A DNA stretch of 64,000 bases, from assembly GCF_016903815.1 (NCBI RefSeq), contig NZ_CP069973.1; one strand, given 5' to 3'. Position numbers and translations under genes: made by a program. This DNA is from Escherichia coli (lineage in GTDB: Bacteria; Pseudomonadota; Gammaproteobacteria; Enterobacterales; Enterobacteriaceae). How positions within the stretch are numbered: position 1 is the first letter of the stretch; every line of letters starts with the position of its first letter. Positions 1 through 64,000 of this stretch are shown piece after piece. A model generated the notes under the pieces. That model saw only the letters and a list, made by a program, of their open reading frames with translations, searched no databases and was not told the origin of the DNA.

Positions 1-11454: not shown

Positions 11455-12507
11455 ATGCAAGCGTCGCAATTTTCAGCCCAGGTTCTGGACTGGTACGATA
11501 AATACGGGCGAAAAACTCTGCCCTGGCAAATTGACAAGACGCCCTACAAAGTATGGCTCTCAGAAGTGATGTTGCAACAAACTCAGGTTGCGACCGTTAT
11601 CCCCTATTTTGAACGCTTTATGGCGCGCTTCCCGACGGTGACCGATCTCGCCAATGCGCCGCTCGACGAAGTTCTCCACTTGTGGACCGGGCTTGGCTAT
11701 TACGCCCGCGCGCGCAATCTGCATAAAGCGGCACAACAAGTGGCGACCTTACACGGCGGTAAATTCCCGGAAACCTTTGAGGAAGTTGCAGCACTGCCGG
11801 GCGTCGGGCGTTCCACCGCAGGCGCGATTCTCTCGCTTTCTCTGGGTAAGCACTTTCCGATTCTCGACGGTAACGTCAAACGGGTGCTGGCGCGCTGCTA
11901 TGCTGTAAGCGGCTGGCCAGGGAAAAAAGAGGTCGAGAATAAATTATGGAGTTTGAGCGAGCAGGTGACGCCCGCGGTTGGCGTGGAACGGTTTAATCAG
12001 GCGATGATGGATTTGGGTGCGATGATTTGTACGCGCTCGAAACCGAAATGTTCGCTCTGTCCGCTACAAAACGGATGTATTGCCGCCGCCAACAATAGCT
12101 GGGCGCTTTATCCGGGCAAAAAACCGAAACAGACGCTGCCGGAGCGCACCGGCTACTTTTTGCTATTACAGCACGAAGATGAAGTATTGCTGGCGCAGCG
12201 TCCGCCGAGCGGATTGTGGGGCGGTTTATACTGTTTCCCGCAGTTTGCCGACGAAGAAAGTTTGCGGCAGTGGCTGGCGCAACGGCAGATTGCTGCCGAT
12301 AACCTGACGCAACTGACCGCGTTTCGGCATACCTTCAGCCATTTCCACTTAGATATTGTGCCTATGTGGCTTCCCGTGTCGTCATTCACCGGCTGCATGG
12401 ATGAAGGCAATGCGCTCTGGTATAACTTAGCGCAACCGCCGTCAGTTGGCCTGGCGGCTCCCGTGGAGCGTTTGTTACAGCAGTTACGCACTGGCGCGCC
12501 GGTTTAG
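11455..12507 (+). CDS. mutY: adenine DNA glycosylase
   Basis: Start at [20 protein letters not shown]; 4-Cys cluster C-x6-C-x2-C-x5-C present. Confidence 0.9.
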
Positions 12508-12531
12508 CGCGTGAGTCGATAAAGAGGATGA

Positions 12532-12810
<279 letters not shown>

Positions 12811-12847
12811 AAACAGTGCCGGAGCACGCCTCCGGCAACTTGCATAA

Positions 12848-13954
<1,107 letters not shown>

Positions 13955-14155
13955 TTCCATTAACCGCCCCTGACGATGCTCAGGGGCAAAAATGTTATCC
14001 ACATCACAATTTCGTTTTGCAAATTGGGAATGTTTGCAATTATTTGCCACAGGTAACAAAAAACCAGTCCGCGAAGTTGATAGAATCGCATCATCTCGCA
14101 CGGTCAAATGTGCTTTTTCAAACACTCATCCGCATCACGATGTGAGGAAATTAAC

Positions 14156-15412
14156 ATGAATCTTAAGCTGCAGCTGAAAATCCTCTCTTTTCTGCAGTTC
14201 TGTCTGTGGGGAAGTTGGCTGACGACCCTCGGCTCCTATATGTTTGTTACCCTGAAGTTTGACGGTGCTTCTATTGGCGCAGTTTATAGCTCACTGGGTA
14301 TCGCAGCGGTCTTTATGCCTGCGCTGCTGGGGATTGTGGCCGACAAATGGTTAAGTGCGAAATGGGTATATGCCATTTGCCACACCATTGGCGCTATCAC
14401 GCTGTTCATGGCGGCACAGGTCACGACACCGGAAGCGATGTTCCTTGTGATATTGATTAACTCGTTTGCTTATATGCCAACGCTTGGGTTAATCAACACC
14501 ATCTCTTACTATCGCCTGCAAAATGCCGGGATGGATATCGTTACTGACTTCCCGCCAATCCGTATCTGGGGCACCATCGGCTTTATCATGGCAATGTGGG
14601 TGGTGAGCCTGTCTGGCTTCGAATTAAGCCACATGCAGCTGTATATTGGCGCAGCACTTTCCGCCATTCTGGTTCTGTTTACCCTGACTCTGCCGCATAT
14701 TCCGGTTGCTAAACAGCAAGCGAATCAGAGCTGGACAACCCTGCTGGGCCTCGATGCATTCGCGCTGTTTAAAAACAAGCGTATGGCAATCTTCTTCATC
14801 TTCTCAATGCTGCTGGGCGCGGAACTGCAGATTACCAACATGTTCGGTAACACCTTCCTGCACAGCTTCGACAAAGATCCGATGTTTGCCAGCAGCTTCA
14901 TCGTGCAGCATGCGTCAATCATCATGTCGATTTCGCAGATCTCTGAAACCCTGTTCATTCTGACCATCCCGTTCTTCTTAAGCCGCTACGGCATTAAGAA
15001 CGTAATGATGATCAGTATCGTGGCGTGGATCCTGCGTTTTGCGCTGTTTGCTTACGGTGACCCGACTCCGTTCGGCACCGTACTGCTGGTTCTGTCGATG
15101 ATTGTTTACGGCTGCGCATTCGACTTCTTCAACATCTCTGGTTCGGTGTTTGTCGAAAAAGAAGTTAGCCCGGCAATTCGCGCCAGTGCGCAGGGGATGT
15201 TCCTGATGATGACTAACGGCTTCGGCTGTATCCTCGGCGGCATCGTGAGCGGTAAAGTGGTTGAGATGTACACCCAAAACGGCATTACCGACTGGCAGAC
15301 CGTATGGCTGATTTTCGCAGGTTACTCCGTGGTTCTGGCCTTCGCATTCATGGCGATGTTCAAATATAAACACGTTCGTGTCCCGACAGGCACACAGACG
15401 GTTAGCCACTAA
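14156..15412 (+). CDS. nupG: nucleoside:H+ symporter
   Basis: Multi-TM ORF starting MNLKLQLKILSFLQF. Confidence 0.9.
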   Translation: MNLKLQLKILSFLQFCLWGSWLTTLGSYMFVTLKFDGASIGAVYSSLGIAAVFMPALLGIVADKWLSAKWVYAICHTIGAITLFMAAQVTTPEAMFLVILINSFAYMPTLGLINTISYYRLQNAGMDIVTDFPPIRIWGTIGFIMAMWVVSLSGFELSHMQLYIGAALSAILVLFTLTLPHIPVAKQQANQSWTTLLGLDAFALFKNKRMAIFFIFSMLLGAELQITNMFGNTFLHSFDKDPMFASSFIVQHASIIMSISQISETLFILTIPFFLSRYGIKNVMMISIVAWILRFALFAYGDPTPFGTVLLVLSMIVYGCAFDFFNISGSVFVEKEVSPAIRASAQGMFLMMTNGFGCILGGIVSGKVVEMYTQNGITDWQTVWLIFAGYSVVLAFAFMAMFKYKHVRVPTGTQTVSH

Positions 15413-15422
15413 TTACGCAAAG

Positions 15423-15457
15423 AAAAACGGGTCGCCAGAAGGTGACCCGTTTTTTTA
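15423..15457. terminator. bidirectional rho-independent terminator between nupG and speC
   Basis: aaaaacgggtcgccagaaggtgacccgttttttt: hairpin flanked by A-run and T-run. Confidence 0.6.
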
Positions 15458-15460
15458 TTC

Positions 15461-17596
15461 TTACTTCAACACATACCCGTACAACCGTTTCATGCCATCT
15501 GCATCGGTTTCGCTATAGACACCTTGCAGCTCCGGCGAAAATCCCGGCAACAAATTCACCCCTTCTTCCAGCGCAAGGAAATAACGTTGAACCGCCCCAC
15601 CCCAGACTTCTCCGGGTACCACGCAAAGCACGCCTGGTGGATAAGGCAACGCCCCTTCTGCCGCAATTCGCCCTTCGGCATCACGAATCCGCACCAACTC
15701 CACTTCACCGCGAATATAAGCGCTATGCGCATCCTGGGGATTCATCACCACTGACGGGAAACTCTGCTGGCGGAACATCGCTTTTTGTAGGTCTTTGACG
15801 TCGAAACTGACATACAAATCGTGCATCTCCTGACACAACTGGCGCAGGGTGTAGTCGCGATAGCGCACCGGATATTTGTTATAAACGCTCGGCAACACCT
15901 CAGCCAGCGGCGAGTCATCCTCAATATGCTGTTCAAACTGCGCCAGCATCGCCACCAGTTGTGCCAGCTTCTCGTGGCTTTCCGCCGGAGTTAATAAGAA
16001 CAGAATGGAGTTGAGATCGCACTTCTCCGGCACAATGCCGTTCTCACGCAGGTAGTGCGCCAGAATCGTCGCCGGAACGCCAAAGTCGCTATATTCGCCG
16101 GTTTCGGCATTGATACCTGGTGTAGTGAGTAACAGCTTGCACGGATCAACAAAATACTGATCCGCGGCATATCCTTCAAAGCCGTGCCACTTCGCCCCCG
16201 GCTCAAAACTGAAAAAACGACGGTCACTGGCTAACACTGATGTCGGATAATCCTGCCACAATTTGCCATCAACAACAGGCGGGATAAACGGGCGGAACAG
16301 CTTACAGCGCGCAAGAATCGCCTTCCGGGCTTCAATCCCCAACGCAACGCACTCCGCCCACAGCCGACGCCCACTCTCCCCTTCATGAATTTTGGCGTTA
16401 ACGTCCAGCGCGGCAAACAGCGGATAGAACGGGCTGGTAGAAGCATGGAGCATAAAGGCATTATTTAACCGCTTATGCGGGCAAAAACGCGCCTGCCCGC
16501 GAATATGGTTATCTTTTTTATGGATCTGCGATGTCTGCGAGAAGCCCGCCTGCTGTTTGTGCACCGACTGGGTCACAAAGATCCCCGGATCGTTTTCGTT
16601 AAGTTCTAACAGCAGCGGCGAGCTATCCGCCATCATCGGGATAAACTGTTCGTAACCGACCCACGCGGAATCAAACAGAATGTAATCACACAGATGCCCA
16701 ACGGTATCGATCACCTGACGGGCGTTATAGACAGTGCCGTCATAGGTTCCCAGCTGAATAATCGCCAGGCGAAACGGGCGCGGCAGGTCGGCTTTTTCTG
16801 GCGCAACGTCGCGAATTTGCTGGCGCAGATACTCTTCATTAAAACAGTGCGCATCAATACCGCCAATGAAACCAAACGGGTTACGTGAAGCTTCCAGATA
16901 GACCGGCGTCGCCCCCGCCTGAATCAGCGCGCCGTGATGATTCGACTTATGGTTGTTACGGTCGAAGAGCACCAGATCGCCACGCGTTAACAGCGCATTC
17001 GTCACCACTTTATTCGCTGCCGATGTGCCGTTCAGTACAAAATAGGTTTTATCGGCATGAAAGACTTTGGCTGCGAATTTCTGCGCATCCTTCGCCGATC
17101 CTTCATGAATAAGCAGATCGCCCAATTTTACGTCAGCGTTACACATATCGGCGCGAAAGATGTTCTCGCCAAAGAAATCGTAAAAATGGCGTCCGGCAGG
17201 ATGCTTTTTAAAGAACGCACCATGTTGATGTCCAGGGCAAGCAAAGGTGCTGTTGCCCATCTCAACGTACTGCGTCAGCGTGTCATAAAACGGTGGCAGC
17301 AAATTCTCTTCATACTGACAGGCTGCGGATTCCAGCTCCAGCCACTGCTGCTCGTTGCCGTTGATTACCGCCGTAACGCCCGCAGGTAATTCAACAGCAT
17401 GTTCGGAATACAAAAACACCGGTAGATGAAAACCGGTGCGCTTAAGCAACGCAAGAATGCCACTGCGACTATCCGCAGCGGTAATGACGACTGCCGCGAC
17501 GTCCGTAAAATCAGTATCTCCCAACGCCACCACGCGGCGATGAGTAGAAAGTCGGGATACCAGTTCACTACTGGCGGCAATATTCATTGATTTCAT
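15461..17596 (-). CDS. speC: constitutive ornithine decarboxylase
   Basis: Start taken at MKSMNIAASSELVSRL (711 aa), PLP-dependent decarboxylase. Confidence 0.95.
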   Translation of the reverse strand: MKSMNIAASSELVSRLSTHRRVVALGDTDFTDVAAVVITAADSRSGILALLKRTGFHLPVFLYSEHAVELPAGVTAVINGNEQQWLELESAACQYEENLLPPFYDTLTQYVEMGNSTFACPGHQHGAFFKKHPAGRHFYDFFGENIFRADMCNADVKLGDLLIHEGSAKDAQKFAAKVFHADKTYFVLNGTSAANKVVTNALLTRGDLVLFDRNNHKSNHHGALIQAGATPVYLEASRNPFGFIGGIDAHCFNEEYLRQQIRDVAPEKADLPRPFRLAIIQLGTYDGTVYNARQVIDTVGHLCDYILFDSAWVGYEQFIPMMADSSPLLLELNENDPGIFVTQSVHKQQAGFSQTSQIHKKDNHIRGQARFCPHKRLNNAFMLHASTSPFYPLFAALDVNAKIHEGESGRRLWAECVALGIEARKAILARCKLFRPFIPPVVDGKLWQDYPTSVLASDRRFFSFEPGAKWHGFEGYAADQYFVDPCKLLLTTPGINAETGEYSDFGVPATILAHYLRENGIVPEKCDLNSILFLLTPAESHEKLAQLVAMLAQFEQHIEDDSPLAEVLPSVYNKYPVRYRDYTLRQLCQEMHDLYVSFDVKDLQKAMFRQQSFPSVVMNPQDAHSAYIRGEVELVRIRDAEGRIAAEGALPYPPGVLCVVPGEVWGGAVQRYFLALEEGVNLLPGFSPELQGVYSETDADGMKRLYGYVLK

Positions 17597-17967
17597 AAGC
17601 GCAAAACCCGTTTCGGGGAAGTAAGAATACCGGACAAGGTGAAAAACCCTGCCCCACGAGATATGGGTCAAACTGGTCACCAGCTCCGACCGCCAGACAT
17701 CAGTAAAAGCAGAAACGCTCTGATTTTACTGTTGTCCTGCAGTGAGCGTGCGTTAACCTCACCGCATGAGCAGAAAAAGGGAGGAGTTTCGCGCGAAACG
17801 GCGATAAGCGAGAGAATGTAAGGAGGTGGCGTGCATCGGGCAAACTCCGTACAGAGAGGAGAAAATTCGCGCAATCATGGCACCTTTCGCCAGAGCGTGC
17901 AAGCCAGGACTTTGCGAACAAACAAGCCATCGAAGGAGCCAAACGGTCATAATAAGAAAATCAGACA

Positions 17968-18696
17968 ATGCAGCTAACAGGAACTCTTGTGGTCATCGGT
18001 CCTTTTATCAACGCAAGTGCAGTATTACTGGGTGGCGTTCTCGGTGCACTCCTTAGTCAACGCTTACCGGAACGTATCCGCGTCTCCATGACATCAATTT
18101 TTGGTCTGGCATCGCTGGGGATTGGTATTTTACTGGTGGTGAAATGCGCCAACCTTCCGGCGATGGTTTTAACAACCTTACTCGGGGCATTAATCGGCGA
18201 AATTTGTCTGCTGGAAAAAGGCGTCAATACCGCGGTCACCAAAGCACAAAATCTGTTTCGCCACTCACGTAAGAAGCCAGCGCATGAATCTTTTATTCAG
18301 AATTATGTCGCGATTATTGTCCTGTTTTGCGCCAGCGGCACCGGGATCTTCGGGGCGATGAACGAAGGGATGACCGGCGATCCGAGTATTTTAATCGCCA
18401 AGTCATTTCTCGATTTCTTTACGGCGATGATCTTCGCCTGCTCGTTGGGTATTGCGGTGTCGGTGATTAGCATTCCATTACTGATCATCCAGTTAACGCT
18501 GGCGTGGGCTGCCGCGCTGATATTACCGCTGACCACACCGTCGATGATGGCAGACTTCAGCGCTGTAGGCGGTTTATTGCTGCTGGCAACCGGATTACGC
18601 ATCTGTGGCATTAAAATGTTCCCGGTGGTCAACATGCTTCCAGCACTCCTTCTGGCAATGCCGCTTTCCGCCGCCTGGACCGCCTGGTTTGCCTGA
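17968..18696 (+). CDS. yqgA: DUF554 inner membrane protein YqgA
   Basis: 242-aa hydrophobic ORF directly upstream of the tRNA-Phe gene. Confidence 0.85.
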   Translation: MQLTGTLVVIGPFINASAVLLGGVLGALLSQRLPERIRVSMTSIFGLASLGIGILLVVKCANLPAMVLTTLLGALIGEICLLEKGVNTAVTKAQNLFRHSRKKPAHESFIQNYVAIIVLFCASGTGIFGAMNEGMTGDPSILIAKSFLDFFTAMIFACSLGIAVSVISIPLLIIQLTLAWAAALILPLTTPSMMADFSAVGGLLLLATGLRICGIKMFPVVNMLPALLLAMPLSAAWTAWFA

Positions 18697-18801
18697 CAAT
18701 GCGTGCAATAGCGGCAAAGTGATGATAGATTGTGCAGTCTGCCCTAAATTGAAGAAATTTGATTGACGAGACGAGGCGAATCAGGTTTAATGCGCCCCGT
18801 T

Positions 18802-18877
18802 GCCCGGATAGCTCAGTCGGTAGAGCAGGGGATTGAAAATCCCCGTGTCCTTGGTTCGATTCCGAGTCCGGGCACCA
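18802..18877 (+). tRNA. pheV: tRNA-Phe (GAA anticodon)
   Basis: 76-nt cloverleaf gcccggatagctcagtcggtagagcaggggattgaaaatccccgtgtccttggttcgattccgagtccgggcacca; position after yqgA. Confidence 0.95.
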
Positions 18878-18888
18878 AATTCATATAA

Positions 18889-18915
18889 ACGGACCTCCAC
18901 GGAGGTCCGTTTTTC
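18889..18915 (+). terminator. tRNA terminator
   Basis: acggacctccacggaggtccgtttttcg hairpin plus T-run. Confidence 0.6.
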
Positions 18916-19074
18916 GTTTCAGAACACCATGATTTAAGTGTTCTTCCTCCAAATCAATTCTACCGAACTCAACCAAATTCTCCCCACATCAACCTCATTG
19001 TGTGGGTATAATTGCGGGTATACCCCAGTTCGACAGAATTTGTACCCTCTTTAACGCATTCAGAAGGCTGAACT

Positions 19075-20337
19075 ATGGCACTGACTGACGCAAAAATCCG
19101 GGCTGCAAAGCCCACTGACAAGGCTTATAAACTTACTGACGGGGCCGGCATGTTCCTGCTGGTTCATCCTAATGGTTCCCGTTACTGGCGTCTCCGTTAT
19201 CGTATTCTGGGTAAGGAGAAGACTCTGGCACTTGGTGTGTATCCAGAAGTTTCTCTCTCCGAAGCTCGTACAAAACGGGATGAGGCCCGAAAACTGATTT
19301 CGGAGGGGGTTGACCCTTGCGAACAGAAAAGAGCTAAAAAAGTTGTCCCTGATTTACAGCTCTCTTTTGAACATATTGCACGACGCTGGCATGCCAGTAA
19401 TAAACAATGGGCACAATCACACAGCGATAAAGTACTCAAAAGCCTCGAGACACACGTTTTCCCCTTTATCGGCAACCGGGATATCACAACACTCAATACC
19501 CCGGACCTGCTTATCCCTGTTCGTGCTGCAGAAGCTAAACAAATTTATGAAATCGCCAGTCGTCTGCAGCAAAGAATATCTGCTGTAATGCGTTATGCCG
19601 TACAGTCTGGCATCATCAGATATAACCCGGCTCTGGATATGGCTGGTGCATTGACCACGGTAAAACGCCAGCATCGCCCTGCTCTGGATCTTTCACGCCT
19701 GCCTGAACTTCTGTCGCGTATTGACGGTTATAAAGGCCAGCCTGTCACCCGACTGGCAGTTATGCTGAATTTACTGGTTTTTATTCGTTCCAGTGAACTC
19801 AGATATGCCCGCTGGTCTGAAATTGATATTGACAATGCCATGTGGACTATTCCAGCCGAACGCGAACCTCTGCCGGGCGTAAAATACTCACACCGGGGCT
19901 CCAAGATGCGAACACCACATCTTGTGCCACTCAGCCAACAGGCTGTAGCCATACTGACAGAACTTCAGACATGGGCAGGTGAAAATGGTCTGATATTTAC
20001 GGGTGCACATGACCCGCGTAAACCAATCAGTGAAAATACTGTAAATAAAGCCCTCAGGGTGATGGGGTATGACACAACCCGGGAAGTCTGTGGCCATGGA
20101 TTCCGGGCGATGGCGTGCAGTGCATTGATTGAATCAGGTTTGTGGTCCCGCGATGCTGTGGAACGTCAGATGAGCCATCAGGAGCGTAATGGTGTACGTG
20201 CTGCGTATATCCATAAAGCAGAACATCTGGAAGAACGTCGACTGATGCTACAGTGGTGGGCAGATTTTCTGGATGCGAACAGAGAACAATGTATCAGCCC
20301 GTTTGAATATGCAAAGATTAACAATCCATTAAAATAG
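19075..20337 (+). CDS. P4-type tyrosine integrase
   Basis: 420-aa ORF, N-terminus MALTDAKIRAAKPTDKAYKLTDGAGMFLLVHPNGSRYWRLRYR typical of P4/CP4 integrases, adjacent to tRNA. Confidence 0.9.
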   Translation: MALTDAKIRAAKPTDKAYKLTDGAGMFLLVHPNGSRYWRLRYRILGKEKTLALGVYPEVSLSEARTKRDEARKLISEGVDPCEQKRAKKVVPDLQLSFEHIARRWHASNKQWAQSHSDKVLKSLETHVFPFIGNRDITTLNTPDLLIPVRAAEAKQIYEIASRLQQRISAVMRYAVQSGIIRYNPALDMAGALTTVKRQHRPALDLSRLPELLSRIDGYKGQPVTRLAVMLNLLVFIRSSELRYARWSEIDIDNAMWTIPAEREPLPGVKYSHRGSKMRTPHLVPLSQQAVAILTELQTWAGENGLIFTGAHDPRKPISENTVNKALRVMGYDTTREVCGHGFRAMACSALIESGLWSRDAVERQMSHQERNGVRAAYIHKAEHLEERRLMLQWWADFLDANREQCISPFEYAKINNPLK

Positions 20338-20433
20338 TAATCATCCCGGGCTGCCAGCCCGGGAATTGTTTTATGAATATTTTTCTTTGTGAGTAACCGG
20401 AAAAAAGATAGCGAAATAAATTACTTTAATGAA

Positions 20434-22038
20434 TTACTCCAGGGTTTCATTAAAGTTCTTTCGTAATACTTTGTAGTCAAACACGTTATGACTGGCATCA
20501 AAAACCACGGATTTCCCCTGCCAGCGGGTAATCACCTCCTCCGGCGTTTTCGGTTGAGCCGGTCTGGTTACGCCCATCCATGCATTAATCAGATAATCAT
20601 TATACGCAGTGGAAAAAACGCTGTTCACCGTCTGGCGATCGACATGCTCTCCCAGTGTCGGGCTGTACCAGATAAACATCGGAACATGATAAGCCTGCTG
20701 ACTGGGTTTTATTCCACCATGAAAATAGGCATGTTCTTTTGTCGGGTCATACTCCAGACCGTGATCTGAAAAATACATGACTGATGCCCGACGCGTTTCC
20801 AGCATGGCGAAAATCTGTCCCAACAAACTGTCGGTATAATGAATGGAATTATCGTAGCAGACTTCTTCTGTATCCAGCGGTTTAAACACGGCTTTATCTC
20901 TGGGCCAGTTACTGCAGACTGGCTCATGACTGCCCGTCAAATGCAGAACAATCAGTTTCCTGCCTCCCGGATTACTGTTCAGTGCTTCAGCCAGGTGTGG
21001 GAGCAGTAACTCATCATAGCCTCTGACATAAATTCTGTTTCTGGCCCGCATGGCGATACTGGCCACAGCCGTTCCGTTCTGTCGGAAAGCGGACTGCGCA
21101 CTGAGCCACCAGGTATCGAACCCCGCCTGATTCGCCATGTTGATAATGTTATCAGGGTAATTACGGATATCATGATGCAGTACACTATCGGCAGATAACG
21201 CCAGTGGAACAGCCAGCGCGGTGTAAGGTGCGCCACTGATTGCCTGAGTGAACAGTTTCAGTCGTGATTTCTGTTTCTGAAGCTCTGGTGTGGTAGGGCG
21301 CGAATACCCGTAAATGGACATGTTATCAGTCCTTGCAGATTCACCAATCACCAGAACAAATACGTCAGTGTTGTTATCCGTAATCACCAGATCGTAGTGA
21401 GGTATGGTATCAGCAATCGTCATTAATCTCTGATGCTCCTTTGCGGCCAGTGCAAAATAGTTCAGATTAAAGAAAGGGGTATATGTGGCAAACCGGGAAG
21501 CGACTATGTAAGGATCAACTTCATTTATTTGATACTGTTTCTTCAACGCAAACTGGAAGGAAGAATATAACGTTACTGTAATTAACAATAAAAATGTAAT
21601 TACCGTGACCTTTTCCGATGGCAATGAGGACGTTTTATTTATTGCTGAACAGAAGAACAATAAAAAGAGGATAATAAATGCGATAACATAAACAACATAC
21701 ATCCTGAACATTCTTATTGCTTCATCAGGATCTGTCTGTAGGATACTGATTGCAAAACCATCATTGAATGTGGTGTCAAATGTACACCATGAATACAGGC
21801 TGATACTGATATCTGCCGCGGTCAGTAATGTGAACGGAAAGGCCAGAATAAAACGCAGCGTAAGCGATTTCATCGCCTTAATAATAAGAATTGCCAGGAT
21901 AAAGAATAACACCCGGTAGATCAGATGTGCTCCTGAGGATACCAGGAGATTAGAAAGAGTAAAGACACCCACAGATAACACGAGGCACTTATCATTGCAA
22001 ATCCGCGGCCAGTGTATGAACGGAAGATTAATTTTCAT
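20434..22038 (-). CDS. sulfatase-family phosphoethanolamine transferase-like inner membrane protein
   Basis: N-terminal multi-TM region plus VLVIGESARTDNMSIYGY motif typical of PEtN transferases; start (MKINLPF) uncertain. Confidence 0.7.
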   Translation of the reverse strand: MKINLPFIHWPRICNDKCLVLSVGVFTLSNLLVSSGAHLIYRVLFFILAILIIKAMKSLTLRFILAFPFTLLTAADISISLYSWCTFDTTFNDGFAISILQTDPDEAIRMFRMYVVYVIAFIILFLLFFCSAINKTSSLPSEKVTVITFLLLITVTLYSSFQFALKKQYQINEVDPYIVASRFATYTPFFNLNYFALAAKEHQRLMTIADTIPHYDLVITDNNTDVFVLVIGESARTDNMSIYGYSRPTTPELQKQKSRLKLFTQAISGAPYTALAVPLALSADSVLHHDIRNYPDNIINMANQAGFDTWWLSAQSAFRQNGTAVASIAMRARNRIYVRGYDELLLPHLAEALNSNPGGRKLIVLHLTGSHEPVCSNWPRDKAVFKPLDTEEVCYDNSIHYTDSLLGQIFAMLETRRASVMYFSDHGLEYDPTKEHAYFHGGIKPSQQAYHVPMFIWYSPTLGEHVDRQTVNSVFSTAYNDYLINAWMGVTRPAQPKTPEEVITRWQGKSVVFDASHNVFDYKVLRKNFNETLE

Positions 22039-22159
22039 AATAATTGTGTAAAAGCGATATTTCTGTCCGGCACTGGTCGCTGAACATGCCGTGACAGGTG
22101 AATTCATTATTTTGAATAATCATAAAGCCGCCACAAATGTAGCGGCGTAAACAGGAGCG

Positions 22160-22444
22160 TCATGATGTTTTCTTTCGTGACAGAAGAGAACGGCACATAC
22201 CGCCCGCAATCATTATCATCAGGAATAACATCCCCAGGCCAACGATTACTCTTAATGCCGGATGAACCCGATCGGCGAGAAAAAATAACTCCATCCCGAA
22301 ACCAATAACAAGCCAGACCAGCGCCATTCCGACGAGCCCTTTTAACAGCAATCTCACGATCCTCTCCTTCTGCGTTCTTAACGAAAATGCCTTACAATAA
22401 CAGCAGCCGGAGAAAGCAACGCTGGCTGCTGAACGGAATGACAT
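22160..22444 (-). CDS. small hydrophobic protein (hypothetical)
   Basis: 94-aa ORF with TM-like stretch LVGMALVWLVIGFGMELFFL; last gene of the WYL cassette string. Confidence 0.35.
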   Translation of the reverse strand: MSFRSAASVAFSGCCYCKAFSLRTQKERIVRLLLKGLVGMALVWLVIGFGMELFFLADRVHPALRVIVGLGMLFLMIMIAGGMCRSLLSRKKTS

Positions 22445-22496
22445 TTTACTGTTTTATGTTCTCTCAGTTTCTATCCTGACGCCGCCATTAATGGCA

Positions 22497-22763
22497 TTAC
22501 AGTTTATTCAGAATAAGGCAGGCGGCCCGGTTTAATGCAATAAACTCCTGCCAGCTGTACTGAGACTGATAATTCAGTAAATACTGGTCTTCAACCCGGC
22601 AAATCTGTGGGCGTTTATCATAAATTGCACACAAATGAGAATCAGTCTGATAGTGACGGCAAATACCGTCACCACGATCCAGACATTGCGTTTCACCCGC
22701 CCTGTTGACATGACGACAACAGGCCCCACACTGGTTACAGGGAAATGGAGGGTGTAATTTCAT
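22497..22763 (-). CDS. YkgJ-family Cys-cluster (zinc/iron-chelating) protein
   Basis: CNQCGACC ... C-x-C motifs in 88-aa ORF; 4-nt overlap with upstream gene. Confidence 0.7.
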   Translation of the reverse strand: MKLHPPFPCNQCGACCRHVNRAGETQCLDRGDGICRHYQTDSHLCAIYDKRPQICRVEDQYLLNYQSQYSWQEFIALNRAACLILNKL

Positions 22764-24331
22764 CGCTTATTTAACCAGTCACGAACAGAAGCCACATTTC
22801 CTGACTCAAACGGCAACGCAATCCCTCGTCGGCTGACTTCTTCTCTCAGCAGAAGTCCGCGCTCTATCTCACTGTTTACGCTATCCAGATGAAGTGAAAA
22901 ATGATTTAACGCGGCAGCATCAACAGAAAATTCCAGTGCAGTAAGTTCCACAAGATAGCGATCAAGTTCAGCATTGACTGCCTGAAAGTATTCCAGTGAC
23001 CGCTGGAATTTGTCCTTAAATTTGTCCAGAAATGCCCATACCCGCTGCATAACCTCGCTATATTCGAGATAATAATTCATCACCAGCCCGAGAATACCTG
23101 TCGTCAGCGCACCACAAAAGGCAGCAAGCTCTGAACCAAATGGAAAAATAAGGATCTGCGCCATCGCCTCATTTATCATCACCCCACCGGCAACAGCCAC
23201 ACCTGCTGCTATCAGTTTAGTGACCGCTTTGGCTAACTGCCCCGGCGATAATCCCTCCGGGTTAAATACCAGGACTTTAAAGGCCTGAACGAGGTTGTTC
23301 CACATTTCCCTGATAAGCCGGACAATCATTCTTTCCGTCGTCAGGAATATATTTAACAGCGTTGTGGTAATACCTGACAGTATCCCTCCGATGACACCAT
23401 CTTTAAAGGCAATTAAAAAAGAACTGAATTTTTCCTGTACTCGTTCCTGGCAGGCACGTAATGCTGACGTTATTTCGGACAGGCATTTGCCGGCGCAGAA
23501 TGAGTTCCGTTGCTGTCTGATAATATGCGGGATTCGTTCCCTCAGTTCGAACCAGATCTCGGCAAGAATAAGCCCCAGCATCTGTCGCGTCCCCATACGA
23601 AAACCGGAATTAAGTGAAGCACTGGCGACAGCAGTAGCAAACTTACTACTCAGGTAATAGCTCTGATTAATCGTGGTCTCGTATTTTTCCCGGGCATATT
23701 TATCAGCCCTTTCCATACGCTCAGTATCTGCATCAGCTTTTTTTCTCAGACTTATCAGACGTTTCTTTTCTTTTTCTGTCAGTGTTGCCTGAGATTCAAG
23801 CTCTGCTATCTGCCTTAACGTATCTTCTCTGTTTTTCTGCAGCGTGCAAATAAACGCATCCATTGAGTCTGCTTTCTTTGATTTATTGAGCGACTCATGA
23901 GTGAATGCCAGATTTGAAGCGTCATTTGCCAGTTCTGCACCATCCCGTTCAGCAAGAATTCTCCCCGGATCATCATGAATTTCTTTAGCGGAAATAATAT
24001 GATCCAGATTTTTTTTATCGTCTGAAGCAAACACTTCGCCTGTATATGCATCAGTAAGAGTCCCTGACTGATGTGCACGCTTTCCTTTCCGGTTCGTCGC
24101 GATGTAGTTCTCATGGCTGTGGTAATGATGAGAATCATAGTCGCCACGACCTTCATACCGCTGTCGCTCAGCCTCCGTGGCATAAATGCCATTACGCACA
24201 TTATGGATAGTGTCAACATCACCACCCTTACGATCATTTAGCAACAGAAAATCCAGCCCGAATGATGCAACCAGGCTCTTCACCATGGTCTGATGTAACT
24301 CTTCTGCCCAGTCAAATTTTTCCACATTCAT
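22760..24331 (-). CDS. hypothetical 523-aa protein, soluble His/Asp-rich N-domain plus C-terminal multi-TM region
   Basis: ORF translation; N-terminal motifs GGDVDTIHNV, DHIISAKEIHDDPGR; hydrophobic helices in C-terminal half. Confidence 0.6.
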   Translation of the reverse strand: MNVEKFDWAEELHQTMVKSLVASFGLDFLLLNDRKGGDVDTIHNVRNGIYATEAERQRYEGRGDYDSHHYHSHENYIATNRKGKRAHQSGTLTDAYTGEVFASDDKKNLDHIISAKEIHDDPGRILAERDGAELANDASNLAFTHESLNKSKKADSMDAFICTLQKNREDTLRQIAELESQATLTEKEKKRLISLRKKADADTERMERADKYAREKYETTINQSYYLSSKFATAVASASLNSGFRMGTRQMLGLILAEIWFELRERIPHIIRQQRNSFCAGKCLSEITSALRACQERVQEKFSSFLIAFKDGVIGGILSGITTTLLNIFLTTERMIVRLIREMWNNLVQAFKVLVFNPEGLSPGQLAKAVTKLIAAGVAVAGGVMINEAMAQILIFPFGSELAAFCGALTTGILGLVMNYYLEYSEVMQRVWAFLDKFKDKFQRSLEYFQAVNAELDRYLVELTALEFSVDAAALNHFSLHLDSVNSEIERGLLLREEVSRRGIALPFESGNVASVRDWLNKR

Positions 24332-24377
24332 GTTATTTCACTTCTTGTAAAGCCGGGCTTTAACGCCCGGTAAATCA

Positions 24378-25457
24378 TTAACTCCGGGATGAAAAATCAT
24401 CAAATTTCACAACCGAACTGGCCAGTACATCATCCAGCTCTTCCTTATTAATAACATTCATTCCATTATCATCCTTTTCCATTTCAATAACGTTATCTTT
24501 TATCACAGCCTCACCATTTTCCTGTTTCCGCGGTTTAAACAGTGGCGTTGTAATAATATCCGTCATAATAGCGGCCAGTGAATATCCATGGTCAATAAGC
24601 ATAATGATTTCATCTGATACATTGATATCCTGTTGTTCTGTAATAACAGAATGCATGGATTTAAGCGGCTCAAAATAGTGTTTAATAAATACAGCATGCA
24701 TTCTGTTCAGCGCAGCGAGAATTTCATCAACGTATTGATTAACTTTTGCAAAATGCTCCCGGGCCAGATTCATTTTCTTAACTGCCCGTTCAACTTTGCA
24801 GGCACACTGATGGGCATTTTCAAGAGCTTTCGTCGCGTGTCTGTCGTAAGCCCAGCCCGCAATGGCAATCAACGGTGCAGCCACTGCGGTGCCTAATACC
24901 ATTGCGCCGCCGGCCATTCCCATGCCCCCTGCCGCGAGAGAGCCCCCTCCAATTGCCGCCATCGTCGCGTTATAAGCCGCGGCACCAGAAAGCGCTGCAA
25001 TGGGTGTACCTGTGGAAGCCGCAGCAAATGCCATCACTCCGCTATACACAGCAAAACCCGCAGCAGCCCCGGAAACTCCGGCAGCTACGACCGTACTGAG
25101 ATATTCTGTTGCTGAAATGGCCAGGTTATGAATCTTATTGATGTTATGTTGCGGGACACTCAGTTTCAGGTCTTTATTGCCCTCTTTTTCCAGACGCGCC
25201 AGGAGCTCAGCAGCAATCCTGTCGAACTCACTGAAATCTTTACCAATCTCAAGCTCTTTATTTCCGAGCGTTGTTAATTTTGATGATGTCTGAGCTTCAG
25301 CCTGCTCAAATTTTCCTTTATGCTCCTCGTAACGCTCTTTTGCTTTTTCGAGCACATCCTCTGCTTCTGACTTTTTTTGATATCCATCGTAAGCTTTTTT
25401 TCCGCCGAATGCCGCAGCGCCGGCAGCCACACCCAAAATAATGAAAGGTAACGCCAT
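24378..25457 (-). CDS. hypothetical membrane protein with Gly/Ala-rich glycine-zipper-like TM segment
   Basis: N-terminal TM MALPFIILGVAAGAAAF, coiled-coil-like charged region, Gly/Ala-rich stretch; AGGAGG RBS. Confidence 0.6.
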   Translation of the reverse strand: MALPFIILGVAAGAAAFGGKKAYDGYQKKSEAEDVLEKAKERYEEHKGKFEQAEAQTSSKLTTLGNKELEIGKDFSEFDRIAAELLARLEKEGNKDLKLSVPQHNINKIHNLAISATEYLSTVVAAGVSGAAAGFAVYSGVMAFAAASTGTPIAALSGAAAYNATMAAIGGGSLAAGGMGMAGGAMVLGTAVAAPLIAIAGWAYDRHATKALENAHQCACKVERAVKKMNLAREHFAKVNQYVDEILAALNRMHAVFIKHYFEPLKSMHSVITEQQDINVSDEIIMLIDHGYSLAAIMTDIITTPLFKPRKQENGEAVIKDNVIEMEKDDNGMNVINKEELDDVLASSVVKFDDFSSRS

Positions 25458-25495
25458 TCTTTTCCTCCTGTACAGGTTGCTTTATCATCAGTCAA

Positions 25496-25509
25496 CTGAA
25501 ATATTTCAG
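25496..25509. promoter_or_regulatory. 14-bp perfect palindrome CTGAAATATTTCAG between regulator and downstream gene
   Basis: Seen directly; overlaps regulator stop codon, about 40 bp upstream of next start. Confidence 0.3.
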
Positions 25510-26402
25510 GAAACATTCTCAGCGGTGAGGTATTTTCCTAACATTGTTAACACGGCTTCTTTCAACCATACTGGTTCAATAATTTCAACATTCGGTAGCC
25601 AGTATAAAATCAACGGGATAATTTGATTTTTATGTGCAGCCTTGCATGACAGCGTAATGCCATTATCATGTCTGTGTAGCAATTGCTGGTAAGGAAGTAA
25701 GTCCCGTCGCAAAAAATAATGGGCGATATTACTGTGAATGAACAACACTACATCAAATGTTTTGTCGCTCACCCACGGGTCACATGACTCACTTATCAGT
25801 GACTGTATTTCCTCACTCTTTGCAAACTTTTCTTTTTTTATATCCAGCCATTTTATTTTAGCTAATGAAAACGACTTTAACTTGTTCTCTTCAGTAGCCA
25901 GCAAATACCATATACTTCTCTGATTAGTTAATTTATAGGGATGAACGATTCTGGTCTTACCGGCATATGCAATCTGACAAATATTACTGTTGCGGATCGC
26001 TTTTTCAAGAACATCAAGATATTTTCTTAAATCATCCCTGATAGTGTGCTCAGGGTTATGAAACTGAACACGAATATGCTTTTCGGTTGCCCTGTTTTCT
26101 AATTTCTGCCAGAAACCTTCATCCCGTTCAGGAAAAATCGCATCAGTATCCAGTAACCTGGCCAGAGATTTGTGCAGTGATCCTTTGCTCTGGTTTCCTG
26201 CTCTTGCTGAAATAAGCCGGTATTTTCCATCGCCACAGGCTTCAATAAAGGGAGAAAGCATATTCAGATCACGATATGCTGTTCGCTCAGTGATGTTGTA
26301 TTTTTTCATCAAATTATGACGACTGACCACGCCATAATTCTGTAATTCAACAAGGATATCAATCAAACGCTCCGCTGAGCGATTTCTCGTTGAGTCAGCC
26401 AT
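25506..26402 (-). CDS. WYL-domain transcriptional regulator (HTH-WYL-WCX type)
   Basis: N-terminal HTH-like segment, WYL signature RSIWYLLATEENKLKSFSLAKI. Confidence 0.75.
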   Translation of the reverse strand: MADSTRNRSAERLIDILVELQNYGVVSRHNLMKKYNITERTAYRDLNMLSPFIEACGDGKYRLISARAGNQSKGSLHKSLARLLDTDAIFPERDEGFWQKLENRATEKHIRVQFHNPEHTIRDDLRKYLDVLEKAIRNSNICQIAYAGKTRIVHPYKLTNQRSIWYLLATEENKLKSFSLAKIKWLDIKKEKFAKSEEIQSLISESCDPWVSDKTFDVVLFIHSNIAHYFLRRDLLPYQQLLHRHDNGITLSCKAAHKNQIIPLILYWLPNVEIIEPVWLKEAVLTMLGKYLTAENVS

Positions 26403-26455
26403 AAATCACTGCACCTGTAGTATTACTCTTGTGTAAGTGAATTATATAAATACTC

Positions 26456-26472
26456 CTGACATCATTTGTCAG
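26456..26472. promoter_or_regulatory. inverted repeat CTGACAtcattTGTCAG upstream of WYL regulator
   Basis: Seen directly, about 55 bp upstream of regulator start; half-site resembles the 25496 palindrome. Confidence 0.3.
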
Positions 26473-26821
26473 TTCCACAAAACTACGCCCTCCGGCAACA
26501 GATTTTTATTTGATTATGTTCAAACTTTAAACCAGATGTCCGGGAGCCTCCTTCGTAATACGGTTTATTGTTTCCGGAAGGGCTGATATGACAAAAAACA
26601 ACGTGTCCCAACAACAGTCCTTTTTCATTTAACAGACTGACAACCATACTGCGCGCTACCTGCCCCCTGTAAAAAATCAACGAGAGTAATATTTTTGCTC
26701 TATTTATATTTCATTCATCTGAAATTATTAGTTGCCAGAGGGAGAATATCATCAGGATATCTGTTATTGATTTGTCATACCTGCACTTTACTGTGCTCCA
26801 AAGCGCAGGCAGAAATGGCCA

Positions 26822-27559
26822 TCAGAAGTTATATGTTGCACCTAACATAAACTCATTACTTCTGACATCAACAGAGGATTTATATTTAGCGCCATCCTCA
26901 TCTTTATAAGTCAGAGTGGAATCCCCTGCATCCAGATACCGGTAACTGAGGTCAAGGCTGAAATCCTGCGTCACATCGTATTTAACACCGACACCAAGGC
27001 TCCATGCCAGGTTATTTTCGTATTTTGACGCTGAAGCTGAATATACTTCACTGCCTGCCGGACTGTTATCGGTATATATGTACGAAGTTTTATGATGAAC
27101 CCGAGCATAACCCAGACCAGCAGATATCCATGGCGTGAATGCACTGCTGTTTCTGAAATCATAATACGCATTCAGCATCAGCGTGTTTACACTGAGCTTG
27201 TTCTGTGCATCATCAAACTCGGCACCACCGACACTTTCCCAATAACTCAGACGATATTTTGATTCAGCGTTACCGCGGCCATAAAACTCCACTTCAGTAC
27301 GCACCGGCACATTGTAGTGCTGATAAAAATCGTATCCCACCGCAAGGCCTGCGCCAAAAACCGTATCACTTTTGTCACCGCCTTTATATTTATCCGCCCA
27401 TGCCCCTTCACCATCAACGAAACGTTGCTCTGAAAGTGACATAACAGAAGCACCTGCTTTACCGGTCACATAAAAGCCTGTTTTGCTCTCATCAGCCAGA
27501 GTCTGGGCCGAAAACATGCCTGCCATTGCAAGCGCTGAAACCGCAATAACCTTTTTCAT
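26822..27559 (-). CDS. outer membrane beta-barrel protein (Tia/Hek/Hra-like adhesin-invasin family)
   Basis: Signal peptide MKKVIAVSALAMAGMFSAQTLA, alternating aromatic beta-strand pattern, C-terminal ...LGATYNF. Confidence 0.7.
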   Translation of the reverse strand: MKKVIAVSALAMAGMFSAQTLADESKTGFYVTGKAGASVMSLSEQRFVDGEGAWADKYKGGDKSDTVFGAGLAVGYDFYQHYNVPVRTEVEFYGRGNAESKYRLSYWESVGGAEFDDAQNKLSVNTLMLNAYYDFRNSSAFTPWISAGLGYARVHHKTSYIYTDNSPAGSEVYSASASKYENNLAWSLGVGVKYDVTQDFSLDLSYRYLDAGDSTLTYKDEDGAKYKSSVDVRSNEFMLGATYNF

Positions 27560-27877
27560 TTCAATCATCTCCGTTGGTTCTTGCCCTACCCGACAAAGAG
27601 GGTTGCCTATTTTAAAACCATGCAAAAGACAGGGTAAAATGGTTACAACCGATCGATGTGATCATATCGATCGGTAAAATCGATCGATATTGGTGAGGGT
27701 TTTCGTTTCGAATCAACAAAATGGTAATGATGGGGCCCGGACTGAAATGCTGTGTCCCAGAAGCCCGGAAGGTTTGCATTACAACTGCACCACAGTACAA
27801 AATGTCAGACACAGTAAAAAAGACTGGGTAATCAACCCACCAGAGAAAACACGTTTATTGCAAAAGAGAGGGGAATT

Positions 27878-28351
27878 ATGTGCAAACTGACTAAAGAAGA
27901 AGAATACAGCATCATCAGTCGGACAATGACGAATATTCGTTCACTACGCACGTATGTACGCGAACTTGATTTTGAGCAATTACTCGACATGCAGGAAAAG
28001 CTCAACACTGTTATTGAAGAACGCCGTGAAGATGCTGAACGAAAAGCGGCTGAACGTAAGGAACTGGAAACTAAATGTCAACAGGTATTTGAGTACATCG
28101 TTTCTGTGGGGCTTGACCCGGAAGAATGGCAGGGTCCAGTTTCTGCTATTGCAGGGACAACGGAAACCAAACGAAAACCCAAAGGCGGTGTGAGAAAAGC
28201 GAAATATATCTTTGAGGATGAGAACGGCGAAACCAGGACGTGGTCTGGTAACGGTAAAATGCCACTTGCTTTGCGGAAACAGGTTAATGGAGATTGTACC
28301 CTGGAAACTTTCCTCATTGAAAAACCCAATCAACATGAACAAAGTGAATAA
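27878..28351 (+). CDS. H-NS family nucleoid protein paralog
   Basis: Translation aligns by eye with H-NS (NIRSLRTYVRELDFEQLLDM...; AKYIFEDENGETRTWSGNGKMP). Confidence 0.8.
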   Translation: MCKLTKEEEYSIISRTMTNIRSLRTYVRELDFEQLLDMQEKLNTVIEERREDAERKAAERKELETKCQQVFEYIVSVGLDPEEWQGPVSAIAGTTETKRKPKGGVRKAKYIFEDENGETRTWSGNGKMPLALRKQVNGDCTLETFLIEKPNQHEQSE

Positions 28352-28902
28352 AGTTTTCATGTAGCAAAGGTAGCCAACTCAAATTACGGCACAATGATTA
28401 CAGTTCTGTTCCCCCTGCCAGAACTATTACTTTCAGGGAGATTTACCTTCGATAGATGAGCGACTCCTGTCGTCAGATATTATCATTCAGTCCGAAAACC
28501 CGCAGCCGGGCATGAGAAAACTGACGACAGGAAATGAGCCAGAGCAGCAACCACGCGGGCTGACAGCGGGTCAGAACTTGAATCAATCCGGAGCCATTTC
28601 CGGGACAGGATTTCATCACCTGCCACCAATCCCGTGTCAGTAATTCGCAGCCAGCGGCCAGACGCGATCACCCGACTCAGTACTTCAGAGCCAGCCTTCG
28701 GTACCTAGCAGGCGATTGCCCCTGCGCAACAAAATAAATCAACCATCGTCAAACTGCGATCGTTCGTATGCACCATTCGTAACACCGGGGGCTGATACGC
28801 CCGAAAAATGCGTCAATATGAGTTCATCAGAACGATACAATTGTCGTGGGAAAGACTGATCATTTGTCACCTAATACTCAGCTACATAAGATAATTAATA
28901 AA

Positions 28903-29910
28903 TTATCTATAGCGTTTTTGTAAACTGGCAGGAAGATAACGCTGTAATGGGGATGGCGTTTCACCTTCAATCAGTTGCGAAATAAGCTCAAAGCAGTGAA
29001 AAGCAAGTTGGCGATTATCCTGTTGTATTGTGTCGATTCTTACCGAAAGTGAATCATACAAATAATGATCATCAAAACTCGCCAGGTGGATTGTACTGTC
29101 GAGTAAATTATATTGGCTCATATAGCGCAGAACGCCTTCCAGTAATCCACAAGCGGCAGTGAATAAGGCTTTAGGAGGACGTCCTAAACGAGCGCATAGC
29201 GCGGCAAACATTTCATAGCCTGAGCTCGGATGATAATTACCGTGAATAATCCATTCAGGTTGTAGCGTTACTCCGGCTTGCTGCAAGCCTTGTGTAAATC
29301 CTTCCAGTCGATCGCGAGTCGGTGACAAACGGGGTTGTCCCCCCAGAAAATAGAATTCATCCGGGTGACTCCGTGCAATATCTGCCACCAGAGCGGCGGT
29401 GGGAGAAACAGAGTCAGTAATGACCAATGGCAATGTGCTGCCGTTCATGTGGCGATCGAACAACACAACAGGTAATTGCTCGCTAAGTTTTTGATAGTCA
29501 TTATCATGCAGCATACTGGATGCGACGATTAACCCATCAACCTGGCGGGCAATCATATTGTTCACCACCATTGTTTCCTGTGAAGGATTTTCATCAGTAC
29601 AGGATATGAGGAGTTGGACGCCCGCTTCCCGACACAATGTTTCCAGTTCATGGGAAAATACTGCAAATCCGTAGTTAGTGATTTCAGGAACGACGAGACC
29701 AATGGTATGACTGCGGTTGTCCCGTAATGAGCGGGCATGAATGCTGGGCTGATAATGCTGCTGTTGGGCAATACTCAGCACACGCTCACGCGTTTCCTGC
29801 GCAACACGTAACTCTTTGCCACGACCATTGAGAACCAGACTGGCGGTTGCTTTCGACACTCCCGCCAGTTCAGCAATGTCTTTAATAGTAACGCGTTTGG
29901 TTTTTCTCAC
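28903..29910 (-). CDS. scrR: LacI-family sucrose operon repressor
   Basis: N-terminal [26 protein letters not shown]; sugar-binding domain; position after scrB. Confidence 0.85.
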
Positions 29911-29935
29911 GACGAGGATCCGTAATTCAAAACCC

Positions 29936-31345
29936 TCATTCTACCATGCAGGCGCGTAGCGACCAGTAGCGTAACGTGACGTCAGACTCACCCTGTAATA
30001 TCAGCGAAGCTGGATGATGGGGAAAATAACGATTACTCATTACACCTTCACCATTATTGATGAATATCTCTACGCTGGAACTGTCACAGAGAATCTTCAG
30101 TGACGTTACGCTTCCTCGCCAGTAACGAGTTAGTTTCTCTTGCCCTGCAAGGCTTCTCCTCTGTAGTTGAATACCATCGTCATTAAGATGCAGTGCCAGC
30201 GCATTGCCAAAATTCAGATACAGCTCACCCGACGGAATGATGTCCATTTCCAGGCGTTCAATTTCGACATGCGGCGCATGATCCGCTTTTCCTTGCCAGA
30301 AGTGTTCAGCTTCACGCAGTTGCGCGAGTTCCCTGATTGGCATCTGAAACAATTTTCCCTTCTGGAATGAGAGTTCGCGAAAACAGGTCATTTGATGCTG
30401 CCAATGATGCTTTCTGGTTGGCTGCAACATCTCTTCGCCATCAGGAACCCCCATCCAGCCGACCAGCAATCGTCGCCCGTCCGGGGCTTCCATCGTCTGT
30501 GGTGCATAGAATTCAAATCCCGCATCCAGCTCTGAGAAAGCGCCATGCGTAAATTTGCCTGTCTCGTAATCAAACTGTCCATGTAGCCAGGCGCAGGGAT
30601 AAGTATTCAGATAGCGCTCATGTTCGCGCACCATTCCCTGGGGGCAACAGAGGAGAATGTATTCACCATCAAGGGCGAAAAGATCAGGACATTCCCACAT
30701 GTATCCTGCGTTATCTATTTCATTCAGACCGTTACCAGCAATTTCTCCATGAAAAGACCAGGTATTCAGATCGACAGAGGAATACAGCAGCACTTTCCCC
30801 CGTTTCTCTTTATCTTGCGCGCCAAGCACCATGTACCATTGGCTGTTGTGCTTCCAGACTTTTGGATCACGAACATGTCCGGTGTAACCATCAGGTAACG
30901 ATATGACAGGGCCTAGTTTATCAAACCCGCCCTGGTTATTTTCGGTGGCCAGACATTGCCATGCCGTTCTGCTGCCATCATCAAACTTAACATTACCGGT
31001 ATAGCAAAGTGTGAGAACGCCCTGATTATTAACCGCGCTTCCTGAGTAACAACCATTACGGTCGTACTCTTTATCGGGCATTAGCGCTAATGGTTCATGC
31101 TGCCAGTGCAATAAATCCGTCGAACTCCAGTGCCCCCAACATTTGTACTTATGATCACAAGCCAGTGGATTCCACTGATAAAACAGATGATAGCGGCCTC
31201 CAGACCAGCAAAAGCCATTTGGATCGTTCATTAGTCCGGTGACGGGAGCGAGATGCCAACAAGGATAGTGGGCATCTGCCAGTGCTTTGGACTGACCTTT
31301 CATCACTGCCTGTAAAATCGCGGGCATTTGTGAAGGCATCGACAT
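29936..31345 (-). CDS. scrB: sucrose-6-phosphate hydrolase (GH32)
   Basis: GH32 motifs [15 protein letters not shown] and WECPD. Confidence 0.85.
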
Positions 31346-32715
31346 TACTCCTCGTCCGTTTTGTATTTGAATAATAAAGAGAGGCTAAAAGCGACAGCGA
31401 AAGCAATCACCATTCCAATAATATAATTAACCAACGATGTTGGCTGAACGATTGCCATGCCGGGTATTGCGGTCAGACCAACGGCAGTCATATAAACGTG
31501 AACAGAGACAACCCAGGCACCGCCGGCAGCGCCACCAATTAAGGCCGCAATAAAAGGTTTAACAAAACGAAGGTTGATACCAAAAATAGCGGCTTCAGTA
31601 ATCCCTAACATTGCGGAAAAGGCCGAGGGTAGGGTGATTGCTTTAATTTTTGTATCTTTGGTTTTAAACCATACCGCCAGACATGCACCGCCTTGCGCAA
31701 CGTTTGCCATTGCCCAAATAGGCAGCAGGAAATTAACACCGATTGCAGGGTTACCTAAAAGTCCTGCTTCAATTGCGTGGAAGCTATGATGAATACCCGT
31801 AATAACAATCGCTGAATATAGCCCGCCGAATAACAACCCTGCTAACCAGCCTGCGTGTGCAATCAGCGTGCTGAGAACGAAAGAGATACCGTCACCTAAC
31901 GCTCGTCCTGCCGGACCAATAATCAAAAGAGCGATAAAGCCAGAAATGACGACAGTCAGAAATGGCGTCAGAATGAGATCCAGAGCATCAGGGATAAACC
32001 TGCGTAACTGTTTTTCCACTATGCTCATAAACCATACTGCCAGAAGCACGGGGAAAACCGTTCCCTGATAGCCAATCATGGCGATTTCAAAACCGAAGAA
32101 GTTCATTGTCTGAAATCCCGCAGCAACGCCCCAGGCATTTGTGAGTGCCGGGTGAGTCAGAATCCCTCCTAATGTCGCGCCAAGATAAGGATTTCCACCA
32201 AATTCACGAGCAGCAGTAAAGCCAATAAGGATGGGGAGAATAATAAATGCGGCTGAACTGCACATATCCAGCAGGATATAAATCGCATTATCGGTATTCA
32301 CCCAGCCATATGTTTTCACCATTCCCAGAAGCCCCATTAATAAACCAGAAGCAACAATGGCTGGAATGATGGGGACAAAAATATTAGAAAGTAGCCGTGC
32401 TATTCGCTGAAAAGGATTGAGTTTTTGAGCGGCGAGTCGAGCGATATCTGCTTTACTGGATTCGCTAATACCTGCAACCTGAATAAAGGCAGCATAGACT
32501 TTATTAACCACGCCGGTGCCAAAGATAATTTGCATTTGCCCTGAATTACGAAAACAACCTTTCACTCCATCAATCTGGCCAATGGCATGTTGATCGGCAA
32601 GTGTGTCGTCAACCAGTACCAGCCGTAGGCGAGTGGCGCAATGTGCTGCACTGGCGATGTTCTCCTTACCACCTAATAAAGGAAGCAACGATTGGGCGAT
32701 TTTATCGAAATCCAT
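31345..32715 (-). CDS. scrA: PTS sucrose-specific EIIBC component
   Basis: EIIB motif AHCATRLRL then multi-TM EIIC. Confidence 0.85.
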   Translation of the reverse strand: MDFDKIAQSLLPLLGGKENIASAAHCATRLRLVLVDDTLADQHAIGQIDGVKGCFRNSGQMQIIFGTGVVNKVYAAFIQVAGISESSKADIARLAAQKLNPFQRIARLLSNIFVPIIPAIVASGLLMGLLGMVKTYGWVNTDNAIYILLDMCSSAAFIILPILIGFTAAREFGGNPYLGATLGGILTHPALTNAWGVAAGFQTMNFFGFEIAMIGYQGTVFPVLLAVWFMSIVEKQLRRFIPDALDLILTPFLTVVISGFIALLIIGPAGRALGDGISFVLSTLIAHAGWLAGLLFGGLYSAIVITGIHHSFHAIEAGLLGNPAIGVNFLLPIWAMANVAQGGACLAVWFKTKDTKIKAITLPSAFSAMLGITEAAIFGINLRFVKPFIAALIGGAAGGAWVVSVHVYMTAVGLTAIPGMAIVQPTSLVNYIIGMVIAFAVAFSLSLLFKYKTDEE

Positions 32716-32775
32716 ATAACCCTCTAATTCATTGTTATTTCAGTAAAAACTTCACATCTGTGAGGTTGTCTGGTA

Positions 32776-34317
<1,542 letters not shown>

Positions 34318-34460
34318 TTATAAAAATTGCTAAAATGCTAAACCGGTTTAGGTGTTGATAATAAAGCTGACTTTTTAGCCAAAGCAATTATTTTCGCTAA
34401 ACCGATTTAGTAAATGTGACAGGCACGACAAATCGGGTTACAGATACAACAGCAGGATCA

Positions 34461-35381
34461 CTATTGTGAAGGGAGATCGTGTTGTCGGGGTAAGGCGGTC
34501 ATCGCGCCTTTAGCCGTGGTCGCCAGAGCACCACAAATCTGAGCTTGTACAATGATTCGTTCAAGCTGTCTGGTATTTGTTGGTATTCCAGAATCAGCCA
34601 GACCGGCAAGTAATCCAGCGACAAAAGCATCTCCTGCCCCGGTCGTATCGACGACAGAAACAGGTTTGGCGGGATAGTGGATAAACTGCCCCTGAAAATA
34701 CACAAGTACGCCATTTTTTCCTTGTGTGATAAGCAATAAAGTCAACGAATAACGTTGTACTAATGAATATGCGCCTTGCTGAACCTGGCTTTCGCCACTG
34801 ATGAATAGCAACTCTTCTTCGGACAATTTAGCGATATTCGCCAGCGAAAGTGCGCGATCAAGGTATTTCCTTAATAGCGCTTCACTCTGCCAGAGATCGC
34901 TGCGGATATTGGGATCAAAACTGATGTTTCCGCCAGCCTGACGTATTTTCTCCATAGCCAGAAATGCGGTACTTCGGGAAGGTTCTGCACTGAGCGCAAT
35001 GGAACAAAGATGGAGCCATTCACCCGGCCCAAATGCAGGAAGGCCATCAGGTTGTAAAAAAAGATCGGCACTTGGGCGTACCATAAAGGTAAAGTTTCTT
35101 TCTCCTTGCTCATCAAGTCCTACAGCCACAATTGAGGTGCGATGTTGAGGATCAAGAGACATATAACGTGTATCAACATTTTCTGTACTCAGTGTCTGAT
35201 ACATAAAGCGACCGAAAGGATCATCGCCAACTTTGCCAATAAAGGCACTTTTCCCCCCCAGCCTTGCGATACCGACTGCAACATTAGCAGGCGCCCCGCC
35301 AGGACACTGTAGTAGTCTCCCCTGGCTTTCGGGTAATAAATCAACAACCGCATCACCAAGTACCCATACTCTTGTGCTCAT
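34461..35381 (-). CDS. scrK: fructokinase (PfkB family)
   Basis: PfkB motifs GGAPANVAVG and DTTGAGDAFVAGLL. Confidence 0.85.
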   Translation of the reverse strand: MSTRVWVLGDAVVDLLPESQGRLLQCPGGAPANVAVGIARLGGKSAFIGKVGDDPFGRFMYQTLSTENVDTRYMSLDPQHRTSIVAVGLDEQGERNFTFMVRPSADLFLQPDGLPAFGPGEWLHLCSIALSAEPSRSTAFLAMEKIRQAGGNISFDPNIRSDLWQSEALLRKYLDRALSLANIAKLSEEELLFISGESQVQQGAYSLVQRYSLTLLLITQGKNGVLVYFQGQFIHYPAKPVSVVDTTGAGDAFVAGLLAGLADSGIPTNTRQLERIIVQAQICGALATTAKGAMTALPRQHDLPSQ

Positions 35382-35940
35382 AAAGGCTCCAATATACTAA
35401 TTGCTAAACTAATTAAATCGATTTAGCAATTAAAGCATAAACGCTGCTCAGGAGAGAACAATATTCATCAATAGTTACGTGGTATTTTGTTGTGAGAATA
35501 TGTCGGAAATATGGTAAGTGATGAGATAGTCTTCCCCCACCTTCACGACCGCTTTCAATTGCGCCATAGCGAATAAATTTTAACCACAAAAGTAAGAGAA
35601 AGGCCATGATTGAACAGAAAATTACCGACATCGCTCAGGCTAAAACGAACTTTTATCTTTTCAGTATCAATGCTCGTGGCAATCACGCGGGAAAGATCAA
35701 ACTTTCTCACAACCAACTGCTTAACTGGCTGGTATAACAGCCAAAATGACCGTTGCGATGAAGGCTTGCGGGACATCCCATCACTGCCCACAGGAAATAA
35801 GGGAACTCAACTATGATGTAATATTGCATCCAGCACAACATGTTAAATCTTATCAATGGCGTCAGAAAAATGATTATAACAACGCACAGCAATAGCTGAA
35901 ACCTATCAATATAGAACTATACGACTGGTACCAATAAAAA

Positions 35941-35972
35941 GTCTGGACCTACAGAACGTCCAGGCTTTTTTG
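35941..35972. terminator. bidirectional hairpin terminator
   Basis: aaaagtctggacctacagaacgtccaggcttttttg; plausibly the original terminator of the gene now interrupted by IS3. Confidence 0.45.
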
Positions 35973-36214
35973 AAAATGCATCGGTTGATCTCGATGGAAG
36001 GACACAACTGATAGATCATGTTCTTGGACTTCTTACTGAATACGGCATTGTGTTCAGTAAAAGCGCAACAGAATTACGCCCCAAATTACCGGCATTACTT
36101 GAGGATGCGGCGATGCTGTACCTGCGGATTGGTACATGCCGTCTGAACAATATGGCTCCAGAAAAATGGCTGTGAACCGCCCCGGGTTTCCTGGAGAGTG
36201 TTTTATCTGTGAAC

Positions 36215-37105
36215 TCAGGCTGCCAGATCATCGTTTCCGATGGAAGCATAATAAGCTTTTTCTGCTTCTGCCGGAGGAGTATGGCCCAGCCTTCCCAGCA
36301 ATCGTCGATTGTTATACCAGTCCACCCACGTTAGTGTGGCCAGTTCCACTTCTGCACGGTTTTTCCAGCTCTTACGGTGTATTACCTCCGCTTTGTAAAG
36401 ACCATTGATGCTCTCAGCCATCGCGTTGTCATACGAGTCGCCTGTACTCCCTGTTGATGCCAGTAATCCGGCTTCTTTTAGTCGCTCCGTATAGGCCAGT
36501 GACACATACTGAGAGCCTTTATCGCTGTGATGGATGGTGCCAGACGGACGACGGGCCCACAACGCCTGCTCCAGCGCATCCAGCACGAATGTCGTTTCCA
36601 TAGACGATGAGACCCGCCACCCCACGATGTATCCGGCAAACACATCAATGATAAACGCCACATAGACGAAGCCCTGCCATGTGCTGACGTAAGTAAAATC
36701 AGCCACCCACAGCTGGTCAGGTCGTTCTGCCACGAACTGACGGTTTACGCGGTCGCCTGCGGCAACGGCTTTCCGGCTGATGGTCGTACGGACCTTTTTA
36801 CCCCGGAGAACACCGGCAAGTCCCATAACCGCCATGAGACGTGCCACTGTACATCTGGCCACCCTGATTCCTTCCCGTAACAACTGACGCCAGACTTTAC
36901 GCACACCGTACACCTGATGATTTTCATCGTATACGCGCTGTATCTCTCTCTTCAGCCAGTCGTCGTGCTGCGCACGGGCACTGCGTTTATCCGGATGATG
37001 TCGCTGTTGCTGACAATGGTAATACGTTGACGGGGCAATATGCAGTTCGCTGCATACCGGTCCGACCCCGTACTGCTCACGCAGCTTATCCAGCAGTGGC
37101 ATCAT
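36215..37105 (-). CDS. insF: IS3 transposase OrfB (DDE integrase domain)
   Basis: 296-aa translation recognised as IS3 InsF. Confidence 0.85.
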
Positions 37106-37428
37106 TTTTTCCAGAGGCGGTCGAACTCCGCCTTCGCAAAATAAGCGGAAGCCTGGCGAAGGATATCGTTACTGCGGCGCAGTTCACGATTTTCACGTTC
37201 CAGCTCTTTCAGACGCTGACGTTCAGCGCTGGTGAGCCCACCATCACCGCCCCCGGTATCCCGCTCATGCTGGCGAACCCAGACACGCAGAGTCTCCGGC
37301 GTACAGCCAATCTTTGGAGCAATGGAACAAATTGCCGCCCACTGTGAGTCATATTCATCCTGACTTTCCAGAACCATACGAATCGCCCGCTGACGGACTT
37401 CGGGGGAAAAACGAGTATTTTTAGTCAT
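37102..37428 (-). CDS. insE: IS3 transposase OrfA (HTH)
   Basis: 108-aa translation [20 protein letters not shown]... recognised as IS3 InsE. Confidence 0.85.
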
Positions 37429-37453
37429 CCTGTTTACCTCTTTCTCAGGGAGT

Positions 37454-40400
37454 TTAGTCTCCAGGATTTCCGGGGCGGTTCAGCTGTTCATTAAAACGTT
37501 GTCCAGGCTGATCATAAAGTGCGCGTAATGTCTCCGCGGATGGCCGCGGTTGCATTTGCTGCATGCAGGGTTTCTGGTGGTAATCAAAATACTGTGGCAG
37601 ATGCTGGATCTCTGCTTTGTTTTCAATTACCCGTTGAAGGGCTCTTTGACGCAACTCTCTTGATGATTTGTCACGGATCGATTCCAATTGTAGCTGGCTG
37701 CCGCTACTAATTCGCTTACGAGCAGCATCAAAATCAAAGCGAATAGCCAATAGACTCGGCGTAGTCTCACTTAGCTGCAATTCCCCTAATTGCACTGATT
37801 CACGCTTATCTTTAATATAAACAATGATCTTATCATCAAGTTCAAAGCTGAGGTCAGCACCGGATTCCGTAGTATATGGGTAGAGTAAGCAACCACTCGG
37901 TGATTCCTGAAAGTCAGTAGAGTCGATGTTGACTATATCTCGTAGGTCTACTTCTGTATCAGATAATGCCTGCCATAACTCAATTGGGCTTGACTCACTA
38001 CTATCGAAGTCATCTTCATCCATCTCTTGATTAGGATTAGCTCGCTCAATGATGGCATCAATTACTGGCTCGAGGTTAAACAGTAGTTCAATAAAAGTAT
38101 TACGCTGATTAAGTGAGCCACGTTGTAATGAAAGTTGAGTATTAATTTTAGCCTGGGAATATTTACCAGCCTTTATACTTTCTTCGATCGATAATCCTTT
38201 TTCATACACTATTCTATTAATAGTGCGATTATCAGGATCTAAGTCTATCAATAGCCGCTCTCCTAGGCCAGTGATGTAACAACGCAATTCATGCGCAAAG
38301 CGTGGGTTAGATGACCAGTTACATTGAAAATAATAGATCCCATCATTTTGTTCTAGAAGCTTCACTTCTTGCGGCCAATCATCTGTGCCCCAGCAAACAG
38401 GAATTACCTTATCCTGTGACTCAGACGCCACAACTTGATTAATCTCAGCTTGTTCCGGTGCTCGAATTGACTGCAGCAAAGGATCGAGCGCGATAGGTAT
38501 ACCGTCAACGGTTTGTTTTGCGCGTTCTAGCTCAGCCTGCACCAGTACTGGCATATCTTCACTAAATAGCTCCTCCACCATACGATATACTGCAAAGCAA
38601 TCTCGCCCAAAAGCATCAGTACTTTCGGGATTCTCTGGCTGGTAGCGATTATCTGCAGTTAATTCATCACTGAATTCAAGCAATCCAATCAGAGTAATTA
38701 CTGTCTGCTCCCCGACTTGTACCAGCAGTTTCTCTGGGCAAAGATCTCCATGAGGTAACTGCTTTTCATGAAAAGCATGAATGGTGTTGATCAACTTTTC
38801 CGCAATTGTAAAACGTTGGGATTGTACTAACACGTTCTCAGCAATAAACTGTGACCACGGTAGGCCATCCACATACTCGCTCACTACATACAAGCCGCCT
38901 TGTCCTAATAGTCCATAGGACTGCACCTTAGGAGTTGGCAGATTTATATGCGTAAGCTTATCGATCCGTTGCTTAAAAGCGTGGATACGGCGGTTAACAC
39001 CAGGTTGTTGAGGGGTCAAAATAACACCATCCCACAATTTTACCTGCAGAGCTTTCCCACCTTGTTCACAGTGATAACTGATGCTGCCAGTCGTAGCAAT
39101 AGCAGCAAGAGCAGAGTAAACCATAGACAACTGTTCAGGAAGTGGAGGAAACTCAATTAACACACCAACGCTGTTCATCCCTTCGCGAAAGAATTTGTTT
39201 TGCTTTAATTCTTGATAAATCTGGTTAGCTTCATCAAATTCTTGGCTATGTTCCTTAGTAGCTGCATTAAACTCATTGAGCATTATGTCCGCACGTGGAA
39301 AGCGTTTACTTGGCTCAAGGTTAAGAGCTTGCTCAAACCAGCTATTTAGAATACCGCTAAAAGGATCAGTTAATGGAGCTCTCCATTCAGGCATCTGTCC
39401 AGGAGTCAGTAATGATTCACCTGCAAAACAAATACGATAAGCAATTACAGCCAACATGAATACATCTAGGCGATAGGGCTCAACTGCTTCTTCAAAAGCA
39501 TCTTCGGGCAAAATATATGGAGCACTTTGCAATGTCGGACGCAATGACTCTAGGCTATTATGTCCCTCCAGTGAGGCTGCGCCAAAGCCAGTAACGACAA
39601 TGCTCTTCTGATCCCCTGCGTACCATAGATTGTGCGGGTCAATATCACAATGACTGATACCCAAGCTATGTAATTCCGAGAATGGAGCTAATAATGCACG
39701 AACGCGATCAATACGCTCAGATTTACTCCATCCGTCAGCTTCGCTATCTAGAATCTCATCTAATCGGCTAAAACTACGGCGTAACTCATACAGCTCACGG
39801 GCATCATCAGTTATATCCTCCTCGGATAGTTCCCTTACAGCACGCAACATATAATCCTGCATAGTTGCGCTGCCATGACGAACTAGGCGACCGACTCGAG
39901 TCTCACGCAGAGCTATCTCAGCCCACAATGTTTGCATTGCGTTTGCTACACCCAAGGCATCAAAGTTCCACTGCCGTAGCAGACCTCTGTGTTGACTATT
40001 GTCTTTGTGGGTAGCCCTGAATTCGTTGTAGACCATGTGAGGGTGACTAAAGAATGGCTTATCGTTCGCAAGATAACCGCTTTCTTTTAGTGGCAAAGGC
40101 CTGACTTTTGGTCCTTCAAAGAAGGACTTAATTATAGGTAATGCCTCATCAGAATTTGGTCGAGGCTTTCCCCCTTCAAAAAGATGAAAAAAGTTAGTGT
40201 GTTGCACCAGCTTTTCGTAATTTTTTGGGTTACCTATAGTCAAGAATTCATCACGGGTATGAACATAGCGCCTCTCACTTAATGGCAAGTTTTCAGGACC
40301 AGCTGTGCCACACAGCACTACATGAGCCTCAACATGCAAAAAGTAACCCAGCTTACGAGATAACTCTTCCTGCAACAAATCTTTTAGTCGCAGTGCATGC

Positions 40401-40678
40401 TCACGCTTGATCTGATAGGGACTTTTGCCTCGTGACTTACCATTTTGCAGCCACTTCCCCCCTTCAAATGTGATGTTACCATTCCACTCTTTAAGCTCGA
40501 CTAATAGCAGACGGTCAGCAGTAATAATTAGCATATCGATTTCCATCGACCCTTGGCTATCAGTAACAACTAAGCCAGCATAGCCAAACCAACTATCTGG
40601 TAACTGCTTAACCATCATATCAACTGTTTTGGTTTCGCTGCGGTGCAGGCCAGCACCACCTACTATCTGATACTTCAC
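37454..40678 (-). CDS. 1074-aa protein with N-terminal NERD-like nuclease domain and two protein-kinase-like regions; 3' end runs into IS3
   Basis: NERD-like motif [21 protein letters not shown]; kinase catalytic-loop-like motifs [10 protein letters not shown] and [10 protein letters not shown]; last about 9 codons and stop lie inside the IS3 inverted repeat. Confidence 0.7.
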
Positions 40679-40885
40679 GTTTTCTCCTGCACCACTAAAT
40701 TTTTGTTGGTGGTAGTCCAGTAAAAATGGATGTAGTTATCTAAGACAGCGCATAGATTGTGCCTGCCTAACCCTAAAAAGTGTAATTATGAAAAGTAACG
40801 CTAGAAATTCTATACCGTTCGCAAAGAGAACACTTTTCAAAGATATATCATCATCTTGAACATGTCACTATAATGGTGAATCCAT

Positions 40886-41042
40886 AAGATGCGAACACCA
40901 CATCTTGTGCCACTCAGCAAACAGGCTGTAGCCATACTGATAAAACTTCAGACATGGGCAGTTGAAAATGGTCTGGTCTTTACGGGAGCACATGACCCGC
41001 GTAAACCAATCAGCGAAAACACCGTAAATAAGGCCCTTAGGT
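40886..41042 (+). pseudogene. integrase gene fragment (about 157 bp copy of 19903-20060)
   Basis: Near-identical by eye to the internal segment of the integrase at 19075-20337. Confidence 0.7.
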
Positions 41043-41145
41043 GCCCTTGAACCACTATATCCAGACAGCCGTTGAGCTTAAGTTAACGTTACCGAGTGAC
41101 GTTGATATTCCCTCGGTGAGAGATAACCAAGGCACCATGAGGATG

Positions 41146-41773
41146 CTATTCGTTATAGTGTTCGAACGCCTCCGCAAGGTTTTTTACTGCCGTTAACACG
41201 TCCGGTTTAGGTATGATACTGATGTAATCGCTCTTCATCGTTTTCACGAACCGTTCTCTCATTCCATTACTCTGAGGGCTACTGACTGCCGTCGTGCAGA
41301 GCTCCAGATTCAACTCTCTGGCGAACTGCCGTGTTTCATGAGTTGTATAAGCCGAACCGTTATCGGTCAGCCACTGGATGGGCCATCCCGGTCTATCGCC
41401 AAAGCGTTTTTCTATCGCTCCTGACATGACATCCTGCACCGTTGCTTTGCCATAACCTCCCGTGCTTGCGGCCCAGTCTATGGATTCAAGATCGCAACAG
41501 TCCAGTGCGAACGTGACACGCAGTTTTTCGTCATCATCACAACCGAACTCAAAGCCATCGGCACACCAGCGCGGGTCGCTTTCCTTCACCGATATTCGGG
41601 CCTTTATGTTCCCTCTGCGGTCGTGAAGGTTTGTCATGTAATAACAACAGGTTATTCTCGCTCATTATTCGATAAACGCGATTTGCATTCACGAACTGCA
41701 GTCCTTCGTTAAGACTGCCGTCTGAGAATAGCCCGGACACGACGATAGCCATCGAATCGCTGAACAGCGTCAT
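41146..41773 (-). pseudogene. IS2-like (IS3 family) transposase OrfB remnant, frameshifted
   Basis: Translation resembles IS2 InsD ([32 protein letters not shown]...AEAFEHYNE); split over two frames. Confidence 0.6.
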
Positions 41774-41879
41774 TCGGCAGGCGATAAAGAAGGTGTCGTT
41801 ACGGGGAAGTCATCTTCACAGAGATTTTCAGTCAGTTAGCATTACCGACATTCATTCACCAACTTACCGGAGATAATCA

Positions 41880-42209
41880 ATGTCAAAACCCCGATGGACC
41901 ATTGAACAGAAAAGGCAGCACGTTGCTGCCTGGCGCGCCAGTGGTCTTACACGTCAGCAATACTGTGAACTCAACGATATTCCCTTCACATCACTTCGCG
42001 AATGGCCGCAGGATGTCGCAAAAGCTGAACGCCGGGCAAATGAACCGACCGTTCTTCCCGTTCATATTGCGCCACCACTGCATGCTGATGTACCACAGCC
42101 CGTCACGAATGAGCCAGTCACGCTCTTCCTTCCCGGCGGAGTACGGATGTGCTGTCAGCCGTCACAACTTACCGATGTCTTCAGGGCGCTCAAATATGCT
42201 CAGTCCTGA
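41880..42209 (+). CDS. IS66-family accessory protein Orf1 (TnpA)
   Basis: Small HTH-like ORF preceding the IS66 Orf2-like gene. Confidence 0.55.
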   Translation: MSKPRWTIEQKRQHVAAWRASGLTRQQYCELNDIPFTSLREWPQDVAKAERRANEPTVLPVHIAPPLHADVPQPVTNEPVTLFLPGGVRMCCQPSQLTDVFRALKYAQS

Positions 42210-42588
42210 TAATGTCTTCATCGCGATTAAACCTGTTGACATGCGCCGGGGCATCGACACACTGACGCAGTATATACAGGATGAACTCCGGTCGACATGG
42301 CATGAGGGAGCCGCCTTCGTCTTTGTTAACAAAGTCCGTTCGCGTATCAAAGTTCTCCGGTGGGATAAACACGGGGTGTGGTTGTGTACCCGCCGTCTGC
42401 ACAAAGGCAGCTTCCGCTGGCCACGTGCAAATGATGCTGCCTGGCACCTAACTCCCGACGAGTTTAACTGGCTGATTGCCGGTGTTGACTGGCAGCAGGT
42501 TAAGGGACATGACCTGACGAAATGGGGCTGGCAGAATGAACCTGAACTGCGCCCTGAAAACACGCAAAATACACTGCTAACTCAGTGA
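42196..42588 (+). CDS. IS66-family Orf2 (TnpB)
   Basis: Translation MLSPDNVFIAIKPVDMRRGIDTL...RLHKGSFRWP typical of IS66 Orf2. Confidence 0.7.
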   Translation: MLSPDNVFIAIKPVDMRRGIDTLTQYIQDELRSTWHEGAAFVFVNKVRSRIKVLRWDKHGVWLCTRRLHKGSFRWPRANDAAWHLTPDEFNWLIAGVDWQQVKGHDLTKWGWQNEPELRPENTQNTLLTQ

Positions 42589-42594
42589 AAAATA

Positions 42595-43480
42595 ATGAAT
42601 ATCCGTATCTGGAGTGGTATACTCCCCTGTATGGATATCTCCGCTCTCAACACCACGAATGACATCGAAAAACTGCGTGCTATGGCACTTACCATGGTAC
42701 AAAAAGTCATGTCGGAGAATGCCGAAAAAGAGCGGGAATTACTGGAGAAAAGCCGGCGCATCCAGCTTCTGGAAGAAATGCTGAAACTGGTTCGTCAACA
42801 GCGCTTCGGTAAAAAATGTGAAACGCTGGCTGGTATGCAACGCTCCCTGTTCGAAGAGGATGTTGATGTCGATATCGCCGCGCTTACCGCACATCTGGAT
42901 AAACTGCTCCCGCAATCCCCTGAAGAAGACGAAAAAGCGTCCCGTTCACGCCCGATACGCAAACCCTTACCGGCTCATCTTCCACGGGTGGAAAAAATTA
43001 TCCAGCCGGACACTGACCATTGCCCTGAATGTGACGAGCCGCTGCACTATATCCGTGATGCGGTGAGTGAAAAGCTGGAGTATATTCCCGTTCACTTCGT
43101 GGTGAACCGTTATGTCCGTCCGCAATACAGTTGTTCCTGTTGCCAGAAGGTGTTCAGCGGTGAAATGCCGGCACATATCCTCCCGAAAAGTGCCGTTGAG
43201 CCATCAGTCATCGCACAGGTGATCATCAATAAATACGGTGACCACCTGCCTCTGTATCGCCAGCAACAGGTCTTTGCCCGTTCAGTGTCGGGCTGCCCGT
43301 CAGTTCGATGGCTGACATGGTTGGCGCGGCGGGTGCCGCATTATCTCCCCTGGCGGCGTTACTCCATCGCGAGTTGATAAACCGTCCGGTGGTGCATGCA
43401 GATGAGACTACCCTGAAGATCCTGAACACTAAGAAAGGCGGTAAATCCTGCTCCGGTTATCTGTGGGCAACCAGCCTTCC
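42595..43480 (+). pseudogene. IS66-family transposase (TnpC), frameshifted and 3'-truncated
   Basis: Zn-ribbon CPECDEPL ... CSCCQKV, then HADETTLKILN in another frame; homology ends near 43480. Confidence 0.65.
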
Positions 43481-44274
43481 GCCTCGTCCGGATCCGCTGT
43501 TTCCAGTGTCATCAGGAGCCGGCTGCATGCTTCCCCTGCCGTTTTACCCAGCGTGGCCCGCTGCGAAAGACGGATGCGGTTTCCGGCACCCAGCCCACTG
43601 CGGTTATCGATATGGACCTTAACCGGATCGGGTTCGGTGATAAGTGCGCGGGTATCCGGTGCCAGCAGACTCACCAGAGCCCGGATGCCTTCAGCATTGC
43701 GGGTGGGTAATCGCATGGCACCCAGTAAGGCCAGGAAACGGGAAACCGGCGTTGCCACCTGTTCAGCGGTGCCGGGTATACCGAGTCCGACCAGTCCCAG
43801 CAGACACTGCGATGTGGCATCGCGCCCCCCCTCCTCGAAAGTGGCCGGATACGCATATTTTCGCCAGATCCGGTAGTACTGGGTGGTGATGCGGTGGCTG
43901 AAAATATCCAGAAATGAGGTGAGCGCCTCATGTCCTTCACGGCGCTGCGCAATATCATCCAGCCAGGACGTCGGCAGAGGTGAGTCCACCCCATACATTC
44001 CGAGAAATGTCGTGCGGATCGTTGGGGGTAATGTCGGACGGTCTTCGTCGATCTCCACCGCTTTCAGGGTGCTGACCGGGAATCCCATCCCGGGCCAGGG
44101 CCTGAATCGCACCGGGTCATCGCCCGGATGGCTGGTCGTGCCCAGTTTTGGCCCGTCCGGATTTTCCAGCTCCAGCAGCTGGCAGAAACGATAAAAACTG
44201 GCCCGCCAGATATCGTTGTTAAGGGCCAGGGCCTGCGTCAGCCCGGTACGTGCTGGCTGTGATTCTCTTTTCAT
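43429..44274 (-). CDS. tssG: type VI secretion baseplate protein TssG, C-terminally truncated
   Basis: N-terminal FYRFCQLLELE...DPVRFRPWPGMGFPVS pattern of TssG; abuts IS66 remnant. Confidence 0.6.
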   Translation of the reverse strand: MKRESQPARTGLTQALALNNDIWRASFYRFCQLLELENPDGPKLGTTSHPGDDPVRFRPWPGMGFPVSTLKAVEIDEDRPTLPPTIRTTFLGMYGVDSPLPTSWLDDIAQRREGHEALTSFLDIFSHRITTQYYRIWRKYAYPATFEEGGRDATSQCLLGLVGLGIPGTAEQVATPVSRFLALLGAMRLPTRNAEGIRALVSLLAPDTRALITEPDPVKVHIDNRSGLGAGNRIRLSQRATLGKTAGEACSRLLMTLETADPDEAEGWLPTDNRSRIYRLS

Positions 44275-45929
44275 CTCAGTCGTTTCCCTGTGGGTTGCAG
44301 TACCAGTGTGAGCTGGTTGAAAAGGTGAACATCAGCATAGAGCGCAAAGAAACGGTGCAGCATCTCCCCGAAGAGATTCACATCGCCCTCGCCGGCAAAA
44401 TTATCCATATTCAGCGTGACCTCAATGTCCACGCCACGGAGCATAAAGCCCTTTTCAAAACGGCGGATCAGGGTGTGCTTCACAGCAACGATGGCTTCAA
44501 GCCGGCGGCGGTTCATTTCATCGTCGGTCCAGTCATAGAGCGCCAGCGTCCCCCGCAGCACCTCCGGATTGTCCATCATGCTGAGAAAGTTTGATCCGAG
44601 GTGACTCATCACCCGCCAGTGAAACCGGTCATTTGCCGGGGGATACAGTGGCATCGTCGGTGCGGTCAGGTTCAGGACTCTGACGGGGACTTTGCCGGTT
44701 TTGACCACCCTGTCCAGGAGCGTACTTTCCAGCGCCCTGCGCGGAAGCTGCCCGTTGGTCGCGGTGATTCGCATCGAGAGGGACTCCGGTTTATCGGACA
44801 ACTGCTCCAGCTCGAACGAACGCCCCCCGAGAACTAACCATGTGTCATACAGGCCGGAGGGTCCCCGTTTCACACGGGTGTGGTAATAACGTTCAGGAGC
44901 ATCGTGGCGCATCATACCGCCCCGGTGCCGGAAGCTGGTGAACGGGACATAAGGGTGTCTGCCGTTCTTCACCGAGCCGTGAATGTTATCGACGCTGTAA
45001 ATTTCGGTGTGACCATCCTGAAGACGCAGCGGCCTGAGCAGGTACTCGTTATCCAGCGGGTTAAGGATCAGCGGGTCGGCTTCCAGGGTAAAGAGATTGA
45101 TAACCGGCGCACAGTGCAGGCGGAAGTTTTCTGTCTCAAAAGGCAAACCGGATGACCAGGCTTCACTGAGCACAATGTCGATTTCAAACCAGGTACTGGC
45201 CGCAGTGAGCCCAATGGTGTCGAGGCCGCGCAGTTCAACAAACATAAACTTCGGACGGAAGCTGAAATACTCCAGCAGCAACTGGTAACCACTGAAGGCT
45301 GTATCAGCTTTCTTCCACAGGCAGTCATTGTCGTCAAAGCCCATGGGTCTGCACCAGCCGTCAAACTGACGACGTCCGGTATATGTCCCGGCATGACGCG
45401 CATACATGGCATGTACACGCCGGGTCATTGCCAGATGTAGCGCAGCACTTACCGGCGCCTCTGCGTTAAGAAAAATGGCGACTTTGTCGATCCCGGCTTT
45501 ACTCCAGTCCACTTTTTCAGGGCATTCGAAGCGCAGACGGATAGCAGAGCGGCCATCGGATTCAGTATGGAGACGGGCATCTGCAAGGTGCAGCGGTTGT
45601 AGCAACACATCGCGGGTCGCCCGGTACTGGCAGGCGGTTTTATGCGGCCCGACAGGACGGGACAGAACGGAAAAGCCTTCAGCCAGTATTTCGGCCTGAC
45701 GCAGACTACGCCAGTCAGGCGAGAACTCAACGATGGCCAGCGACGGGATAGTCCGCATATAGTGCGGCCACAGCAGACTCACCAGACCTTCGGTGAGCTC
45801 CGGCAGGTCATCATCCAGCTTTTCACGCAAACGTCCCATCAGGAAGGCAAAGCCTTCAAACAGACGTTCCACACTGGGATCGCAGGCACCAGGCTTATCC
45901 AGATTCAGCATTGCTGACGTAATCCACAT
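44271..45929 (-). CDS. tssF: type VI secretion baseplate protein TssF (N-terminus possibly frameshifted)
   Basis: VERLFEGFAFLMGRLREKLDDDLPELTEGLVSLLWPHYMRTIPSLAIVEF pattern of TssF; upstream 73-aa ORF is in a different frame. Confidence 0.6.
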   Translation of the reverse strand: MWITSAMLNLDKPGACDPSVERLFEGFAFLMGRLREKLDDDLPELTEGLVSLLWPHYMRTIPSLAIVEFSPDWRSLRQAEILAEGFSVLSRPVGPHKTACQYRATRDVLLQPLHLADARLHTESDGRSAIRLRFECPEKVDWSKAGIDKVAIFLNAEAPVSAALHLAMTRRVHAMYARHAGTYTGRRQFDGWCRPMGFDDNDCLWKKADTAFSGYQLLLEYFSFRPKFMFVELRGLDTIGLTAASTWFEIDIVLSEAWSSGLPFETENFRLHCAPVINLFTLEADPLILNPLDNEYLLRPLRLQDGHTEIYSVDNIHGSVKNGRHPYVPFTSFRHRGGMMRHDAPERYYHTRVKRGPSGLYDTWLVLGGRSFELEQLSDKPESLSMRITATNGQLPRRALESTLLDRVVKTGKVPVRVLNLTAPTMPLYPPANDRFHWRVMSHLGSNFLSMMDNPEVLRGTLALYDWTDDEMNRRRLEAIVAVKHTLIRRFEKGFMLRGVDIEVTLNMDNFAGEGDVNLFGEMLHRFFALYADVHLFNQLTLVLQPTGKRLR

Positions 45930-46168
45930 TCAACAGTGCAATACGCAACCGTTCTTCCGGCCCTGCCTCTGTCTGCCGGCACTCATCCAGGACATCCTGC
46001 CATTGCCGGCGAAGACGGGGCGATTCATTCAGTTCTGTAAAACAGTATTTATCCGCCAGATAATCAATTCGTGTACGCATACTGAAAAGAATTCCGTATA
46101 AAGATTCAGCAGACAAAACTTTATCAGTCTGTAAAAATTAACGGAAGAGTCGATATTTCTCCCGGTCA

Positions 46169-46711
46169 TCACCGGATGATTGTTGCAATAACCAGTGGCA
46201 TCAGAGACTGAACAGCCGTTTTTAACGCAACGTATTGCTCTGATGTATCAGGCCGGGTAACCCGAAAACACCTTTCCACCCGACATTGTCCGCCCGTATC
46301 CATCCCCCGCCAGGTCTGCTGCAGTAAATCCACCACTTGCGAACATTGTTCATCAACTGTGACACTGGCTCGCGGGTGACAAATACTCGTCTGGCTGAGC
46401 AGCAACAGGCATCGCATTGTTGCTCCTCCATGTTGTTCCCGCAACCAGCGTAATACCACCGGCGATGATGGACTGGTCGTGTGATTACGCTCAGTAATAC
46501 GTTCATAAAAGGAAGTACAGAATGCATGAATCTGTTGCCCGTTGATGTTTCCTTCTGCCGAATGGAGCGTGAAGTGAAATGCCAGCAGACGCGGCCAGTG
46601 GTCCACCCCCTGCTGAACAAAACGCCGGATTTCCCCCGGCGCTGAAAGTAAGGCTTCGGTTATTTGCACTATTTTACCCCTGTGAATTTTGTTAAGCCGG
46701 TGCAGACACAC
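46169..46711 (-). CDS. hypothetical protein
   Basis: 180-aa ORF only; no recognisable motif. Confidence 0.3.
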   Translation of the reverse strand: MCLHRLNKIHRGKIVQITEALLSAPGEIRRFVQQGVDHWPRLLAFHFTLHSAEGNINGQQIHAFCTSFYERITERNHTTSPSSPVVLRWLREQHGGATMRCLLLLSQTSICHPRASVTVDEQCSQVVDLLQQTWRGMDTGGQCRVERCFRVTRPDTSEQYVALKTAVQSLMPLVIATIIR

Positions 46712-46936
46712 GGAAAACGCACATCAACACCAGCACAGTACGATACAAACACCAGTGACTGACGGGACGAAAGGAATAACGAATCAGTCAGGAAAGAGCT
46801 ACAACCTGCTGGCTGACCGGAGAGGGTCAGCAGGAAAATGAACGGTAATGTCGCCAGCACCAGGGACAGAGCTGATTTCCGCAATACCAGCGCCGGCATT
46901 TTGCACATTGCCAGCGTACCGGCATCACAACTCGTT

Positions 46937-47170
46937 TCATGCTGCTCCTCGTGATTCCTCAATTCGCTGCTGCATCCACTGCTCTACTTCACTTTTGTAC
47001 CAGCGGCTGCTGCGCCCCAGTTTGATGGGTTTAGGGAAATGGCCTTCACTGATCAGCTTGTAAAACCATTTGTCGGTCATACCAGTGAAGCTGGTGATGT
47101 AGTTCATGTCGATCAGGGGATCGTCGGCACGCAGCAATACGCTGTCGTGACCTGTCATTGAGGTCAACAT
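46937..47170 (-). CDS. alpA: AlpA-family phage transcriptional regulator
   Basis: ISEGHFPKPIKLGRSSRWYKSEVEQWM matches AlpA HTH pattern; start may be internal. Confidence 0.75.
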   Translation of the reverse strand: MLTSMTGHDSVLLRADDPLIDMNYITSFTGMTDKWFYKLISEGHFPKPIKLGRSSRWYKSEVEQWMQQRIEESRGAA

Positions 47171-47238
47171 GGTCAGAATGTCCTCTGTGAGATTTATGAA
47201 TGTTGGGCAAATGCGGGTGAATCTGCTGAGCTGAGCTT

Positions 47239-47841
47239 TCAGAGCTGGCCTGCTACGGGATACCAGGGATTACCGGCGAGGTAACGGGCTTCCGGATCGC
47301 GCACACCACGACGATCGCGGGCGAAATCACTGAACGCCCATATCAGCTCTTTGAGTCTCTCTTCGCAGTCCGGTGAACAACTGTCCAGCACCACATCCCG
47401 GGTGATCTGCTTCTGGTACGGTGCTGCTTCACCCGGTGATGCGAAGCCCAGTACGTTGCTCCAGGCATCCAGAATCAGCCGATCCAGTTCAGGGCCGTCG
47501 AAATACTCCTGTCTGACGCACAGCACCACGTGGTATTCCGGTTTTTCAGGATGACGTGTCAGGAGCCAGCAGAGGTCACGTCCGGGTGTTGCATTCATCA
47601 GCGCACTGACGGTTTCGATAAAGGCCATACCGAACCAGGTTTTTCTGTCGCTGAAGATGTTGCCATGTTCCCCCGGCAGACGAAGCAGGATCCGCCGTAT
47701 TCGGGAGCAGGACTGCTCGCGCAACACACGGTTGAGAACGCCGATGATTTTGTTCTGATAAGATGGCCAGAAGGGGGCCAGGCTATAGTCGAAATAAGGG
47801 ATAGCATTCATAAGATATGCTCCGTTATGCGCAGCCCACAA
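47239..47841 (-). CDS. inovirus Gp2-like (YagK/YfjJ family) protein
   Basis: Shares YHVVL..R motif pattern with the paralogs at 48069 and 51308. Confidence 0.55.
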   Translation of the reverse strand: MWAAHNGAYLMNAIPYFDYSLAPFWPSYQNKIIGVLNRVLREQSCSRIRRILLRLPGEHGNIFSDRKTWFGMAFIETVSALMNATPGRDLCWLLTRHPEKPEYHVVLCVRQEYFDGPELDRLILDAWSNVLGFASPGEAAPYQKQITRDVVLDSCSPDCEERLKELIWAFSDFARDRRGVRDPEARYLAGNPWYPVAGQL

Positions 47842-48068
47842 TGCGTCCTGCCCGTGAATAAGCTGACGTGTTATGGTTTGCGGATGGGGTTGATGGAATA
47901 AGTGAAGAACCGGGGCAGAACGGGAAGATCAGGTCACCGACAAGGGACAGAACACCGGATGTGGTTCAGAGTGAATGATCTCCGTTGACTTCAGTTCACA
48001 TCATTAAGCAAGGCGGTAAGGTTTTACCGACGGAATGTTTCCAGGACAGGAAGCTCAGGATTTAAGCT

Positions 48069-48635
48069 TCAGAAGTGAGGCTTACGAGGACGCCCTGCAG
48101 CAGGTCGTTCAGGAACTTCACTGCAACCGTATGCGCACAGTCCGTCTTTTTGCTCTTCTTTCGCCAGATAATGCAGGACACCGCGAATATTATCGATGCT
48201 CCCGGGATCGTTATGACGCACGGGAATGTTGATGTTGTATGTATAATGCGGCTGATATGTACAGCGGTGTGCCGAACCGCTGTTATGCGTAATAGACTGC
48301 CAGCATTCCGTAATCCGCTCCGCAAAGGGATATATTTTTTTAACCCTCTGACGATCGAGCCAGAAAACCGCATGCGCATGAAAACCATGATCAGCCGTCC
48401 ATTCAATCACCCAGAAGAAACCAACGATATTTTCAAATTGTTCCACCTGCTCCAGCAGCATACGCAACTGCAATTCAAGCCAGCGATGATCAGGTTGTAA
48501 GAAATCAGGCGTATCTTTCCTGTAGAAGAAATCCATGCGTAAGGCCCGCAGGCGGGAATAGCGTGCGACCAACTGATTGATGTGATTGTCAAGTAAAGCG
48601 GTAAAAAACCAGTTTGGTGTGTAAGATTTAGGCAT
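48069..48635 (-). CDS. inovirus Gp2-like (YagK/YfjJ family) protein
   Basis: LRALRMDFFYRKD ... FHAHAVFWLDRQ motifs. Confidence 0.65.
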   Translation of the reverse strand: MPKSYTPNWFFTALLDNHINQLVARYSRLRALRMDFFYRKDTPDFLQPDHRWLELQLRMLLEQVEQFENIVGFFWVIEWTADHGFHAHAVFWLDRQRVKKIYPFAERITECWQSITHNSGSAHRCTYQPHYTYNINIPVRHNDPGSIDNIRGVLHYLAKEEQKDGLCAYGCSEVPERPAAGRPRKPHF

Positions 48636-50179
48636 GCTGATGACTCCTGAAAGTTAATGACGTTTTAAGTGCTGTAAACGAATTAATGCTTTCGCTCATA
48701 ATCAGATCTAAAACGGTAATAACTTACAGACGGTATTTATCAGGCATGCTGTAACAGAATGGATACGTCGGTTATTAACGACACACAGCGTTGTGCTGAA
48801 GGGTATGAGTTATCTGATGGCATTGTCTATAGAGATGAGATAAACGAGGTGCGAAGAAAATACAGATTCAATACAACACAGTGAAATACAGAAAAATACG
48901 AACTGTAATCCCGCTGCCAGGCGGTTAGGAAACATATTACAACTATAAGCTCATGGTTTGTAAATTTGCTCTCAGTGAGTCTGAAAAAACGTTTATAAGG
49001 TCACCACAATAAACTCACACGCGCTTATTCAATCTGTTCTCCAGGATATGAACGTTAACGACACACGATAGCATAAGACAACATACAATGGATGAATAAT
49101 TTTCACCCAGTACCTTAAACAATACAACCGGCAACAAATATAATCAGAAATTCACTCTGTTAATTCTGTTGTTTATCCTGCGCTGTTAAACATGACGGAA
49201 CCATGGATACCTTATCAAAGAGTAAGCATTCAGTTAATCAGTAATGACAGAGAAATTGATGTTCACCAGAATAGTTAAAACACTTCAGATAAACAATCAT
49301 TGTTAAGCAAATACGGTTCATAATGGATAAATTAGAATCAATTACTGTTTTACTGAAGATGAGAATAGATGAATATCAACAATAGCGTAGTAGAGAATAA
49401 CTTACCTGAACATCATATGAGTTACAGTAGTTATGATTGAGGGATGGAGTGAATACGATAACAAGAGTAATACTAATGGAATGTGTAAAGATTGAGAGTG
49501 AGTGAAGACAGGAAGTAAATAACAATAGAGATTGTATGAAAAAGGGAGTGAATAAAGAATATATAAAGAATAAATATAATTATAGTAATAAACCTAAATT
49601 AAAATCATCCTTGTTTGATGAGTAAAAATAATTCTAGAAAATGAATCTGTCTGAAAACTCTTTCTCAGAGATTAACCGATCAGATGCTCAACGGACTCAA
49701 TAAATTGGCTGAGTCAGGTTACCTCATCCACACTCTATTTGTTTCTAGAAGGATCTACCATTTTGTTCATCTACCGGAACACATCAATTTAGTAACTCGA
49801 TAATATCGGTTATGTAGATATTTATCGTTGCTACCAATGCCTAGATTATTATTCTCCAAGTATTTTCTTGACTTACAGGCTAATTTTGAAACAAATGTCA
49901 TGCTATTTTAGGAAAAGAACCTATGCAAAAGTCTGCTATGAGCGAGGAGCAGATATTCATCTGGTATACAAAGACAATATCGCTTAAGTCATCAGTGCTG
50001 CCACTTTAACCACTAGCTCTGCTCTTTTTGGACTTTTGAGCTAAAAATTAAATCTGACAGTGTGATAAGGTGCAAGTTTCTGAAAATACGCCAGTTGTTT
50101 TACACTCAAAAGCCCCCATTACTATCTGATGTTAATGGCGCAGCAGTTATCTTTCAGATTATTAAGGGGAAACAAGAGT

Positions 50180-50884
50180 ATGGCAAGATGTACAGCTCCT
50201 GTACGTGGACATAGCTCAGCAGCAGCTGCTGCTGCCTGTCCCGCATGTCGTAATCGCAGTGGTTATCGCCGCAGTAGCTACAGTTATGATAGTTACCCTT
50301 CTTACTCATCAGGCTCTAGCGGTGGCGGAAGTTATGGAGGCAGTAGCGGTGGTTCCAGCAGCAGCGCGAAGCCACGTTGGTCAAAATCAGGGTCTTCCGT
50401 TTCTTACACAACAGCCCAAGTACAATCACTCACACCAATTCGACAAGCGGTAGAGAAACTTGCCATTGAGCAACCTGATCTGCGTGATGTCTTTCTTTGC
50501 CATGCTTGGGATGACCGACAAGGTATTGCCAAAGAGTTACACGATTTGCTCGAAGCGGCAGGTGTCAAAGTATGGTTCAGCGAAAAGGATCTTGCCCTTG
50601 GTGTTCCGATGATGCGTGCCATTGATAAAGGATTAGCAAACTCTCGAATCGGCTTGGTTTTAGTGACACCTGCATTGTTAAACCGTCTTCCTAAAGAAGG
50701 CGTTGCTGATAAAGAACTTTCCGCCTTACTGGCAGGCAACCAACTCGTTCCCATCGTGCATAACACGACGTATGAAGCTCTCCGTAATGTCAGTCCTTTG
50801 CTTGCATCCCGAAGCGGCCTCGACACGGGAGAAGATACATTGGCAGTTGTTGCAACAAAAATTGCAGAGCTGATCACTGTTTAG
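50180..50884 (+). CDS. TIR-domain protein with Ser/Gly/Tyr-rich low-complexity N-terminus
   Basis: RBS aagggga then ATG; TIR-like motifs DVFLCHAWDD, VWFSEKDLALG, SRIGLVLVTPALL. Confidence 0.7.
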   Translation: MARCTAPVRGHSSAAAAAACPACRNRSGYRRSSYSYDSYPSYSSGSSGGGSYGGSSGGSSSSAKPRWSKSGSSVSYTTAQVQSLTPIRQAVEKLAIEQPDLRDVFLCHAWDDRQGIAKELHDLLEAAGVKVWFSEKDLALGVPMMRAIDKGLANSRIGLVLVTPALLNRLPKEGVADKELSALLAGNQLVPIVHNTTYEALRNVSPLLASRSGLDTGEDTLAVVATKIAELITV

Positions 50885-51307
50885 TTTATCCAAGCCACCG
50901 TTAAATATTTCCAGCTCATGAATCTGGTCTGCTATTGCAGGCCAGATATCAGTCAATACTGAAAGGTTTGACCTGCTCCCCGTTGATTAACATAGACTGA
51001 TATAGCAACTTCCGCTTTTGGCACAAAGCAGACCATGAGAAGATAGACGCTATAACATTTGAGTCCTACCAATCGATCTGTTCATTTCCATAAATGGCAG
51101 TAAATGCAAATAACCAGAACAGCCAGGCGCTTTTCGACTTATGGTCGATGTTGCAAAGAGTGAGGAGTGGAAAGCAAGCGTGCGAACGAAAGTAGATGGC
51201 AATCCATTGCATTACTTCAGGACGACTTTTCAGAAAGCGAGCTAAGGGCGTCAGCCAACGCCCTTACCGTGGCATAAGCTCAGGCACCGGATGCCGTTTT
51301 ACAGGGC

Positions 51308-52039
51308 TCACCTGCCATCCAGTAAACGCCCCGGCCCACGACTGCAACCATAATTACGTTGACCAGAACCGTCATGCTGCTTCGTCTCATACTTCACGAG
51401 ATAACAGGCTCTCTCCATGGCTTTCTGCATCGCTTCCACATCACCACGCTTGACCCAGAGCACAGCGGATCCACCAGATTTTTTGTCAGAAGCTTTCCGG
51501 GTATCAGAACATCCACCCGACAAAGGCGTATCATCGGAAGAAGGGCGAGCATCAGATGATGCCGGTTTACGGAAAGGCGTCCGCCTGGAAAAATGAACCA
51601 GTCCATTACCCTGCCAGGGTTCAAGATGCAGAGCGCTACACCATGCCAGCTTGATCAGCGTCGCCAGCGAAGAAGGAACGGTGAAATCCCCTAGCGAGCA
51701 CCAGGTATCTTTGTTGAGCAGTAATATCACGTGATAATGTTTCCTGCCTTTTTCCTTGCCAAACTCCCGACACCAGAAATAACGCAGAGTGGTTGCACGC
51801 ACACGCTTGTTGGCACGTCGTTTATGTCGCTGGTAAGCCTGAATTTTTGCTTTCAGGGATTCGAAAAAACGAGAAATCACCGCTGAATCCGAATCGGGAT
51901 CCATGATGGTGACAGGCATATACTCAGGGAAACGTAAATCCATCCGGATTAACGAGACGACACGGTGTTGCGCCAGGGCACTGTTGAGAATACTTTCAAA
52001 ACGGGATAACCAGTAAGCATTGTGTATTGGTTGATTCAT
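51308..52039 (-). CDS. inovirus Gp2-like (YagK/YfjJ family) protein
   Basis: VSLIRMDLRFPEY ... HYHVILLLNKD motifs. Confidence 0.65.
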   Translation of the reverse strand: MNQPIHNAYWLSRFESILNSALAQHRVVSLIRMDLRFPEYMPVTIMDPDSDSAVISRFFESLKAKIQAYQRHKRRANKRVRATTLRYFWCREFGKEKGRKHYHVILLLNKDTWCSLGDFTVPSSLATLIKLAWCSALHLEPWQGNGLVHFSRRTPFRKPASSDARPSSDDTPLSGGCSDTRKASDKKSGGSAVLWVKRGDVEAMQKAMERACYLVKYETKQHDGSGQRNYGCSRGPGRLLDGR

Positions 52040-52883
52040 GATGAGAGATCTCCGTTGATTTGGATTGACTTCACATCATTAATCACCGCGGTAAAACTTT
52101 ACGGCATCCCGCCATTGAGCAACGCCAATGGCTCCTGATTAAAACAGAATGAATCCCCCACGAAGAAAAAATAAACCTACACGCAGAGTAAAACACACAA
52201 CAACGGCATAAATGGTTTTTAAAAACTACAAAGCCTGAAGGGAAACGGATCCACAGAACGTGCAAACAAAACACCAAAAACGCAATCAGAACGCTTTCTG
52301 CTGCTGTGAATCAACAACAATACCAAAACCTACAGCTTAACCACAAAACTCAATCACAGAGCCGAATAGCGTGTTTAAAACCTGTTTACAGATAACCCTG
52401 CCACAAGAACAAAGTTCACCAATATCAGAATCGATTTTCTCATCCTGAAAATGTTACGTTTCACTACACAGCATAAAAACGATTAACTATTGATAACGTA
52501 AACCTCATCTGAATCAAAACACCAGAACCAATCATCACGCTTTTCCTGAAAAGAGCCTTGCGCTGAGAAAAAACACCAGGGTCAGTTAATCATCTCATCA
52601 ATCTCATCGTTACAAAAACATCCATAAAACCATTTAACAAAATCATCGTAAGCACACAGTAAATCACGCCAGGTTATCTCAGCCAAATTTTCGTTTTACA
52701 TAAAGACACTTGTCTCAGGTTAACGACTAAAAACACAAAAACTCAGAAAAGGTTAAACGTAACTTCAGAAAAATAGAATATCATATTGATTGCTTAAACA
52801 GGAAAGATTGTTTTGTAGTAGCATTAAGCTGATTTTAGTTAACGTAAAAACAGGACTGACAGGTTTACTAAACTGGATGTGTA

Positions 52884-53100
52884 TCAGACAAAGCAATGTG
52901 TATAACAATACTTAATGAAAACACTTGTAGAATTGTTTATGAAAATACGTGTATGTCTGGTAAAACACTTAGTAGAAAATACGTGTATAACACTTACTGA
53001 AATGCTTAGTAAAAATACTTAGTAAAATATGTGTAGAATTATCTATTTAAAAAGATATGTATATAACACTTAATAAAAACATGTGTATATAGTATCATAC
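52884..53100. repeat. iteron-like array of degenerate direct repeats in AT-rich intergenic DNA
   Basis: Recurring GTGTATAACA(A/C)T..A.TGAAAA and TGTAGAATT.T.TAT..AAAA units, 2-3 copies each. Confidence 0.4.
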
Positions 53101-53730
53101 CGACATTCTCAACATCTTCAGACTTCCATACATACTGGGTGTTGATTTCTCACTTTTACAGCCAGCATGGAGTTTTCTGTCCTAAAAACAGAGCAGATTT
53201 ACTCTGGAATTATTTTTCTACCCCCGTATTTCAGGCCCCAGAAAAGACAATCCGAAGCAAACCGTTTGTCAGCCTCCATATCATCTTTTACCCCCGGAAA
53301 GTGATCGCGTTTACAACCAGAATGACAGCCATACTGATTATGTCGTCTCCCGGCCCCCTTCACATATAACATGCATGTCTGTCATTGCTTACTGCTCCAC
53401 ATGACCGGATTTCACATACAGGATGCACATTCAGTGTTTTTATCGCTACTATAACAGACAGATTACTGTCGTCTTTACTCTTCAGATTGTTAATCTGACC
53501 ACAAGAACAGCCGAACGGCAAAACGCCCTCCACAAGGGGCACATGAACCATAGTTGATAGCATGTTTTTCCTAATCAAGGAATAGTTCAGGAATATTTTA
53601 TTGCATTAATAACTGGCGAATAATCGTTCTGTGAACACAAAATGCTTTTATTTGTAAATTTTATTGCATTGCACTCGTTTTATTGATATGGGGTTTAATA
53701 ACAGATAACCCGGAAAGAAGGAGAAAACAG

Positions 53731-54522
53731 ATGACATTACGGATTAACGATCAGGGGCGAGATAAACAGAATCAATTTTTATCGAAAAATGGAGAAAATC
53801 TGAATTCGTTAAAATCGCGTCATGTGCAGGATAGGCATTTACCTGAATGGCTTAAGGATAAAGTTGCAGCATTCTGGTTTTGTCTGGTGATAAAGGATAT
53901 GAAAGTGTCAGGGAGCAGTTACTATGAACTTACCATGCAACTTCCCACTTCTGAAGAATCTGTTTGCATCAGTAAGCTGTCATCCTCAACCCATGAGATT
54001 CGGCTGGAGATCATCAGGCGATGGATTGATAGTGTAGCGCAGATAGAAACGGAAGCTTTTACTAAAAATCTCGTTGATGCCATCTATAAAAACTGGAAGG
54101 AAATCGGGAACAAAAACCAGGCCACATGGCTTAAAAAAAATCCGGAACAACTCGAGTGGGCATGGAAATATATTAACATTCGTATTCCCGAGTCACATTT
54201 AACCTGGTTTTGCCCCGTCAATAACGAAGAGAAACGCATTGCCATCTTAGCATTGCTTAAAATACTGTATCCCGGAGATATACCATGCCAGTACAACGAC
54301 AAAGAGTTTCATGTCGGGATCTGCGCTGAAGAACATTTTTACAGAAGAATGCACGACGCTTTCAGAAAACAGTTTATCGACGGGAAAAAAGATAAACGGG
54401 TACAAATTAACGTAAAGATATCACCGTCCGCAAAAAGCGCTCTGGACAGACTGACCAGAGCGAGGAAAACAACACAGCAGGCTATTCTGGAACAACTGAT
54501 TCTGAACGGTAGACTGGATTAA
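53731..54522 (+). CDS. hypothetical protein with C-terminal RHH/HTH-like tail
   Basis: RBS aaggag then ATG; tail ...SAKSALDRLTRARKTTQQAILEQLIL; contains an A8 homopolymer at 54133-54140. Confidence 0.5.
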   Translation: MTLRINDQGRDKQNQFLSKNGENLNSLKSRHVQDRHLPEWLKDKVAAFWFCLVIKDMKVSGSSYYELTMQLPTSEESVCISKLSSSTHEIRLEIIRRWIDSVAQIETEAFTKNLVDAIYKNWKEIGNKNQATWLKKNPEQLEWAWKYINIRIPESHLTWFCPVNNEEKRIAILALLKILYPGDIPCQYNDKEFHVGICAEEHFYRRMHDAFRKQFIDGKKDKRVQINVKISPSAKSALDRLTRARKTTQQAILEQLILNGRLD

Positions 54523-55505
54523 CTTTCACTACTTCCACTCCTGGCAGTTTTCCTCTTTTTGTAGTGTCTCCCGGCTGCAGGCATCAGGTACTTTTCCGTC
54601 ATTTCGTTGCAGAACTCTTCAATGTAGTTAATCAGCTTCTGGTGTGCTTTCACCTTTTCTTCCCCGGGGGACGCTTTCAGATAAATGTCCTCCTTTTCCA
54701 CAAGTGTATTTATAAACTCTCCCGGACATCCCTGGTTATAAAGCAACGTGAAAAACAACACATTCCCCAGTCTCTCCAGTAACTGCGATTTAACCCTGTA
54801 TTGTTGTTTGCTGAGGATTGATTGTTTTATAAAGCTTAGTCTTGTTAAAAGTTGTTCAAATCCCGGTTCCAGTTTAAAAACAGATTTTAATACCAGGGAC
54901 TGATACTCCTGATAAAAAAGTTCAAACGTCGGGGATGCAGACTGACGAACAGATTTGGCTACAACCCATGGACTAAATCCCATGATTGGGATTTCCTTCG
55001 CTCCCTCCAGCGCACTCAGAGGTAGTCCAGCAATCCATGCGTCCAGCTTAGCCGAATCAATATCCCCGCTCAAAACCTCATACAAACTGCCCGTGAACGG
55101 TTGAGTCGGTTTTTTTGTTGTTTTACCTTCTGATTGCCTGAATCCATCCACTTTTCTCCGGATATTACGCGGAATCAGCATAAAAGGCGGGACATTAAGT
55201 GATAAACGTTTACCCGTCATACGATACCAGTGGCCCACCTCAACCTTAATCCGTGTATCTGGCCTTGTATCTGGCCTTGTATCTGGCCTTAGCTCAAGTG
55301 CTATTATGTTAAGCAGGTACAGATAACGCACCGTATAACAGTCAAAATGTTTCTCCGGATCAAACGGCTCTGATCGTTCTCTGCACACAAGTCCGCTGCG
55401 CTTCAGTATTCGCTGGGTATCTTTCCAGGCCTTACTCTGAAGAATGGTGGTAACTCTGGCTTTATTAGCAATCTCACGCAGCGCATCACTTTGTTGTGCC
55501 GTCAT
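54519..55505 (-). CDS. hypothetical protein containing (RPDT)x3 tandem repeat
   Basis: ORF with RBS ggaggg before MTAQQSD; convergent with, and 4-nt overlapping, the previous gene. Confidence 0.5.
   Translation of the reverse strand: MTAQQSDALREIANKARVTTILQSKAWKDTQRILKRSGLVCRERSEPFDPEKHFDCYTVRYLYLLNIIALELRPDTRPDTRPDTRIKVEVGHWYRMTGKRLSLNVPPFMLIPRNIRRKVDGFRQSEGKTTKKPTQPFTGSLYEVLSGDIDSAKLDAWIAGLPLSALEGAKEIPIMGFSPWVVAKSVRQSASPTFELFYQEYQSLVLKSVFKLEPGFEQLLTRLSFIKQSILSKQQYRVKSQLLERLGNVLFFTLLYNQGCPGEFINTLVEKEDIYLKASPGEEKVKAHQKLINYIEEFCNEMTEKYLMPAAGRHYKKRKTARSGSSES
55253..55292. repeat. 12-bp in-frame tandem repeat (tggccttgtatc, about 3 units)
   Basis: Seen directly; encodes RPDTRPDTRPDT on the minus strand. 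Confidence 0.6.
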
Positions 55506-55611
55506 CTCTTCCCTCCACACTTTGTCACTCCAGATTTTTTCACGTCCATATTACCTGAATGATAAACCGGATTAGTGTGATCCGGTTCAGCGAAATCAAC
55601 AGGATACCGGT

Positions 55612-56496
55612 ATGTCATTCAGCCATTCTTCCCTCTCTGCACAAGTGAAATCATATCTGACGTTTCTTCCTGAAGAAATTCGCCAGAAAATCCTTGAACA
55701 TCTCCACGGTGTTATTCATTACGAGCCCGTGATTGGCATTATGGGTAAATCCGGCACAGGCAAAAGCAGCCTGTGTAATGCCATTTTTCAGTCCCGTATC
55801 TGCGCCACGCATCCCCTGAACGGCTGCACCCGCCAGGCTCATCGTCTTACCCTGCAGCTCGGTGAACGCAGAATGACGCTGGTCGATCTGCCCGGCATTG
55901 GTGAAACACCGCAGCATGATCAGGAATACCGGACACTTTATCGTCAGCTGCTACCGGAACTGGATCTGATTATCTGGATCCTACGGGCTGATGAACGTGC
56001 GTATGCTGCCGATATTGCCATGCATCAGTTTTTACTGAATGAAGGTGCAGATCCCTCGCGTTTTCTGTTTGTTCTCAGCCATGCCGATCGCGTGTTTCCT
56101 GCTGAAGAATGGAACGACACAGAAAAATGCCCGTCCCGTCAGCAGGCGCTCTCACTGGCGACGGTGACAGCCCGGGTGGCAACCCTGTTCCCTTCATCAT
56201 TTCCGGTACTCTCCGTTGCTGCACCTGTCGGCTGGAACCTTCCGGCGTTTGTGTCGCTGATGATCCACGCACTGCCACCACAGGCAACCAGCGCGGTGTA
56301 TTCACATATCCGGGGAGAAAACCGCTCTGAACAGGCCCAGAAACACGCACAACAGACTTTTGGTGACGCCATCGGGAAAAGCTTTGACGCTGCCGTTGTC
56401 CGGTTCAGTTTTCCGGCCTGGATGTTACAGCTTCTCCGTAAAGCCCGGGACCGCATTATCCACCTGCTGGTCACACTGTGGGATCGTCTGTTCTGA
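55612..56496 (+). CDS. YeeP/YkfA/YfjP-family GTPase
   Basis: P-loop GIMGKSGTGKSS; CP4-type backbone position. Confidence 0.8.
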   Translation: MSFSHSSLSAQVKSYLTFLPEEIRQKILEHLHGVIHYEPVIGIMGKSGTGKSSLCNAIFQSRICATHPLNGCTRQAHRLTLQLGERRMTLVDLPGIGETPQHDQEYRTLYRQLLPELDLIIWILRADERAYAADIAMHQFLLNEGADPSRFLFVLSHADRVFPAEEWNDTEKCPSRQQALSLATVTARVATLFPSSFPVLSVAAPVGWNLPAFVSLMIHALPPQATSAVYSHIRGENRSEQAQKHAQQTFGDAIGKSFDAAVVRFSFPAWMLQLLRKARDRIIHLLVTLWDRLF

Positions 56497-56614
56497 GCGC
56501 CCCGGAGTCCCCCGTGGCAACCGTATACCTTTACACGACAACGGATTACGGTAACCACTGCCGTATACCGTCTGTCATTATCAATAACACGCTCTTTAAT
56601 TTCAGAGGTCAGTC

Positions 56615-57292
56615 ATGAATACCAGAATTCTTTTTCCCCTGCTGTTCACTGTGGCATCCTTCTCCGCCTCCGCCGGCAACTGGGCTGTCAAAAACGGCTG
56701 GTGTCAGACCATGACGGAAGATGGTCAGGCACTGGTAATGCTGAAAAATGGCACGATTGGTATTACCGGCCTGATGCAGGAATGCCCGAATGGCGTACAG
56801 ACGCTCCTGGGCAGCCGTATCAGTATTAACGGTAACCTGATCCCCACATCACAAATGTGTAATCAGCAGACGGGATTCAGGGCTGTTGAGGTGGAAGTCG
56901 GACAGGCGCCGGAAATGGTCAAAAAAGCCGTTCACTCCATAGCAGAGCGTGATGTGTCCGTTTTACAGGCATTTGGTGTACGAATGGAATTCACCCGCGG
57001 TGATATGCTGAAGGTCTGTCCGAAATTTGTCACATCACTTGCCGGTTTTTCCCCGAAACAGACACCCGCCATTAATAAAGATTCCGTCCTGCAGGCTGCC
57101 CGGCAGGCATACGCCCGGGAATATGACGAGGAAACAACAGAAACCGCTGATTTTGGCTCTTACGAAGTAAAAGGCAATAAGGTTGAGTTTGAAGTGTTCA
57201 ATCCTGAAGACCGTGCGTACGACAAAGTGACCGTCACGGTTGGTGCTGACGGTAATGCCACCGGTGCCAGCGTTGAATTTATCGGAAAATAG
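56615..57292 (+). CDS. hypothetical secreted protein
   Basis: Signal peptide [20 protein letters not shown]. Confidence 0.55.
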
Positions 57293-57297
57293 CCGGT

Positions 57298-57531
57298 ATG
57301 TCGGACTGTCACCCTGTTTTATTGCCCGAAGGCCCTTTCTCACGCGAACAGGCGGTTGCCGTCACAACAGCTTACCGCAATGTGCTTATTGAAGATGACC
57401 AGGGAACGCATTTCCGGCTGGTTATCCGTAATGCTGAAGGTCAGTTGCGCTGGCGATACTGGAATTTTGAACCTGATGCCGGAAAACAGCTAAATCCGCA
57501 TCTCGCCAGTGAGGGAATTCTCAGGCAATAA
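57298..57531 (+). CDS. hypothetical small protein
   Basis: 77-aa ORF only. Confidence 0.4.
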
Positions 57532-57620
57532 ACGTCTTCATTTCATCCATCAGGCCGCGTCTTCTCCGGGAGACGCGGCCTTTTCATTTATACCGCTAAC
57601 TCATTCATAAGGAGCAAAGT

Positions 57621-58439
57621 ATGCAATTAGCCAGTCGTTTTGGTCATGTAAATCAGATCCGTCGGGAGCGCCCACTGACACGCGAAGAACTGATGTACCA
57701 CGTCCCGAGTATTTTTGGAGAAGACCGGCACACCTCCCGCAGTGAACGGTATGCGTACATTCCCACCATCACCGTCCTGGAAAATCTGCAGCGGGAAGGC
57801 TTTCAGCCGTTCTTCGCCTGCCAGACCCGTGTGCGCGACCAGAGCCGTCGGGAATATACCAAACACATGCTGCGTCTGCGGCGGAGCGGACAGATAACCG
57901 GCCAGCATGTGCCTGAAATTATTCTGCTCAACTCCCATGACGGTTCATCCAGCTACCAGATGTTACCCGGATATTTTCGTGCCATCTGCACCAATGGCCT
58001 GGTCTGCGGTCAGTCGCTGGGAGAAGTCCGGGTGCCACACCGGGGAAACGTGGTGGACAGGGTGATTGAAGGTGCTTACGAAGTGGTGGGCGTTTTTGAC
58101 CGGATTGAGGAAAAGCGTGATGCCATGCAGTCGCTGCTCTTACCGCCACCGGCACGTCAGGCACTGGCTCAGGCGGCACTGACTTACCGTTATGGTGACG
58201 AACATCAGCCCGTCACCACTGCCGACATTCTGACACCACGACGCCGGGAGGATTACGGTAAGGACCTGTGGAGTGCTTATCAGACCATCCAGGAGAATAT
58301 GCTGAAAGGCGGGATTTCCGGCCGCAGTGCAAAAGGAAAACGTATCCATACCCGGGCCATTCACAACATCGACACCGACATTAAGCTCAATCGCGCATTG
58401 TGGGTGATGGCGGAAACGCTGCTGGAGAACCTGCGCTGA
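57621..58439 (+). CDS. DUF932-family protein (YfjQ/YafZ-like)
   Basis: Translation and CP4-type backbone position. Confidence 0.65.
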   Translation: MQLASRFGHVNQIRRERPLTREELMYHVPSIFGEDRHTSRSERYAYIPTITVLENLQREGFQPFFACQTRVRDQSRREYTKHMLRLRRSGQITGQHVPEIILLNSHDGSSSYQMLPGYFRAICTNGLVCGQSLGEVRVPHRGNVVDRVIEGAYEVVGVFDRIEEKRDAMQSLLLPPPARQALAQAALTYRYGDEHQPVTTADILTPRRREDYGKDLWSAYQTIQENMLKGGISGRSAKGKRIHTRAIHNIDTDIKLNRALWVMAETLLENLR

Positions 58440-58515
58440 TGCCGTTTACCTGAATCACGTCTGTCCCTGCCCCCGAGCCTTCTTCATTCATTTGCTTTTT
58501 ATAAGGAATAATATC

Positions 58516-59001
58516 ATGACAACCTCTTCGCATAATTCCACCACACCTTCTGTTTCCGTAACTACTGCATCAGGGAATAACCAGTCTCAACTGGTTGCCA
58601 CTCCCGTCCCTGATGAACAGCGCATCAGCTTCTGGCCGCAGCACTTTGGCCTCATTCCACAGTGGGTGACCCTGGAGCCCCGCGTCTTCGGCTGGATGGA
58701 CCGTCTGTGCGAAGACTACTGCGGTGGTATCTGGAATCTGTACACCCTGAACAACGGCGGGGCATTTATGGCACCCGAACCGGATGACGATGATGACGAA
58801 ACATGGGTACTGTTCAATGCCATGAACGGTAACCGCGCTGAAATGAGCCCGGAAGCTGCCGGTATTGCCGCCTGTCTGATGACGTACAGTCATCATGCCT
58901 GTCGTACGGAGTGTTATGCCATGACGGTCCATTATTACCGGCTGCGGGATTACGCCCTGCAGCATCCGGAATGCAGCGCCATTATGCGCATCATCGACTG
59001 A
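58516..59001 (+). CDS. antirestriction protein (KlcA/ArdB family, YfjX/YafX-like)
   Basis: RBS aaggaa then MTTSSHNS...; acidic DDDDDE patch; backbone position. Confidence 0.75.
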   Translation: MTTSSHNSTTPSVSVTTASGNNQSQLVATPVPDEQRISFWPQHFGLIPQWVTLEPRVFGWMDRLCEDYCGGIWNLYTLNNGGAFMAPEPDDDDDETWVLFNAMNGNRAEMSPEAAGIAACLMTYSHHACRTECYAMTVHYYRLRDYALQHPECSAIMRIID

Positions 59002-59016
59002 ATGGAGGCAGGGACA

Positions 59017-59493
59017 ATGCAGCAGCTTTCCTTTCTGCCCGGAGAAATGACGCCCGGCGAGCGCAGTCTCATTCTGCGGGCTCTGAAAACCCTGGACCGC
59101 CATCTTCATGAACCCGGTGTGGCCTTCACCTCCACCCGTGCGGCACGGGAATGGCTGATTCTGAACATGGCGGGACTGGAGCGTGAAGAGTTCCGGGTGC
59201 TGTATCTGAATAACCAGAATCAGCTGATTGCCGGTGAAACCCTCTTCACCGGCACCATCAACCGCACGGAAGTCCATCCCCGGGAAGTGATTAAACGCGC
59301 CCTGTATCACAATGCCGCTGCCGTGGTGCTGGCACACAATCACCCGTCAGGTGAAGTCACACCCAGCAAGGCAGACCGCCTTATTACGGAACGTCTGGTA
59401 CAGGCACTGGCCCTGGTGGATATCCGGGTGCCGGACCATCTGATAATCGGTGGCAGCCAGGTTTTCTCCTTTGCGGAACACGGTCTGCTTTAA
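59017..59493 (+). CDS. RadC-like JAB-domain protein (YeeS/YfjY-like)
   Basis: JAMM-like motif HNHPSGEVTPSKAD. Confidence 0.8.
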   Translation: MQQLSFLPGEMTPGERSLILRALKTLDRHLHEPGVAFTSTRAAREWLILNMAGLEREEFRVLYLNNQNQLIAGETLFTGTINRTEVHPREVIKRALYHNAAAVVLAHNHPSGEVTPSKADRLITERLVQALALVDIRVPDHLIIGGSQVFSFAEHGLL

Positions 59494-59561
59494 CCCGTCA
59501 CCGTCACAACCACATCACACCTGTTTTCACTTTTATCTTCTGTCTTCAGAGGTATCACACT

Positions 59562-59783
59562 ATGAAAATCATCACCCGTGGTGAAGCCATGCGTATTCAC
59601 CGTCAGCATCCTGCATCCCGTCTTTTTCCGTTCTGTACCGGCAAATACCGCTGGCATGGTGGCACTGAAGCGTATACCGGTCGTGAAGTGCAGGATATTC
59701 CCGGTGTGCTGGCTGTATTTGCAGAACGCCGTAAGGACAGTTTTGGCCCGTATGTCCGGCTGATGAGTGTCACCCTGAACTGA
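59562..59783 (+). CDS. DUF987 protein (YeeT-like)
   Basis: 73-aa ORF in conserved position between radC-like and antitoxin genes. Confidence 0.7.
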   Translation: MKIITRGEAMRIHRQHPASRLFPFCTGKYRWHGGTEAYTGREVQDIPGVLAVFAERRKDSFGPYVRLMSVTLN

Positions 59784-59945
59784 TGTTCCGTCACCCGGGA
59801 AACGAGTACGACCAGATGACCTCAGACGCCGCTGTGGATGAGGCCATTCTCATCAACGAATACACCTTCACCGAAACCGGTCAGCGCGCCGGCTGACCTG
59901 TCATCATTAAACCATTCTTAACCACTTTTCAGAGAGGATTTTATC

Positions 59946-60314
59946 GTGTCAGACAAACTCTCCGGGATAACTCATCCCGACGACAATCACGACCGCCCCT
60001 GGTGGGGGCTTCCCTGCACAGTGAGGCCCTGTTTTGGCGCTCGTCTGGTGCAGGAGGGTAACCGCCTGCATTACCTTGCCGACCGCGCCGGTATCAGAGG
60101 CCGCTTCAGCGACGCAGATGCATACCATCTGGACCAGGCCTTTCCGCTGCTGATGAAACAACTGGAACTCATGCTCACCAGCGGTGAACTGAATCCCCGA
60201 CATCAGCATACCGTCACGCTGTATGCGAAAGGGCTGACCTGCGAAGCCGACACCCTCGGCTCCTGTGGTTACGTTTATCTGGCTGTTTATCCGACGCCCG
60301 AAACGAAAAAGTAA
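59946..60314 (+). CDS. cbeA: type IV antitoxin CbeA/YeeU family
   Basis: Translation DDNHDRPWWGLPCTV...LVQEGNRLHYLADRAGI matches YeeU/YfjZ family. Confidence 0.8.
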   Translation: MSDKLSGITHPDDNHDRPWWGLPCTVRPCFGARLVQEGNRLHYLADRAGIRGRFSDADAYHLDQAFPLLMKQLELMLTSGELNPRHQHTVTLYAKGLTCEADTLGSCGYVYLAVYPTPETKK

Positions 60315-60403
60315 ACCACCGGAATAACCTTCTGCTCCGGCCTGGTGCTTTCACCACGCCACTTTTCCATTTTTCATCTCTGCATATCAGGAAAACCTTC
60401 AGT

Positions 60404-60781
60404 ATGAAAACATTACCCGATACACACGTACGGGAGGCATCGAGCTGCCCGTCTCCCGTCACCATCTGGCAGACTCTGCTCTCCCGACTACTGGGCCAGC
60501 ATTACGGCCTTACACTGAATGACACACCGTTCGCCGATGAACGTGTGATTGAGCAGCATATTGAAGCTGGCATTTCACTGTGTGATGCGGTGAATTTTCT
60601 CGTGGAAAAATACGCGCTGGTGCGTACCGACCAGCCGGGATTCAGCACTTGTCCCCGCTCTCAGTTAATAAACAGTATTGATATCCTCCGGGCTCGCCGG
60701 GCGACCGGCCTGATGACCCGCGACAACTACAGAACGGTAAATAACATTACCCTGGGTAAACATCCGGGGGCGAAACAATGA
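60404..60781 (+). CDS. cbtA: type IV toxin CbtA/YeeV family (cytoskeleton-binding)
   Basis: Translation ...LLSRLLGQHYGLTLNDTPFADERVIEQHIEAGISLCDAVNFLVEKYALVR matches YeeV/YpjF. Confidence 0.8.
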   Translation: MKTLPDTHVREASSCPSPVTIWQTLLSRLLGQHYGLTLNDTPFADERVIEQHIEAGISLCDAVNFLVEKYALVRTDQPGFSTCPRSQLINSIDILRARRATGLMTRDNYRTVNNITLGKHPGAKQ

Positions 60782-61200
60782 AACTGGCCCTGACGCTGGA
60801 AGCCGACAGCATTAATGCGCAGGCGCTGAACATGGGGCGCATTGTCGTTGACGTCGATGGTATTAAGCTCGCTGAACTGATTAACAAAGTCGCTGAAAAC
60901 GGTTATTCACTCCGCGTGGTGGATGAACATGACGCTACCGAAACACCGGCGACTTCTGCCAGCCCTCATCAGTTGCCGGAAGACAATACAGTGATACAGA
61001 GCGTGATGCCATTAACCACTGAAACAGCGCTGGATATCCTCATTGCGTGGCTGCAGGACAATATTGACTGCGAATCGGAAATTATCTTTGACAACGATGA
61101 GGACAAAACGGATTCGGCAGCACTGTTGCCCTGTATTGAACAGGCCAGGGAGGATATCCGTACCCTGCGCCAACTGCAGCTTCTGTACCAGAACCGGTGA
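60778..61200 (+). CDS. YeeW-like protein
   Basis: 140-aa ORF overlapping the toxin stop; backbone position. Confidence 0.6.
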   Translation: MKLALTLEADSINAQALNMGRIVVDVDGIKLAELINKVAENGYSLRVVDEHDATETPATSASPHQLPEDNTVIQSVMPLTTETALDILIAWLQDNIDCESEIIFDNDEDKTDSAALLPCIEQAREDIRTLRQLQLLYQNR

Positions 61201-61284
61201 GTCTTACTCACCAGACTTCATTCCACTGACGCCAGCCTGAACAGGGCAGGCGTTTTCATTTATCTGCAAAAAGGAATATCGATT

Positions 61285-62127
61285 ATGTCTGAAATCACAG
61301 CCCCCCGTCCGGAAGTGGTCAACGGGCATACGGACGTTATCTGCTCAACCAGTATCCGCCACATTCTGGCTGTACGAAAGAGTACACTGCTGCAAATCGA
61401 CACACTTATCCGGCAACTGGCTGAAATATCAGCAATGACAGAAAGTATTGGCGGTAAAGCCGCCCCGGGCTGGGCCATGAAACAGGATTTTCGCTACGGC
61501 TGCTGGCTGATGGAGAAACCGGAAACCGCAATGAAAGCCATCACACGCAATCTCGATCGCGAAATCTGGCGTGACCTGATGCAACGTTCAGGGATGCTTT
61601 CCTTAATGGATGCACAGGCCCGTGATACATGGTACCGGTCACTGGAGTACGATAATTTTCCGGAAATCAGTGAAGCGAACATTCTGATCACATTTGAACA
61701 ACTACACCAGAATAAGGATGAGGTGTTTGAGCGAGGGGTGATCAACGTCTTCAGGGGACTGAGCTGGAATTACAAAACCAATTGCCCCTGCAAATTTGGC
61801 AGTAAAATTATCGTCAACAACCTGGTGAGGTGGGACCGGTGGGGGTTTCATCTTATCACCGGGCAACAGACTGACCGACTCGTCGACCTGGAAAGAATGC
61901 TACATCTGTTCAGCGGCAAACCGATCCCCGACAACCGGGAAAACATCACTATTCGTCTGGATGGTCACATCCAGTCCGTTCAGGGTAAAGAGCGCTATGA
62001 AGACGAGATGTTCATCATTAAATACTTTAAGAAGGGATCTGCACACATCACTTTCAAAAGGCTGGAACTGATTGACAGAATTAACGATATAATAGCCAAG
62101 TACTTTCCTTCTGTGCTCTCAGCCTGA
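61285..62127 (+). CDS. DUF4942-like protein
   Basis: 280-aa ORF at the distal end of the CP4-type backbone. Confidence 0.55.
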   Translation: MSEITAPRPEVVNGHTDVICSTSIRHILAVRKSTLLQIDTLIRQLAEISAMTESIGGKAAPGWAMKQDFRYGCWLMEKPETAMKAITRNLDREIWRDLMQRSGMLSLMDAQARDTWYRSLEYDNFPEISEANILITFEQLHQNKDEVFERGVINVFRGLSWNYKTNCPCKFGSKIIVNNLVRWDRWGFHLITGQQTDRLVDLERMLHLFSGKPIPDNRENITIRLDGHIQSVQGKERYEDEMFIIKYFKKGSAHITFKRLELIDRINDIIAKYFPSVLSA

Positions 62128-62237
62128 TCCCGAGTGTGATTCCCTTTCGATATCAAAAGGGACTGCGGGTATAATTGAGGGTACATTTTTAATCAAACCA
62201 AATAAATTATATTAATATCAATATGATAAAAGAAATT

Positions 62238-62260
62238 TTCGATTCCGAGTCCGGCACCAC
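62238..62260 (+). repeat. attR-like direct repeat: imperfect copy of tRNA-Phe 3' end
   Basis: ttcgattccgagtccgg-cacca versus tRNA ttcgattccgagtccgggcacca (one base missing). Confidence 0.65.
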
Positions 62261-62274
62261 TAATTCTTAAGAAC

Positions 62275-62295
62275 CCGCCCACAAGGCGGGTTTTT
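62275..62295 (+). terminator. hairpin terminator
   Basis: cccgcccacaaggcgggttttt. Confidence 0.4.
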
Positions 62296-62439
62296 GCTTT
62301 TGGATCTTTATATAAAATAAACTTGGGAGCATAACGCCATCAGGTCTTAAACACTCCCGAATCATCAATAAACATCCCCCGTTAACAAAACACAGTTCAG
62401 TTCACATAACATCCCTGTTATCCCACACATATCTGCTGG

Positions 62440-62640
62440 CCGAACGACGCCAGTGCGCGTACGGAGGCAAGAGCAGCCCTGCACATGGCAGCGCTTGTGG
62501 TAACCTGGTTTAATCCGGTGATAAAGGCGTTTTACATGCATCTGCCAGCAGCCGGAAAAACCAAAAAAGTGGCGCTGGTTGACTGTATGCGTAAATTGCT
62601 GACCATCCTGAACGCAATGCTCAGAAAAAACGAAGAGTGA
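62440..62640 (+). pseudogene. IS110-family transposase 3' fragment
   Basis: Translated tail ...WFNPVIKAFYMHLPAAGKTKKVALVDCMRKLLTILNAMLRKNEE* typical of IS110-family C-termini; no N-terminal part present. Confidence 0.45.
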
Positions 62641-63450
62641 AATGAATCGTAGCATCATGTTGCTCCATAATTTTTACGTTCAAGACAGTTGATTATCGGC
62701 GCATATGACTCAAAAAGAGCCTGATGATTGCCTCTTTTCCATAGGCTCTTTCTCTGAAGTGAAGGAAGGCCCGGAAGAAAGCACTCGCTGGCATACGTGA
62801 CTCCAGCTCAACCGGAGATAATCACCATTGTTATTTTTCTATTTAATAATAATCTCCTGAAAAATAGATATAGCAAAAATACAATCCGGCCAGATTTAAT
62901 TCCGCATTCATTACCAGAAATAATCAACACCACAACTATCATATCATTCAATAGTCACCGCTAAAATTTTATTATTTTCCTCTTCTTTACATGGAAATTG
63001 TCAACCTGTTTATTATGCCGCACTTAAATAGTTAATCACAAAACAACATCACCATTATTTGCGTGTTTTATTTATTAATAACATAGTCATACGTTCTTTT
63101 TTTACAAGGAAATAATCAATTGATAAATTGTTTTTGGTCTTAATAGTCAAGTAGGAAACATTTTAATAAATGATAAAAATCCTAAATTCCTTGTTCATAA
63201 TGTAGGGGTGTGTTAAATAGGTGGGCAAAATTTGGTTCCCCTTCTCGCCTGTAATATTGCAGCATCTTCGCACCTCCATGAGACATTGCGACTTAATAAG
63301 AAGGTGATAAGTCCTGCATATAAGCATGGACTGACCATGGTTTTATATTCATTAAAAATTTTGTTACAACCCATTGATTTAGCATAAATAAATTATAGTG
63401 GGTTCGGGTTAGTTGTGACTGTGGCATTATTTCCGTGCAAAGGAGCTGAT

Positions 63451-64000
63451 ATGTCTGAAAGACATTTACCTGATGACCAGAGCAGTACTATCGATCCATA
63501 TCTAATTACCTCTGTTCGCCAGACTCTGGCAGAACAAGGCGCAGCATTACAAAACTTGTCTAAACAACTGGATTCCGGGCAGTACCAGCGTGTCCTTAAT
63601 TTGATAATGAACTGTAAAGGTCACGTTATTCTTTCGGGAATGGGTAAATCAGGGCATGTCGGTCGTAAAATGTCAGCGACGCTGGCCTCTACGGGTACGC
63701 CTAGTTTCTTTATTCATCCTGCAGAAGCTTTCCATGGCGATCTGGGCATGATTACGCCTTACGATCTTCTGATCCTTATTTCTGCCAGCGGTGAAACGGA
63801 TGAAATCCTCAAGCTAGTTCCTTCACTGAAAAATTTCGGCAACCGAATTATCGCCATTACCAATAATGGAAATTCCACGCTGGCGAAAAATGCTGATGCC
63901 GTGCTGGAACTCCACATGGCGAATGAAACCTGCCCGAATAATCTTGCACCAACAACGTCTACCACGCTGACGATGGCGATCGGCGATGCGCTGGCGATTG
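63451..64000 (+). CDS. kpsF: arabinose-5-phosphate isomerase KpsF (5' part; continues beyond window)
   Basis: SIS-domain motifs GMGKSGHVGRKMSATLASTGTPSFF; RBS aggag; preceded by about 700 bp of AT-rich DNA. Confidence 0.85.
   Translation, partial: MSERHLPDDQSSTIDPYLITSVRQTLAEQGAALQNLSKQLDSGQYQRVLNLIMNCKGHVILSGMGKSGHVGRKMSATLASTGTPSFFIHPAEAFHGDLGMITPYDLLILISASGETDEILKLVPSLKNFGNRIIAITNNGNSTLAKNADAVLELHMANETCPNNLAPTTSTTLTMAIGDALAI

Follow-up and report, generated by a model that had tools for sequence, protein, structure and literature searches.

The window analysed here is a stretch of 64,000 nucleotides from Escherichia coli (contig NZ_CP069973.1, assembly GCF_016903815.1) in which an open reading frame at 37454-40678, on the minus strand, encodes a protein of 1074 amino acids (RefSeq WP_251301667.1). 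Its GTG start codon agrees with the RefSeq start of the intact allele of the gene, mkoA, in strain 222 (NZ_CP020516.1). The frame is composite: 37483-40678 (minus strand; 3196 bp) is the 5' part of mkoA, that is codons 1-1065 and the first base of codon 1066, cut at the junction with an IS1203 element, while 37454-37482 (minus strand) encodes the tail LNRPGNPGD and its stop codon out of the terminal inverted repeat of the element, the Leu codon still having a native first base at 37483. Native MkoA sequence thus stops at ...RFNEQ, codon 1065, and is followed by 9 IS-derived residues, at the point where the intact allele continues with QLMAFQQLVEFGPVGVLQGPPGTGKT. The GC content of the mkoA remnant is 0.44 (GC3 0.378), against 0.484 for the window.

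The adjoining element (36173-37482, minus strand) is a 1310-bp IS1203/IS629 of the IS3 family, with zero mismatches to two strain 222 copies annotated as "IS3-like element IS1203 family transposase"; it carries orfA (37102-37428), orfB (36215-37105), a –1 frameshift pseudoknot (37031-37147; Rfam ALIL, 121.5 bits) and the terminal inverted repeats TGAACCGCC...GGCGGTTCA. On its far side lies a terminator-like hairpin that includes runs of A and of T (35937-35972; RNA fold –16.5 kcal/mol, z –3.9); a pattern scan for terminators gave no call at 35941-35972, apparently since the folded loop has 9 nt and the scan allows at most 8. About 208 bp upstream of the mkoA start there is a fragment of a tyrosine recombinase (integrase) at 40886-41041 on the plus strand, located through a 100% alignment with the annotated, identical sequence of strain 222 in RefSeq, and adjoined by the remnant of a DDE transposase at 41146-41637. 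Within E. coli, the system is carried by the pheV genomic island. In these descriptive points the initial annotation was accurate, since it had recognized a NERD-like segment, two kinase-like regions, a start next to an integrase remnant, a frame running into an IS3 inverted repeat and, by eye, a relatively AT-rich gene.

The N-terminal NERD domain (PD-(D/E)xK-type nuclease-related; residues 14-122, 40313-40639, minus strand) is matched by Pfam PF08378 with an E value of 6.7e-14, and its D48...E61-x-K63 motif is invariant in 97/97 homologues, as are D55 and R56; the match and the conserved D...(D/E)xK motif identify the domain, for which a nuclease role is predicted. It is followed by a first kinase-fold domain (about residues 195-480; 39239-40096, minus strand), with a Pfam Pkinase match at residues 317-418 (E 1.1e-4), CaMK1, MAPKAPK2 and PknE among the PDB sequence matches of the region, and NERD-kinase models of PglW and MAD6 that cover about residues 10-487 of the protein. 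Modelled by AF2 (pLDDT 86), residues 1-1065 retrieve the kinase domains of PknB and CaMKII in Foldseek (E about 1e-9, TM 0.6-0.7). The canonical residue set of an active kinase (beta3 Lys, HRD Asp, catalytic-loop Asn, DFG Asp) is incomplete in kinase 1: H343-C-D345 and N350 are conserved in the homologues, the DFG Asp position is occupied by Gly364 (Gly in 88 of the 97 homologues), and column counts over the same 97 sequences gave an invariant Arg235 and no conserved Lys in the N-lobe. Kinase 1 may be a pseudokinase or a non-canonical enzyme.

The second kinase-fold domain (residues 498-745; 38444-39187, minus strand) is Bud32/RIO-like, being matched by PD-T4-6 kinase models at about 1e-12 and by the Bud32 model TIGR03724 at 2.8e-7, with a weak Pfam match (E 0.06). 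Because the Foldseek search with all 1065 residues gave kinases only, without query ranges that would separate the domains, kinase 2 was also modelled alone (pLDDT 93.4, pTM 0.89), and the top PDB matches of this model were all protein kinases, with E values of about 1e-7. It has K547 and H643-G-D645; the majority of the family shows N650 and D668-Y-G, whereas the clade of the window carries K650 and E668-F-S. The remaining residues, 757-1065 (37484-38410, minus strand), form a beta-rich linker which lies within the MkoA profile match, is conserved in MkoA homologues, is mainly modelled as strands by AF2 (pLDDT about 80-90) and directly precedes the helicase in intact MkoA; no named family was found for it, Pfam giving just a chance-level SH3_1 match (E 0.17). 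As a side observation, the frame is uninterrupted and the D...ExK residues of NERD are kept together with both HxD motifs, which counts against inactivity of the product.

Among defence models, the best match of the protein is the PADLOC MkoA profile PDLC03921 (E 2.2e-188, 626.9 bits), with residues 2-1065 aligned to positions 2-1030 of 1607, or two-thirds of the model. The search for intact homologues recovered the true C-terminus in strain 222, whose mkoA has its nucleotides 1-3196 100% identical to the retained 3196 bp and encodes 1652 amino acids with NERD, two kinase domains and an Upf1-like SF1 helicase; next to it, overlapping the mkoA stop codon, is mkoB (515 amino acids). Both strain 222 proteins are full-length Mokosh type I matches, MkoA scoring 1305 bits over profile positions 2-1598 of 1607 and MkoB matching PDLC03923 with an E value of 1.1e-61. 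The helicase occupies about residues 1084-1640 of the intact allele, its PDB matches are Upf1/NAM7, SEN1, DNA2 and IGHMBP2 (best 3e-28, Upf1/NAM7), and its Walker A motif GPPGTGKT begins 19 residues beyond the break. In the window, tblastn with MkoA residues 1066-1652 found no COG1112/Upf1-like helicase with Walker A, which is missing from the reading frame as well, and tblastn found no MkoB homologue in the 64 kb. The Ser/Thr-kinase-like domain by which MkoA is recognized, N-terminal to the helicase, is represented here by two kinase-fold domains. Since the MkoA profile is matched but the helicase is absent, the window copy is a truncated allele comprising the front two-thirds of a type I Mokosh MkoA.

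Two other assignments were weighed against these data. The N-terminal NERD-kinase module is also matched by the models of PglW (E 2.3e-23, residues 12-419) and MAD6 (E 4e-39, residues 10-487), as would be expected of a gene from a BREX/Pgl or a MADS system; however, these scores of 81.6 and 134.6 bits are to be set against curated NCBIfam cut-offs of 990 and 460, the matches span NERD and kinase 1 only whereas MkoA gives 627 bits across the whole protein, and the annotation of the identical locus holds no BREX or MADS partner genes. Membership in either system is rejected by the curated cut-offs and the gene context, and its likelihood is negligible. The initial annotation, for its part, took the gene for a nearly complete single-gene defence protein of undescribed architecture (NERD and tandem kinases) whose final 25-60 residues the IS had replaced. 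Its domain calls were correct and the gene is alone within the window, but the same sequence runs 587 codons further, into the helicase, in 70 complete genomes, where mkoB follows; the best defence-model match is MkoA, over two-thirds of the model only; and the DNA beyond the IS borders a different IS1203 copy, 16 kb distant, and does not represent the end of mkoA. This reading is refuted. The architecture is not a new one, as the PADLOC match at E 2e-188 places it in the N-terminal two-thirds of MkoA and makes the gene a broken copy of the type I Mokosh already described; the suspected link to phage defence was well founded.

The extent of the loss is given by the alignment with strain 222, to which the window is identical except for a gap of 15.9 kb and a single mismatch in 64 kb (window 1-36209 and 37483-64000 taken together). 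The junction lies at 37482/37483, where strain 222 positions 846723-862626 (15,904 bp) are missing, and the IS of the window is identical to the strain 222 copy at 862627-863936, which flanks the scr genes. Lost with the deletion are the 3' 1763 bp of mkoA (587 amino acids, with the whole helicase) and the entire mkoB, together with about 12 kb that includes an IS3-family element with a group II intron, two other IS3-family elements, of which one is a further IS1203 copy, remnants of IS66, and MFS, RidA, isomerase and HTH genes. The gene is indeed alone in the window, as first noted, but only since mkoB and these 12 kb were deleted together with its 3' end. Similarly, the hairpin that had been read as a bidirectional terminator of the gene, and from which the loss of 25-60 residues had been judged, is real, but in strain 222 it runs on directly from the IS1203 copy at 862627-863936. 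It is part of the original flank of that copy, unrelated to mkoA and brought in by the deletion.

The four bases CAGC are present on both sides of the IS. A simple insertion with CAGC as target-site duplication is rejected, since the DNA across the element is what originally bordered an IS1203 copy that strain 222 has at a distance of 16 kb. A reading frame continuing past the IS is likewise rejected, the intact gene going on with a different sequence. A rearrangement at the IS1203 copy 16 kb downstream fused the end of the element to mkoA at codon 1066, either by a transposase-mediated adjacent deletion or by insertion of IS1203 and subsequent recombination with the copy downstream, and CAGC on both sides fits adjacent deletion and insertion plus IS-IS recombination alike. 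The event removed, within the 15,904 bp, the entire Upf1-like SF1 helicase and all of mkoB, leaving NERD, an atypical kinase, a Bud32-like kinase, the beta-rich linker and 9 IS-encoded residues behind an unchanged upstream region. As in the deletions associated with IS629/IS1203 in E. coli, a 1310-bp IS1203 retains one original flank, its other end lies on new DNA and the 15.9 kb in between are gone; the present case differs in that its mechanism is indistinguishable from sequence. The identical junction was found in 0/5426 complete E. coli genomes, and in strain 2779 an IS1203 is joined 3 bp from the window junction, with nested IS fragments. A weaker and unlikely conjecture is that AATGAACAGC in mkoA is hit by IS1203 repeatedly, owing to its resemblance to the IS terminus TGAAC.

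Taken together, the reading frame is a truncated mkoA of a "long-form" type I Mokosh system, left by an IS1203-linked deletion of the helicase and mkoB with loss of the defence, a reading to which we assign a probability of roughly 0.93. The gene is present in 71/5426 complete E. coli genomes, 70 of which have at least 80% of mkoAB, and 97/113 homologues are proteins of about 1650 amino acids with NERD, Pkinase, AAA_11 and AAA_12. The deletion is recent, because the 3196 bp that remain show no difference from the intact allele (100% identity). Mokosh defence has most likely been lost in the lineage of the window, and the remnant would be a young, pseudogene-like relic. As a separate observation, this very allele of 1074 amino acids was detected in at least 40 sequencing runs (Logan assemblies); such an occurrence in dozens of runs counts against inactivity and indicates that the allele is tolerated and stably inherited.

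The remnant might, on the other hand, still work alone, as a toxic or abortive-infection nuclease/kinase module, a stand-alone defence or a modulator of other defences, and be retained for that. The frame and its upstream region are intact, D48, E61 and K63 of NERD and K547 and H643-G-D645 of kinase 2 are present, NERD-kinase modules are also found in PglW and MAD6, and, because the MkoB of the long-form subtype is without PLD or any other Pfam domain, the NERD domain, which is kept and is the one nuclease domain recognizable in the subtype, may be the nuclease of the system; the spread of the truncated allele over the sequencing runs could be taken in the same sense. The recent date of the event makes this persistence uninformative on selection, however, and 97/113 homologues have the module and the helicase in a single protein, the short ones among the 113 being labelled partial or lying at contig ends. 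Moreover, kinase 1 is without the DFG Asp family-wide, kinase 2 of the window clade carries N650K and D668E, and the helicase ATP site is needed according to published Mokosh mutants (Millman 2022). This last requirement is extrapolated to the long-form subtype, because the text of Millman 2022 does not specify the one among the three Mokosh systems that carried the mutations. Independent activity of the remnant is very unlikely, and loss of function upon deletion of the helicase and mkoB is the preferred reading.

The remnant may accordingly be seen as a case of IS activity inactivating a defence system within a mobile island, a kind of decay that is common, and it is of little importance in itself. 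It carries a caution, in that a long, clean reading frame ending in an IS can mask a large loss (here 587 amino acids and a partner gene) and that an architecture deduced from a truncated copy can seem novel although the full-length family is catalogued. The features of long-form type I Mokosh collected here, namely the invariant NERD motif, the non-canonical kinase 1 and an MkoB lacking PLD, could guide functional work; in the literature searched, mechanistic work on Mokosh was limited to Millman 2022, Cury et al. and the HIDEN-SEQ preprint.

Among known systems, type I Mokosh is marked as verified for SG199 (E. coli SEC470) and SG202 (Millman 2022), the system of E. coli CFE331 is active (HIDEN-SEQ preprint) and NERD is listed for Mokosh type I (PMC10952713). 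The SEC470 MkoA, described as a "Kinase-Helicase" of 1652 amino acids (Millman 2022), is a distant homologue of the window protein and not the same protein, its N-terminus sharing 28% identity over 346 amino acids (E 7e-42), and SEC470 MkoB matches that of strain 222 with an E value of 5e-15. With this long form (SG199, PDLC03921) the locus shares the order NERD, kinase, kinase, an alignment to the MkoA model throughout the part that is retained, an intact allele of 1652 amino acids and an MkoB with no recognizable PLD (that of strain 222 had zero matches in the Pfam scan and lacks the HxKxxxxD motif), while the window copy differs in being without residues 1066-1652 and mkoB and in having 9 IS-encoded residues. 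The short form (ETEC H10407, 1215 amino acids, PDLC03920), whose MkoB is labelled HTH-PLD, has a kinase followed by a COG1112/Upf1-like helicase; its model matches the intact allele with an E value of 1.4e-120, chiefly over the helicase part, and the window protein only weakly (E 2.9e-16), over one kinase region (residues 274-484). PglW of BREX type 2/Pgl and MAD6 of MADS have in common with MkoA an N-terminal NERD and Ser/Thr-kinase module, and differ from it in their C-terminal parts and partner genes.

The ORF at 37454-40678 (minus strand, 1074 aa, GTG start) is an mkoA gene truncated by the insertion sequence IS1203, what is left of a type I Mokosh locus that has decayed within the pheV island, and represents an already known gene. 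Among the defence models, its product matches by far best MkoA of Mokosh (PDLC03921, E 2.2e-188), with the match limited to model positions 2-1030 of 1607. Among 5426 complete E. coli genomes, 69 carry the first 3196 bp of mkoA with ≥99% identity and another 2 with 95-99%, in each case on the chromosome and within a far longer gene annotated as 'AAA domain-containing protein'. In strain 222 (NZ_CP020516.1), where the locus is intact, mkoA is 4959 bp long and encodes a protein of 1652 aa (WP_000877066.1) that covers the full MkoA model (1305 bits, positions 2-1598 of 1607), followed by a gene, overlapping the mkoA stop codon, whose 515-aa product (WP_001294844.1) matches MkoB (E 1.1e-61). The MkoA portion absent from the window is similar to the helicases Upf1/NAM7, SEN1, DNA2 and IGHMBP2 (lowest E 3e-28), and in the intact protein a Walker A motif, GPPGTGKT, starts 19 residues past the break point. 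In a large protein collection, 97 of the 113 homologues are about 1650 aa long with NERD, Pkinase, AAA_11 and AAA_12 domains; shorter entries carry the label 'partial' or lie on small contigs. The 90% identity cluster has 1288 members, with many fragments among those listed; a further group of truncated mkoA alleles seems to be represented by the 686-691-aa proteins of Salmonella enterica serovar Kentucky, which bear the names 'nuclease' or 'nuclease, partial' (97% identity to the window protein for the 686-aa cluster representative).

The truncating element (36173-37482, 1310 bp) is an IS1203/IS629 copy of the IS3 family, identical to RefSeq copies of the 'IS3-like element IS1203 family' and carrying the ALIL frameshift pseudoknot. 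Over its full length the window has a single mismatch with strain 222, window 1-36209 corresponding to 900108-863900 and 37483-64000 to 846722-820205 of that genome; the only other difference is the absence from the window of 15,904 bp (strain 222 846723-862626). Since the retained IS1203 copy lies in strain 222 at 862627-863936, adjoining the scrK-scrY sucrose genes and oriented as mkoA, the deletion fused the left end of the IS to mkoA codon 1066. It removed 587 codons of mkoA, the entire mkoB and four cargo genes (an MFS transporter, RidA, a sugar-phosphate isomerase and an HTH regulator). Also lost were IS66 remnants and three IS3-family elements: one lies just downstream of mkoB (strain 222 850195-853707), shares about 90% identity with IS1203 and is split by a group II intron that carries an ltrA reverse transcriptase, and another is a second IS1203 copy. 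A tblastn search over the 64-kb window found nothing of the helicase part or MkoB. The initial annotation, which took the gene as naturally solitary with only a small C-terminal loss, is corrected on both points. The hairpin at 35937-35972 from which that loss was judged is genuine and terminator-like, but it belongs to the original IS flank and is therefore uninformative on the native end of mkoA.

The deletion could have arisen by transposase-mediated adjacent deletion or, by a second route, IS1203 would have inserted into mkoA and then recombined with the downstream copy. CAGC is present on each side of the window IS; in strain 222 these 4 bp are the target duplication that flanks this copy, and they also form the final four bases of the retained mkoA. 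In strain 2779 (NZ_CP103521.1) the junction between IS1203 and mkoA lies 3 bp upstream of that in the window (sites at 37478-37492 in the window and 15185-15200 in the strain 2779 locus) and gives a product of 1073 aa annotated in RefSeq as 'NERD domain-containing protein kinase family protein'. Because of this 3-bp offset, and of the nested and inverted IS fragments behind IS1203 in strain 2779, the two events are distinct, and two separate joinings suggest a preferred target. The target site AATGAACAGC includes TGAAC, with which the IS terminus begins; the pattern may reflect an IS1203 hot spot or IR-like targeting.

The NERD domain, the two kinase-like regions and the IS clipping previously reported for the ORF are all borne out, as is its AT-richness (GC 0.44, GC3 0.378 vs 0.484 for the window); the IS terminal inverted repeat supplies the stop codon and the nine C-terminal residues (LNRPGNPGD). 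In the ORF protein, Pfam places NERD at residues 14-122 (E 6.7e-14) and a protein kinase at residues 317-418 (E 1.1e-4), with a weak second kinase match at 595-657 (E 0.06). Independent support for the second region comes from the NCBIfam Bud32 domain model (residues ~563-673, 2.8e-7) and, at about 1e-12, from the PADLOC PD-T4-6 kinase models. When residues 498-745 were modelled with AlphaFold2 (pLDDT 93.4, pTM 0.89), the top PDB matches were all protein kinases; modelling all 1065 native residues (pLDDT 86) likewise gave matches to the PknB, CaMKII and AMPK kinase domains. In the alignment of the 97 full-length homologues (kinase domains at window 38444-40096), the NERD residues D48...E61-x-K63 are invariant and kept in the window copy. 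Kinase domain 1 has invariant H343 and D345, an invariant Arg235 but no conserved Lys in its N-lobe, and Gly in place of the DFG Asp in 88 of the 97. Kinase domain 2, canonical in most of the family, keeps in the window copy a Bud32-like fold with K547 and H643-G-D645; the E. coli/Shewanella/Vibrio clade, window included, shows N650K, D665G and D668E, D-Y-G becoming E-F-S.

With neither helicase nor MkoB, the remnant is most likely non-functional as Mokosh and a young relic; its retained mkoA part is 100% identical to the intact allele. The exact 1074-aa product (WP_251301667.1) recurs in assemblies from dozens of sequencing runs, so that the truncated allele is tolerated, but given the zero divergence this recurrence is uninformative on selection. 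MkoB of strain 222 (locus positions 13959-15506) lacks an HxKxxxxD (HKD) motif and any Pfam match up to E 10; on these sequence grounds, the NERD of MkoA may take the place of the PLD nuclease in the long-form subtype, that with a 1652-aa MkoA. If NERD is the nuclease, there is a small chance that the remnant keeps some activity.

IS elements have caused heavy decay of the pheV (tRNA-Phe, 18802-18874) island. In order, the window contains core genes (gshB...speC, yqgA), tRNA-Phe, an integrase, eptA-like and other cargo, the scrKYABR sucrose regulon, the Mokosh remnant, type VI secretion remnants, a TIR gene and a CP4-like block that includes the CbtA/YeeU toxin-antitoxin pair; kpsF lies at the distal end. 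The baseplate genes tssF and tssG (41880-45929) are truncated remnants, cut by IS66-family tnpA and tnpB and a frameshifted transposase, with a DDE-integrase fragment adjoining. The orphan TIR protein (50180-50884, plus strand) is ThsB-like (PADLOC PDLC00424, E 2.7e-128); no ThsA partner was found, with PADLOC matches in none of the five neighbouring ORFs scanned. Within 48636-50884, an AT-rich stretch of ~1.5 kb (GC ~0.33 around 49-50 kb) precedes the gene and lacks ORFs of 50 aa or longer on both strands. Its initial ~800-950 bp recur in ~1500 E. coli genomes, where they bear no annotated feature. Rfam naRNA4 (CssrE, a nucleoid-associated ncRNA/REP-like element) matches at 6906-6976 on the minus strand with 60.9 bits, just over the gathering score of 59.5.

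The NERD-kinase module is shared with PglW (BREX/Pgl) and MAD6 (MADS), for both of which the scores are far under the curated cut-offs. In Mokosh, defined by Millman et al. (2022), type I MkoA combines a Ser/Thr-kinase domain with a COG1112/Upf1-like RNA helicase and has MkoB, encoded by a second gene, as partner. The two verified type I systems in their supplementary table are SG202 from ETEC H10407, with a MkoA of 1215 aa and an HTH-PLD MkoB, and SG199 from E. coli SEC470, with a 'Kinase-Helicase' MkoA of 1652 aa and a 478-aa MkoB labelled only 'HTH' (Millman et al., 2022). The N-terminus of SEC470 MkoA is 28% identical to the window protein over 346 aa spanning NERD and kinase 1 (E 7e-42), and its MkoB is 23% identical to that of strain 222 over 394 aa (E 5e-15). 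NERD (PF08378) was already given as a type I Mokosh domain in a 2023 review (PMC10952713), and a type I Mokosh of a uropathogenic E. coli restricts T-even phages, except those with Alt or glucosyltransferase (2025 preprint). The suspected link to defence thus holds, and the architecture not recognised at first corresponds to the N-terminal two-thirds of MkoA, a catalogued and experimentally supported family.

Follow-up and report, generated by a model that had tools for sequence, protein, structure and literature searches.

The tssF and tssG genes of this Escherichia coli pheV island are very probably an inert pseudogene relic of a T6SS cluster, left behind by two microhomology deletions and with no working mechanism. 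This is ordinary genome decay. The window (the whole 64-kb stretch of DNA that we analysed) has a tRNA-Phe at 18802–18877, which identifies it as a pheV island; this island is rich in IS elements. Strain 222 has essentially the same sequence (100% or 99.996% identity over the aligned blocks), and PGAP annotates tssG, tssF, the stub of an ECs1377-family gene, and the IS66 tnpC of that strain as incomplete pseudogenes. So the pseudogene status of all four pieces was already known from the reference annotation. We found no paper on this specific tssF-tssG relic, and Rfam had no match in the region.

The relic block lies on the minus strand at 43465–45916 (2,452 bp) and retains codons 32–589 of tssF and codons 1–270 (of 362) of tssG. 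The tssG homology spans 43465–44274 (minus strand) and the last 92 codons are gone; the open reading frame (43429–44274, minus strand, 281 aa) reads on past codon 270 into the IS66 element, where a stop at 43429 closes it. The tssF homology (44238–45916, minus strand, ending at the last of 589 codons) lacks the first 91 nucleotides of the gene, including the start codon. The native start and the ribosome-binding site are absent, and the open reading frame (44271–45929, minus strand, 552 aa) has a chance ATG at 45929.

Both genes are genuine T6SS genes and not phage baseplate genes. TssF matches the equivalog family TIGR03359 with 506 bits (E = 1.8e-151, profile positions 28–587 of 600) and TssG matches TIGR03347 with 204 bits (E = 2.1e-60, profile positions 2–252 of 300); the curated NCBIfam cut-offs for these equivalogs, 260 and 143 bits respectively, are far lower. 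Similarly, TssF matches PFam PF05947 (497 bits, cut-off 25) and TssG matches PF06996 (192 bits, cut-off 24.6). No phage family in PHROGs matched either protein at E ≤ 0.01. The best matches among solved structures are EAEC proteins: 6GIY_A for TssF (residues 31–576, 780 bits) and 6GIY_C for TssG (residues 21–271 of 366, 274 bits).

The pair is an orphan within the window. A functional T6SS locus has 13 core genes (tssA–M, including hcp, vgrG, and clpV), and the other 11 are missing: when we compared 30 proteins from an intact homologous cluster to the 64-kb window with tblastn, the only matches were to tssF, tssG, and the ECs1377-like gene. An earlier note on this DNA had reported TssF- and TssG-like translations without other core T6SS genes, and had read them as T6SS genes; it had placed the open reading frames correctly, and both statements hold up.

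Intact counterparts exist. Among 5,426 complete E. coli genomes, 24 have an intact cluster of the Sci-1/T6SS-1 type in a phe-tRNA island, with tssF-tssG ~97% identical to the relic, and 58 have the relic itself. In all 21 of the relic matches listed, the endpoints are the same (positions 1002–3453 of the reference query). We inspected two genomic islands with complete T6SS clusters, from SW070919 (pheU, NZ_CM129861; L002), which a tRNA-Phe adjoins, and from AH19B041 (NZ_CP196316; L008). The relic aligns to these without gaps over all 2,452 bp, with 97.3% and 97.7% nucleotide identity respectively. At the amino-acid level, TssF is 98.7% identical to intact TssF over residues 31–589 and TssG is 96.7% identical to intact TssG over residues 1–270. 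In both islands, the strand and order of tssF and tssG match those in the window, and an ECs1377-like gene of 207 amino acids lies on the same strand, ~1.1 kb past tssB. Beyond it is the same backbone as in the window (AlpA, inovirus-Gp2, a GTPase, and YeeU/CbtA).

Comparison with intact loci placed the two breakpoints at 45915–45916 and at 43465–43469. At each of them, two unrelated parents are truncated and have a few bases in common, which is the signature of a microhomology deletion. On the right, the bases in common to tssF and the ECs1377-family gene are TG (45915–45916), within a patchy 9/13 match. The 5' stub of the ECs1377-family gene (45917–46080, minus strand) has ~55 of the 207 codons. 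It matches NF052300 (E = 2e-16, profile positions 1–44 of 190) and, from 45912 onward, is 96% identical in nucleotide sequence to the intact gene in another locus (L007). The fused frame runs through 6 out-of-frame codons derived from tssF and then reaches a TAA at 45895–45897. The 73-aa open reading frame at 45895–46116 (minus strand) is the ECs1377-family stub joined to tssF by a deletion, and not TssF sequence. The earlier note had suggested that the TssF N-terminus was in a different frame from this open reading frame. The frames do differ (46116 − 45929 = 187, which is 1 modulo 3), but the N-terminus of TssF is not what the open reading frame encodes. The stretch lost here, from tssF codon 31 to codon ~55 of the ECs1377-family gene, measures ~24.4–24.7 kb (tssA to tssB).

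On the left, the relic is joined to an ISEc49-like element of the IS66 family that is truncated at its 3' end (41793–43469, plus strand; recognized by PFam LZ_Tnp_IS66, zf-IS66, and DDE_Tnp_IS66 and by PGAP in strain 222). It contains tnpA (41880–42209), tnpB (42196–42588), and a truncated and frameshifted tnpC that starts at 42631, and is 98% identical to a complete copy (L006, 1794–3471). We mapped the junction by ungapped side-by-side comparison of the complete IS (L006) and intact tssG (L002 and L008). Homology to complete copies of IS66 ends at 43469, ~840 nucleotides into the ~1565-nucleotide tnpC, and TssG homology ends at 43465; the 5 bp at 43465–43469 (GGGCA) are common to tnpC and tssG. 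Our search for terminal inverted repeats in the complete copy was not clean (18/30 at best), and we therefore state the position of the junction relative to the left end of the IS and to tnpC.

Because an IS66-family element directly abuts the truncated tssG, in an IS-rich island, we considered that IS66 transposition truncated the gene, either by insertion or by an adjacent deletion that was anchored at the IS end and removed the distal cluster. This is very unlikely. An intact terminal inverted repeat would be expected at the junction, but instead there are 5 bp of microhomology between two truncated partners. Furthermore, the break falls 1,678 bp into the element, in tnpC, of which about half has been lost together with the right end of the IS. 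There is no terminal inverted repeat abutting the gene along with a target-site duplication, as an insertion of IS66 should show. The sequence of the junction already contradicts a transposition, and the left end is a microhomology deletion junction rather than an IS end. So the earlier note was right that TssG ends at the IS66 remnant, but its description of the genes as "truncated by IS66" needs correcting: since the break is inside tnpC and not at the IS end, the IS66 element is adjacent to the truncated tssG and is not the mechanism of its truncation.

Could the island have never had a complete T6SS? The tssF-tssG piece might have arrived on its own, from a different replicon or another species, and been inserted between IS66 and the ECs1377-family gene. 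The GC content of the piece is 54–60%, versus 48% and 55% in the stretches on either side, and the left flank does not resemble the intact islands: we did not find a counterpart of its IS3 fragment, integrase fragment, and NERD-kinase gene in the intact islands that we examined. (When we searched with the int'/IS3'/IS66 segment, the same AAA-int'-IS3 module turned up in JNEC-KY172, followed by unrelated cargo, espI and iha; this arrangement is uninformative about the T6SS side.) But import of a fragment is highly improbable given that ~97% identical intact clusters exist in phe-tRNA islands of E. coli, and that, in the two islands inspected, tssF is oriented toward the ECs1377-like gene just as in the window, with the same backbone after it. 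Also, a single deletion explains the right junction exactly, while the best match to the relic in a plasmid collection has just 70% identity. The earlier note had described a decayed T6SS cluster captured in the island. The decayed cluster is there, but it decayed in place; it is better put that the island carried the entire cluster as cargo, and there is no sign that the piece was imported by itself.

We propose instead that two deletions within the pheV island produced the relic. The ancestral island would have carried a complete cluster of the Sci-1/T6SS-1 type as cargo, between a variable left part and a backbone module (ECs1377-family, AlpA, and YagK), with the minus-strand order tssB-C-K-L-tagL-hcp-clpV-vgrG...tssM-tssA-tssF-tssG-tssJ-vgrG...tssE. 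Two illegitimate-recombination deletions at short microhomologies would then have spared just the internal piece of 2,452 bp. The right deletion, of ~24.4–24.7 kb, would have run from tssF codon 31 across tssA...tssB and a DUF4222 gene to codon ~55 of the ECs1377-family gene. The left deletion would have run from tssG codon 270 across tssJ, vgrG, effector/immunity genes, and tssE to the middle of tnpC in the ISEc49-like element. Afterwards, descent or transfer of the island probably brought the relic into the 58 genomes, and the relic would now be gathering neutral damage. We infer the number and order of the deletions, rather than observing them, because we found no genome with an intermediate state of decay: a tssJ-tssG-tssF-tssA query gave either complete clusters or the full relic.

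The leftover genes are predicted to be unable to build a baseplate wedge, because tssF lacks its start and first 31 codons, because TssG lacks its last 92 residues, and because the window has none of the other 11 core genes. In EAEC TssG, the C-terminal domain comprises residues 179–365, and the loop 2 residues L308, L319, and M325 bind the TssK trimer (PMC6300606). The relic's TssG ends at the equivalent of EAEC residue ~271, so loop 2 (308–325) and part of the C-terminal sheet are beyond the break, and the C-terminal domain is incomplete and lacks one of the two TssK-binding loops. In the window, TssF is also cut short at its C-terminal end. A substitution at 44271 (T in the window; the two intact clusters and four other relic copies have C) creates a TGA at 44271–44273 that stops the TssF frame 11 codons early (W579*); the same change is E2K in TssG. 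This stop is specific to the window's lineage. Over 3,052 bp, the four other copies depart from the window's sequence at just 1–2 sites. Three sites vary in all, and at two of them the variant is a stop codon: W579* in the window, and one within the ECs1377 stub of strain GD33.

Apart from W579*, both frames are open over their retained length. We predicted no terminator-like site separating the relic from the island genes upstream of it (the scan for promoters and terminators gave counts at the level of shuffled sequence and is uninformative). With the open frames and the chance ATG, this means that the relic might be transcribed by read-through and partly translated. We can speculate that a clipped TssF and a TssG without loop 2 would then poison or modulate wedge assembly by another T6SS, or that the relic offers an incoming island a stretch of homology through which the cluster could be restored, but either role is most doubtful.

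The dN/dS of the relic versus intact genes is 0.03–0.05 for tssF and 0.16–0.20 for tssG, as compared to 0.04 and 0.16 between intact genes; since these are equal, the divergence is older than the deletion. That the truncated genes were kept for use, for instance to modulate another T6SS or to supply it with spare parts, is extremely improbable: the open frames, the identical endpoints, and the low dN/dS would fit, but the low dN/dS reflects history before the deletion, the near-identity of the copies means that conservation reflects recency, stops account for most of the variable sites, the native signals of tssF and one TssK-binding loop of TssG are gone, and blastn detects no second tssF-tssG in strain 222.

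Outside annotation, an inert relic is of little importance; programs that type T6SSs automatically should not score this locus as a T6SS. It is a cleanly mapped case of the loss of island cargo by two deletions at short microhomologies, one of which ends inside an IS. And the relic, with its identical endpoints, could mark the lineage of a pheV island variant.

Among known systems, the chromosomal T6SS-1 of E. coli at argA/amiC (as in APEC E12053) has the same order around tssA-tssF-tssG-tssJ-tssE. However, it has only ~70% nucleotide identity to the relic and is at a different chromosomal site, which rules it out as the source. pheV islands can have T6SS cargo: strain 55989 has a GI-pheV of the intP4.5 type with a T6SS (PMC11537424), although the 24 genomes in which we found the ~97% identical cluster do not include 55989. 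The Sci-1 T6SS of EAEC is also cargo of a phe-tRNA island, as it is encoded on the pheU pathogenicity island (PMC6730261). Its T6SS-1-type gene order is also found in the relic's intact relatives, and its baseplate TssF and TssG (PDB 6GIY, 6GJ1, and 6N38) are the relic's best structural matches, but their sequences have clearly diverged, and the relic lacks all of the partner genes. The intact clusters in phe-tRNA islands hold all of the core genes (tssA–M, hcp, vgrG, clpV, and PAAR) as well as effector/immunity pairs, while the window retains just an internal piece of two genes.

Three minus-strand ORFs, adjacent or overlapping, fill the interval: 281 aa at 43429–44274, 552 aa at 44271–45929, and 73 aa at 45895–46116. 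Judged by their sequences, the first two are unmistakably T6SS baseplate genes. The 281-aa product scores 204 bits against the TssG equivalog TIGR03347 of NCBIfam, which has a cut-off of 143, and also matches Pfam PF06996, and the 552-aa product matches the TssF family TIGR03359 (506 bits; cut-off 260) and PF05947, which confirms the TssF- and TssG-like translations described in the earlier note. Both matches are partial: TssF begins at profile position 28–32, and TssG ends near position 252 of 300. The nearest solved structures for both are the Sci-1 wedge proteins of enteroaggregative E. coli (EAEC), with TssF aligning to 6GIY_A over residues 31–576 (780 bits) and TssG to 6GIY_C over residues 21–271 of 366. 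A better match to phage baseplate proteins had been proposed as the refuting outcome; PHROGs returned no phage family for either protein, so this test fails to refute the identification. The earlier note had the TssF N-terminus apparently in a different frame from the upstream 73-aa ORF. That ORF is no frameshifted N-terminus of TssF; it is a different gene, matching the ECs1377 family (NF052300, profile positions 1–44, E = 2e-16).

The window has a tRNA-Phe at 18802–18877 and aligns with E. coli strain 222 (NZ_CP020516) at its pheV island, in blocks of 100% or 99.996% identity; strain 222 alone has an extra IS-rich block of ~12 kb. Using tblastn, we compared 30 translated genes of an intact homologous cluster to all 64 kb. 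Only tssF (residues 31–589), tssG (1–270), and the ECs1377-like gene (1–59) matched, and the remaining cluster proteins gave no match within the window. Thus, tssF and tssG do stand without the other core T6SS genes here: 11 are absent from the window. Within the relic interval, there was no Rfam match, and promoter and terminator scans of the region gave background levels only. (In the core chromosome flank, 6906–6976 matches Rfam naRNA4 (CssrE), barely over the gathering score.)

Elsewhere in the window, an IS1203 copy (36173–37482, with an ALIL pseudoknot at 37031–37147) adjoins a large NERD plus protein-kinase gene, all within 36173–40678, and shortens it to 1,074 aa. The counterpart in strain 222 is a full 1,652-aa "AAA domain" gene, and that strain also has the additional IS-rich DNA. 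This may be a defence-type gene. Also, a TIR-domain protein (PF13676, E = 3e-15) is encoded in an AT-rich stretch at 50180–50884, flanked by YagK/YfjJ and inovirus-Gp2-family genes.

Where did the relic come from? Across 5,426 complete E. coli genomes, blastn with tssF-tssG gave three classes of matches: 58 genomes at 99% identity or more, 24 at 95–99%, and ~1,350 at ~70%. Matches of the last class belong to the chromosomal T6SS-1 adjoining argA/amiC, which we rejected as the source at that identity. In a plasmid collection, the best match to the relic was also just 70% identical. The 24 genomes of the middle class contain the complete cluster, for instance SW070919 (in an island by tRNA-Phe, pheU context) and AH19B041. 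On the minus strand, their genes run tssB-tssC-tssK-tssL-ompA/tagL-hcp-clpV-vgrG-...-PAAR-...-tssM-tssA-tssF-tssG-tssJ-vgrG-effector/immunity-tssE. Over exactly 2,452 bp (43465–45916), the relic aligns ungapped to the clusters of SW070919 and AH19B041, at 97.3% and 97.7% identity. This ~97% identical T6SS is rare (24/5,426), and its lineage is separate from that of the common argA-locus system (~70% nucleotide identity). The two copies examined have different effector/immunity cargo, VRR-NUC/DUF3396 in one and Tox-REase-5/Imm52 in the other.

Comparison with intact E. coli loci, as the earlier note had suggested, mapped the breakpoints to 43465–43469 (left) and 45915–45916 (right). On the left, the window matches a complete ISEc49-like IS66 element (98% identity) from the left end of the IS, at 41793, as far as 43469; the match stops 1,678 bp into the element, after ~840 nt of tnpC. 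Homology to tssG starts at 43465, so the two overlap by GGGCA. Because the IS and tssG are both truncated, this end is a deletion junction rather than an IS end. IS66 does adjoin tssG, as had been noted, but it is not the agent of the truncation; it was itself cut by the deletion. Lost on this side were the 3' part of the IS and, at a minimum, tssJ, vgrG, the effector/immunity genes, and tssE. In strain cS100a, the same ISEc49-like IS directly adjoins an ECs1377-family pseudogene of which the 3' part is present (L006, 1335–2210); this is another, independent case of the IS lying beside a member of that family. The int'/IS3' module left of the relic has unrelated cargo behind it in another strain: in JNEC-KY172, the same AAA-int'-IS3 module lies ahead of espI/iha cargo. 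A P4-type integrase fragment (40886–41041) and a truncated IS3-family transposase gene, together at 40886–41773, lie mid-island and suggest that the island is composite or tandem.

On the right, tssF homology extends to 45916, and homology to an intact ECs1377-family gene (96% identity over 45912–46900) is clear from 45915 on. The junction is a TG common to both parents, within a patchy 9-of-13 match. In the intact islands, a DUF4222 gene, a small ORF, and a 207-aa ECs1377-like gene lie directly past tssB, the latter two sharing the strand of the T6SS genes. Projected on these islands, a single deletion of 24.4–24.7 kb accounts for the right end. It removes the first 91 nt of tssF, everything from tssA to tssB, the DUF4222 gene, and ~150 codons from the 3' end of the ECs1377-like gene. 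In the fused stub, 55 ECs1377 codons are followed by SNAESG and a stop. The 552-aa ORF opens with a chance start, an ATG at 45929 within ECs1377-derived sequence in a different frame, and no ribosome-binding site is obvious there.

Endpoints were identical (reference query 1002–3453) in 21 of 21 relic matches among the matches listed, and the same genome search found no intermediate decay state. Over 3,052 bp, the relics of four isolates (a human isolate from China, a Korean APEC, a Dutch O177:H21, and a Chinese duck isolate) each differ from the window at only 1–2 sites. In the window, a plus-strand C>T at 44271 changes TGG to TGA (TssF W579*) and also gives TssG E2K. Since the four other relics and both intact clusters all have C, this is a lineage-specific change that followed the deletion. 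In place of W579*, the relic of strain GD33 has gained a stop in the ECs1377 stub. Relic-versus-intact dN/dS (tssF 0.03–0.05, tssG 0.16–0.20) resembles intact-versus-intact dN/dS (0.04 and 0.16). Therefore, the 2.3–2.7% divergence arose before the genes lost their function, and the decay is recent.

We infer that the relic is non-functional, because tssF is truncated, TssG is cut, and 11 core genes are absent from the window. tssF has lost its first 31 codons, start included, and in this window also the final 11. TssG breaks off at a point corresponding to EAEC residue ~271. The C-terminal domain of EAEC TssG is residues 179–365, and its loop 2 (L308, L319, M325) binds one of two TssK trimers (PMC6300606). 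The view of the locus as what is left of an island's T6SS cluster after decay was right in substance, given the ~97% identical intact counterparts in phe-tRNA islands. Island cargo has here undergone ordinary reductive decay, and the pieces already carry pseudogene labels: in RefSeq (PGAP), strain 222 has pseudogenes for tssG (C-terminus missing), tssF (N-terminus missing), the hypothetical stub (C-terminus missing), and the IS66 transposase (frameshifted, C-terminus missing). T6SS cargo is also carried by the pheU PAI of EAEC (Sci-1 and Sci-2; PMC6730261) and by GI-pheV of strain 55989 (PMC11537424). Past the ECs1377-like gene, the intact islands continue with a backbone of AlpA, inovirus-Gp2, GTPase, DUF932, antirestriction, RadC, and YeeU/CbtA genes, which they have in common with the window beyond the relic.

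Follow-up and report, generated by a model that had tools for sequence, protein, structure and literature searches.

The segment between positions 46937 and 52039 of the 64,000-nucleotide stretch of Escherichia coli DNA analyzed here (the window) belongs to a backbone conserved in a large family of E. coli islands that integrate at tRNA genes and are related to CP4-57, CP4-6, and CP4-44. These limits are exact, since alpA has its stop end at 46937 and the rightmost of the Gp2 genes begins with its start codon at 52039. Taken as a whole, the locus is probably best explained as a conserved, divergently transcribed island backbone that contains a cassette built around a 188-aa protein gene and a TIR gene carried as cargo, with roles for the AlpA, Gp2-like, and TIR proteins that are predicted from their sequences. 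The island is located at tRNA-Phe (18802-18877) and adjoins the kps capsule genes. As expected of a CP4-like tRNA-integrating island, the tRNA and a P4-type tyrosine integrase, recognized by its integrase domains (19075-20337), were found at one end and a GTPase-to-CbtA block at the other. This right-hand block encodes GTPase, DUF905, DUF932, antirestriction, RadC, DUF987, YeeU, CbtA, and DUF4942 proteins, all on the plus strand, and is 67-94% identical at the DNA level to K-12 CP4-44, CP4-6, and CP4-57. It opens with a YfjP/YkfA-type GTPase gene (55612-56496, plus strand; annotation and NCBIfam GTPase matches) that is divergent from the minus-strand Gp2 genes. IS elements and pseudogenes are abundant across the surrounding island, and given this extensive decay by IS elements, excision of the island may have ceased.

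A preliminary description of this DNA had placed alpA and three YagK/YfjJ-type genes on the minus strand, opposite to the plus-strand backbone. All of these assignments were confirmed, the third paralog by profile methods only. The accompanying proposal, that in this genome these genes form an inverted or separately acquired module compared with the CP4 backbone, was not supported. It would fit the observations that the alpA and Gp2-type genes are co-oriented with the GTPase-to-toxin backbone in K-12 CP4-57 (alpA, yfjI, yfjJ) and CP4-6 (yagK) but opposed to it here, and that the module lacks detectable DNA similarity to the K-12 elements, whereas the backbone has it. However, a census of 5426 complete E. 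coli genomes, in which the block was counted when at least 80% complete, recovered the alpA-paralog block in 1334 genomes, with 2 places per genome as the median and 10 as the maximum; the same leftward orientation and gene order were repeated in more than 1300 genomes and in every sampled locus. The arrangement of minus-strand Gp2 and plus-strand GTPase genes was collinear in most of 1898 genomes. Further, in HD12480 the genes read from left to right as alpA, yfjI, and Gp2, the order of CP4-57, yet each gene is on the other strand; because the order is kept while every gene is flipped, turning a CP4-57-like module around once as a block cannot account for the arrangement. Protein identities to the K-12 counterparts are merely 25-30%, so any difference must be ancient. 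A local inversion was rejected, as close relatives of this strain carry the block in the same orientation, and an event of inversion or separate acquisition in this genome is improbable. The divergent layout of Gp2 and GTPase genes is ancestral to the island lineage, with no local inversion.

The three minus-strand paralogs differ in how readily they can be recognized as members of the YagK/YfjJ (Gp2) family. The 243-aa protein (51308-52039) is the nearest to K-12 YfjJ and YagK, with about 30% identity to each, and matched the YagK_YfjJ_C profile PF11726 with an E value of 1.1e-35 (123.5 bits; cut-off, 25.8). It also matched PF23343 (REP_ORF2-G2P; 6.9e-9) and replication-initiation PHROGs. The 188-aa protein (48069-48635) narrowly exceeded the PF11726 cut-off at 27.9 bits, and its alignment to the YfjJ/YagK profile by hhalign was significant (E value, 3e-5; 165 collinear columns). 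The gene for the 190-aa protein (47239-47811), so delimited by the PGAP start in an open reading frame that extends to a TTG at 47841, is named hypothetical in RefSeq, and its product had no match in Pfam, NCBIfam, PHROG, or PADLOC; compared directly with PF11726, it scored 11.7 bits (E value, 0.26), under the cut-off. By profile-profile comparison with YfjJ/YagK/g243, the same protein was aligned over 143 columns with a probability of 97.2% and an E value of 2.8e-11 (hhalign), and P0077, which is 36% identical to it, matched PF11726 at 41.8 bits (1.4e-10). These comparisons support the 190-aa gene as a cryptic, degenerate member of the YagK/YfjJ family. In the absence of profile methods, only two of the three paralogs are recognizable.

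The paralogs also differ in their catalytic motifs. Both features of the HUH superfamily, a His-hydrophobic-His motif and a C-terminal Tyr-x-x-Lys, are present in the 243-aa protein (H-Y-H and Y-L-V-K), where they are retained in orthologues, and in the 188-aa protein (H-A-H and Y-L-A-K), where they are retained in every orthologue. The 190-aa protein has E-Y-H at the HUH position and W-A-F-S-D in place of the Tyr motif. Both motifs are uniformly absent from its family and the Tyr position is Ser-Asp, so the Tyr-x-x-Lys feature is lost in this paralog. Fold searches with the model of the 190-aa protein returned generic ferredoxin-like matches only, with HUH proteins merely among them.

That the three genes arose as recent tandem duplicates might be considered, as they belong to one family, lie adjacent on one strand, and share an upstream element in two cases. 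Against this, pairwise BLASTP comparisons were non-significant and aligned identities were 17-20%, a depth of divergence that recent duplicates would not show, and each paralog has its own set of orthologues in other islands at 80-97% identity. The comparison of paralogs suggested in the preliminary description therefore rules out near-identical duplicates, and the chance of a recent origin is negligible. The three genes are very old and very different copies.

Besides the paralogs, the conserved leftward block contains alpA and opens with the gene for a 166-aa protein (46169-46669, minus strand, in an open reading frame to 46711) that RefSeq names a UCP030791 family putative phage-derived protein (PF27752). 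Its relatives carry PF27752, and NCBI gives some homologues the name inovirus Gp2. Comparison with YfjJ/YagK by hhalign was not significant (E value, 0.1), a weak PF11726 match was seen in 2 of 18 members (best E value, 0.018), and the His-hydrophobic-His motif is absent. In an AlphaFold2 model (pLDDT 65), the predicted order of alpha and beta elements equals that of the 190-aa paralog. This protein is possibly a fourth, fully degenerate Gp2-like relative. Between this gene and alpA lies a 79-aa hypothetical open reading frame (46669-46908, minus strand) that PGAP predicts in a single RefSeq annotation and that had no match in a Pfam search. The 77-aa AlpA/Xis-family helix-turn-helix protein (46937-47170, minus strand) belongs to PF05930 (E value, 1.9e-10; 40.9 bits; cut-off, 21) and matched the PHROG "excisionase and transcriptional regulator" (7e-10); its identity to K-12 AlpA is 25%.

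Ratios of dN to dS, calculated from only 4 to 8 orthologues per gene, ranged from 0.06 to 0.35 across all five genes: 0.06 for alpA, 0.30 for the 166-aa gene, and 0.16-0.35 for the Gp2-like genes (0.16 for the 188-aa gene and 0.35 for the 243-aa gene). By this measure, the 166-aa, AlpA, and three Gp2-like genes are under purifying selection, the motif-less paralog included. The name "inovirus Gp2," the wealth of IS elements and pseudogenes in the island, and the loss of catalytic residues from one paralog could all be taken to mean that the Gp2-like genes are debris left by a filamentous prophage and have no function. However, the reading frames are intact and constrained across islands, two of the paralogs have invariant HUH and Tyr motifs, and the block is conserved in 1334 genomes. 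No inovirus gene besides the Gp2-like genes was present among the open reading frames and annotations of the locus. Debris is thus a very improbable description of these genes.

A cis element of about 60 nt links two of the paralogs. Copy A (47962-48027, minus strand) precedes the 190-aa gene by about 150-215 nt, and copy B (52032-52102, minus strand) runs into the ATG of the 243-aa gene; the two form a direct repeat. The element contains a GTAA-N4-TTAC palindrome, an invariant TTAATGATGTGAA box, and ACGGAGATC. Its core 13-mer was found upstream of all 190-aa-type and 243-aa-type genes in the sampled loci and was absent from the K-12 loci. Its presence at both genes suggests an ancient duplication inside the lineage and not independent acquisition, which argues further against the separately acquired module of the preliminary description.

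One part of the block is separable. The 188-aa gene is preceded by an AT-rich, unannotated leader (48636-49603, minus strand) that accompanies it in about 1600 genomes, in matches that carry no annotated feature. In an alignment and a divergence profile, only the proximal ~180 nt and a single-copy, 29-nt motif at the outer edge (49575-49603) are strongly conserved. Jukes-Cantor divergence was 0.03-0.06 near the 188-aa gene and 0.12-0.32 elsewhere, compared with a dS of 0.14-0.20, and most of the leader evolves at about the synonymous rate. An Rfam search of the leader gave no match, and its small open reading frames were not conserved in the alignment. Beyond the leader is a variable cargo segment (49633-51183, plus strand), whose breakpoints were defined against other islands and which holds the TIR gene here. 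In other strains this slot contains pseudouridine genes, dsdCXA (D-serine), YfjI, an nSTAND NTPase, a restriction endonuclease, H-NS, or IS elements, and 361 genomes have a compact junction that lacks both cassette and slot. Only the 188-aa gene, its leader, and the upstream cargo make up a separable presence/absence cassette, with the cargo slot on its outer side.

The TIR gene (50180-50884 from the PGAP start, with an open reading frame from 50129; plus strand) stands alone between the 188-aa and 243-aa Gp2 genes. As the preliminary description had claimed, it is an insertion between paralogs: it was found in 91 of the 5426 genomes, compared with 1334 for the flanking block. Its product matched PF13676 (3.7e-15), and its best sequence matches in the PDB are PdTIR, BtpA/TcpB, and AbTIR. 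The possibility that it supplies ThsB to a Thoeris system, or that it forms a defense system jointly with the flanking Gp2 genes, is raised by a full-length match to its best PADLOC model, ThsB1 (PDLC00424; E value, 3.6e-128), which assigns it to the TIR-domain ThsB proteins, by MkoA nearby, and by the NTPase and restriction enzyme that occupy the same slot elsewhere. However, the adjacent ThsA effector of Thoeris (SIR2-SLOG or Macro/TM) was not found: no SIR2, ThsA, or Macro annotation was present within 20 kb on either side, the tested neighbors gave no PADLOC match, and no adjoining SIR2- or ThsA-type gene was called beside homologues in Pseudomonas, Yersinia, and Pectobacterium. A joint system with the Gp2 genes is also at odds with the rarity of the TIR gene relative to the block and with its contexts elsewhere, which are unrelated in Pseudomonas and Pectobacterium and, in Yersinia, a related island at a different position, after cbtA. 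We regard either form of partnership as highly unlikely. The protein is 77-97% identical across many genera, and the gene is true cargo, a horizontally mobile single gene that has no ThsA partner. While it shares the TIR domain with Thoeris ThsB and with the stand-alone TIR NADases AbTIR, BtpA/TcpB, and PdTIR, it differs in lacking ThsA, in having a conserved, Ser/Gly/Tyr-rich N-terminal region, and in occurring as a single gene in varied contexts. The defense gene near TIR in this island is Mokosh MkoA, as called by PADLOC.

Comparison with known systems suggests how these genes might function. The AlpA protein is of the same helix-turn-helix family (PF05930) as AlpA of CP4-57, AlpA of Shewanella CP4So, and P4 Vis; it is equally small and is likewise encoded on an island with a P4-type integrase. 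Unlike in CP4-57, alpA lies 26 kb from the integrase gene; it is transcribed from the other strand, within an operon that includes Gp2-like genes. AlpA of CP4So was shown to act as an excisionase (PMC5148205), and by analogy the AlpA-type protein of the window would serve as excisionase or activator for the island integrase and promote integrase-dependent excision.

A literature search found no biochemical or genetic function for any YagK/YfjJ protein. Among HUH initiators, filamentous-phage gpII (PF23343) has the same order of motifs, an N-terminal strand motif followed by His-hydrophobic-His and Tyr-x-x-Lys, and the window proteins are predicted to resemble this group in their ferredoxin-like fold. 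By contrast, they are less than half as long as gpII, which has about 410 aa, and are not accompanied by other phage genes. The motif-intact 188-aa and 243-aa proteins may nick island DNA at a nearby site through a covalent 5'-phosphotyrosine intermediate, which would initiate rolling-circle replication of the excised circle or supply a helper with single-stranded DNA. The analysis pinpointed neither a nick site nor an origin, and the candidate sites are the shared 60-nt element, the 29-nt motif, and an iteron-like array described below. The motif-less 190-aa paralog could be a DNA-binding regulator, the 60-nt element could co-regulate the 243-aa gene and the 190-aa/alpA operon, and the TIR protein might act alone as an NAD-consuming anti-phage or addiction effector.

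Alternatively, the Gp2-like proteins may no longer be nucleases and may control island transcription by binding DNA, for instance through autoregulation or by counteracting H-NS silencing. The proteins are small and single-domain, conservation extends to the motif-less paralog, two of the genes are preceded by an operator-like palindrome that has an invariant box, and the leaders are AT-rich; moreover, H-NS silences alpA promoters in a related element (PMC5148205). However, the His-x-His and Tyr-x-x-Lys motifs are strictly retained in orthologues of the 188-aa and 243-aa proteins despite 10-20% overall divergence, and DNA binding alone would not explain their retention. A purely regulatory role is accordingly unlikely, albeit worth considering, and nicking by the two motif-intact proteins is preferred. 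A bolder extension, that the HUH-type array and the 60-nt, 29-nt, and iteron-like elements constitute the replication or mobilization apparatus of these common "non-autonomous" islands, with the motif-less paralog as a dedicated regulator and the 188-aa cassette creating and refreshing the cargo slot, is put forward as speculation and is improbable.

Overall, the locus is ordinary, a standard and widely shared island core. YfjJ of CP4-57 and YagK of CP4-6 are of the same family (PF11726) and size (about 200 aa) as the window genes, and their tRNA-integrated islands share the GTPase/DUF932/antirestriction/RadC/YeeU-CbtA backbone. The window differs in having three copies, possibly four, where the K-12 elements have one, in the orientation of these copies against the backbone, in the loss of catalytic motifs from one copy, and in a resemblance to YfjJ and YagK that is far lower for the other two paralogs than for the 243-aa protein. 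The combination of int, alpA, RadC, Gp2-like, and HTH genes has been proposed as the core of a widespread class of islands carrying defense cargo (bioRxiv 10.1101/2024.08.29.610337). By gene content, the Pseudomonas tmRNA-site islands I23, I44, and I55 of that study and their relatives have the same proposed core set, variable cargo that often serves phage defense, and no autonomous transfer genes, while their host and attachment site differ; transfer by a jumbo phage was shown for I55 only.

The new details of this locus are the ~60-nt cis element that precedes two paralogs, together with an iteron-like repeat array (52903-53088, plus strand) located in the intergenic region that separates the 243-aa gene from the divergent rightward genes. 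The array consists of 5 copies of AAAAYAYKTGTAK interleaved with 4 copies of AAYACTTARTR, and Tandem Repeats Finder reported a period of 13. The 5 copies of AAAAYAYKTGTAK are exact matches within ~170 bp; with at most 1 mismatch, the whole window contains 8 matches against 1.3 expected, and AAYACTTARTR has 4 matches against 0.16 expected. The cluster is kept at the same position in 4 other islands.

The preliminary description had placed alpA and three YagK/YfjJ-type (inovirus Gp2-like) paralogs on the minus strand at 46937-52039, flanking a TIR gene, and all four genes are present there. The alpA gene (46937-47170, minus strand) matched PF05930 well over the cutoff. Of the paralogs, named here by protein length, the 243-aa gene (51308-52039, minus strand) was a strong member of PF11726 that also matched the PF23343 Rep/G2P family and replication-initiation PHROGs, and its product shares about 30% identity with YfjJ and YagK. 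The 188-aa gene (48069-48635, minus strand) was barely over the PF11726 cutoff, and its product was collinear with the YfjJ/YagK profile (E 3e-5). The product of the 190-aa gene (47239-47811, minus strand), annotated as hypothetical by RefSeq, had no match in four HMM libraries, and its close family is restricted to E. coli. An exhaustive HMMER search with this protein recovered E. coli-type relatives and just two others, at 32-36% identity, one of which matched PF11726 (1.4e-10); a 1480-aa match was discarded as a repeat artefact. Alignment of the 190-aa family profile with a YfjJ/YagK/243-aa profile gave a probability of 97.2% (E 2.8e-11). Together with the PF11726-matching relative, this alignment indicates that the designation of three paralogs was right, the third being detectable by profiles only. 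The paralogs are also as divergent as proposed, with no significant pairwise BLASTP match and 17-20% identity in a joint alignment.

This joint alignment displays three HUH-type nickase motifs. The His-x-His motif (HYH in the 243-aa protein and HAH in the 188-aa protein) and the Tyr-x-x-Lys motif (YLVK and YLAK, respectively) were invariant in all sampled orthologues. The 190-aa family carries E-Y-H at the HUH motif (C-Y-H or F-Y-H in distant relatives) and, without exception, Ser-Asp at the position of the catalytic Tyr. All of these genes, the cryptic motif-less paralog included, are under purifying selection: dN/dS values from small samples were 0.06 (alpA), 0.16 (188-aa gene), 0.24 (190-aa gene) and 0.35 (243-aa gene). 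A further gene left of alpA (166-aa gene; 46169-46669, minus strand) encodes a protein with the same order of secondary-structure elements as the 190-aa paralog, and a few of its homologues carry the NCBI name Gp2. Profile comparisons of this family gave non-significant hhalign E values of 0.1 and 0.12 and weak Pfam matches for 2 of 18 members; it is possibly a fourth, fully degenerate Gp2 relative.

Since the HUH and Tyr motifs are strictly retained, it is suggested that the 188-aa and 243-aa proteins are DNA-nicking enzymes that replicate or process the excised island, and the motif-less 190-aa paralog may serve as a DNA-binding regulator. The main alternative, that the Gp2-like proteins are purely regulators, would have to accommodate this motif retention, and no functional study of YagK, YfjJ or Gp2 was found in the literature. 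In a related element, members of the AlpA family serve as excisionases and are silenced via AT-rich promoters (PMC5148205). An island class has been described with a core of integrase, alpA, RadC, Gp2-like and HTH genes and with defence cargo, one member of which moves by phage transduction (bioRxiv 10.1101/2024.08.29.610337). The two motif-keeping paralogs, their motif-less derivative and a shared upstream element offer handles for tests of island excision, replication and movement, and these features also bear on the accumulation of cargo, such as the TIR gene, at one spot.

The shared upstream element, about 60 nt long, is common to 47962-48027, upstream of the 190-aa gene, and 52032-52102, around the start of the 243-aa gene. 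It contains a GTAA-N4-TTAC palindrome and ACGGAGATC. At the sampled loci, an invariant 13-mer, TTAATGATGTGAA, lies upstream of each 190-aa-type and 243-aa-type gene; this 13-mer is absent from the K-12 loci. The 190-aa copy has CTG, CTT or TTA where the 243-aa gene has its ATG. This noncoding element was retained while the proteins diverged to 17% identity, which favours an old duplication, control region included, as the probable origin of the 190-aa and 243-aa genes. Because the element is shared and retained, we infer that the 190-aa/alpA operon is under common control with the 243-aa gene. An iteron-like array is present at 52903-53088, some 900-1050 nt from the 243-aa gene on its upstream side. 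It comprises five copies of the 13-mer AAAAYAYKTGTAK and four of AAYACTTARTR, all on one strand, and is kept in four other islands. The array and the 60-nt element are candidate protein-binding sites. Promoter and terminator consensus scans showed no enrichment relative to shuffles, and an Rfam scan of 45500-56000 (E up to 1) returned a lone chance-level match, within the 243-aa gene. A strong strand asymmetry of base composition was observed in both long leaders, at 49400-49560 and 52100-52900: on the minus strand, one stretch is poor in G and rich in C+T; on the plus strand, some 800 nt of the other are rich in A+C, with GC skew to -0.36 and AT skew of +0.28.

The leader of the 188-aa gene, an AT-rich region at 48636-49603, has no annotation, and about 750-930 bp of it travels with the gene in about 1600 genomes. 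Clear constraint was confined to the proximal ~180 nt and to 29 nt at the outer edge (49575-49603). This outer motif, which reads TTTAATTTAGGTTTATTACTATAATTATA on the minus strand, includes TATAAT and is nearly invariant beside highly variable adjoining sequence. A constrained RNA or an origin was rejected as an explanation of the leader, most of which diverges at about the synonymous rate; small open reading frames in it were likewise dismissed, as they are not kept between islands.

Beyond the outer edge of the leader, the sequence varies by strain. The TIR gene occupies this slot in the window, and elsewhere it holds pseudouridine-utilisation genes, dsdCXA, YfjI, an nSTAND NTPase, a restriction endonuclease adjoining the 243-aa gene, or H-NS or IS elements. 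Site-specific cargo junctions were rejected because the breakpoints vary between islands, some of them due to IS elements. Strain NMBU_W05E18 lacks 48055-51183 (the 188-aa gene, leader and cargo), such that its 190-aa-type gene abuts the 243-aa gene, and this compact junction without the cassette was found in 361 genomes. Its formation by recombination between the two 60-nt copies was discounted, since the deletion end-points do not match them. The variable slot content and the stretch missing from NMBU_W05E18 show that the earlier proposal of a TIR gene inserted between paralogs was right, and the insert is part of a cassette that both defines the cargo slot and is optional as a whole.

The TIR gene itself (50180-50884, plus strand) is flanked by the 188-aa and 243-aa genes. 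Its product gave a full-length match to PADLOC ThsB1 (E 3.6e-128) and also matched the single-gene candidate PDC-S66, and the nearest solved structures by sequence are PdTIR, BtpA/TcpB and AbTIR. Proteins that share 77-97% identity with it, the Ser/Gly/Tyr-rich, low-complexity N terminus included, occur in Citrobacter, Serratia, Yersinia, Pectobacterium, Pseudomonas, Chromobacterium and others, and homologues lie at 6001-6684 in three comparison loci from other genomes (L016-L018). The neighbours of the gene differ genus by genus; in Yersinia it directly follows cbtA, where an island of this kind ends. Despite the ThsB1-like match, no ThsA partner was found: there was no ThsA-like annotation within 20 kb in the window and no ThsA-type gene among the neighbours in Pseudomonas, Yersinia and Pectobacterium. 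The missing partner and the differing neighbours across genera indicate that the TIR gene is most probably a mobile single-gene module and not a Thoeris system.

The opposite orientation of the alpA/Gp2 genes had been read as a sign of an inverted or separately acquired module. The orientation does oppose that in K-12, where CP4-57 alpA-yfjI-yfjJ and CP4-6 yagK are co-oriented with the GTPase backbone, but a local inversion in this genome was not borne out. Of 5426 complete genomes, 1334 carry a 3.3-kb block (166-aa gene, alpA, the 190-aa and 188-aa genes and the leader) that is 80% complete or more, at up to 10 places per genome, and collinear matches from the 243-aa gene (minus strand) to the GTPase gene (plus strand) were the majority of matches in 1898 genomes. 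Orientation was identical at every locus inspected. Strain HD12480 has a YfjI gene between its 188-aa-type and 243-aa-type genes, and the left-to-right order of alpA, yfjI and Gp2 is that of CP4-57 with each gene strand-flipped; a single block inversion is excluded for this order because it would have reversed the genes. AlpA of the window is 25% identical to K-12 AlpA, the module has no similarity to the K-12 elements by DNA or tblastn comparison except at the 243-aa gene, and neither blastn nor tblastn found homology to the CP4-44 remnants yoeG/yoeH. The layout represents an architecture of its own, old and very common; its arrangement in the window is ordinary rather than a rearrangement, and the locus fits as a typical example of a known, very common island backbone. 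One in four complete E. coli genomes carries the block, frequently in more than one island of the same cell, adjoining virulence, metabolic and phage-defence cargo.

In the window, a tRNA-Phe gene (18802-18877) is followed by a P4-type tyrosine integrase (19075-20337), cargo and IS debris, the alpA/Gp2 interval and a plus-strand block (GTPase, DUF905, DUF932, antirestriction, RadC, DUF987, YeeU, CbtA and DUF4942) that precedes the kps capsule genes. The plus-strand backbone shares 67-94% DNA identity with CP4-44, CP4-6 and CP4-57 of K-12. The tRNA, the integrase type and this likeness point to a CP4-like island at pheV. The window is E. coli DNA; strain 98210 matches its positions 37483-64000 at 100% identity, and seven genomes share the ~7 kb surrounding the interval without a difference. 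Genes for a LacI-family regulator, GH32 hydrolase, PTS EIIBC, LamB-type porin and PfkB kinase at 28903-35381 form a sucrose-type utilisation cluster within the cargo. At 36172-40678, a Mokosh MkoA-like defence gene (open reading frame 37454-40678; PADLOC MkoA, E 2e-188) is truncated by an IS3-family IS1203 copy (36172-37482); strain 98210 has a full-length gene of 4959 bp with a second gene after it. Immediately left of the 3.3-kb block are type VI secretion tssG and tssF fragments (43429-45929), partial pseudogenes per RefSeq with IS66 pieces on their flanks. Some islands carry a ProQ/FinO-family gene directly left of the 166-aa gene (3897-4405 in locus L008 and 8553-8897 in L011). Between the 243-aa and GTPase genes, at 53683-55520, are two overlapping convergent genes of 279 aa (plus strand) and 333 aa (minus strand) with no match in Pfam, NCBIfam or PADLOC; in other islands a 407-aa or 176-aa gene occupies their position. 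Within the 333-aa gene, a tandem repeat with a 12-nt unit (55251-55290) encodes three copies of RPDT.

Follow-up and report, generated by a model that had tools for sequence, protein, structure and literature searches.

What, if anything, is encoded or controlled by 1.5 kb of gene-free DNA in an Escherichia coli genomic island? The window analysed here, a stretch of 64 kb, contains an E. coli island with a tRNA-Phe gene (18802-18877), IS fragments and a CP4-type gene set. Within it, the tract at 48636-50179 had been described in an earlier note as ORF-free, strongly AT- and purine-rich and located upstream of a TIR gene. The lack of ORFs was borne out, as 48636-50128 contained zero ORFs of ≥60 aa and the longest ORF internal to the tract was 49 aa. 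The resulting gap of 1493 nt was the largest without an ORF of ≥60 aa in the window, followed by gaps of 1100 and 861 nt. An equal lack of ORFs ≥60 aa was seen in 25% of dinucleotide shuffles; the absence of ORFs is expected for non-coding DNA of such composition, and it is the 1.5 kb without a gene that is unusual. AT-richness was also confirmed, the GC content being 34.8% for the tract versus ~48% for the window, with only 0.08% of same-size windows lower in GC than the tract. Purine richness held locally, at 49446-49577 (74% purine, 3.8% C), but not overall (54.7% purine), so that the description of strong purine richness with long A/G runs was only partly confirmed, the longest pure purine run (11 nt) being set against a shuffle mean of 11.2. 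The string quoted as the purine-rich example was located at 49440-49474. A C-free stretch of 69 nt in the tract equalled the maximum among 500 shuffles, the plus strand of the tract was A-rich, and repeats within the tract were short and two-copy only. The tract does lie upstream of the TIR gene, and it lies equally upstream of a divergent yagK/yfjJ-like gene (Table 1).

We consider the tract to be a composite non-coding region between two divergent units of the tRNA-Phe island, mostly drifting spacer with two short constrained pieces, and assign this reading a probability of about 0.55. The left two-thirds (48636 to ~49635; to ~49960 in this sub-lineage) would be a backbone spacer upstream of the yagK/yfjJ-type HUH gene. 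The likely ancestral arrangement is a gene-free spacer of ~1.5 kb separating a yfjI-family gene from yagK. Here, as in many strains, cargo would have replaced yfjI, in this case an orphan ThsB-like TIR cassette whose upstream region makes up the last 125 nt of the tract. Most of the spacer appears to have no sequence-level function, drifting faster than synonymous sites, and its composition makes coating by H-NS-type nucleoid proteins probable, as for other acquired DNA that is rich in AT. Approximately 130-210 nt beside yagK would represent the promoter and leader, whose position we infer, and a predicted hairpin in this leader would occlude the ribosome-binding site and start codon of yagK and so probably act as a gate on HUH-gene translation. 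Finally, a 29-nt core ~0.95 kb upstream of yagK is a candidate cis-element of the module. The tract itself would matter little: AT-rich DNA between the genes of an acquired island is the kind that nucleoid proteins are expected to silence. The ~1 kb of never-annotated backbone in the tract marks the edge of a slot with strain-variable cargo.

Table 1. Coordinates of the tract's components and of its two flanking genes in the 64-kb window.
Feature	Coordinates	Strand	Basis
YagK/YfjJ ("inovirus Gp2-type") 188-aa protein	48069..48635	-	ORF, RefSeq product; HUH-like motif HAHAV
Predicted extended hairpin in yagK 5' leader, pairing SD AGGAG and AUG	48632..48749	-	Folding
Constrained proximal block, putative promoter/leader region of yagK	48636..48848		Low divergence
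Unconstrained AT-rich spacer, GC ~36%	48849..49445		Divergence, indels
Hypervariable GA-rich tract, poor in C, whose tandem repeats differ between strains	49446..49576		The purine-rich example of the earlier note
AT-rich invariant core TAAT(T/A)ATAGTAATAA(A/G)CCTAAATTAAAA	49577..49605		Semi-conserved extension to ~49635
Sub-lineage-specific non-coding segment	49636..49960		85-97% shared with islands of other cargo
Junction between backbone-type sequence and TIR cassette	49961..50054		Outside both the other-cargo homology and the Klebsiella plasmid TIR homology
Upstream region travelling with TIR gene, presumed promoter and SD (TAAGGGGAAA)	50055..50179	+	Klebsiella homology
TIR protein, 234 aa	50180..50884	+	PADLOC PDLC00424 (ThsB model), E 2.7e-128, residues 1-233; Pfam TIR_2

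The backbone spacer (48636 to ~49635) was found at 1917 places in ~1570 of 5426 complete E. coli genomes (~29%). Carriers included UTI89, where the tract spans ~4,860,022-4,861,131 of NZ_CP062228.1, and strain 222, the latter with a tract that is 100% identical and unannotated in RefSeq. No CDS, pseudogene or other feature was present in the RefSeq annotation beneath the 1917 E. coli copies. Every backbone copy adjoined a 188-aa yagK-like gene, which opens a module of conserved order (yagK, then a 200-aa hypothetical, then an AlpA-like HTH), and the cargo beyond the far side varied. In the yfjI arrangement, a gap of 1540 nt lies between the yfjI-family gene and yagK, both in one transcriptional direction. 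Across strains, the cargo beyond the slot edge included a ThsB-like TIR gene, a restriction enzyme, D-serine and pseudouridine utilisation genes and H-NS paralogues. One preprint places inovirus-Gp2-like genes, together with alpA and radC, among the core genes of a defence-carrying island class; a literature search on this tract itself returned nothing. Homologous tracts outside E. coli were found neither in plasmid and phage collections, nor in IMG/VR, nor in the upstream DNA of HUH homologues from other genera. Plasmid copies of the core-containing fragment were rejected as informative homologues, these being an IS-truncated island remnant.

The 188-aa YagK protein matched Pfam YagK_YfjJ_C above threshold (27.9 bits) and REP_ORF2-G2P just below the cut-off (24.7 bits), and some of its homologues are named "rolling circle replication-associated protein" at source. 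The gene is under purifying selection, because codon positions 1+2 differed by 2.1% versus 9.9% at 4-fold sites across 105 pairs.

The right part of the tract is a mosaic. The segment at 49636-49960 occurred in 213 genomes, where it was never annotated (query overlaps 1-325, 77-325 and 1-76), and its homologues lay in islands with other cargo, namely a 450-aa hypothetical, a restriction endonuclease and other hypotheticals. Further to the right, the Klebsiella pneumoniae plasmid pWP2-W18-ESBL-06_1 was homologous to 50055-50949 of the window at 83%, and its copy of the TIR gene is likewise solitary. No ThsA partner adjoins the TIR gene in the window, and the two neighbouring ORFs examined (53731-54522 and 54519-55505) had no PADLOC or Pfam match. 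A lost ThsA as the origin of the upstream tract was rejected, with no SIR2, SLOG or Macro remnant present. The mosaic make-up of the tract, the widespread island backbone and the two short constrained elements had been missed in the earlier note.

The pattern of divergence separates the spacer from the constrained pieces. In comparison to the 4-fold sites of yagK, the middle of the tract (48790-49440) was more divergent, with a pairwise difference of 14.3% that exceeded the 4-fold value in 83/105 pairs. In contrast, pairwise difference was 3.8% at 48636-48765, versus 9.9% at 4-fold sites, and 3.6% in the core. Near-invariant runs were restricted to 48643-48848 and 49582-49604. Indels and deletion variants persist in the spacer, including one that lacks 330 nt and retains only the last ~130 nt of the proximal side. 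The length of the core-to-yagK spacer was nonetheless roughly constant, mostly 875-1035 nt. Drift does not fully explain a spacer of ~1 kb with neutral sequence and near-constant length, and a role dependent on length or composition is conceivable. Conserved small ORFs were rejected as an explanation, the 41-aa plus-strand and 49-aa minus-strand ORFs being broken or frame-shifted in other copies.

Adjoining the core, the GA-rich tract was hypervariable, with column identities of 0-0.55 and repeats such as GATAGAGT (~10 times in LH50c) and GGAGAAGGT (three times in M217). It was also essentially unstructured (MFE -0.8 to -4.8). These GA repeats are products of slippage in low-complexity sequence and do not represent conserved iterons. 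A CsrA/Rsm-type sponge RNA was rejected for this tract, as the number of GGA motifs at 49440-49577 equalled the expectation from composition (5 observed vs 4.5 ± 1.7 expected) and the LH50c repeat unit GATAGAGT contains no GGA.

The near-constant length bears on a further explanation, namely that the tract is kept as an H-NS nucleation and silencing platform, with its AT-richness and length under selection and the yagK operon and cargo (thsB) silent for as long as H-NS stays bound. In both E. coli and Salmonella, horizontally acquired DNA of high AT content is coated by H-NS. The GC content of the tract is the lowest in the window, its TpA steps reach 94/kb versus 49/kb for the window, its length is roughly kept despite sequence drift, and H-NS-family genes adjoin the same tract in several islands. 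It resembles H-NS-silenced islands in being AT-rich relative to the host, TpA-rich and located in a tRNA-linked island between divergent units; it differs from them in lacking curvature, phased A-tracts and enrichment of the high-affinity motif. The earlier note had proposed H-NS silencing and named curvature as a check, and here AA/TT power at 9.5-11.5 bp fell below the shuffle mean, with no 10-11 bp phasing. Matches to the 10-mer TCGATAAATT with ≤2 mismatches numbered 4 versus 3.6 ± 1.9 expected, copies with the 330-nt deletion persist, and related HUH genes do without a long AT-rich upstream tract. An H-NS role would have to rest on composition, because most of the tract sequence is unconstrained. 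Binding of H-NS to the tract is plausible, being compatible with its composition and island context; that the tract is maintained for this purpose is possible but doubtful.

Within the composite region that we favour, the core is the last element common to all module copies. A 75-nt query holding it (49566-49640) matched 1449 E. coli genomes, and the exact core was present in 86 metagenome loci. In all 58 of the metagenome loci with enough flank (58/58), its distance to the yagK start was 620-1035 nt (median 946). Coding does not account for the core, because in the 29-aa ORF that ends in it (MKKGVNKEYIKNKYNYSNKPKLKSSLFDE) the N-terminal part is hypervariable and the changes in the tail are mostly non-synonymous. 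Beyond it, the flanks fell into at least 16 types that diverge 0-345 nt further on. A site-specific cargo junction at the core was rejected because the junctions scatter over this 0-345 nt range and several are IS insertions. The core is most likely a candidate protein-binding cis-element of the module. This makes it a clean and cheap target for finding its binder, which could reveal the role of widespread island HUH genes.

Given the neighbouring gene, which belongs to a rolling-circle Rep-like family, the core and the repeat tract beside it might instead form the cis site of the YagK/YfjJ HUH endonuclease (nick, origin or recombination) and define the border of a hotspot for cargo exchange. 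In favour of such a site, the core does not vary, occurs exclusively in this module and keeps a fixed distance, and the flank types part 0-345 nt past it. Furthermore, the second HUH gene of the window also has an ORF-free upstream tract, of ~1.1 kb, with iteron-like repeats of variable copy number at its far end (52890-53080). Against this, no hairpin was found at the core in the single-sequence folding scan, the core is single-copy in the window without a second copy or matching end, and the junctions scatter instead of falling at a single phosphodiester. The best alignment of the core with the conserved block of the second tract (18/29) was at chance level, with 70% of shuffles as good, and no sequence relatedness was found between the two ORF-free tracts of the window. 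HUH relatives at 39-60% identity have no long tract, and the GA repeats, as slippage products, do not count as conserved iterons. Indeed, neither conserved iterons nor a hairpin with a conserved nick sequence were found in the tract, its sole strong hairpin being the mRNA leader. We therefore regard such a cis site as unlikely. The stronger proposal, that the core and repeat tract are the recognition or nick site of YagK and that yagK, spacer and core constitute a previously unrecognised HUH-driven device, is quite improbable; if true, such a device could serve to copy the island after excision or to favour exchange of defence and metabolic cargo, in a module carried by ~29% of complete E. coli genomes.

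The intergenic region beside gene II of the Ff filamentous phages is a compact set of conserved hairpins. Like it, the tract is ORF-free and directly upstream of a G2P-type HUH gene, but it has no conserved structure except for the mRNA leader and no sequence similarity, and HUH relatives lack the tract. With iteron origins (P4 ori/crr, PICI ori) it shares an AT-rich, non-coding sequence and copy-variable repeats near replication-type genes, but its repeats are strain-specific GA units and, by eye, no DnaA box occurs in all copies. As with one-ended capture of the IS91/ISCR type, the sequence is fixed up to a boundary on the side of the HUH gene and highly variable past it; in contrast, the island tract has no ori/ter end pair, its junctions spread over 0-345 nt, and none of the libraries used identified YagK (188 aa) as an IS91-family transposase.

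A decayed gene was also raised in the earlier note, and erosion of one gene or two formerly situated between yfjI and yagK could leave such a tract. The tract is ~1.5 kb in length and lies between same-direction genes in the yfjI arrangement, its middle diverges in a neutral-like manner, its plus strand is A-rich, and in more distant modules the gene immediately upstream of the HUH gene encodes 197 aa. The 197-aa protein of these modules is unrelated to the tract, though, and a six-frame Pfam scan of the tract detected no remnant. Intact homologues were absent from 1.84 billion representatives searched with the plus frames, where the only matches were spurious 29-97-aa ORFs of the same locus, and from 5.8 billion clusters searched with the minus frames. 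Period-3 signal was also lacking in tract segments (z -0.8 to 0.2 versus 3.6 to 11.4 in the flanking genes), and PGAP called 0 pseudogenes in the 1917 copies. These data make an eroded gene distinctly unlikely.

That the tract encodes a regulatory RNA, whether long or small (such as an antisense or leader RNA for the HUH gene, or a purine-rich protein sponge), is very unlikely. In its favour, the tract is a long, unannotated stretch that its copies share by descent, some islands have a ProQ/FinO-family gene close to the module, a structured leader adjoins yagK and a plus-strand promoter-like site was scored at 49116-49144 (10/12). Against it, synonymous sites change more slowly than the middle of the tract, GGA motifs show no enrichment, RNAalifold on 20 diverged copies gave z-scores of -1.3 to +1.2 in all windows except the yagK leader, the single-sequence fold scan had a mean z of 0 with 0/74 windows below -2.5, and no intrinsic terminator with a convincing stem was found besides two weak minus-strand terminator-like sites. 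The covariance-model scan went against the non-coding RNA raised in the earlier note, with 0 Rfam matches at E≤1 in 47500-51500 and none in the tract at gathering score in the window-wide scan. Promoter-like sites in the tract numbered 3 versus 6.9 ± 2.6 in shuffles. The supplementary files of a UTI89 sRNA screen held no numbers beginning with 4860 or 4861, the position of the tract in UTI89, which is a weak negative.

The composite reading leaves one structured element, the yagK leader. Its predicted hairpin had an MFE of -33.2 kcal/mol and a z-score of -3.24 against 200 dinucleotide shuffles, and folding of the leader alignment gave a z-score of -3.2 on the minus strand only. The consensus structure paired AGGAG and AUG in 21/21 distinct leader variants. 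Leaders were 95% identical among copies, and of the 38 consensus pairs 0 showed compensatory changes and 2 showed GC<->GU variation, which would fit a minus-strand RNA. In M217-type copies, a 12-nt deletion takes out one arm of the upper stem. A consensus promoter scan found no canonical sigma-70 promoter for yagK or the TIR gene, and none was called on the plus strand for the latter. The hairpin offers a testable handle on the control of uncharacterised YagK/YfjJ HUH genes.

A candidate uORF of 23 codons (48699 to 48628) can be read from the leader sequence, with a stop that overlaps the yagK start (AUGCCUAA). Among copies it shows many non-synonymous changes, and in the L026/L107 variant it is cut short by a premature stop. 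In IncFII (tap/repA) and IncB/IncI (repY/repZ) plasmids, rep genes are under leader-peptide and stem-loop control. The leader here differs from these systems in that an antisense RNA gene or pseudoknot was not identified, the uORF is variable and in one variant prematurely stopped, and YagK is not a known plasmid replication initiator. It resembles them in that a predicted stem-loop encloses the SD and AUG of a Rep-like gene, and in that the uORF ends a few nt past the rep-like start, at AUGCCUAA.

The ORF-free DNA between yagK and the TIR gene (the tract, 48636-50179) is a real but largely ordinary feature. This non-coding, AT-rich spacer is mosaic in make-up and belongs to a widespread island backbone; within it lie a leader predicted to control translation of the HUH gene yagK and, bordering a cargo slot, one invariant 29-nt element (the core). 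The tract is bounded by the starts of the two flanking genes, and the position upstream of the TIR gene given in the earlier note was correct. The lack of ORFs of at least 60 aa claimed in that note was confirmed: the longest internal ORF was 49 aa, and the 1493 nt without such an ORF formed the longest stretch of this kind in the window. Such ORFs were also missing from 25% of dinucleotide shuffles; their absence is thus expected for non-coding DNA of this composition. AT-richness was likewise confirmed (GC 34.8% vs ~48% for the window), with lower GC in only 0.08% of same-size windows. The purine-rich character with long A/G runs held only locally, at 49446-49577 (74% purine, 3.8% C); one 69-nt C-free stretch equalled the maximum among 500 shuffles. 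Overall, the tract was 54.7% purine, and its longest purine run (11 nt) equalled the shuffle mean.

Features of the tract and its surroundings. Differences are mean pairwise values over 105 pairs from 15 loci.
Feature	Coordinates	Strand	Description
yagK	48069-48635	-	188-aa YagK/YfjJ ('inovirus Gp2-type') protein with HUH-like motif
yagK codon positions 1+2			difference 2.1%
yagK 4-fold degenerate sites			difference 9.9%
Proximal part of tract	48636-48765		difference 3.8%
Middle of tract	48790-49440		difference 14.3%
Core	49577-49605		difference 3.6%
Junction segment	49961-50054		unplaced; between 49636-49960 (shared with other-cargo islands) and 50055-50949 (shared with Klebsiella)
TIR gene	50180-50884	+	full-length PADLOC ThsB match, E 2.7e-128
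Second HUH gene	51308-52039	-	243-aa inovirus Gp2 family protein, Pfam E 1.1e-35

The mosaic make-up of the tract was apparent in its distribution. Its first ~800-1000 nt were present in about 1570 of 5426 complete E. coli genomes at 74-100% identity, and this backbone part occurred at 1917-1928 places, with no annotated feature over it in 1917 of them. In all 24 loci inspected it adjoined the module of yagK, a 200-aa hypothetical and an AlpA-like HTH gene on the same strand (yagK being truncated in one), and the DNA on the opposite side varied. Depending on the locus, that side carried dsdXA, pseudouridine genes together with a sugar kinase, genes of the H-NS family, a restriction endonuclease, hypotheticals or a YfjI-family gene. 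Where yfjI was present, it was co-oriented with yagK across ~1540 nt containing no annotated gene; we infer that this arrangement is ancestral and that cargo would have replaced yfjI in the other islands. Islands with other cargo also shared 49636-49960 (85-97% identity), and only 50055-50949, the TIR gene with 125 nt upstream, was common to Klebsiella plasmids, whose TIR protein was 95% identical in amino acids. Outside E. coli, searches of the plasmid and phage collections, of IMG/VR and of the DNA preceding HUH homologues in other genera did not recover the tract. Islands keeping yfjI also carried, in the yfjI-proximal gap, a conserved 33-aa ORF, MKTKPNHRCSVCAATVATIAIFSEKFSFTPNNW (L006 4344-4445 +; L010 4411-4512 +), antisense to yfjI and yagK and missing from the window. 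Several islands had a ProQ/FinO-family gene a few genes past the yagK module (L007 115-459; L008 1-433; L024 1-322), absent from the window's copy.

Divergence within the tract was uneven. For 83 of the 105 pairs, the middle was more divergent than the yagK 4-fold sites, and near-invariant runs of at least 10 nt were restricted to 48643-48848 and 49582-49604. Some natural copies (L024, L020 and four metagenome loci) had a 330-nt internal deletion (roughly 48765-49100) that spared ~130 nt on the proximal side as well as the distal part, leaving only 620-621 nt between core and yagK. By these sequence comparisons, most of the tract is conserved only through recent common descent, and constraint falls on two short elements.

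The distal element, the core, reads TAAT(T/A)ATAGTAATAA(A/G)CCTAAATTAAAA. A 75-nt query containing it (49566-49640) matched at least 1449 genomes, and the exact core was present in 86 metagenome contigs. In all 58 metagenome contigs with sufficient flank, its distance from yagK, on the upstream side, was 620-1035 nt (median 946); two seeming exceptions carried deletions within yagK. Its gene side adjoins a hypervariable GA tract with strain-dependent tandem units; on the other side, ~25 semi-conserved nt are followed by flanks of at least 16 types, which part 0-345 nt past the core and include IS insertions. No hairpin and no acceptable -35/-10 pair (scan, checked by eye) was found at the core, and no second copy in the 64-kb window. 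The simplest reading is a putative protein-binding site kept by selection, in which case viable rearrangements would end just past it.

The proximal element is read as a predicted translational-control leader of yagK. The last ~120 nt before its AUG were predicted to form an extended minus-strand hairpin (48749-48632; MFE -33.2 kcal/mol, z -3.24), and this was the sole window with a significant consensus fold among 20 diverged copies (z -3.2 minus, -0.8 plus strand). AGGAG and AUG were paired within the predicted hairpin in 21/21 distinct variants. No compensatory double changes occurred in its pairs among these variants; two pairs alternated GC/GU, which fits a minus-strand RNA. In M217-type copies, the upper stem loses one of its arms to a 12-nt deletion. 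The leader also holds a candidate 23-codon uORF, MSESINSFTALKTSLTFRSHQHA (48699 to 48628, minus strand), terminating at a UAA that overlaps the yagK start (AUGCCUAA); it showed many non-synonymous changes and, in the L026/L107 variant, a premature stop. Some plasmid rep genes are controlled by a leader peptide and stem-loop, a likeness that we offer as a lead only.

Composition and TpA density were compatible with the H-NS binding proposed in the earlier note, and the tract is probably coated by nucleoid proteins. No H-NS motif enrichment was found, and the curvature check returned no phased A-tracts. It is improbable that the core and adjoining repeats serve as the recognition or nick site of the YagK/YfjJ HUH endonuclease. 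The second HUH gene likewise has a long ORF-free AT-rich tract directly upstream (52040-53680, no RefSeq annotation), of which ~1.1 kb is conserved by descent in 27 loci; at its far end (52890-53080), ~23-nt iteron-like repeats (AAATACGTGTAT..AACACTTAGTA) of locus-dependent copy number are followed by a conserved GTGTATATAGTATCATACCGACATT. However, the two tracts had no sequence relationship, the core's likeness to the second tract's conserved block was at chance level, and only short upstream regions precede K-12 yfjJ, an E. coli paralogue with 60% identity and the homologues in other genera, all of which argues against a shared mechanism. The non-coding RNA proposed earlier found no backing: the covariance-model scan gave no Rfam match, no conserved structure existed beyond the yagK leader, GGA motifs were not enriched, and the middle drifts faster than yagK 4-fold sites (14.3% vs 9.9%). 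A decayed gene was likewise not supported: no protein-family remnant, period-3 signal or pseudogene call (1917 copies) was found, and two very large protein searches matched only spurious short ORFs from the same locus.

E. coli strain 222 and relatives matched the window at 100% identity, and the tract has no features annotated in RefSeq. The left end of the island is marked by tRNA-Phe (18802-18877) and a following 420-aa ORF (19075-20337), probably the integrase. Other contents include IS fragments, a Mokosh MkoA homologue, a YeeP-like GTPase and a CbtA/YeeU set. The MkoA match (ORF 37454-40678, PADLOC E 2.2e-188) belongs to a 1652-aa AAA-domain gene in RefSeq and lies beside an ALIL frameshift pseudoknot (IS3 family, 37031-37147). 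Truncated T6SS baseplate genes tssF and tssG with IS66 fragments (43429-45929 region; L001 6826-9278) indicate extensive decay left of the yagK module. An naRNA4 (CssrE) match was located at 6906-6976, in the core-genome part of the window. No ThsA was found near the TIR gene; the same solitary ThsB (Thoeris)-type TIR cassette also occurs, at 95% amino-acid identity, on numerous plasmids of Klebsiella, Citrobacter and Enterobacter.

Follow-up and report, generated by a model that had tools for sequence, protein, structure and literature searches.

Introduction

Single-protein systems with a C-terminal TIR domain protect E. coli against phages; they need the TIR active site for this protection, and portal or tail-fibre proteins of phages act as their triggers (PMC11350192). 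Among 32 TIR clusters of E. coli, 20 were inactive against 111 phages (Wang et al. 2024, PMC11350192). Phage defence is also encoded by integron cassettes (BRiCs), homologs of which occur outside integrons without attC as well, and homologs of the Thoeris protein ThsB are found in such cassettes (bioRxiv 10.1101/2024.07.02.601719). A published ortholog of the protein treated here is TcpYI of Yersinia (Norenberg et al. 2013, Int J Med Microbiol 303:583, as cited in PMC4810146 and PMC7646307), which was reported to raise survival in macrophages and the bacterial load of the mouse spleen, and whose gene was reported to lie in a phe-tRNA island (PMC4810146). This mouse and macrophage phenotype, which does not concern phages, is the only one published for the family (PMC4810146); in the literature accessible to us, we found no study that analysed TcpYI with regard to enzymatic activity, phages or integrons. 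Here, we describe the E. coli ortholog, encoded in a 64,000-nucleotide stretch of contig NZ_CP069973.1 (hereafter the window), and compare its architecture, surroundings and evolution with these systems.

Results

Identity of the gene and orthology to TcpYI

The ORF is real and intact, encodes 234 amino acids followed by a stop codon, and is listed in RefSeq as WP_001389195.1, with genes of the YagK/YfjJ and inovirus-Gp2 families on either side. The strong ribosome-binding site described in the initial annotation was found as a Shine-Dalgarno motif 10 nt 5' of the ATG (Table 1). Since every homolog opens with M-x-x-C-T-A-P and the DNA homology to other loci starts at 50180, the start codon at this position is confirmed, and the same two observations rule out a longer ORF from 50129 as the gene. 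The lipoprotein label of some Yersinia records was dropped, as neither a signal peptide nor a lipobox precedes Cys4.

The protein is 81% identical, over 100% coverage, to P0058 (ABS46609.1) of Y. pseudotuberculosis IP31758. Residues 1-92 of P0058 correspond to the published N-TcpYI: as six published physicochemical values (among them 9.46 kDa, pI 10.15, instability index 79.08 and GRAVY -0.695) and three residue counts (A10, R8 and N5) match exactly, we identify P0058 with TcpYI. The E. coli gene is thus a TcpYI ortholog and not new. With regard to the window, the result is largely ordinary, namely an annotated TIR gene, orthologous to a published protein, in a known type of island.

Table 1 Features of the TIR gene and its surroundings. 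Positions refer to the window.
Feature	Position	Strand	Basis or remark
Left flank, YagK/YfjJ (inovirus Gp2-type) family gene	48069..48635	-	RefSeq; no PADLOC match
Module of ~1 kb: gene, ~245 nt upstream and 63 nt downstream	49935..50947	+	92% identity to AW1.7
Shine-Dalgarno AAGGGG	50164..50169	+	10 nt before ATG, read from sequence
Coding sequence, TIR protein (WP_001389195.1), TcpYI ortholog	50180..50884	+	ORF, translation, RefSeq, PADLOC PDLC00424
Knuckle M-x-x-C-T-A-P-x-x-G-H-(x8)-C-P-x-C, residues 1-27	50180..50260	+	Putative zinc site C4, H11, C20, C23
Disordered Ser/Gly/Tyr/Arg-rich low-complexity region, residues 28-62	50261..50365	+	Repeated [S/G]-Y-[S/G] motifs
Linker KPRWS..GSSVSYT, then pre-TIR helix, residues 63-99	50366..50476	+	Invariant columns, AF2
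TIR domain, TcpB/PdTIR/AbTir type, residues 100-234	50477..50881	+	Pfam TIR_2, PDB, Foldseek
GAA codon, Glu179, putative catalytic glutamate (A-D-K-E-L)	50714..50716	+	Invariance, L-INS-i alignment
11-bp stem-loop, without U-tract	50922..50947	+	RNA fold; 38 nt past stop codon
Right flank, inovirus Gp2 family gene	51308..52039	-	RefSeq; no PADLOC match

TIR domain and catalytic glutamate

The TIR-like motifs quoted in the initial annotation are located at residues 103-112 (DVFLCHAWDD), 131-141 (VWFSEKDLALG) and 155-167 (SRIGLVLVTPALL). The TIR fold proposed on this basis was borne out far beyond chance by a Pfam TIR_2 match (E = 4.6e-15), by PDB sequence matches to PdTIR, TcpB and AbTir (E = 1e-13 to 1e-15, 28-30% identity) and by the AF2 model. 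In Foldseek, this model reached a probability of 1.00 to many TIR structures, whose fold is flavodoxin-like, with target-normalised TM-scores of 0.77-0.87 for the best ones (4lqc, 3h16, 4c7m, 7uxr and 7uwg), and on TcpB/PdTIR the target-normalised TM-score was ~0.85. Within the family, the mean pairwise identity of the TIR domain is 81%.

The catalytic glutamate, which the initial annotation had proposed to look for, is present as E179. In 74 homologous sequences, D177, K178, E179 and L180 are invariant, and in the L-INS-i alignment E179 coincides with the Glu of the W-P-x-[RK]-E-L motif, which reads WPAREL in TcpB and WPQKEL in PdTIR. E173 had also been considered as the catalytic residue, with HMMER pairwise alignments putting the Glu of TcpB and PdTIR opposite G174 and V175; it was ruled out because it is Ala in Rhizobium and because L-INS-i favours the invariant E179. 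The residue four positions before the glutamate is Trp in TcpB, PdTIR and AbTir but Val or Ile in the family of WP_001389195.1, and the chemistry or the product of the family may therefore differ.

N-terminal module

The Ser/Gly/Tyr-rich low complexity and the CxxC element that had been noted in the N-terminus were recovered as an S/G/Y-rich run at residues 31-62 and as CPAC at residues 20-23, respectively. The knuckle that opens the protein has a mean pairwise identity of 72% in the family and an AF2 pLDDT of 66-79; C4, T5, A6, P7, G10, H11, C20, P21 and C23 are invariant in the 74 sequences, which come from several phyla. Judging from this sequence pattern, C4, H11, C20 and C23 probably bind zinc. 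The low-complexity region comprises 26-41 amino acids across the family (S 39%, G 24%, Y 13.5% and R 7%), and its composition is kept while its sequence is not (41% identity); in the AF2 model, residues 28-64 have a pLDDT below 50. The net charge of the first 100 residues ranges from +4 to +12 across the family. In the adjoining linker, W67, S72 and Y76 are invariant, and the pre-TIR helix (residues 78-97, pLDDT ~88) aligns with its counterpart in 4lzp, a BtpA construct. A search for residues 1-100 fused to other domains gave just fragments of the same family, and the PDB matches of the N-terminal module were Gly/Ser linkers only.

Neighbours and absence of a partner gene

The statement that the gene has no obvious partner was upheld in homologous loci. 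All-against-all BLASTP clustering of the 3,492 ORFs within 6 kb on either side of the gene yielded no conserved neighbour in 88 loci; PADLOC and the annotation of the window agree with this result. The clusters that were common to loci consisted of shadow ORFs only, and the largest true neighbour cluster, which is probably transposase- or integrase-like, comprised 8 loci with scattered positions. Three locally adjacent partner candidates were examined, namely NrdJ, which is a B12-dependent ribonucleotide reductase, DUF4238 in Pectobacterium, and a small ORF without family match that lies upstream of the gene in a few alpha- and betaproteobacteria; we took them to be coincidental or specific to a lineage. 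Among the names annotated in the 64-kb window there is no SIR2, SLOG or Macro protein, and ThsA is equally absent; one weak LeoBC match aside, the flanking ORFs in the window gave no significant PADLOC match. The two flanking Gp2-type genes are island backbone and not partners; the left one is conserved in ~1,900 genomes of E. coli, whether or not these carry the TIR gene, and the right one adjoins a YfjI-family gene in strain EA7. Among the loci of the family, surroundings of defence type were observed, with GmrSD, SNIPE, McrA-type HNH, NERD, DUF2726, Ymh, AAA_15/21 and DUF4238 proteins.

These data bear on the question whether the protein is an orphan Thoeris-type signal generator, which would sense infection and make a cADPR- or His-ADPR-type messenger; the effector activated by it, whether ThsA-like or of another kind, would have its gene at a distant place in the genome or on a separate mobile element. 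The best PADLOC match is indeed the full-length ThsB model (PDLC00424; residues 1-233, N-terminus included, E = 2.7e-128), NCBIfam gave a weak match to a TIR protein of type III Thoeris, E. coli is known to have Thoeris of types I and II, and ThsB homologs are known in integron cassettes. We nevertheless regard this explanation as unlikely: neither ThsA nor any other conserved neighbour was found in the 88 loci, which represent many phyla, a lone cassette crossing phyla cannot count on a specific effector in each host, and the matches listed have TcpB, PdTIR and AbTir on top and do not include the solved ThsB structures.

Distribution, selection and integron cassettes

The gene is present in 109 of 5,426 complete E. 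coli genomes (about 2%), and in 95 of the 109 carriers the ORF is intact with at least 99% identity. Among the matches listed, all 25 records are annotated with an intact TIR-protein CDS, and several of the carrier strains were isolated from humans or birds, among them APEC strains and one from urine. The family as a whole spans at least five phyla at 63-87% identity, and proteins with 63-80% identity are found in free-living nitrifiers, methanotrophs, magnetotactic bacteria, soil Bacillota, Bacteroidota and groundwater metagenomes. The dN/dS values within the family are 0.02-0.09; dS is at least 0.87 and reaches saturation, GC3 varies between 0.15 and 0.78, and purifying selection is as strong in non-pathogens as elsewhere in the family. 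At the DNA level, homology ends exactly at the ORF boundaries. No full-length homolog was detected in 50,697 phage records.

Cassette status was judged by direct inspection and by asking whether the two cassette ends are complementary. In 9 of 74 loci, the ends carry a perfectly complementary pair of 8-mers, compared to 0.73 expected, and ~6 further loci had imperfect pairs. In two loci, L077 and L052, an integron integrase (465 bits to TIGR02249 in L077, 473 bits in L052) is encoded on the opposite strand, upstream of the array that holds the gene. Many copies of the family are integron cassettes. For the E. coli copy in the window, we found neither an attC signature (the best GTTRRRY/RYYYAAC pair matches at 7 of 12 bases) nor an integron integrase nearby; the annotation of the window contains a single integrase, the CP4-type one at the tRNA. 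The gene is mobile and moves as a cargo of one gene: environmental bacteria have it as an integron cassette, E. coli and Yersinia in the variable margins of CP4-like islands, and Klebsiella on IncF plasmids. The identity across phyla, the saturated or nearly saturated synonymous sites with their low dN/dS, the homology that ends at the ORF and the carriage in cassettes seem to be unreported.

This distribution is difficult to reconcile with a virulence factor of the TcpC/TcpB/TcpYI type, i.e. a TIR protein that would enter or contact animal cells and dampen Toll-like-receptor/MyD88 signalling or deplete host NAD+. Such a role is suggested by the orthology to TcpYI with its reported effects on macrophage survival and spleen load (PMC4810146), by the location in a phe-tRNA island as for tcpYI, and by the human and avian isolates among the carriers listed. 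It is very unlikely in our view, given the 63-80% identical proteins of free-living and environmental bacteria, the equally strong purifying selection in non-pathogens, and the fact that a secretion system or chaperone is never a conserved neighbour in the 88 loci. For these reasons, an effect on animal cells would be at most a secondary use, and the phylogenetic spread and conservation of the family speak against the published reading of TcpYI as a virulence factor.

The extreme conservation also recalls proteins that act on universal cellular targets, and the family could serve mobile elements in an NAD-linked role that is selfish or housekeeping-like and has nothing to do with phages, for example as a growth-arrest toxin that stabilises cassette arrays or islands, or as a regulator of NAD-derived signalling in stress. 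Toxin-antitoxin genes adjoin the gene in several carriers (CbtA/YeeU in Yersinia and AW1.7, DUF1778/GNAT in Klebsiella, CcdAB in Pectobacterium), and in five or six loci genes for ribonucleotide reductase lie next to it. These toxin-antitoxin pairs, however, are already complete, and a cognate antitoxin or immunity gene was not found in the 88 loci, so that we consider such a function quite improbable.

Island setting and expression signals

The island is bounded by tRNA-Phe and the CP4-type integrase (~2898-4433 of the window). The initial annotation had placed the gene in a variable slot of a CP4-type element, and this placement was correct: the gene lies in a CP4-like pheV island and has a Gp2/YagK-type gene on each side, a slot that in EA7 holds a YfjI-family gene. 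The ~1 kb module around the gene recurs in strain AW1.7 in a different CP4-like island; the 3' end of this common segment is formed by the stem-loop behind the gene, which the terminator scan did not call. Upstream of the gene, there is no sigma-70 consensus promoter on the + strand, and the promoter and terminator scans gave results at or below the shuffle expectation. The flanks are AT-rich (28-36% GC), and the E. coli copy may therefore be silenced. A conserved regulatory RNA or 5' UTR was not found, as flanking DNA is kept over ~20-130 nt only and in subsets of loci only. A sub-threshold Rfam match to PhotoRC-I lies inside the neighbouring Gp2 ORF and was dismissed as chance.

The gene might, in an extreme case, be a silent or decaying passenger of E. 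coli without current function. The AT-rich flanks, the missing consensus promoter and terminator and the heavy degradation of nearby parts of the island (tssF/tssG, IS66 and integrase pseudogenes) would agree with that, but the intact ORF, its near-identity in most E. coli carriers and its intact annotation in all listed records, the low dN/dS of the family and the good ribosome-binding site make it extremely unlikely.

Discussion

Proposed function

We propose that the protein is a self-contained, NAD+-cleaving TIR enzyme of the Tcp clade that acts as a one-gene abortive-infection or anti-invader defence and is activated by self-association, a proposal to which we assign an even chance. Upon a trigger, the N-terminal module would bring TIR domains together, whose active sites form only across subunit interfaces, and the assembled enzyme would cleave or cyclise NAD+ and either starve the infected cell or emit a cADPR-type product. 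We counted in favour of a defence enzyme the precedents, the fold and the catalytic Glu, the identity with TcpYI and the ThsB model of PADLOC, the lack of a conserved partner, the cassette status, the defence-type surroundings and the selection. Against it, we counted the Val or Ile in place of Trp ahead of the catalytic Glu, the mouse and macrophage phenotype of TcpYI, the missing sigma-70 promoter and the AT-rich flanks. The conservation across phyla counts against it as well, because phage sensors usually diversify, and so do the 20 inactive clusters of Wang et al. 2024 (PMC11350192), because the cluster of WP_001389195.1 may be among them. As the gene is found in ~2% of E. coli genomes, this cluster probably has more than 10 members and was probably cloned in that study; WP_001389195.1 may be one of the active systems or one of the 20 inactive clusters.

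A more specific possibility, which we put forward tentatively and consider doubtful, is that the protein is a host-independent, one-protein TIR "grenade" and among the most conserved mobile immune genes, activated not through a diversifying sensor of phage proteins but by some generic physical trigger that its N-terminal module would detect. In such a case, the basic zinc knuckle and the FUS-like region would bind invader-associated nucleic acid or respond to the cellular state, and the module would drive condensation or the formation of filaments, by which the TIR active sites would be assembled. This would explain why the composition of the disordered region is kept without its sequence, why a partner is not needed, and how the gene could function once integrons, islands and plasmids had carried it into at least five phyla, while retaining a dN/dS of ~0.02-0.09.

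The novelty of the proposed defence enzyme is lowered by the orthology to TcpYI, by the existing full-length PADLOC model and by the proven single-protein TIR defence of E. coli. Its interest lies in the minimal size: a partner-less TIR system of 234 residues could reveal how a zinc knuckle and a prion-like region control the assembly of an NADase, and the control of TIR assembly is a question that links the TIR biology of bacteria, plants and SARM1. In addition, a TIR gene is added to the growing evidence for integrons as libraries of defence genes, and this gene is an example of a cassette that has moved out to islands and to the clinically relevant IncF plasmids of Klebsiella.

Comparison with known systems

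With TcpYI, the E. coli protein shares the layout of knuckle, low-complexity region, linker and TIR domain as well as the phe-tRNA island, whereas the species, the position in the island and the interpretation as a virulence factor differ. The best sequence and structure matches are Tcp TIR domains with solved structures, i.e. TcpB/BtpA of Brucella, PdTIR of Paracoccus, AbTir of Acinetobacter and BtTir. These have in common with the E. coli protein the motifs F-[IL]-[SC]-H-A, W-[FY]-[SD] and x-[KR]-E-L including the catalytic Glu, and a helix ahead of the TIR domain. Their N-termini, in contrast, are long coiled coils instead of a Cys/His knuckle followed by S/G/Y-rich disorder, and their conservation is far lower than in the family of the E. 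coli protein.

Plant TIR-only proteins and the TIR domain of SARM1 are reportedly activated by condensation or phase transition. They resemble the E. coli protein in having an enzymatic TIR domain whose activity depends on a high local concentration or self-assembly, and differ from it in that the latter has a dedicated FUS-like [S/G]-Y-[S/G] region attached, through which, as we hypothesise by analogy, WP_001389195.1 may condense.

ThsB of Thoeris types I-IV is likewise a TIR protein, lends its name to the PADLOC model dedicated to the family of the E. coli protein, and corresponds to the E. coli protein as a would-be infection sensor with NAD+-derived chemistry; the differences are that ThsA or another effector adjoins the gene in none of the 88 loci and that the closest structures are Tcp-type TIR domains and not ThsB. 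The BRiCs are, like the family described here, compact genes found in cassettes and also outside integrons without attC, but ThsB-like BRiCs are two-gene cassettes and the family of WP_001389195.1 consists of a single gene. [quoted passage not shown]

Gene and domain architecture

The window is 100% identical to E. coli strain 222 (NZ_CP020516.1, minus strand), and its TIR gene is preceded by the ribosome-binding site that the initial annotation had claimed. All relatives of the protein start M-x-x-C-T-A-P, and DNA similarity of the gene to other loci begins at 50180 and ends at 50884, which settles the start codon. Translation confirmed the TIR motifs quoted earlier (residues 103-112, 131-141 and 155-167) as well as the Ser/Gly/Tyr-rich run (residues 31-62) and the CxxC element (residues 20-23).

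Features of the TIR gene region, the encoded protein and cassette loci of the family
Feature	Position	Strand	Remarks
YagK/YfjJ gene	48069-48635	-	left flank of TIR gene
Left AT-rich stretch	48636-50179		~1.5 kb
Shine-Dalgarno AAGGGG	50164-50169	+	precedes TIR gene ORF
TIR gene ORF	50180-50884	+	234 aa
Inovirus-Gp2-family gene	51308-52039	-	right flank of TIR gene
Right AT-rich stretch	52040-53682		~1.5 kb
Small N-terminal element	residues 1-27		AlphaFold2 pLDDT 66-79; mean pairwise identity 72%
Low-complexity stretch	residues 28-62		mean pairwise identity 41%
Disordered stretch	residues 28-64		AlphaFold2 pLDDT <50
Linker			mean pairwise identity 64%
Helix	residues 78-97		confident in AlphaFold2 model
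TIR domain	residues 100-234		AlphaFold2 model; mean pairwise identity 81%
Cassette arrays with TIR gene	L077:5773-10800; L052:2641-10723		complementary ends GTTAGAGC / GCTCTAAC

TIR fold and catalytic residue

The proposed TIR fold was borne out by Pfam, by sequence matches in the PDB and by Foldseek comparison of an AlphaFold2 model built from 74 homologs (mean pLDDT 74). Pfam TIR_2 matched residues 104-197 (E = 4.6e-15), and PDB sequences of PdTIR (3h16), TcpB/BtpA (4lzp, 4lqc, 4c7m), BtTir (7uxr) and AbTir (7uwg, 7uxu, 8g83) matched in the range of E = 1e-13 to 1e-15. PdTIR, TcpB/BtpA, BtTir and AbTir also headed the Foldseek matches of the model in the PDB (target-normalised TM-score 0.77-0.87, 28-30% identity); animal, plant, SARM1 and SPARTA TIR domains ranked below these Tcp-type matches, and ThsB structures were absent from the list. 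The domain has a Tcp-type fold in which the catalytic Glu is intact: it is present as E179, in D177-K178-E179-L180, is invariant in 74 sequences and corresponds, in an L-INS-i alignment, to the Glu of W-P-A-R-E-L in TcpB and W-P-Q-K-E-L in PdTIR. TcpB and PdTIR carry a Trp four residues ahead of this Glu, whereas the family has Val or Ile there. E173 was ruled out as the catalytic Glu, not being invariant among the homologs.

Orthology with TcpYI

PADLOC model PDLC00424, labelled ThsB, covers residues 1-233 of the 234 (E = 2.7e-128) and, since this includes the odd N-terminus, is a model of this very protein family. That the protein is an orphan ThsB that signals to an effector from another locus is unlikely in view of its solitary spread across phyla. 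The Yersinia relative P0058 (ABS46609.1 of Yersinia pseudotuberculosis IP31758, annotated "putative lipoprotein") has 233 aa and is 81% identical over the full length. For its residues 1-92 we computed 9.46 kDa, pI 10.15, an instability index of 79.08 and a GRAVY of -0.695, with 1 acidic and 9 basic residues and Ala 10, Arg 8 and Asn 5. Since exactly these values are tabulated for "N-TcpYI (1-92)" (PMC7646307), P0058 is TcpYI. As described in 2013, TcpYI is a TIR-containing virulence protein that is encoded in a phe-tRNA island and raises survival of the bacteria in macrophages and mouse spleen (PMC4810146). The E. coli gene likewise is part of a tRNA-Phe island, one that has a CP4-type integrase, and, judging by the identity of the proteins and this shared location, encodes the E. 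coli ortholog of TcpYI. That the protein acts on hosts as a virulence factor, the role published for TcpYI, is nevertheless improbable, as proteins of 63-80% identity occur in nitrifiers, methanotrophs, soil Bacillota and groundwater metagenomes.

Conservation of the family and its N-terminal module

In a homolog scan covering one genome per species, at least 465 genomes had a relative of the TIR protein. Among the best 80 of these relatives, which show 63-100% identity along practically the whole protein, are Alpha-, Beta- and Gammaproteobacteria, Desulfobacterota, Myxococcota, Bdellovibrionota, Bacteroidota (Chitinophaga, Pedobacter), Bacillota (Paenibacillus, Brevibacillus, Lysinibacillus, Ornithinibacillus) and one actinomycete, Aldersonia. 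Across at least 5 phyla, identity is 63-87% (loci L002-L089 and the window copy), with a GC3 of the gene between 0.15 and 0.78, dS from 0.87 to saturation, dN of 0.03-0.27 and dN/dS of about 0.02-0.09. Mobile accessory or defence-type genes are not usually conserved to this degree. A silent passenger is contradicted by this purifying selection together with the intact ORF, and we consider it very unlikely.

The N-terminal module is under selection, too. The low-complexity stretch keeps its length (26-41 aa) and composition (S 39%, G 24%, Y 13.5%, R 7%), residues 1-100 are basic throughout the family (net charge +4 to +12), and C4, T5, A6, P7, G10, H11, C20, P21, C23, W67, S72 and Y76 are invariant in 74 sequences. 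Searches with the module returned the TIR protein family only and no solved structural relative. Distant members of 35-55% identity retain the knuckle, a putative zinc-binding element, and the W/Y linker. In one divergent relative, P0281 (236 aa, 35% identical), both are kept and the F-L-C-H-A-W-D-D and A-D-K-E-L motifs are lost from the TIR region; on account of this loss, P0281 may be a derivative without catalytic activity.

The E. coli island and other carriers

The gene was expected to occupy a variable slot between Gp2-family genes of a CP4-type element, and this holds: the flanking backbone is common to ~1,930 genomes, the arrangement with the TIR gene is found in just 90, and strain EA7 (L091:3774-5378) has a YfjI-family gene between the two Gp2-type genes and no TIR gene there, so the slot exchanges cargo. 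The flanks of the gene are AT-rich and ORF-poor (28-36% GC). Neither of the two AT-rich stretches in the table, with GC down to 28%, contains an ORF >50 aa or a family found by Rfam search; the left one, to ~49450, belongs to the island backbone conserved in ~1,900 E. coli genomes. A sub-threshold Rfam hit to PhotoRC-I at 51549-51616 (-), inside the Gp2-family ORF, is almost certainly due to chance (24 bits; gathering score 45).

The island has a mosaic structure, built of decayed elements. Type VI secretion genes tssG and tssF are truncated pseudogenes beside IS66 fragments (43429-45929 and 31061-32569), with the group II intron reverse transcriptase ltrA further upstream. The same island encodes, at 34173-40678, the 1,652-aa AAA-domain protein WP_000877066.1 with a one-base overlap to the 515-aa hypothetical protein WP_001294844.1; together they might form a large defence-type system of two genes.

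Of 5,426 complete E. coli genomes, 109 carry the TIR gene, 95 of them at ≥99% identity, and in all 25 E. coli records listed it is annotated as an intact CDS for a TIR protein. In strain AW1.7 (L092:5252-5953), a 92-94% identical copy ends another CP4-like island, beside cbtA/yeeU and near setC, mirroring the Yersinia arrangement; the shared segment is window 49935-50947, i.e. the gene with ~245 nt of upstream and 63 nt of downstream sequence. At least 124 Klebsiella plasmids carry a homolog (~95% protein identity, ~85% DNA identity), and the one Klebsiella pneumoniae copy examined (L090:6001-6705) adjoins a DUF1778/GNAT toxin-antitoxin pair on a conjugative IncFIB/IncFII plasmid, with no partner gene beside it. 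No phage record had a full-length homolog. A role of the protein in stabilising mobile elements, or another NAD-linked role, is improbable.

Search for a partner gene

That the gene has no obvious partner was substantiated by clustering all ORFs within 6 kb of it in 88 homologous loci: no neighbouring gene was conserved among them. Its contexts in Pseudomonas, Vogesella, Yersinia, Gallionellales, Pectobacterium and Klebsiella are wholly unlike, and DNA homology between loci stops at the ends of the TIR ORF. PADLOC returned nothing significant for the neighbouring ORFs in the window, except for a weak, partial LeoBC match (E = 1.6e-6) of a GTPase-family protein (YeeP-like, CP4 module; 55612-56496), and SIR2, SLOG or Macro did not occur as names among the annotated proteins of the 64-kb window.

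Defence-type neighbours are frequent (GmrSD + SNIPE; McrA-HNH; NERD + DUF2726 + Ymh; AAA_15/21 + DUF4238). In Pectobacterium, a DUF4238 protein gene lies 218 bp downstream on the same strand (L099:6911-7900), a pairing absent from the other loci; DUF4238 is named in one E. coli TIR system of Wang et al. 2024 (PMC11350192). One large-protein cluster occurs 0.2-3.3 kb from the TIR gene in five loci (L048:1495-5172, L069:647-4291, L078:2323-6129, L024:3798-6716, L056:4996-7146), its L048 and L078 members scoring as vitamin-B12-dependent ribonucleotide reductase (NrdJ), and a ribonucleotide reductase small subunit is encoded ~1 kb away in Vogesella (L004:9776-10855). This proximity could reflect an insertion hotspot or coincidence.

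Carriage by integrons

In many loci, the TIR gene is an integron cassette. A half-site GTTAGAGCGCAT or GTTAGAAC lies 35-65 nt upstream of the ATG, and its reverse complement, ATGCGCTCTAAC or GTTCTAAC, opens an attC-like element 5-40 nt past the stop codon that terminates in GTTAGGC-type sites. A perfect complementary 8-mer pair was found in 9 of 74 loci against an expectation of 0.73 derived from mismatched pairs (at most 3 in any of 200 permutations), and several further loci have imperfect pairs. Arrays of short cassettes flank the gene in L052, L077, L014 and L058, and L067, L055, L037, L027, L031 and L024 are cassette-array loci as well. In L077 and L052, the array is preceded upstream by an integron integrase on the opposite strand (TIGR02249, 465 and 473 bits, respectively; cut-off 265). 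The E. coli window copy has no cassette-end signature, its best pair matching at 7/12 bases. The presence of TIR proteins, as a class, in integron cassettes from metagenomes is on record (PMC11089894), and integron cassettes encode phage-defence systems that are found also outside integrons without attC (bioRxiv 10.1101/2024.07.02.601719).

Proposed function and comparison with known systems

In TIR enzymes such as SARM1, AbTir, ThsB and plant TIRs, the active site forms only on self-association of the TIR domains. In the present family, the basic Cys/His knuckle and the [S/G]-Y-[S/G]-rich region would control this self-association, and the output would be NAD+ depletion or a cADPR-type product. 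We give an even chance to the protein being a single-gene abortive-infection or anti-invader NADase. The observation and the cautious interpretation of the initial annotation are upheld.

The gene is of an already known kind, being an annotated TIR gene, a TcpYI ortholog and covered by a PADLOC model. In the literature searched, the cross-phylum conservation at a dN/dS of about 0.02-0.09, the invariant Cys/His knuckle, the low-complexity region conserved by composition only and the integron-cassette carriage of the family seem to be unreported. Because of these four features, the family is well suited as a minimal model of TIR NADase activation; they also speak against the virulence-factor reading of TcpYI. 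Stand-alone TIR defences have already been demonstrated in E. coli: of 32 E. coli TIR clusters cloned by Wang et al. 2024, which probably include the present one given its ~2% prevalence, 12 were active (PMC11350192). [quoted passage not shown] These three are a direct precedent for a single-gene TIR defence.

Follow-up and report, generated by a model that had tools for sequence, protein, structure and literature searches.

Described repeat systems and the setting of the array

Rep proteins of the HUH type bind short direct repeats, as known for the AAV Rep protein on its tetranucleotide (GCTC)n element, for RepB on the direct repeats of pMV158, and for the iterons of geminiviruses and circoviruses. 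Their sites consist of three to five nearly identical repeats within ~100 bp of a conserved nick-site hairpin. The origins of SaPI/PICI satellites and of phage lambda form a second group of comparable loci; the lambda origin contains four dyad-containing iterons with a period of ~24 bp next to an AT-rich region. Satellite and lambdoid origins are located inside or directly after a gene for a helicase-type or O-type initiator and have a fixed number of repeats.

The window analyzed here, a stretch of 64,000 nucleotides from Escherichia coli, corresponds in reverse complement to a part of the chromosome of E. coli strain 222 (NZ_CP020516.1) and covers an island inserted at tRNA-Phe (pheV), with the island end near the kps capsule genes. 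A degenerate head-to-tail tandem array with sub-units of 12–13 nt and a main period of 24–25 nt occupies positions 52876–53099 (plus strand). It lies inside a 1.69 kb gene-free gap between a minus-strand CDS (51308–52039), encoding a 243-aa protein of the YagK/YfjJ family (inovirus Gp2-like), and a plus-strand hypothetical CDS (53731–54522). For 52884–53100, the initial annotation had reported iteron-like, degenerate direct repeats between a Gp2-family gene and an unknown gene, in intergenic DNA rich in AT. The quoted units were found there, and the flanking genes and the base composition were also described correctly: no other 200 bp of the window have a GC content as low as that of the array (0.23).

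The backbone to the right of the hypothetical CDS is of the CP4 type and carries a YeeP/YfjP-like GTPase, DUF905, DUF932, antirestriction, RadC, and DUF987 genes and a YeeU/CbtA toxin-antitoxin system. Other nearby genes (50129–50884, 46937–47170, and ~40000–46700) include those for a TIR-domain protein, possibly an anti-phage gene, and an AlpA-family HTH protein, together with tssF/tssG pseudogenes of a T6SS and IS66 remnants. The same stretch encodes a very large AAA-domain protein, and a group II intron and an H-NS paralogue are found further to the left.

In every homologous locus, the Gp2-like gene comes with a gene-free module of ~1.2 kb (52040–53217) at 74–100% nucleotide identity, and the array is located ~860 bp upstream of the gene in every case. 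The DNA on either side of this gene-plus-module unit is variable cargo, the HUH gene being the sole constant partner of the array. Homology to the right of ~53217 persists, with much higher divergence. A site-specific cargo junction at 53217 was considered and rejected, since the downstream families are still homologous, though diverged, and form no sharp junction at this position. Two further candidates were discarded. A mobile HUH transposon unit was not supported by the comparison of loci, in which no terminal repeats or target duplications were seen at the module boundaries, and a hidden small ORF at 53167–53304 had lost its start codon or was frame-shifted in several alleles.

Homologues of the array region were detected in 1861 of 5426 complete E. 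coli genomes (~34%), that is, in about one-third of them, within islands that act as shuttles for virulence and anti-phage cargo. The full-length Gp2-like gene was present in 1873 of the same genomes. Array and gene co-occur almost 1:1, a pattern that would be explained equally well by mere physical linkage within one lineage. As for a homologue of the module in K-12, CP4-57 and CP4-6 are both without it. Searches of the phage collection gave no sequence similarity of the module to any phage, and none was found on small plasmids. Four PLSDB plasmids matched, and the one examined, a 31.7 kb match considered as an excised circular island, turned out to be an IncF plasmid containing an island fragment. 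Only one IMG/VR contig carried the module, and none of the metagenome contigs checked was circular.

Anatomy of the repeats and variation among alleles

The array consists of ten plus-strand blocks, each terminated by a run of A: 52896–52921, 52922–52945, 52946–52965, 52966–52979, 52980–53002, 53003–53015, 53016–53027, 53028–53055, 53056–53079, and 53080–53099. An extra GTGTAT core at 52879 (plus strand) can be counted as unit 0. On a finer scale, ~16 sub-units of 12–13 nt were recognized. They occur in two flavors, A (ATACGTGTATAAC) and B (A(T/C)ACTTAGTAAAA), which mostly alternate, an A+B pair making up the 24–25 nt repeat. The units are 12–28 nt long, 65–85% alike, contiguous, and in a single shared orientation throughout. 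When the whole 64 kb was scanned, copies of either unit type with up to two mismatches were confined to the array and to its plus strand. Tandem Repeats Finder described the region as a period-13 array with the consensus AAAATACTTAGTA, and autocorrelation peaks were observed at lags of 12, 24 (z 5.1), 37, and 48.

The repeat content was compared with 500 dinucleotide-preserving shuffles of 52884–53100. The real sequence contained 28 shared 8-mer pairs vs. a shuffle mean of 3.0, and 54 14-mer matches with up to two mismatches vs. a mean of 1.3, the latter value being reached by 0 of 500 shuffles. Overall, z-scores ranged from 9 to 26, and the repeats far exceed an AT-rich background. The suggestion that the array is not a CRISPR was also confirmed: CRISPR repeats are near-identical, ~28–37 nt long, and separated by unique spacers, whereas the degenerate units adjoin one another directly, and the annotation of the window lists no cas genes. 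Phased A-tract curved DNA, in which A-tracts recur every 10–11 bp, was rejected as well, no autocorrelation peak being present at lags of 10–11 (z 0.5–0.7). By-eye comparison of the array with Ter/Tus, IHF, LexA, and partition-site consensus sequences revealed no match.

Variation was analyzed across 78 loci for which both flanks were available, taken from genomes of E. coli and from gut metagenomes. The array was present in all 78, and its units were retained in these related islands. There were 39 distinct arrays of 92–211 nt, the window allele being the longest. The alleles differ by whole-unit blocks of ~12, 13, 25, 34, and 52 nt, as read off the alignments, and this copy-number polymorphism between strains is of the kind that characterizes VNTRs or minisatellites. 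Left-flank and right-flank alleles were found in all four possible combinations among the 78 loci, which indicates recombination across the array.

Nucleotide diversity (pi) was calculated from a 33-allele alignment. In the Gp2-like CDS, it was 0.067, 0.041, and 0.106 at codon positions 1, 2, and 3, respectively. The A/C-rich spacer at 52130–52800 had a value of 0.147 and appears to evolve at about the neutral rate, whereas the 60 nt directly 5′ of the CDS had values of only 0.012–0.06. The aligned array columns gave 0.09–0.10, similar to synonymous sites, and no exceptional invariant runs were found within the array; together, these data indicate no strong selection footprint on it. The elements kept among alleles are the arms of a palindrome, described below, and the ATGAAAA-YAC-TGT cores, while centers and unit tails are variable. 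The retention of arms and cores and the fact that the array was never lost, its minimum length being 92 nt, may be taken as softer signs of constraint.

These data bear on an explanation according to which the array would be a functionless AT-rich minisatellite, that is, decaying island DNA prone to slippage and recombination, with at most non-specific H-NS binding and probably silenced by H-NS. We regard this explanation as rather unlikely on balance, though almost as probable as the leading proposal described below. The array resembles bacterial minisatellites in its block-wise copy-number variation, degenerate units, and recombination across the repeats, and the 39 alleles in 78 loci, the diversity close to that of synonymous sites, and the neutral spacer around the array are consistent with such an origin. 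It differs from them in that it occupies a fixed position relative to one gene in ~1860 genomes, with no locus having lost it and the dyad arms conserved among variable centers. The single orientation of the units and a geometry shared with a second Gp2-like gene of the island (see below) also argue against a minisatellite. Even if it were only that, the array would still be a highly polymorphic marker for island typing.

Operator, RNA, and plasmid-origin alternatives

An operator-like 20-bp palindrome, AAACACTT-GTAG-AATTGTTT, is located at 52919–52938. Many alleles possess perfect 8-bp arms (AAACACTT-N4-AAGTGTTT), and the center varies while the arms are kept. Dyad-symmetric sites with conserved arms are typical for operator arrays, and a dimeric regulator other than the HUH protein might bind the ACACTT/AAGTGT dyads cooperatively. 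It would act on one or more promoters where the array ends on the right, or on a leftward promoter from which the Gp2-like gene would be transcribed with a long 5′ UTR. We consider such an operator array unlikely, yet close in probability to the HUH platform proposed below. The best sigma-70-like site of the region (TTAATA-17-TATCAT, score 10.4; 53070–53098, plus strand) reads rightwards and coincides in part with the final unit of the array, at its right end, and a weak promoter-like site (TTGAGA-17-TATACA; 53084–53112, minus strand), the −10 element of which is without the final T, is conserved among alleles and reads leftwards into the array. Both would suit transcriptional control. However, the −35 hexamer of the rightward site belongs to a variable unit, and most alleles have a poor version of it, with scores down to 6. 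Promoter-like sites are also rarer in the region than expected by chance (1 found vs. 5.9 expected), and the genes downstream of the array vary in identity and orientation between loci.

Among candidate regulators, the island itself encodes an AlpA-like HTH protein. In related loci, the gene beside the GTPase is annotated as a WYL-domain or helix-turn-helix regulator, and its positional counterpart in the window is 56615–57292; a regulator of this YfjR/WYL type or a host factor could also be considered. Against any of them stands the finding that the motif does not recur elsewhere in the island, as it would in a regulon.

A DnaA-dependent plasmid-like oriV of the theta type, composed of iterons, DnaA boxes, and an unwinding element, was largely refuted, and we assign it almost no probability. 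A perfect DnaA box, TGTGTATAA (the complement of TTATACACA), is present at 52897, several units are one mismatch away from a box, and AT-rich 13-mers occur; an AT-rich unwinding region, as in an oriV, is provided by the array itself. However, the six DnaA boxes in the window compare with 6.3 expected, and the sequence at 52897 reads TGTGTACAG in most alleles. A DnaA-box cluster of the oriC type was rejected on the same grounds, namely one perfect box, chance frequency, and no conservation. No Rep_3, RepA, or pi-type initiator was found by Pfam among the neighboring genes, and on plasmids the module occurs solely as island fragments in large plasmids, at least one of them IncF.

An RNA-level element is very improbable as well. 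It could be a small RNA running from ~53105 to a hairpin at 53189–53217, or a repeat antitoxin of the type III ToxI kind. The promoter-like site at 53070–53098, terminator-like hairpins at 53189–53206 on both strands, and a fairly conserved right flank are compatible with transcription of a small RNA. Nevertheless, folding of the right flank gave z-scores of only −1.4 and −1.7, the consensus structure was weak and nearly devoid of covariation, and several alleles show decay of the hairpin and its T-run; the candidate small RNA with terminator was rejected. A search of 51000–55000 against Rfam returned nothing real. Repeats of the ToxI type are near-identical, ~34–45 nt long, and followed by a terminator and then a toxin gene; the units found here are degenerate and unequal in length. 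A ToxI-like array was also discarded given that the genes downstream are variable and often on the opposite strand, with no toxin gene consistently following the array.

The HUH gene as a proposed partner of the array

The 243-aa protein encoded at 51308–52039 (minus strand) contains the motifs RVDLRFP, KHYHVILLLNKD (HUH), and YLVKYETK (catalytic Tyr and Lys) and matches the Pfam families PF11726 (YagK/YfjJ) and PF23343 (REP_ORF2-G2P). In an alignment of 21 family sequences, with identities down to 22%, residues H101, H103, Y213, K216, and K220 were invariant, corresponding to the HUH motif KHYHVILLLNKD and to YLxKxxTK. The PHROG families for replication initiation matched the protein weakly. 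A sequence search of PDB with the family profile gave no match. The AlphaFold model had a pLDDT of 75.6, and its best PDB fold matches were the Rep nuclease domains of AAV/parvoviruses and geminiviruses, at a weak level (E 0.04, TM ~0.3). A disordered insert of ~40 aa (residues ~153–189) is specific for the subfamily and missing from shorter relatives. A species-wide genome scan with the protein as query returned two loci only. K-12 YagJ was tested as a homologue; it has the same length, yet is unrelated (14% identity). At the left end of the conserved unit, a hairpin followed by a T-run (AAGGGCGT..ACGCCCTT; 51244–51265, minus strand) is likely the terminator of the Gp2-like gene.

Pseudogene homologues of the Gp2-like gene were also observed (P0044, P0068 of L017; L015), some of them frameshifted versions of 214 aa without the Tyr motif and one with an internal stop. 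All Gp2-like pseudogene loci found still carry the array and the module.

Published work offers little on the function of this region or protein; we found nothing beyond annotation mentions, a paper on Pseudomonas satellite islands, and an anecdotal observation for E. coli Nissle, in which an integrase and a Gp2 gene gained copy number. Islands of a related kind in Pseudomonas, with intY, alpA, RadC, and a Gp2-like gene in their core, act as phage satellites (bioRxiv 10.1101/2024.08.29.610337), and a replication module is therefore expected in this class of elements.

We tentatively propose that the array is an iteron-like binding platform and an easily melted cis-site for the adjacent HUH protein, a proposal that leads the field of explanations while staying well short of even confidence. 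In this view, the gene for the YagK/YfjJ HUH endonuclease on the backbone of tRNA-integrated E. coli islands would have a cis-acting control region, and the array would be the AT-rich core of that region, with multiple sites. Several copies of a DNA-binding protein could load side by side on the units of the same orientation, the core of which is ...TGAAAA-YAY-N-TGTAKA with ACACTT/AAGTGT half-sites, much as AAV Rep, RepB of pMV158, or geminivirus Rep load on their repeats; the HUH protein itself would be the most likely ligand. With its 23% GC, the array might then melt readily and offer a place for nicking or for the onset of replication of the excised island, and binding to it could also result in autoregulation. 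Of these steps, protein binding, the HUH protein as the binder, and a role in replication or transfer rather than in control of transcription are all points that we infer. Directly seen are a real array with a fixed place in every homologous locus, its linkage to the HUH gene, the extreme AT content, and the operator-like dyads.

The locus shares with the binding sites of HUH Rep proteins the short direct repeats of the same orientation, the non-coding, AT-rich, and easily melted DNA, and the position beside a gene with HUH and Tyr motifs. The best fold matches of the neighboring protein are the nuclease domains of these very Reps, albeit weak (E 0.04). An HUH-type initiator gene next to the repeats is also a hallmark of rolling-circle double-strand origins. 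On the other hand, the direct repeats that might serve as a Rep-binding locus, although significant, are degenerate here, with ~10–16 units of variable number, and the 860 bp that separate them from the gene are a long way between a Rep protein and its origin. Neither a conserved hairpin nor a nick site was found next to the array: for the consensus fold of the right flank from 19 alleles, the energy was −6.8 kcal/mol and the covariation term −0.42, the putative loop TTGAT varied (TTAAT, TTGGT, and TTCGT), and the inverted repeats of the left flank were short and unconserved. Other members of the YagK/YfjJ family are not accompanied by such arrays. Comparable arrays were absent upstream of the second Gp2-like gene of the window, in locus L019 (43% identity), and at 22 viral-contig loci (28–41% identity), while locus L098 contained a two-copy 52-nt repeat. 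The lack of arrays at Gp2-like genes of 28–43% identity, the retention of the array beside broken Gp2 genes, and the closeness of its pi to that of third codon positions count against the proposed HUH platform and would rather suit a minisatellite. It also counts against an HUH platform that no phage or small plasmid uses the module, that a single IMG/VR contig carries it, and that none of the metagenome contigs checked is circular.

The initial annotation had likened the repeats to arrays bound by regulators or replication initiators, and this held in part. The resemblance is borne by the AT-rich repeats of one orientation, the linked Rep-like gene, and the 20-bp palindrome of many alleles. 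It is weakened by the unconserved DnaA box, the missing hairpin or nick site, the distant Gp2-like genes without arrays, the absence from phages and small plasmids, and aligned columns no more conserved than synonymous sites. The array still looks like a protein-binding or origin-type site, a function that we infer from the sequence.

The period of ~24–25 bp, the internal dyad symmetry, the A-runs, and the AT-rich setting are shared with satellite and lambdoid origins. The island context, with an integrase of the P4 type and an AlpA-like gene, is shared as well, and related islands behave as satellites. In contrast to these origins, no helicase-type or O-type initiator is present, and sequence similarity to the phages of the collection is absent. 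The wider idea that the whole 1.2 kb module serves as the replication, transfer, or packaging origin of the common tRNA-integrated satellite-like islands of E. coli, nicked by the YagK/YfjJ HUH protein, is doubtful, and we hold it to be distinctly improbable. If this origin reading were true, it would provide the first functional assignment for the YagK/YfjJ family and the CP4-type backbone, and the number of units could tune origin activity. If the array were the binding or origin site of the protein, a concrete pair of cis-element and trans-factor would be defined, which would explain how a major class of E. coli islands is maintained and mobilized. The kind of element, whether iteron/operator-like array or VNTR, is known; this array is undescribed, and the family of its partner protein is uncharacterized. 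The array is real, lineage-specific, and hypervariable, and nothing in its sequence is categorically new.

The second YagK/YfjJ gene of the window (Gp2-like, 188 aa; 48069–48635, minus strand) has its own gene-free upstream region of ~1.5 kb. The AT-richest patch of that region, ~49380–49650, contains the second-lowest-GC 200 bp of the window and lies ~0.8–1 kb upstream of the gene, in a geometry like that of the array. Repeats in this patch are weak, with GGAGTGAATA present twice, and 10 of 300 shuffles reached the same score. An AT-rich patch at a similar distance of ~0.8–1 kb from a second Gp2-like gene supports the HUH platform proposed for the array.

Additional elements were noticed around the array. 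The spacer at 52130–52800 consists on the plus strand of 41.6% A, 23.7% C, 21.6% T, and 13.1% G. This strand asymmetry was also present in the homologous locus L017; a rightward RNA from the spacer would be C-rich and G-poor, that is, rut-like, the minus strand being G+T-rich. In 18 of 53 loci assembled across the full module, ~290 bp of the spacer were replaced by ~0.85–1.2 kb of DNA (e.g., L003:1301–2631, L013, and L018) with a 176-aa ORF (WP_000778605.1) divergent from the Gp2-like gene. This ORF had no Pfam or PHROG match. The spacer version of the window may represent a deleted state.

Directly 5′ of the Gp2-like CDS, a conserved block at 52047–52104 (minus strand; pi 0.012–0.06) contains the palindrome CCGTAAA-GT-TTTACCG. 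It is one of two minus-strand copies of a 56-nt element, in which the palindrome CGGTAAA-N2-TTTACCG is followed by TGATTAATGATGTG and CAACGGAGATC, and no part of the module is more conserved (pi 0.012). The second copy (47977–48029) is located ~170–220 nt 5′ of a CDS for a 190-aa hypothetical protein (47239–47811). The 56-nt element looks like a shared promoter, operator, or 5′-UTR element. The direct repeats TTTACT(AAA)CTGGA at 52864–52877 and 53198–53208 flank the array together with its conserved right flank (~340 bp) and may be a coincidence. Finally, TTTTATTGCATT occurs in two exact copies 63 bp apart (53596–53607 and 53659–53670) upstream of the CDS at 53731, a score reached by 0 of 300 shuffles, and this pair may serve the cargo gene there as an operator or promoter element.
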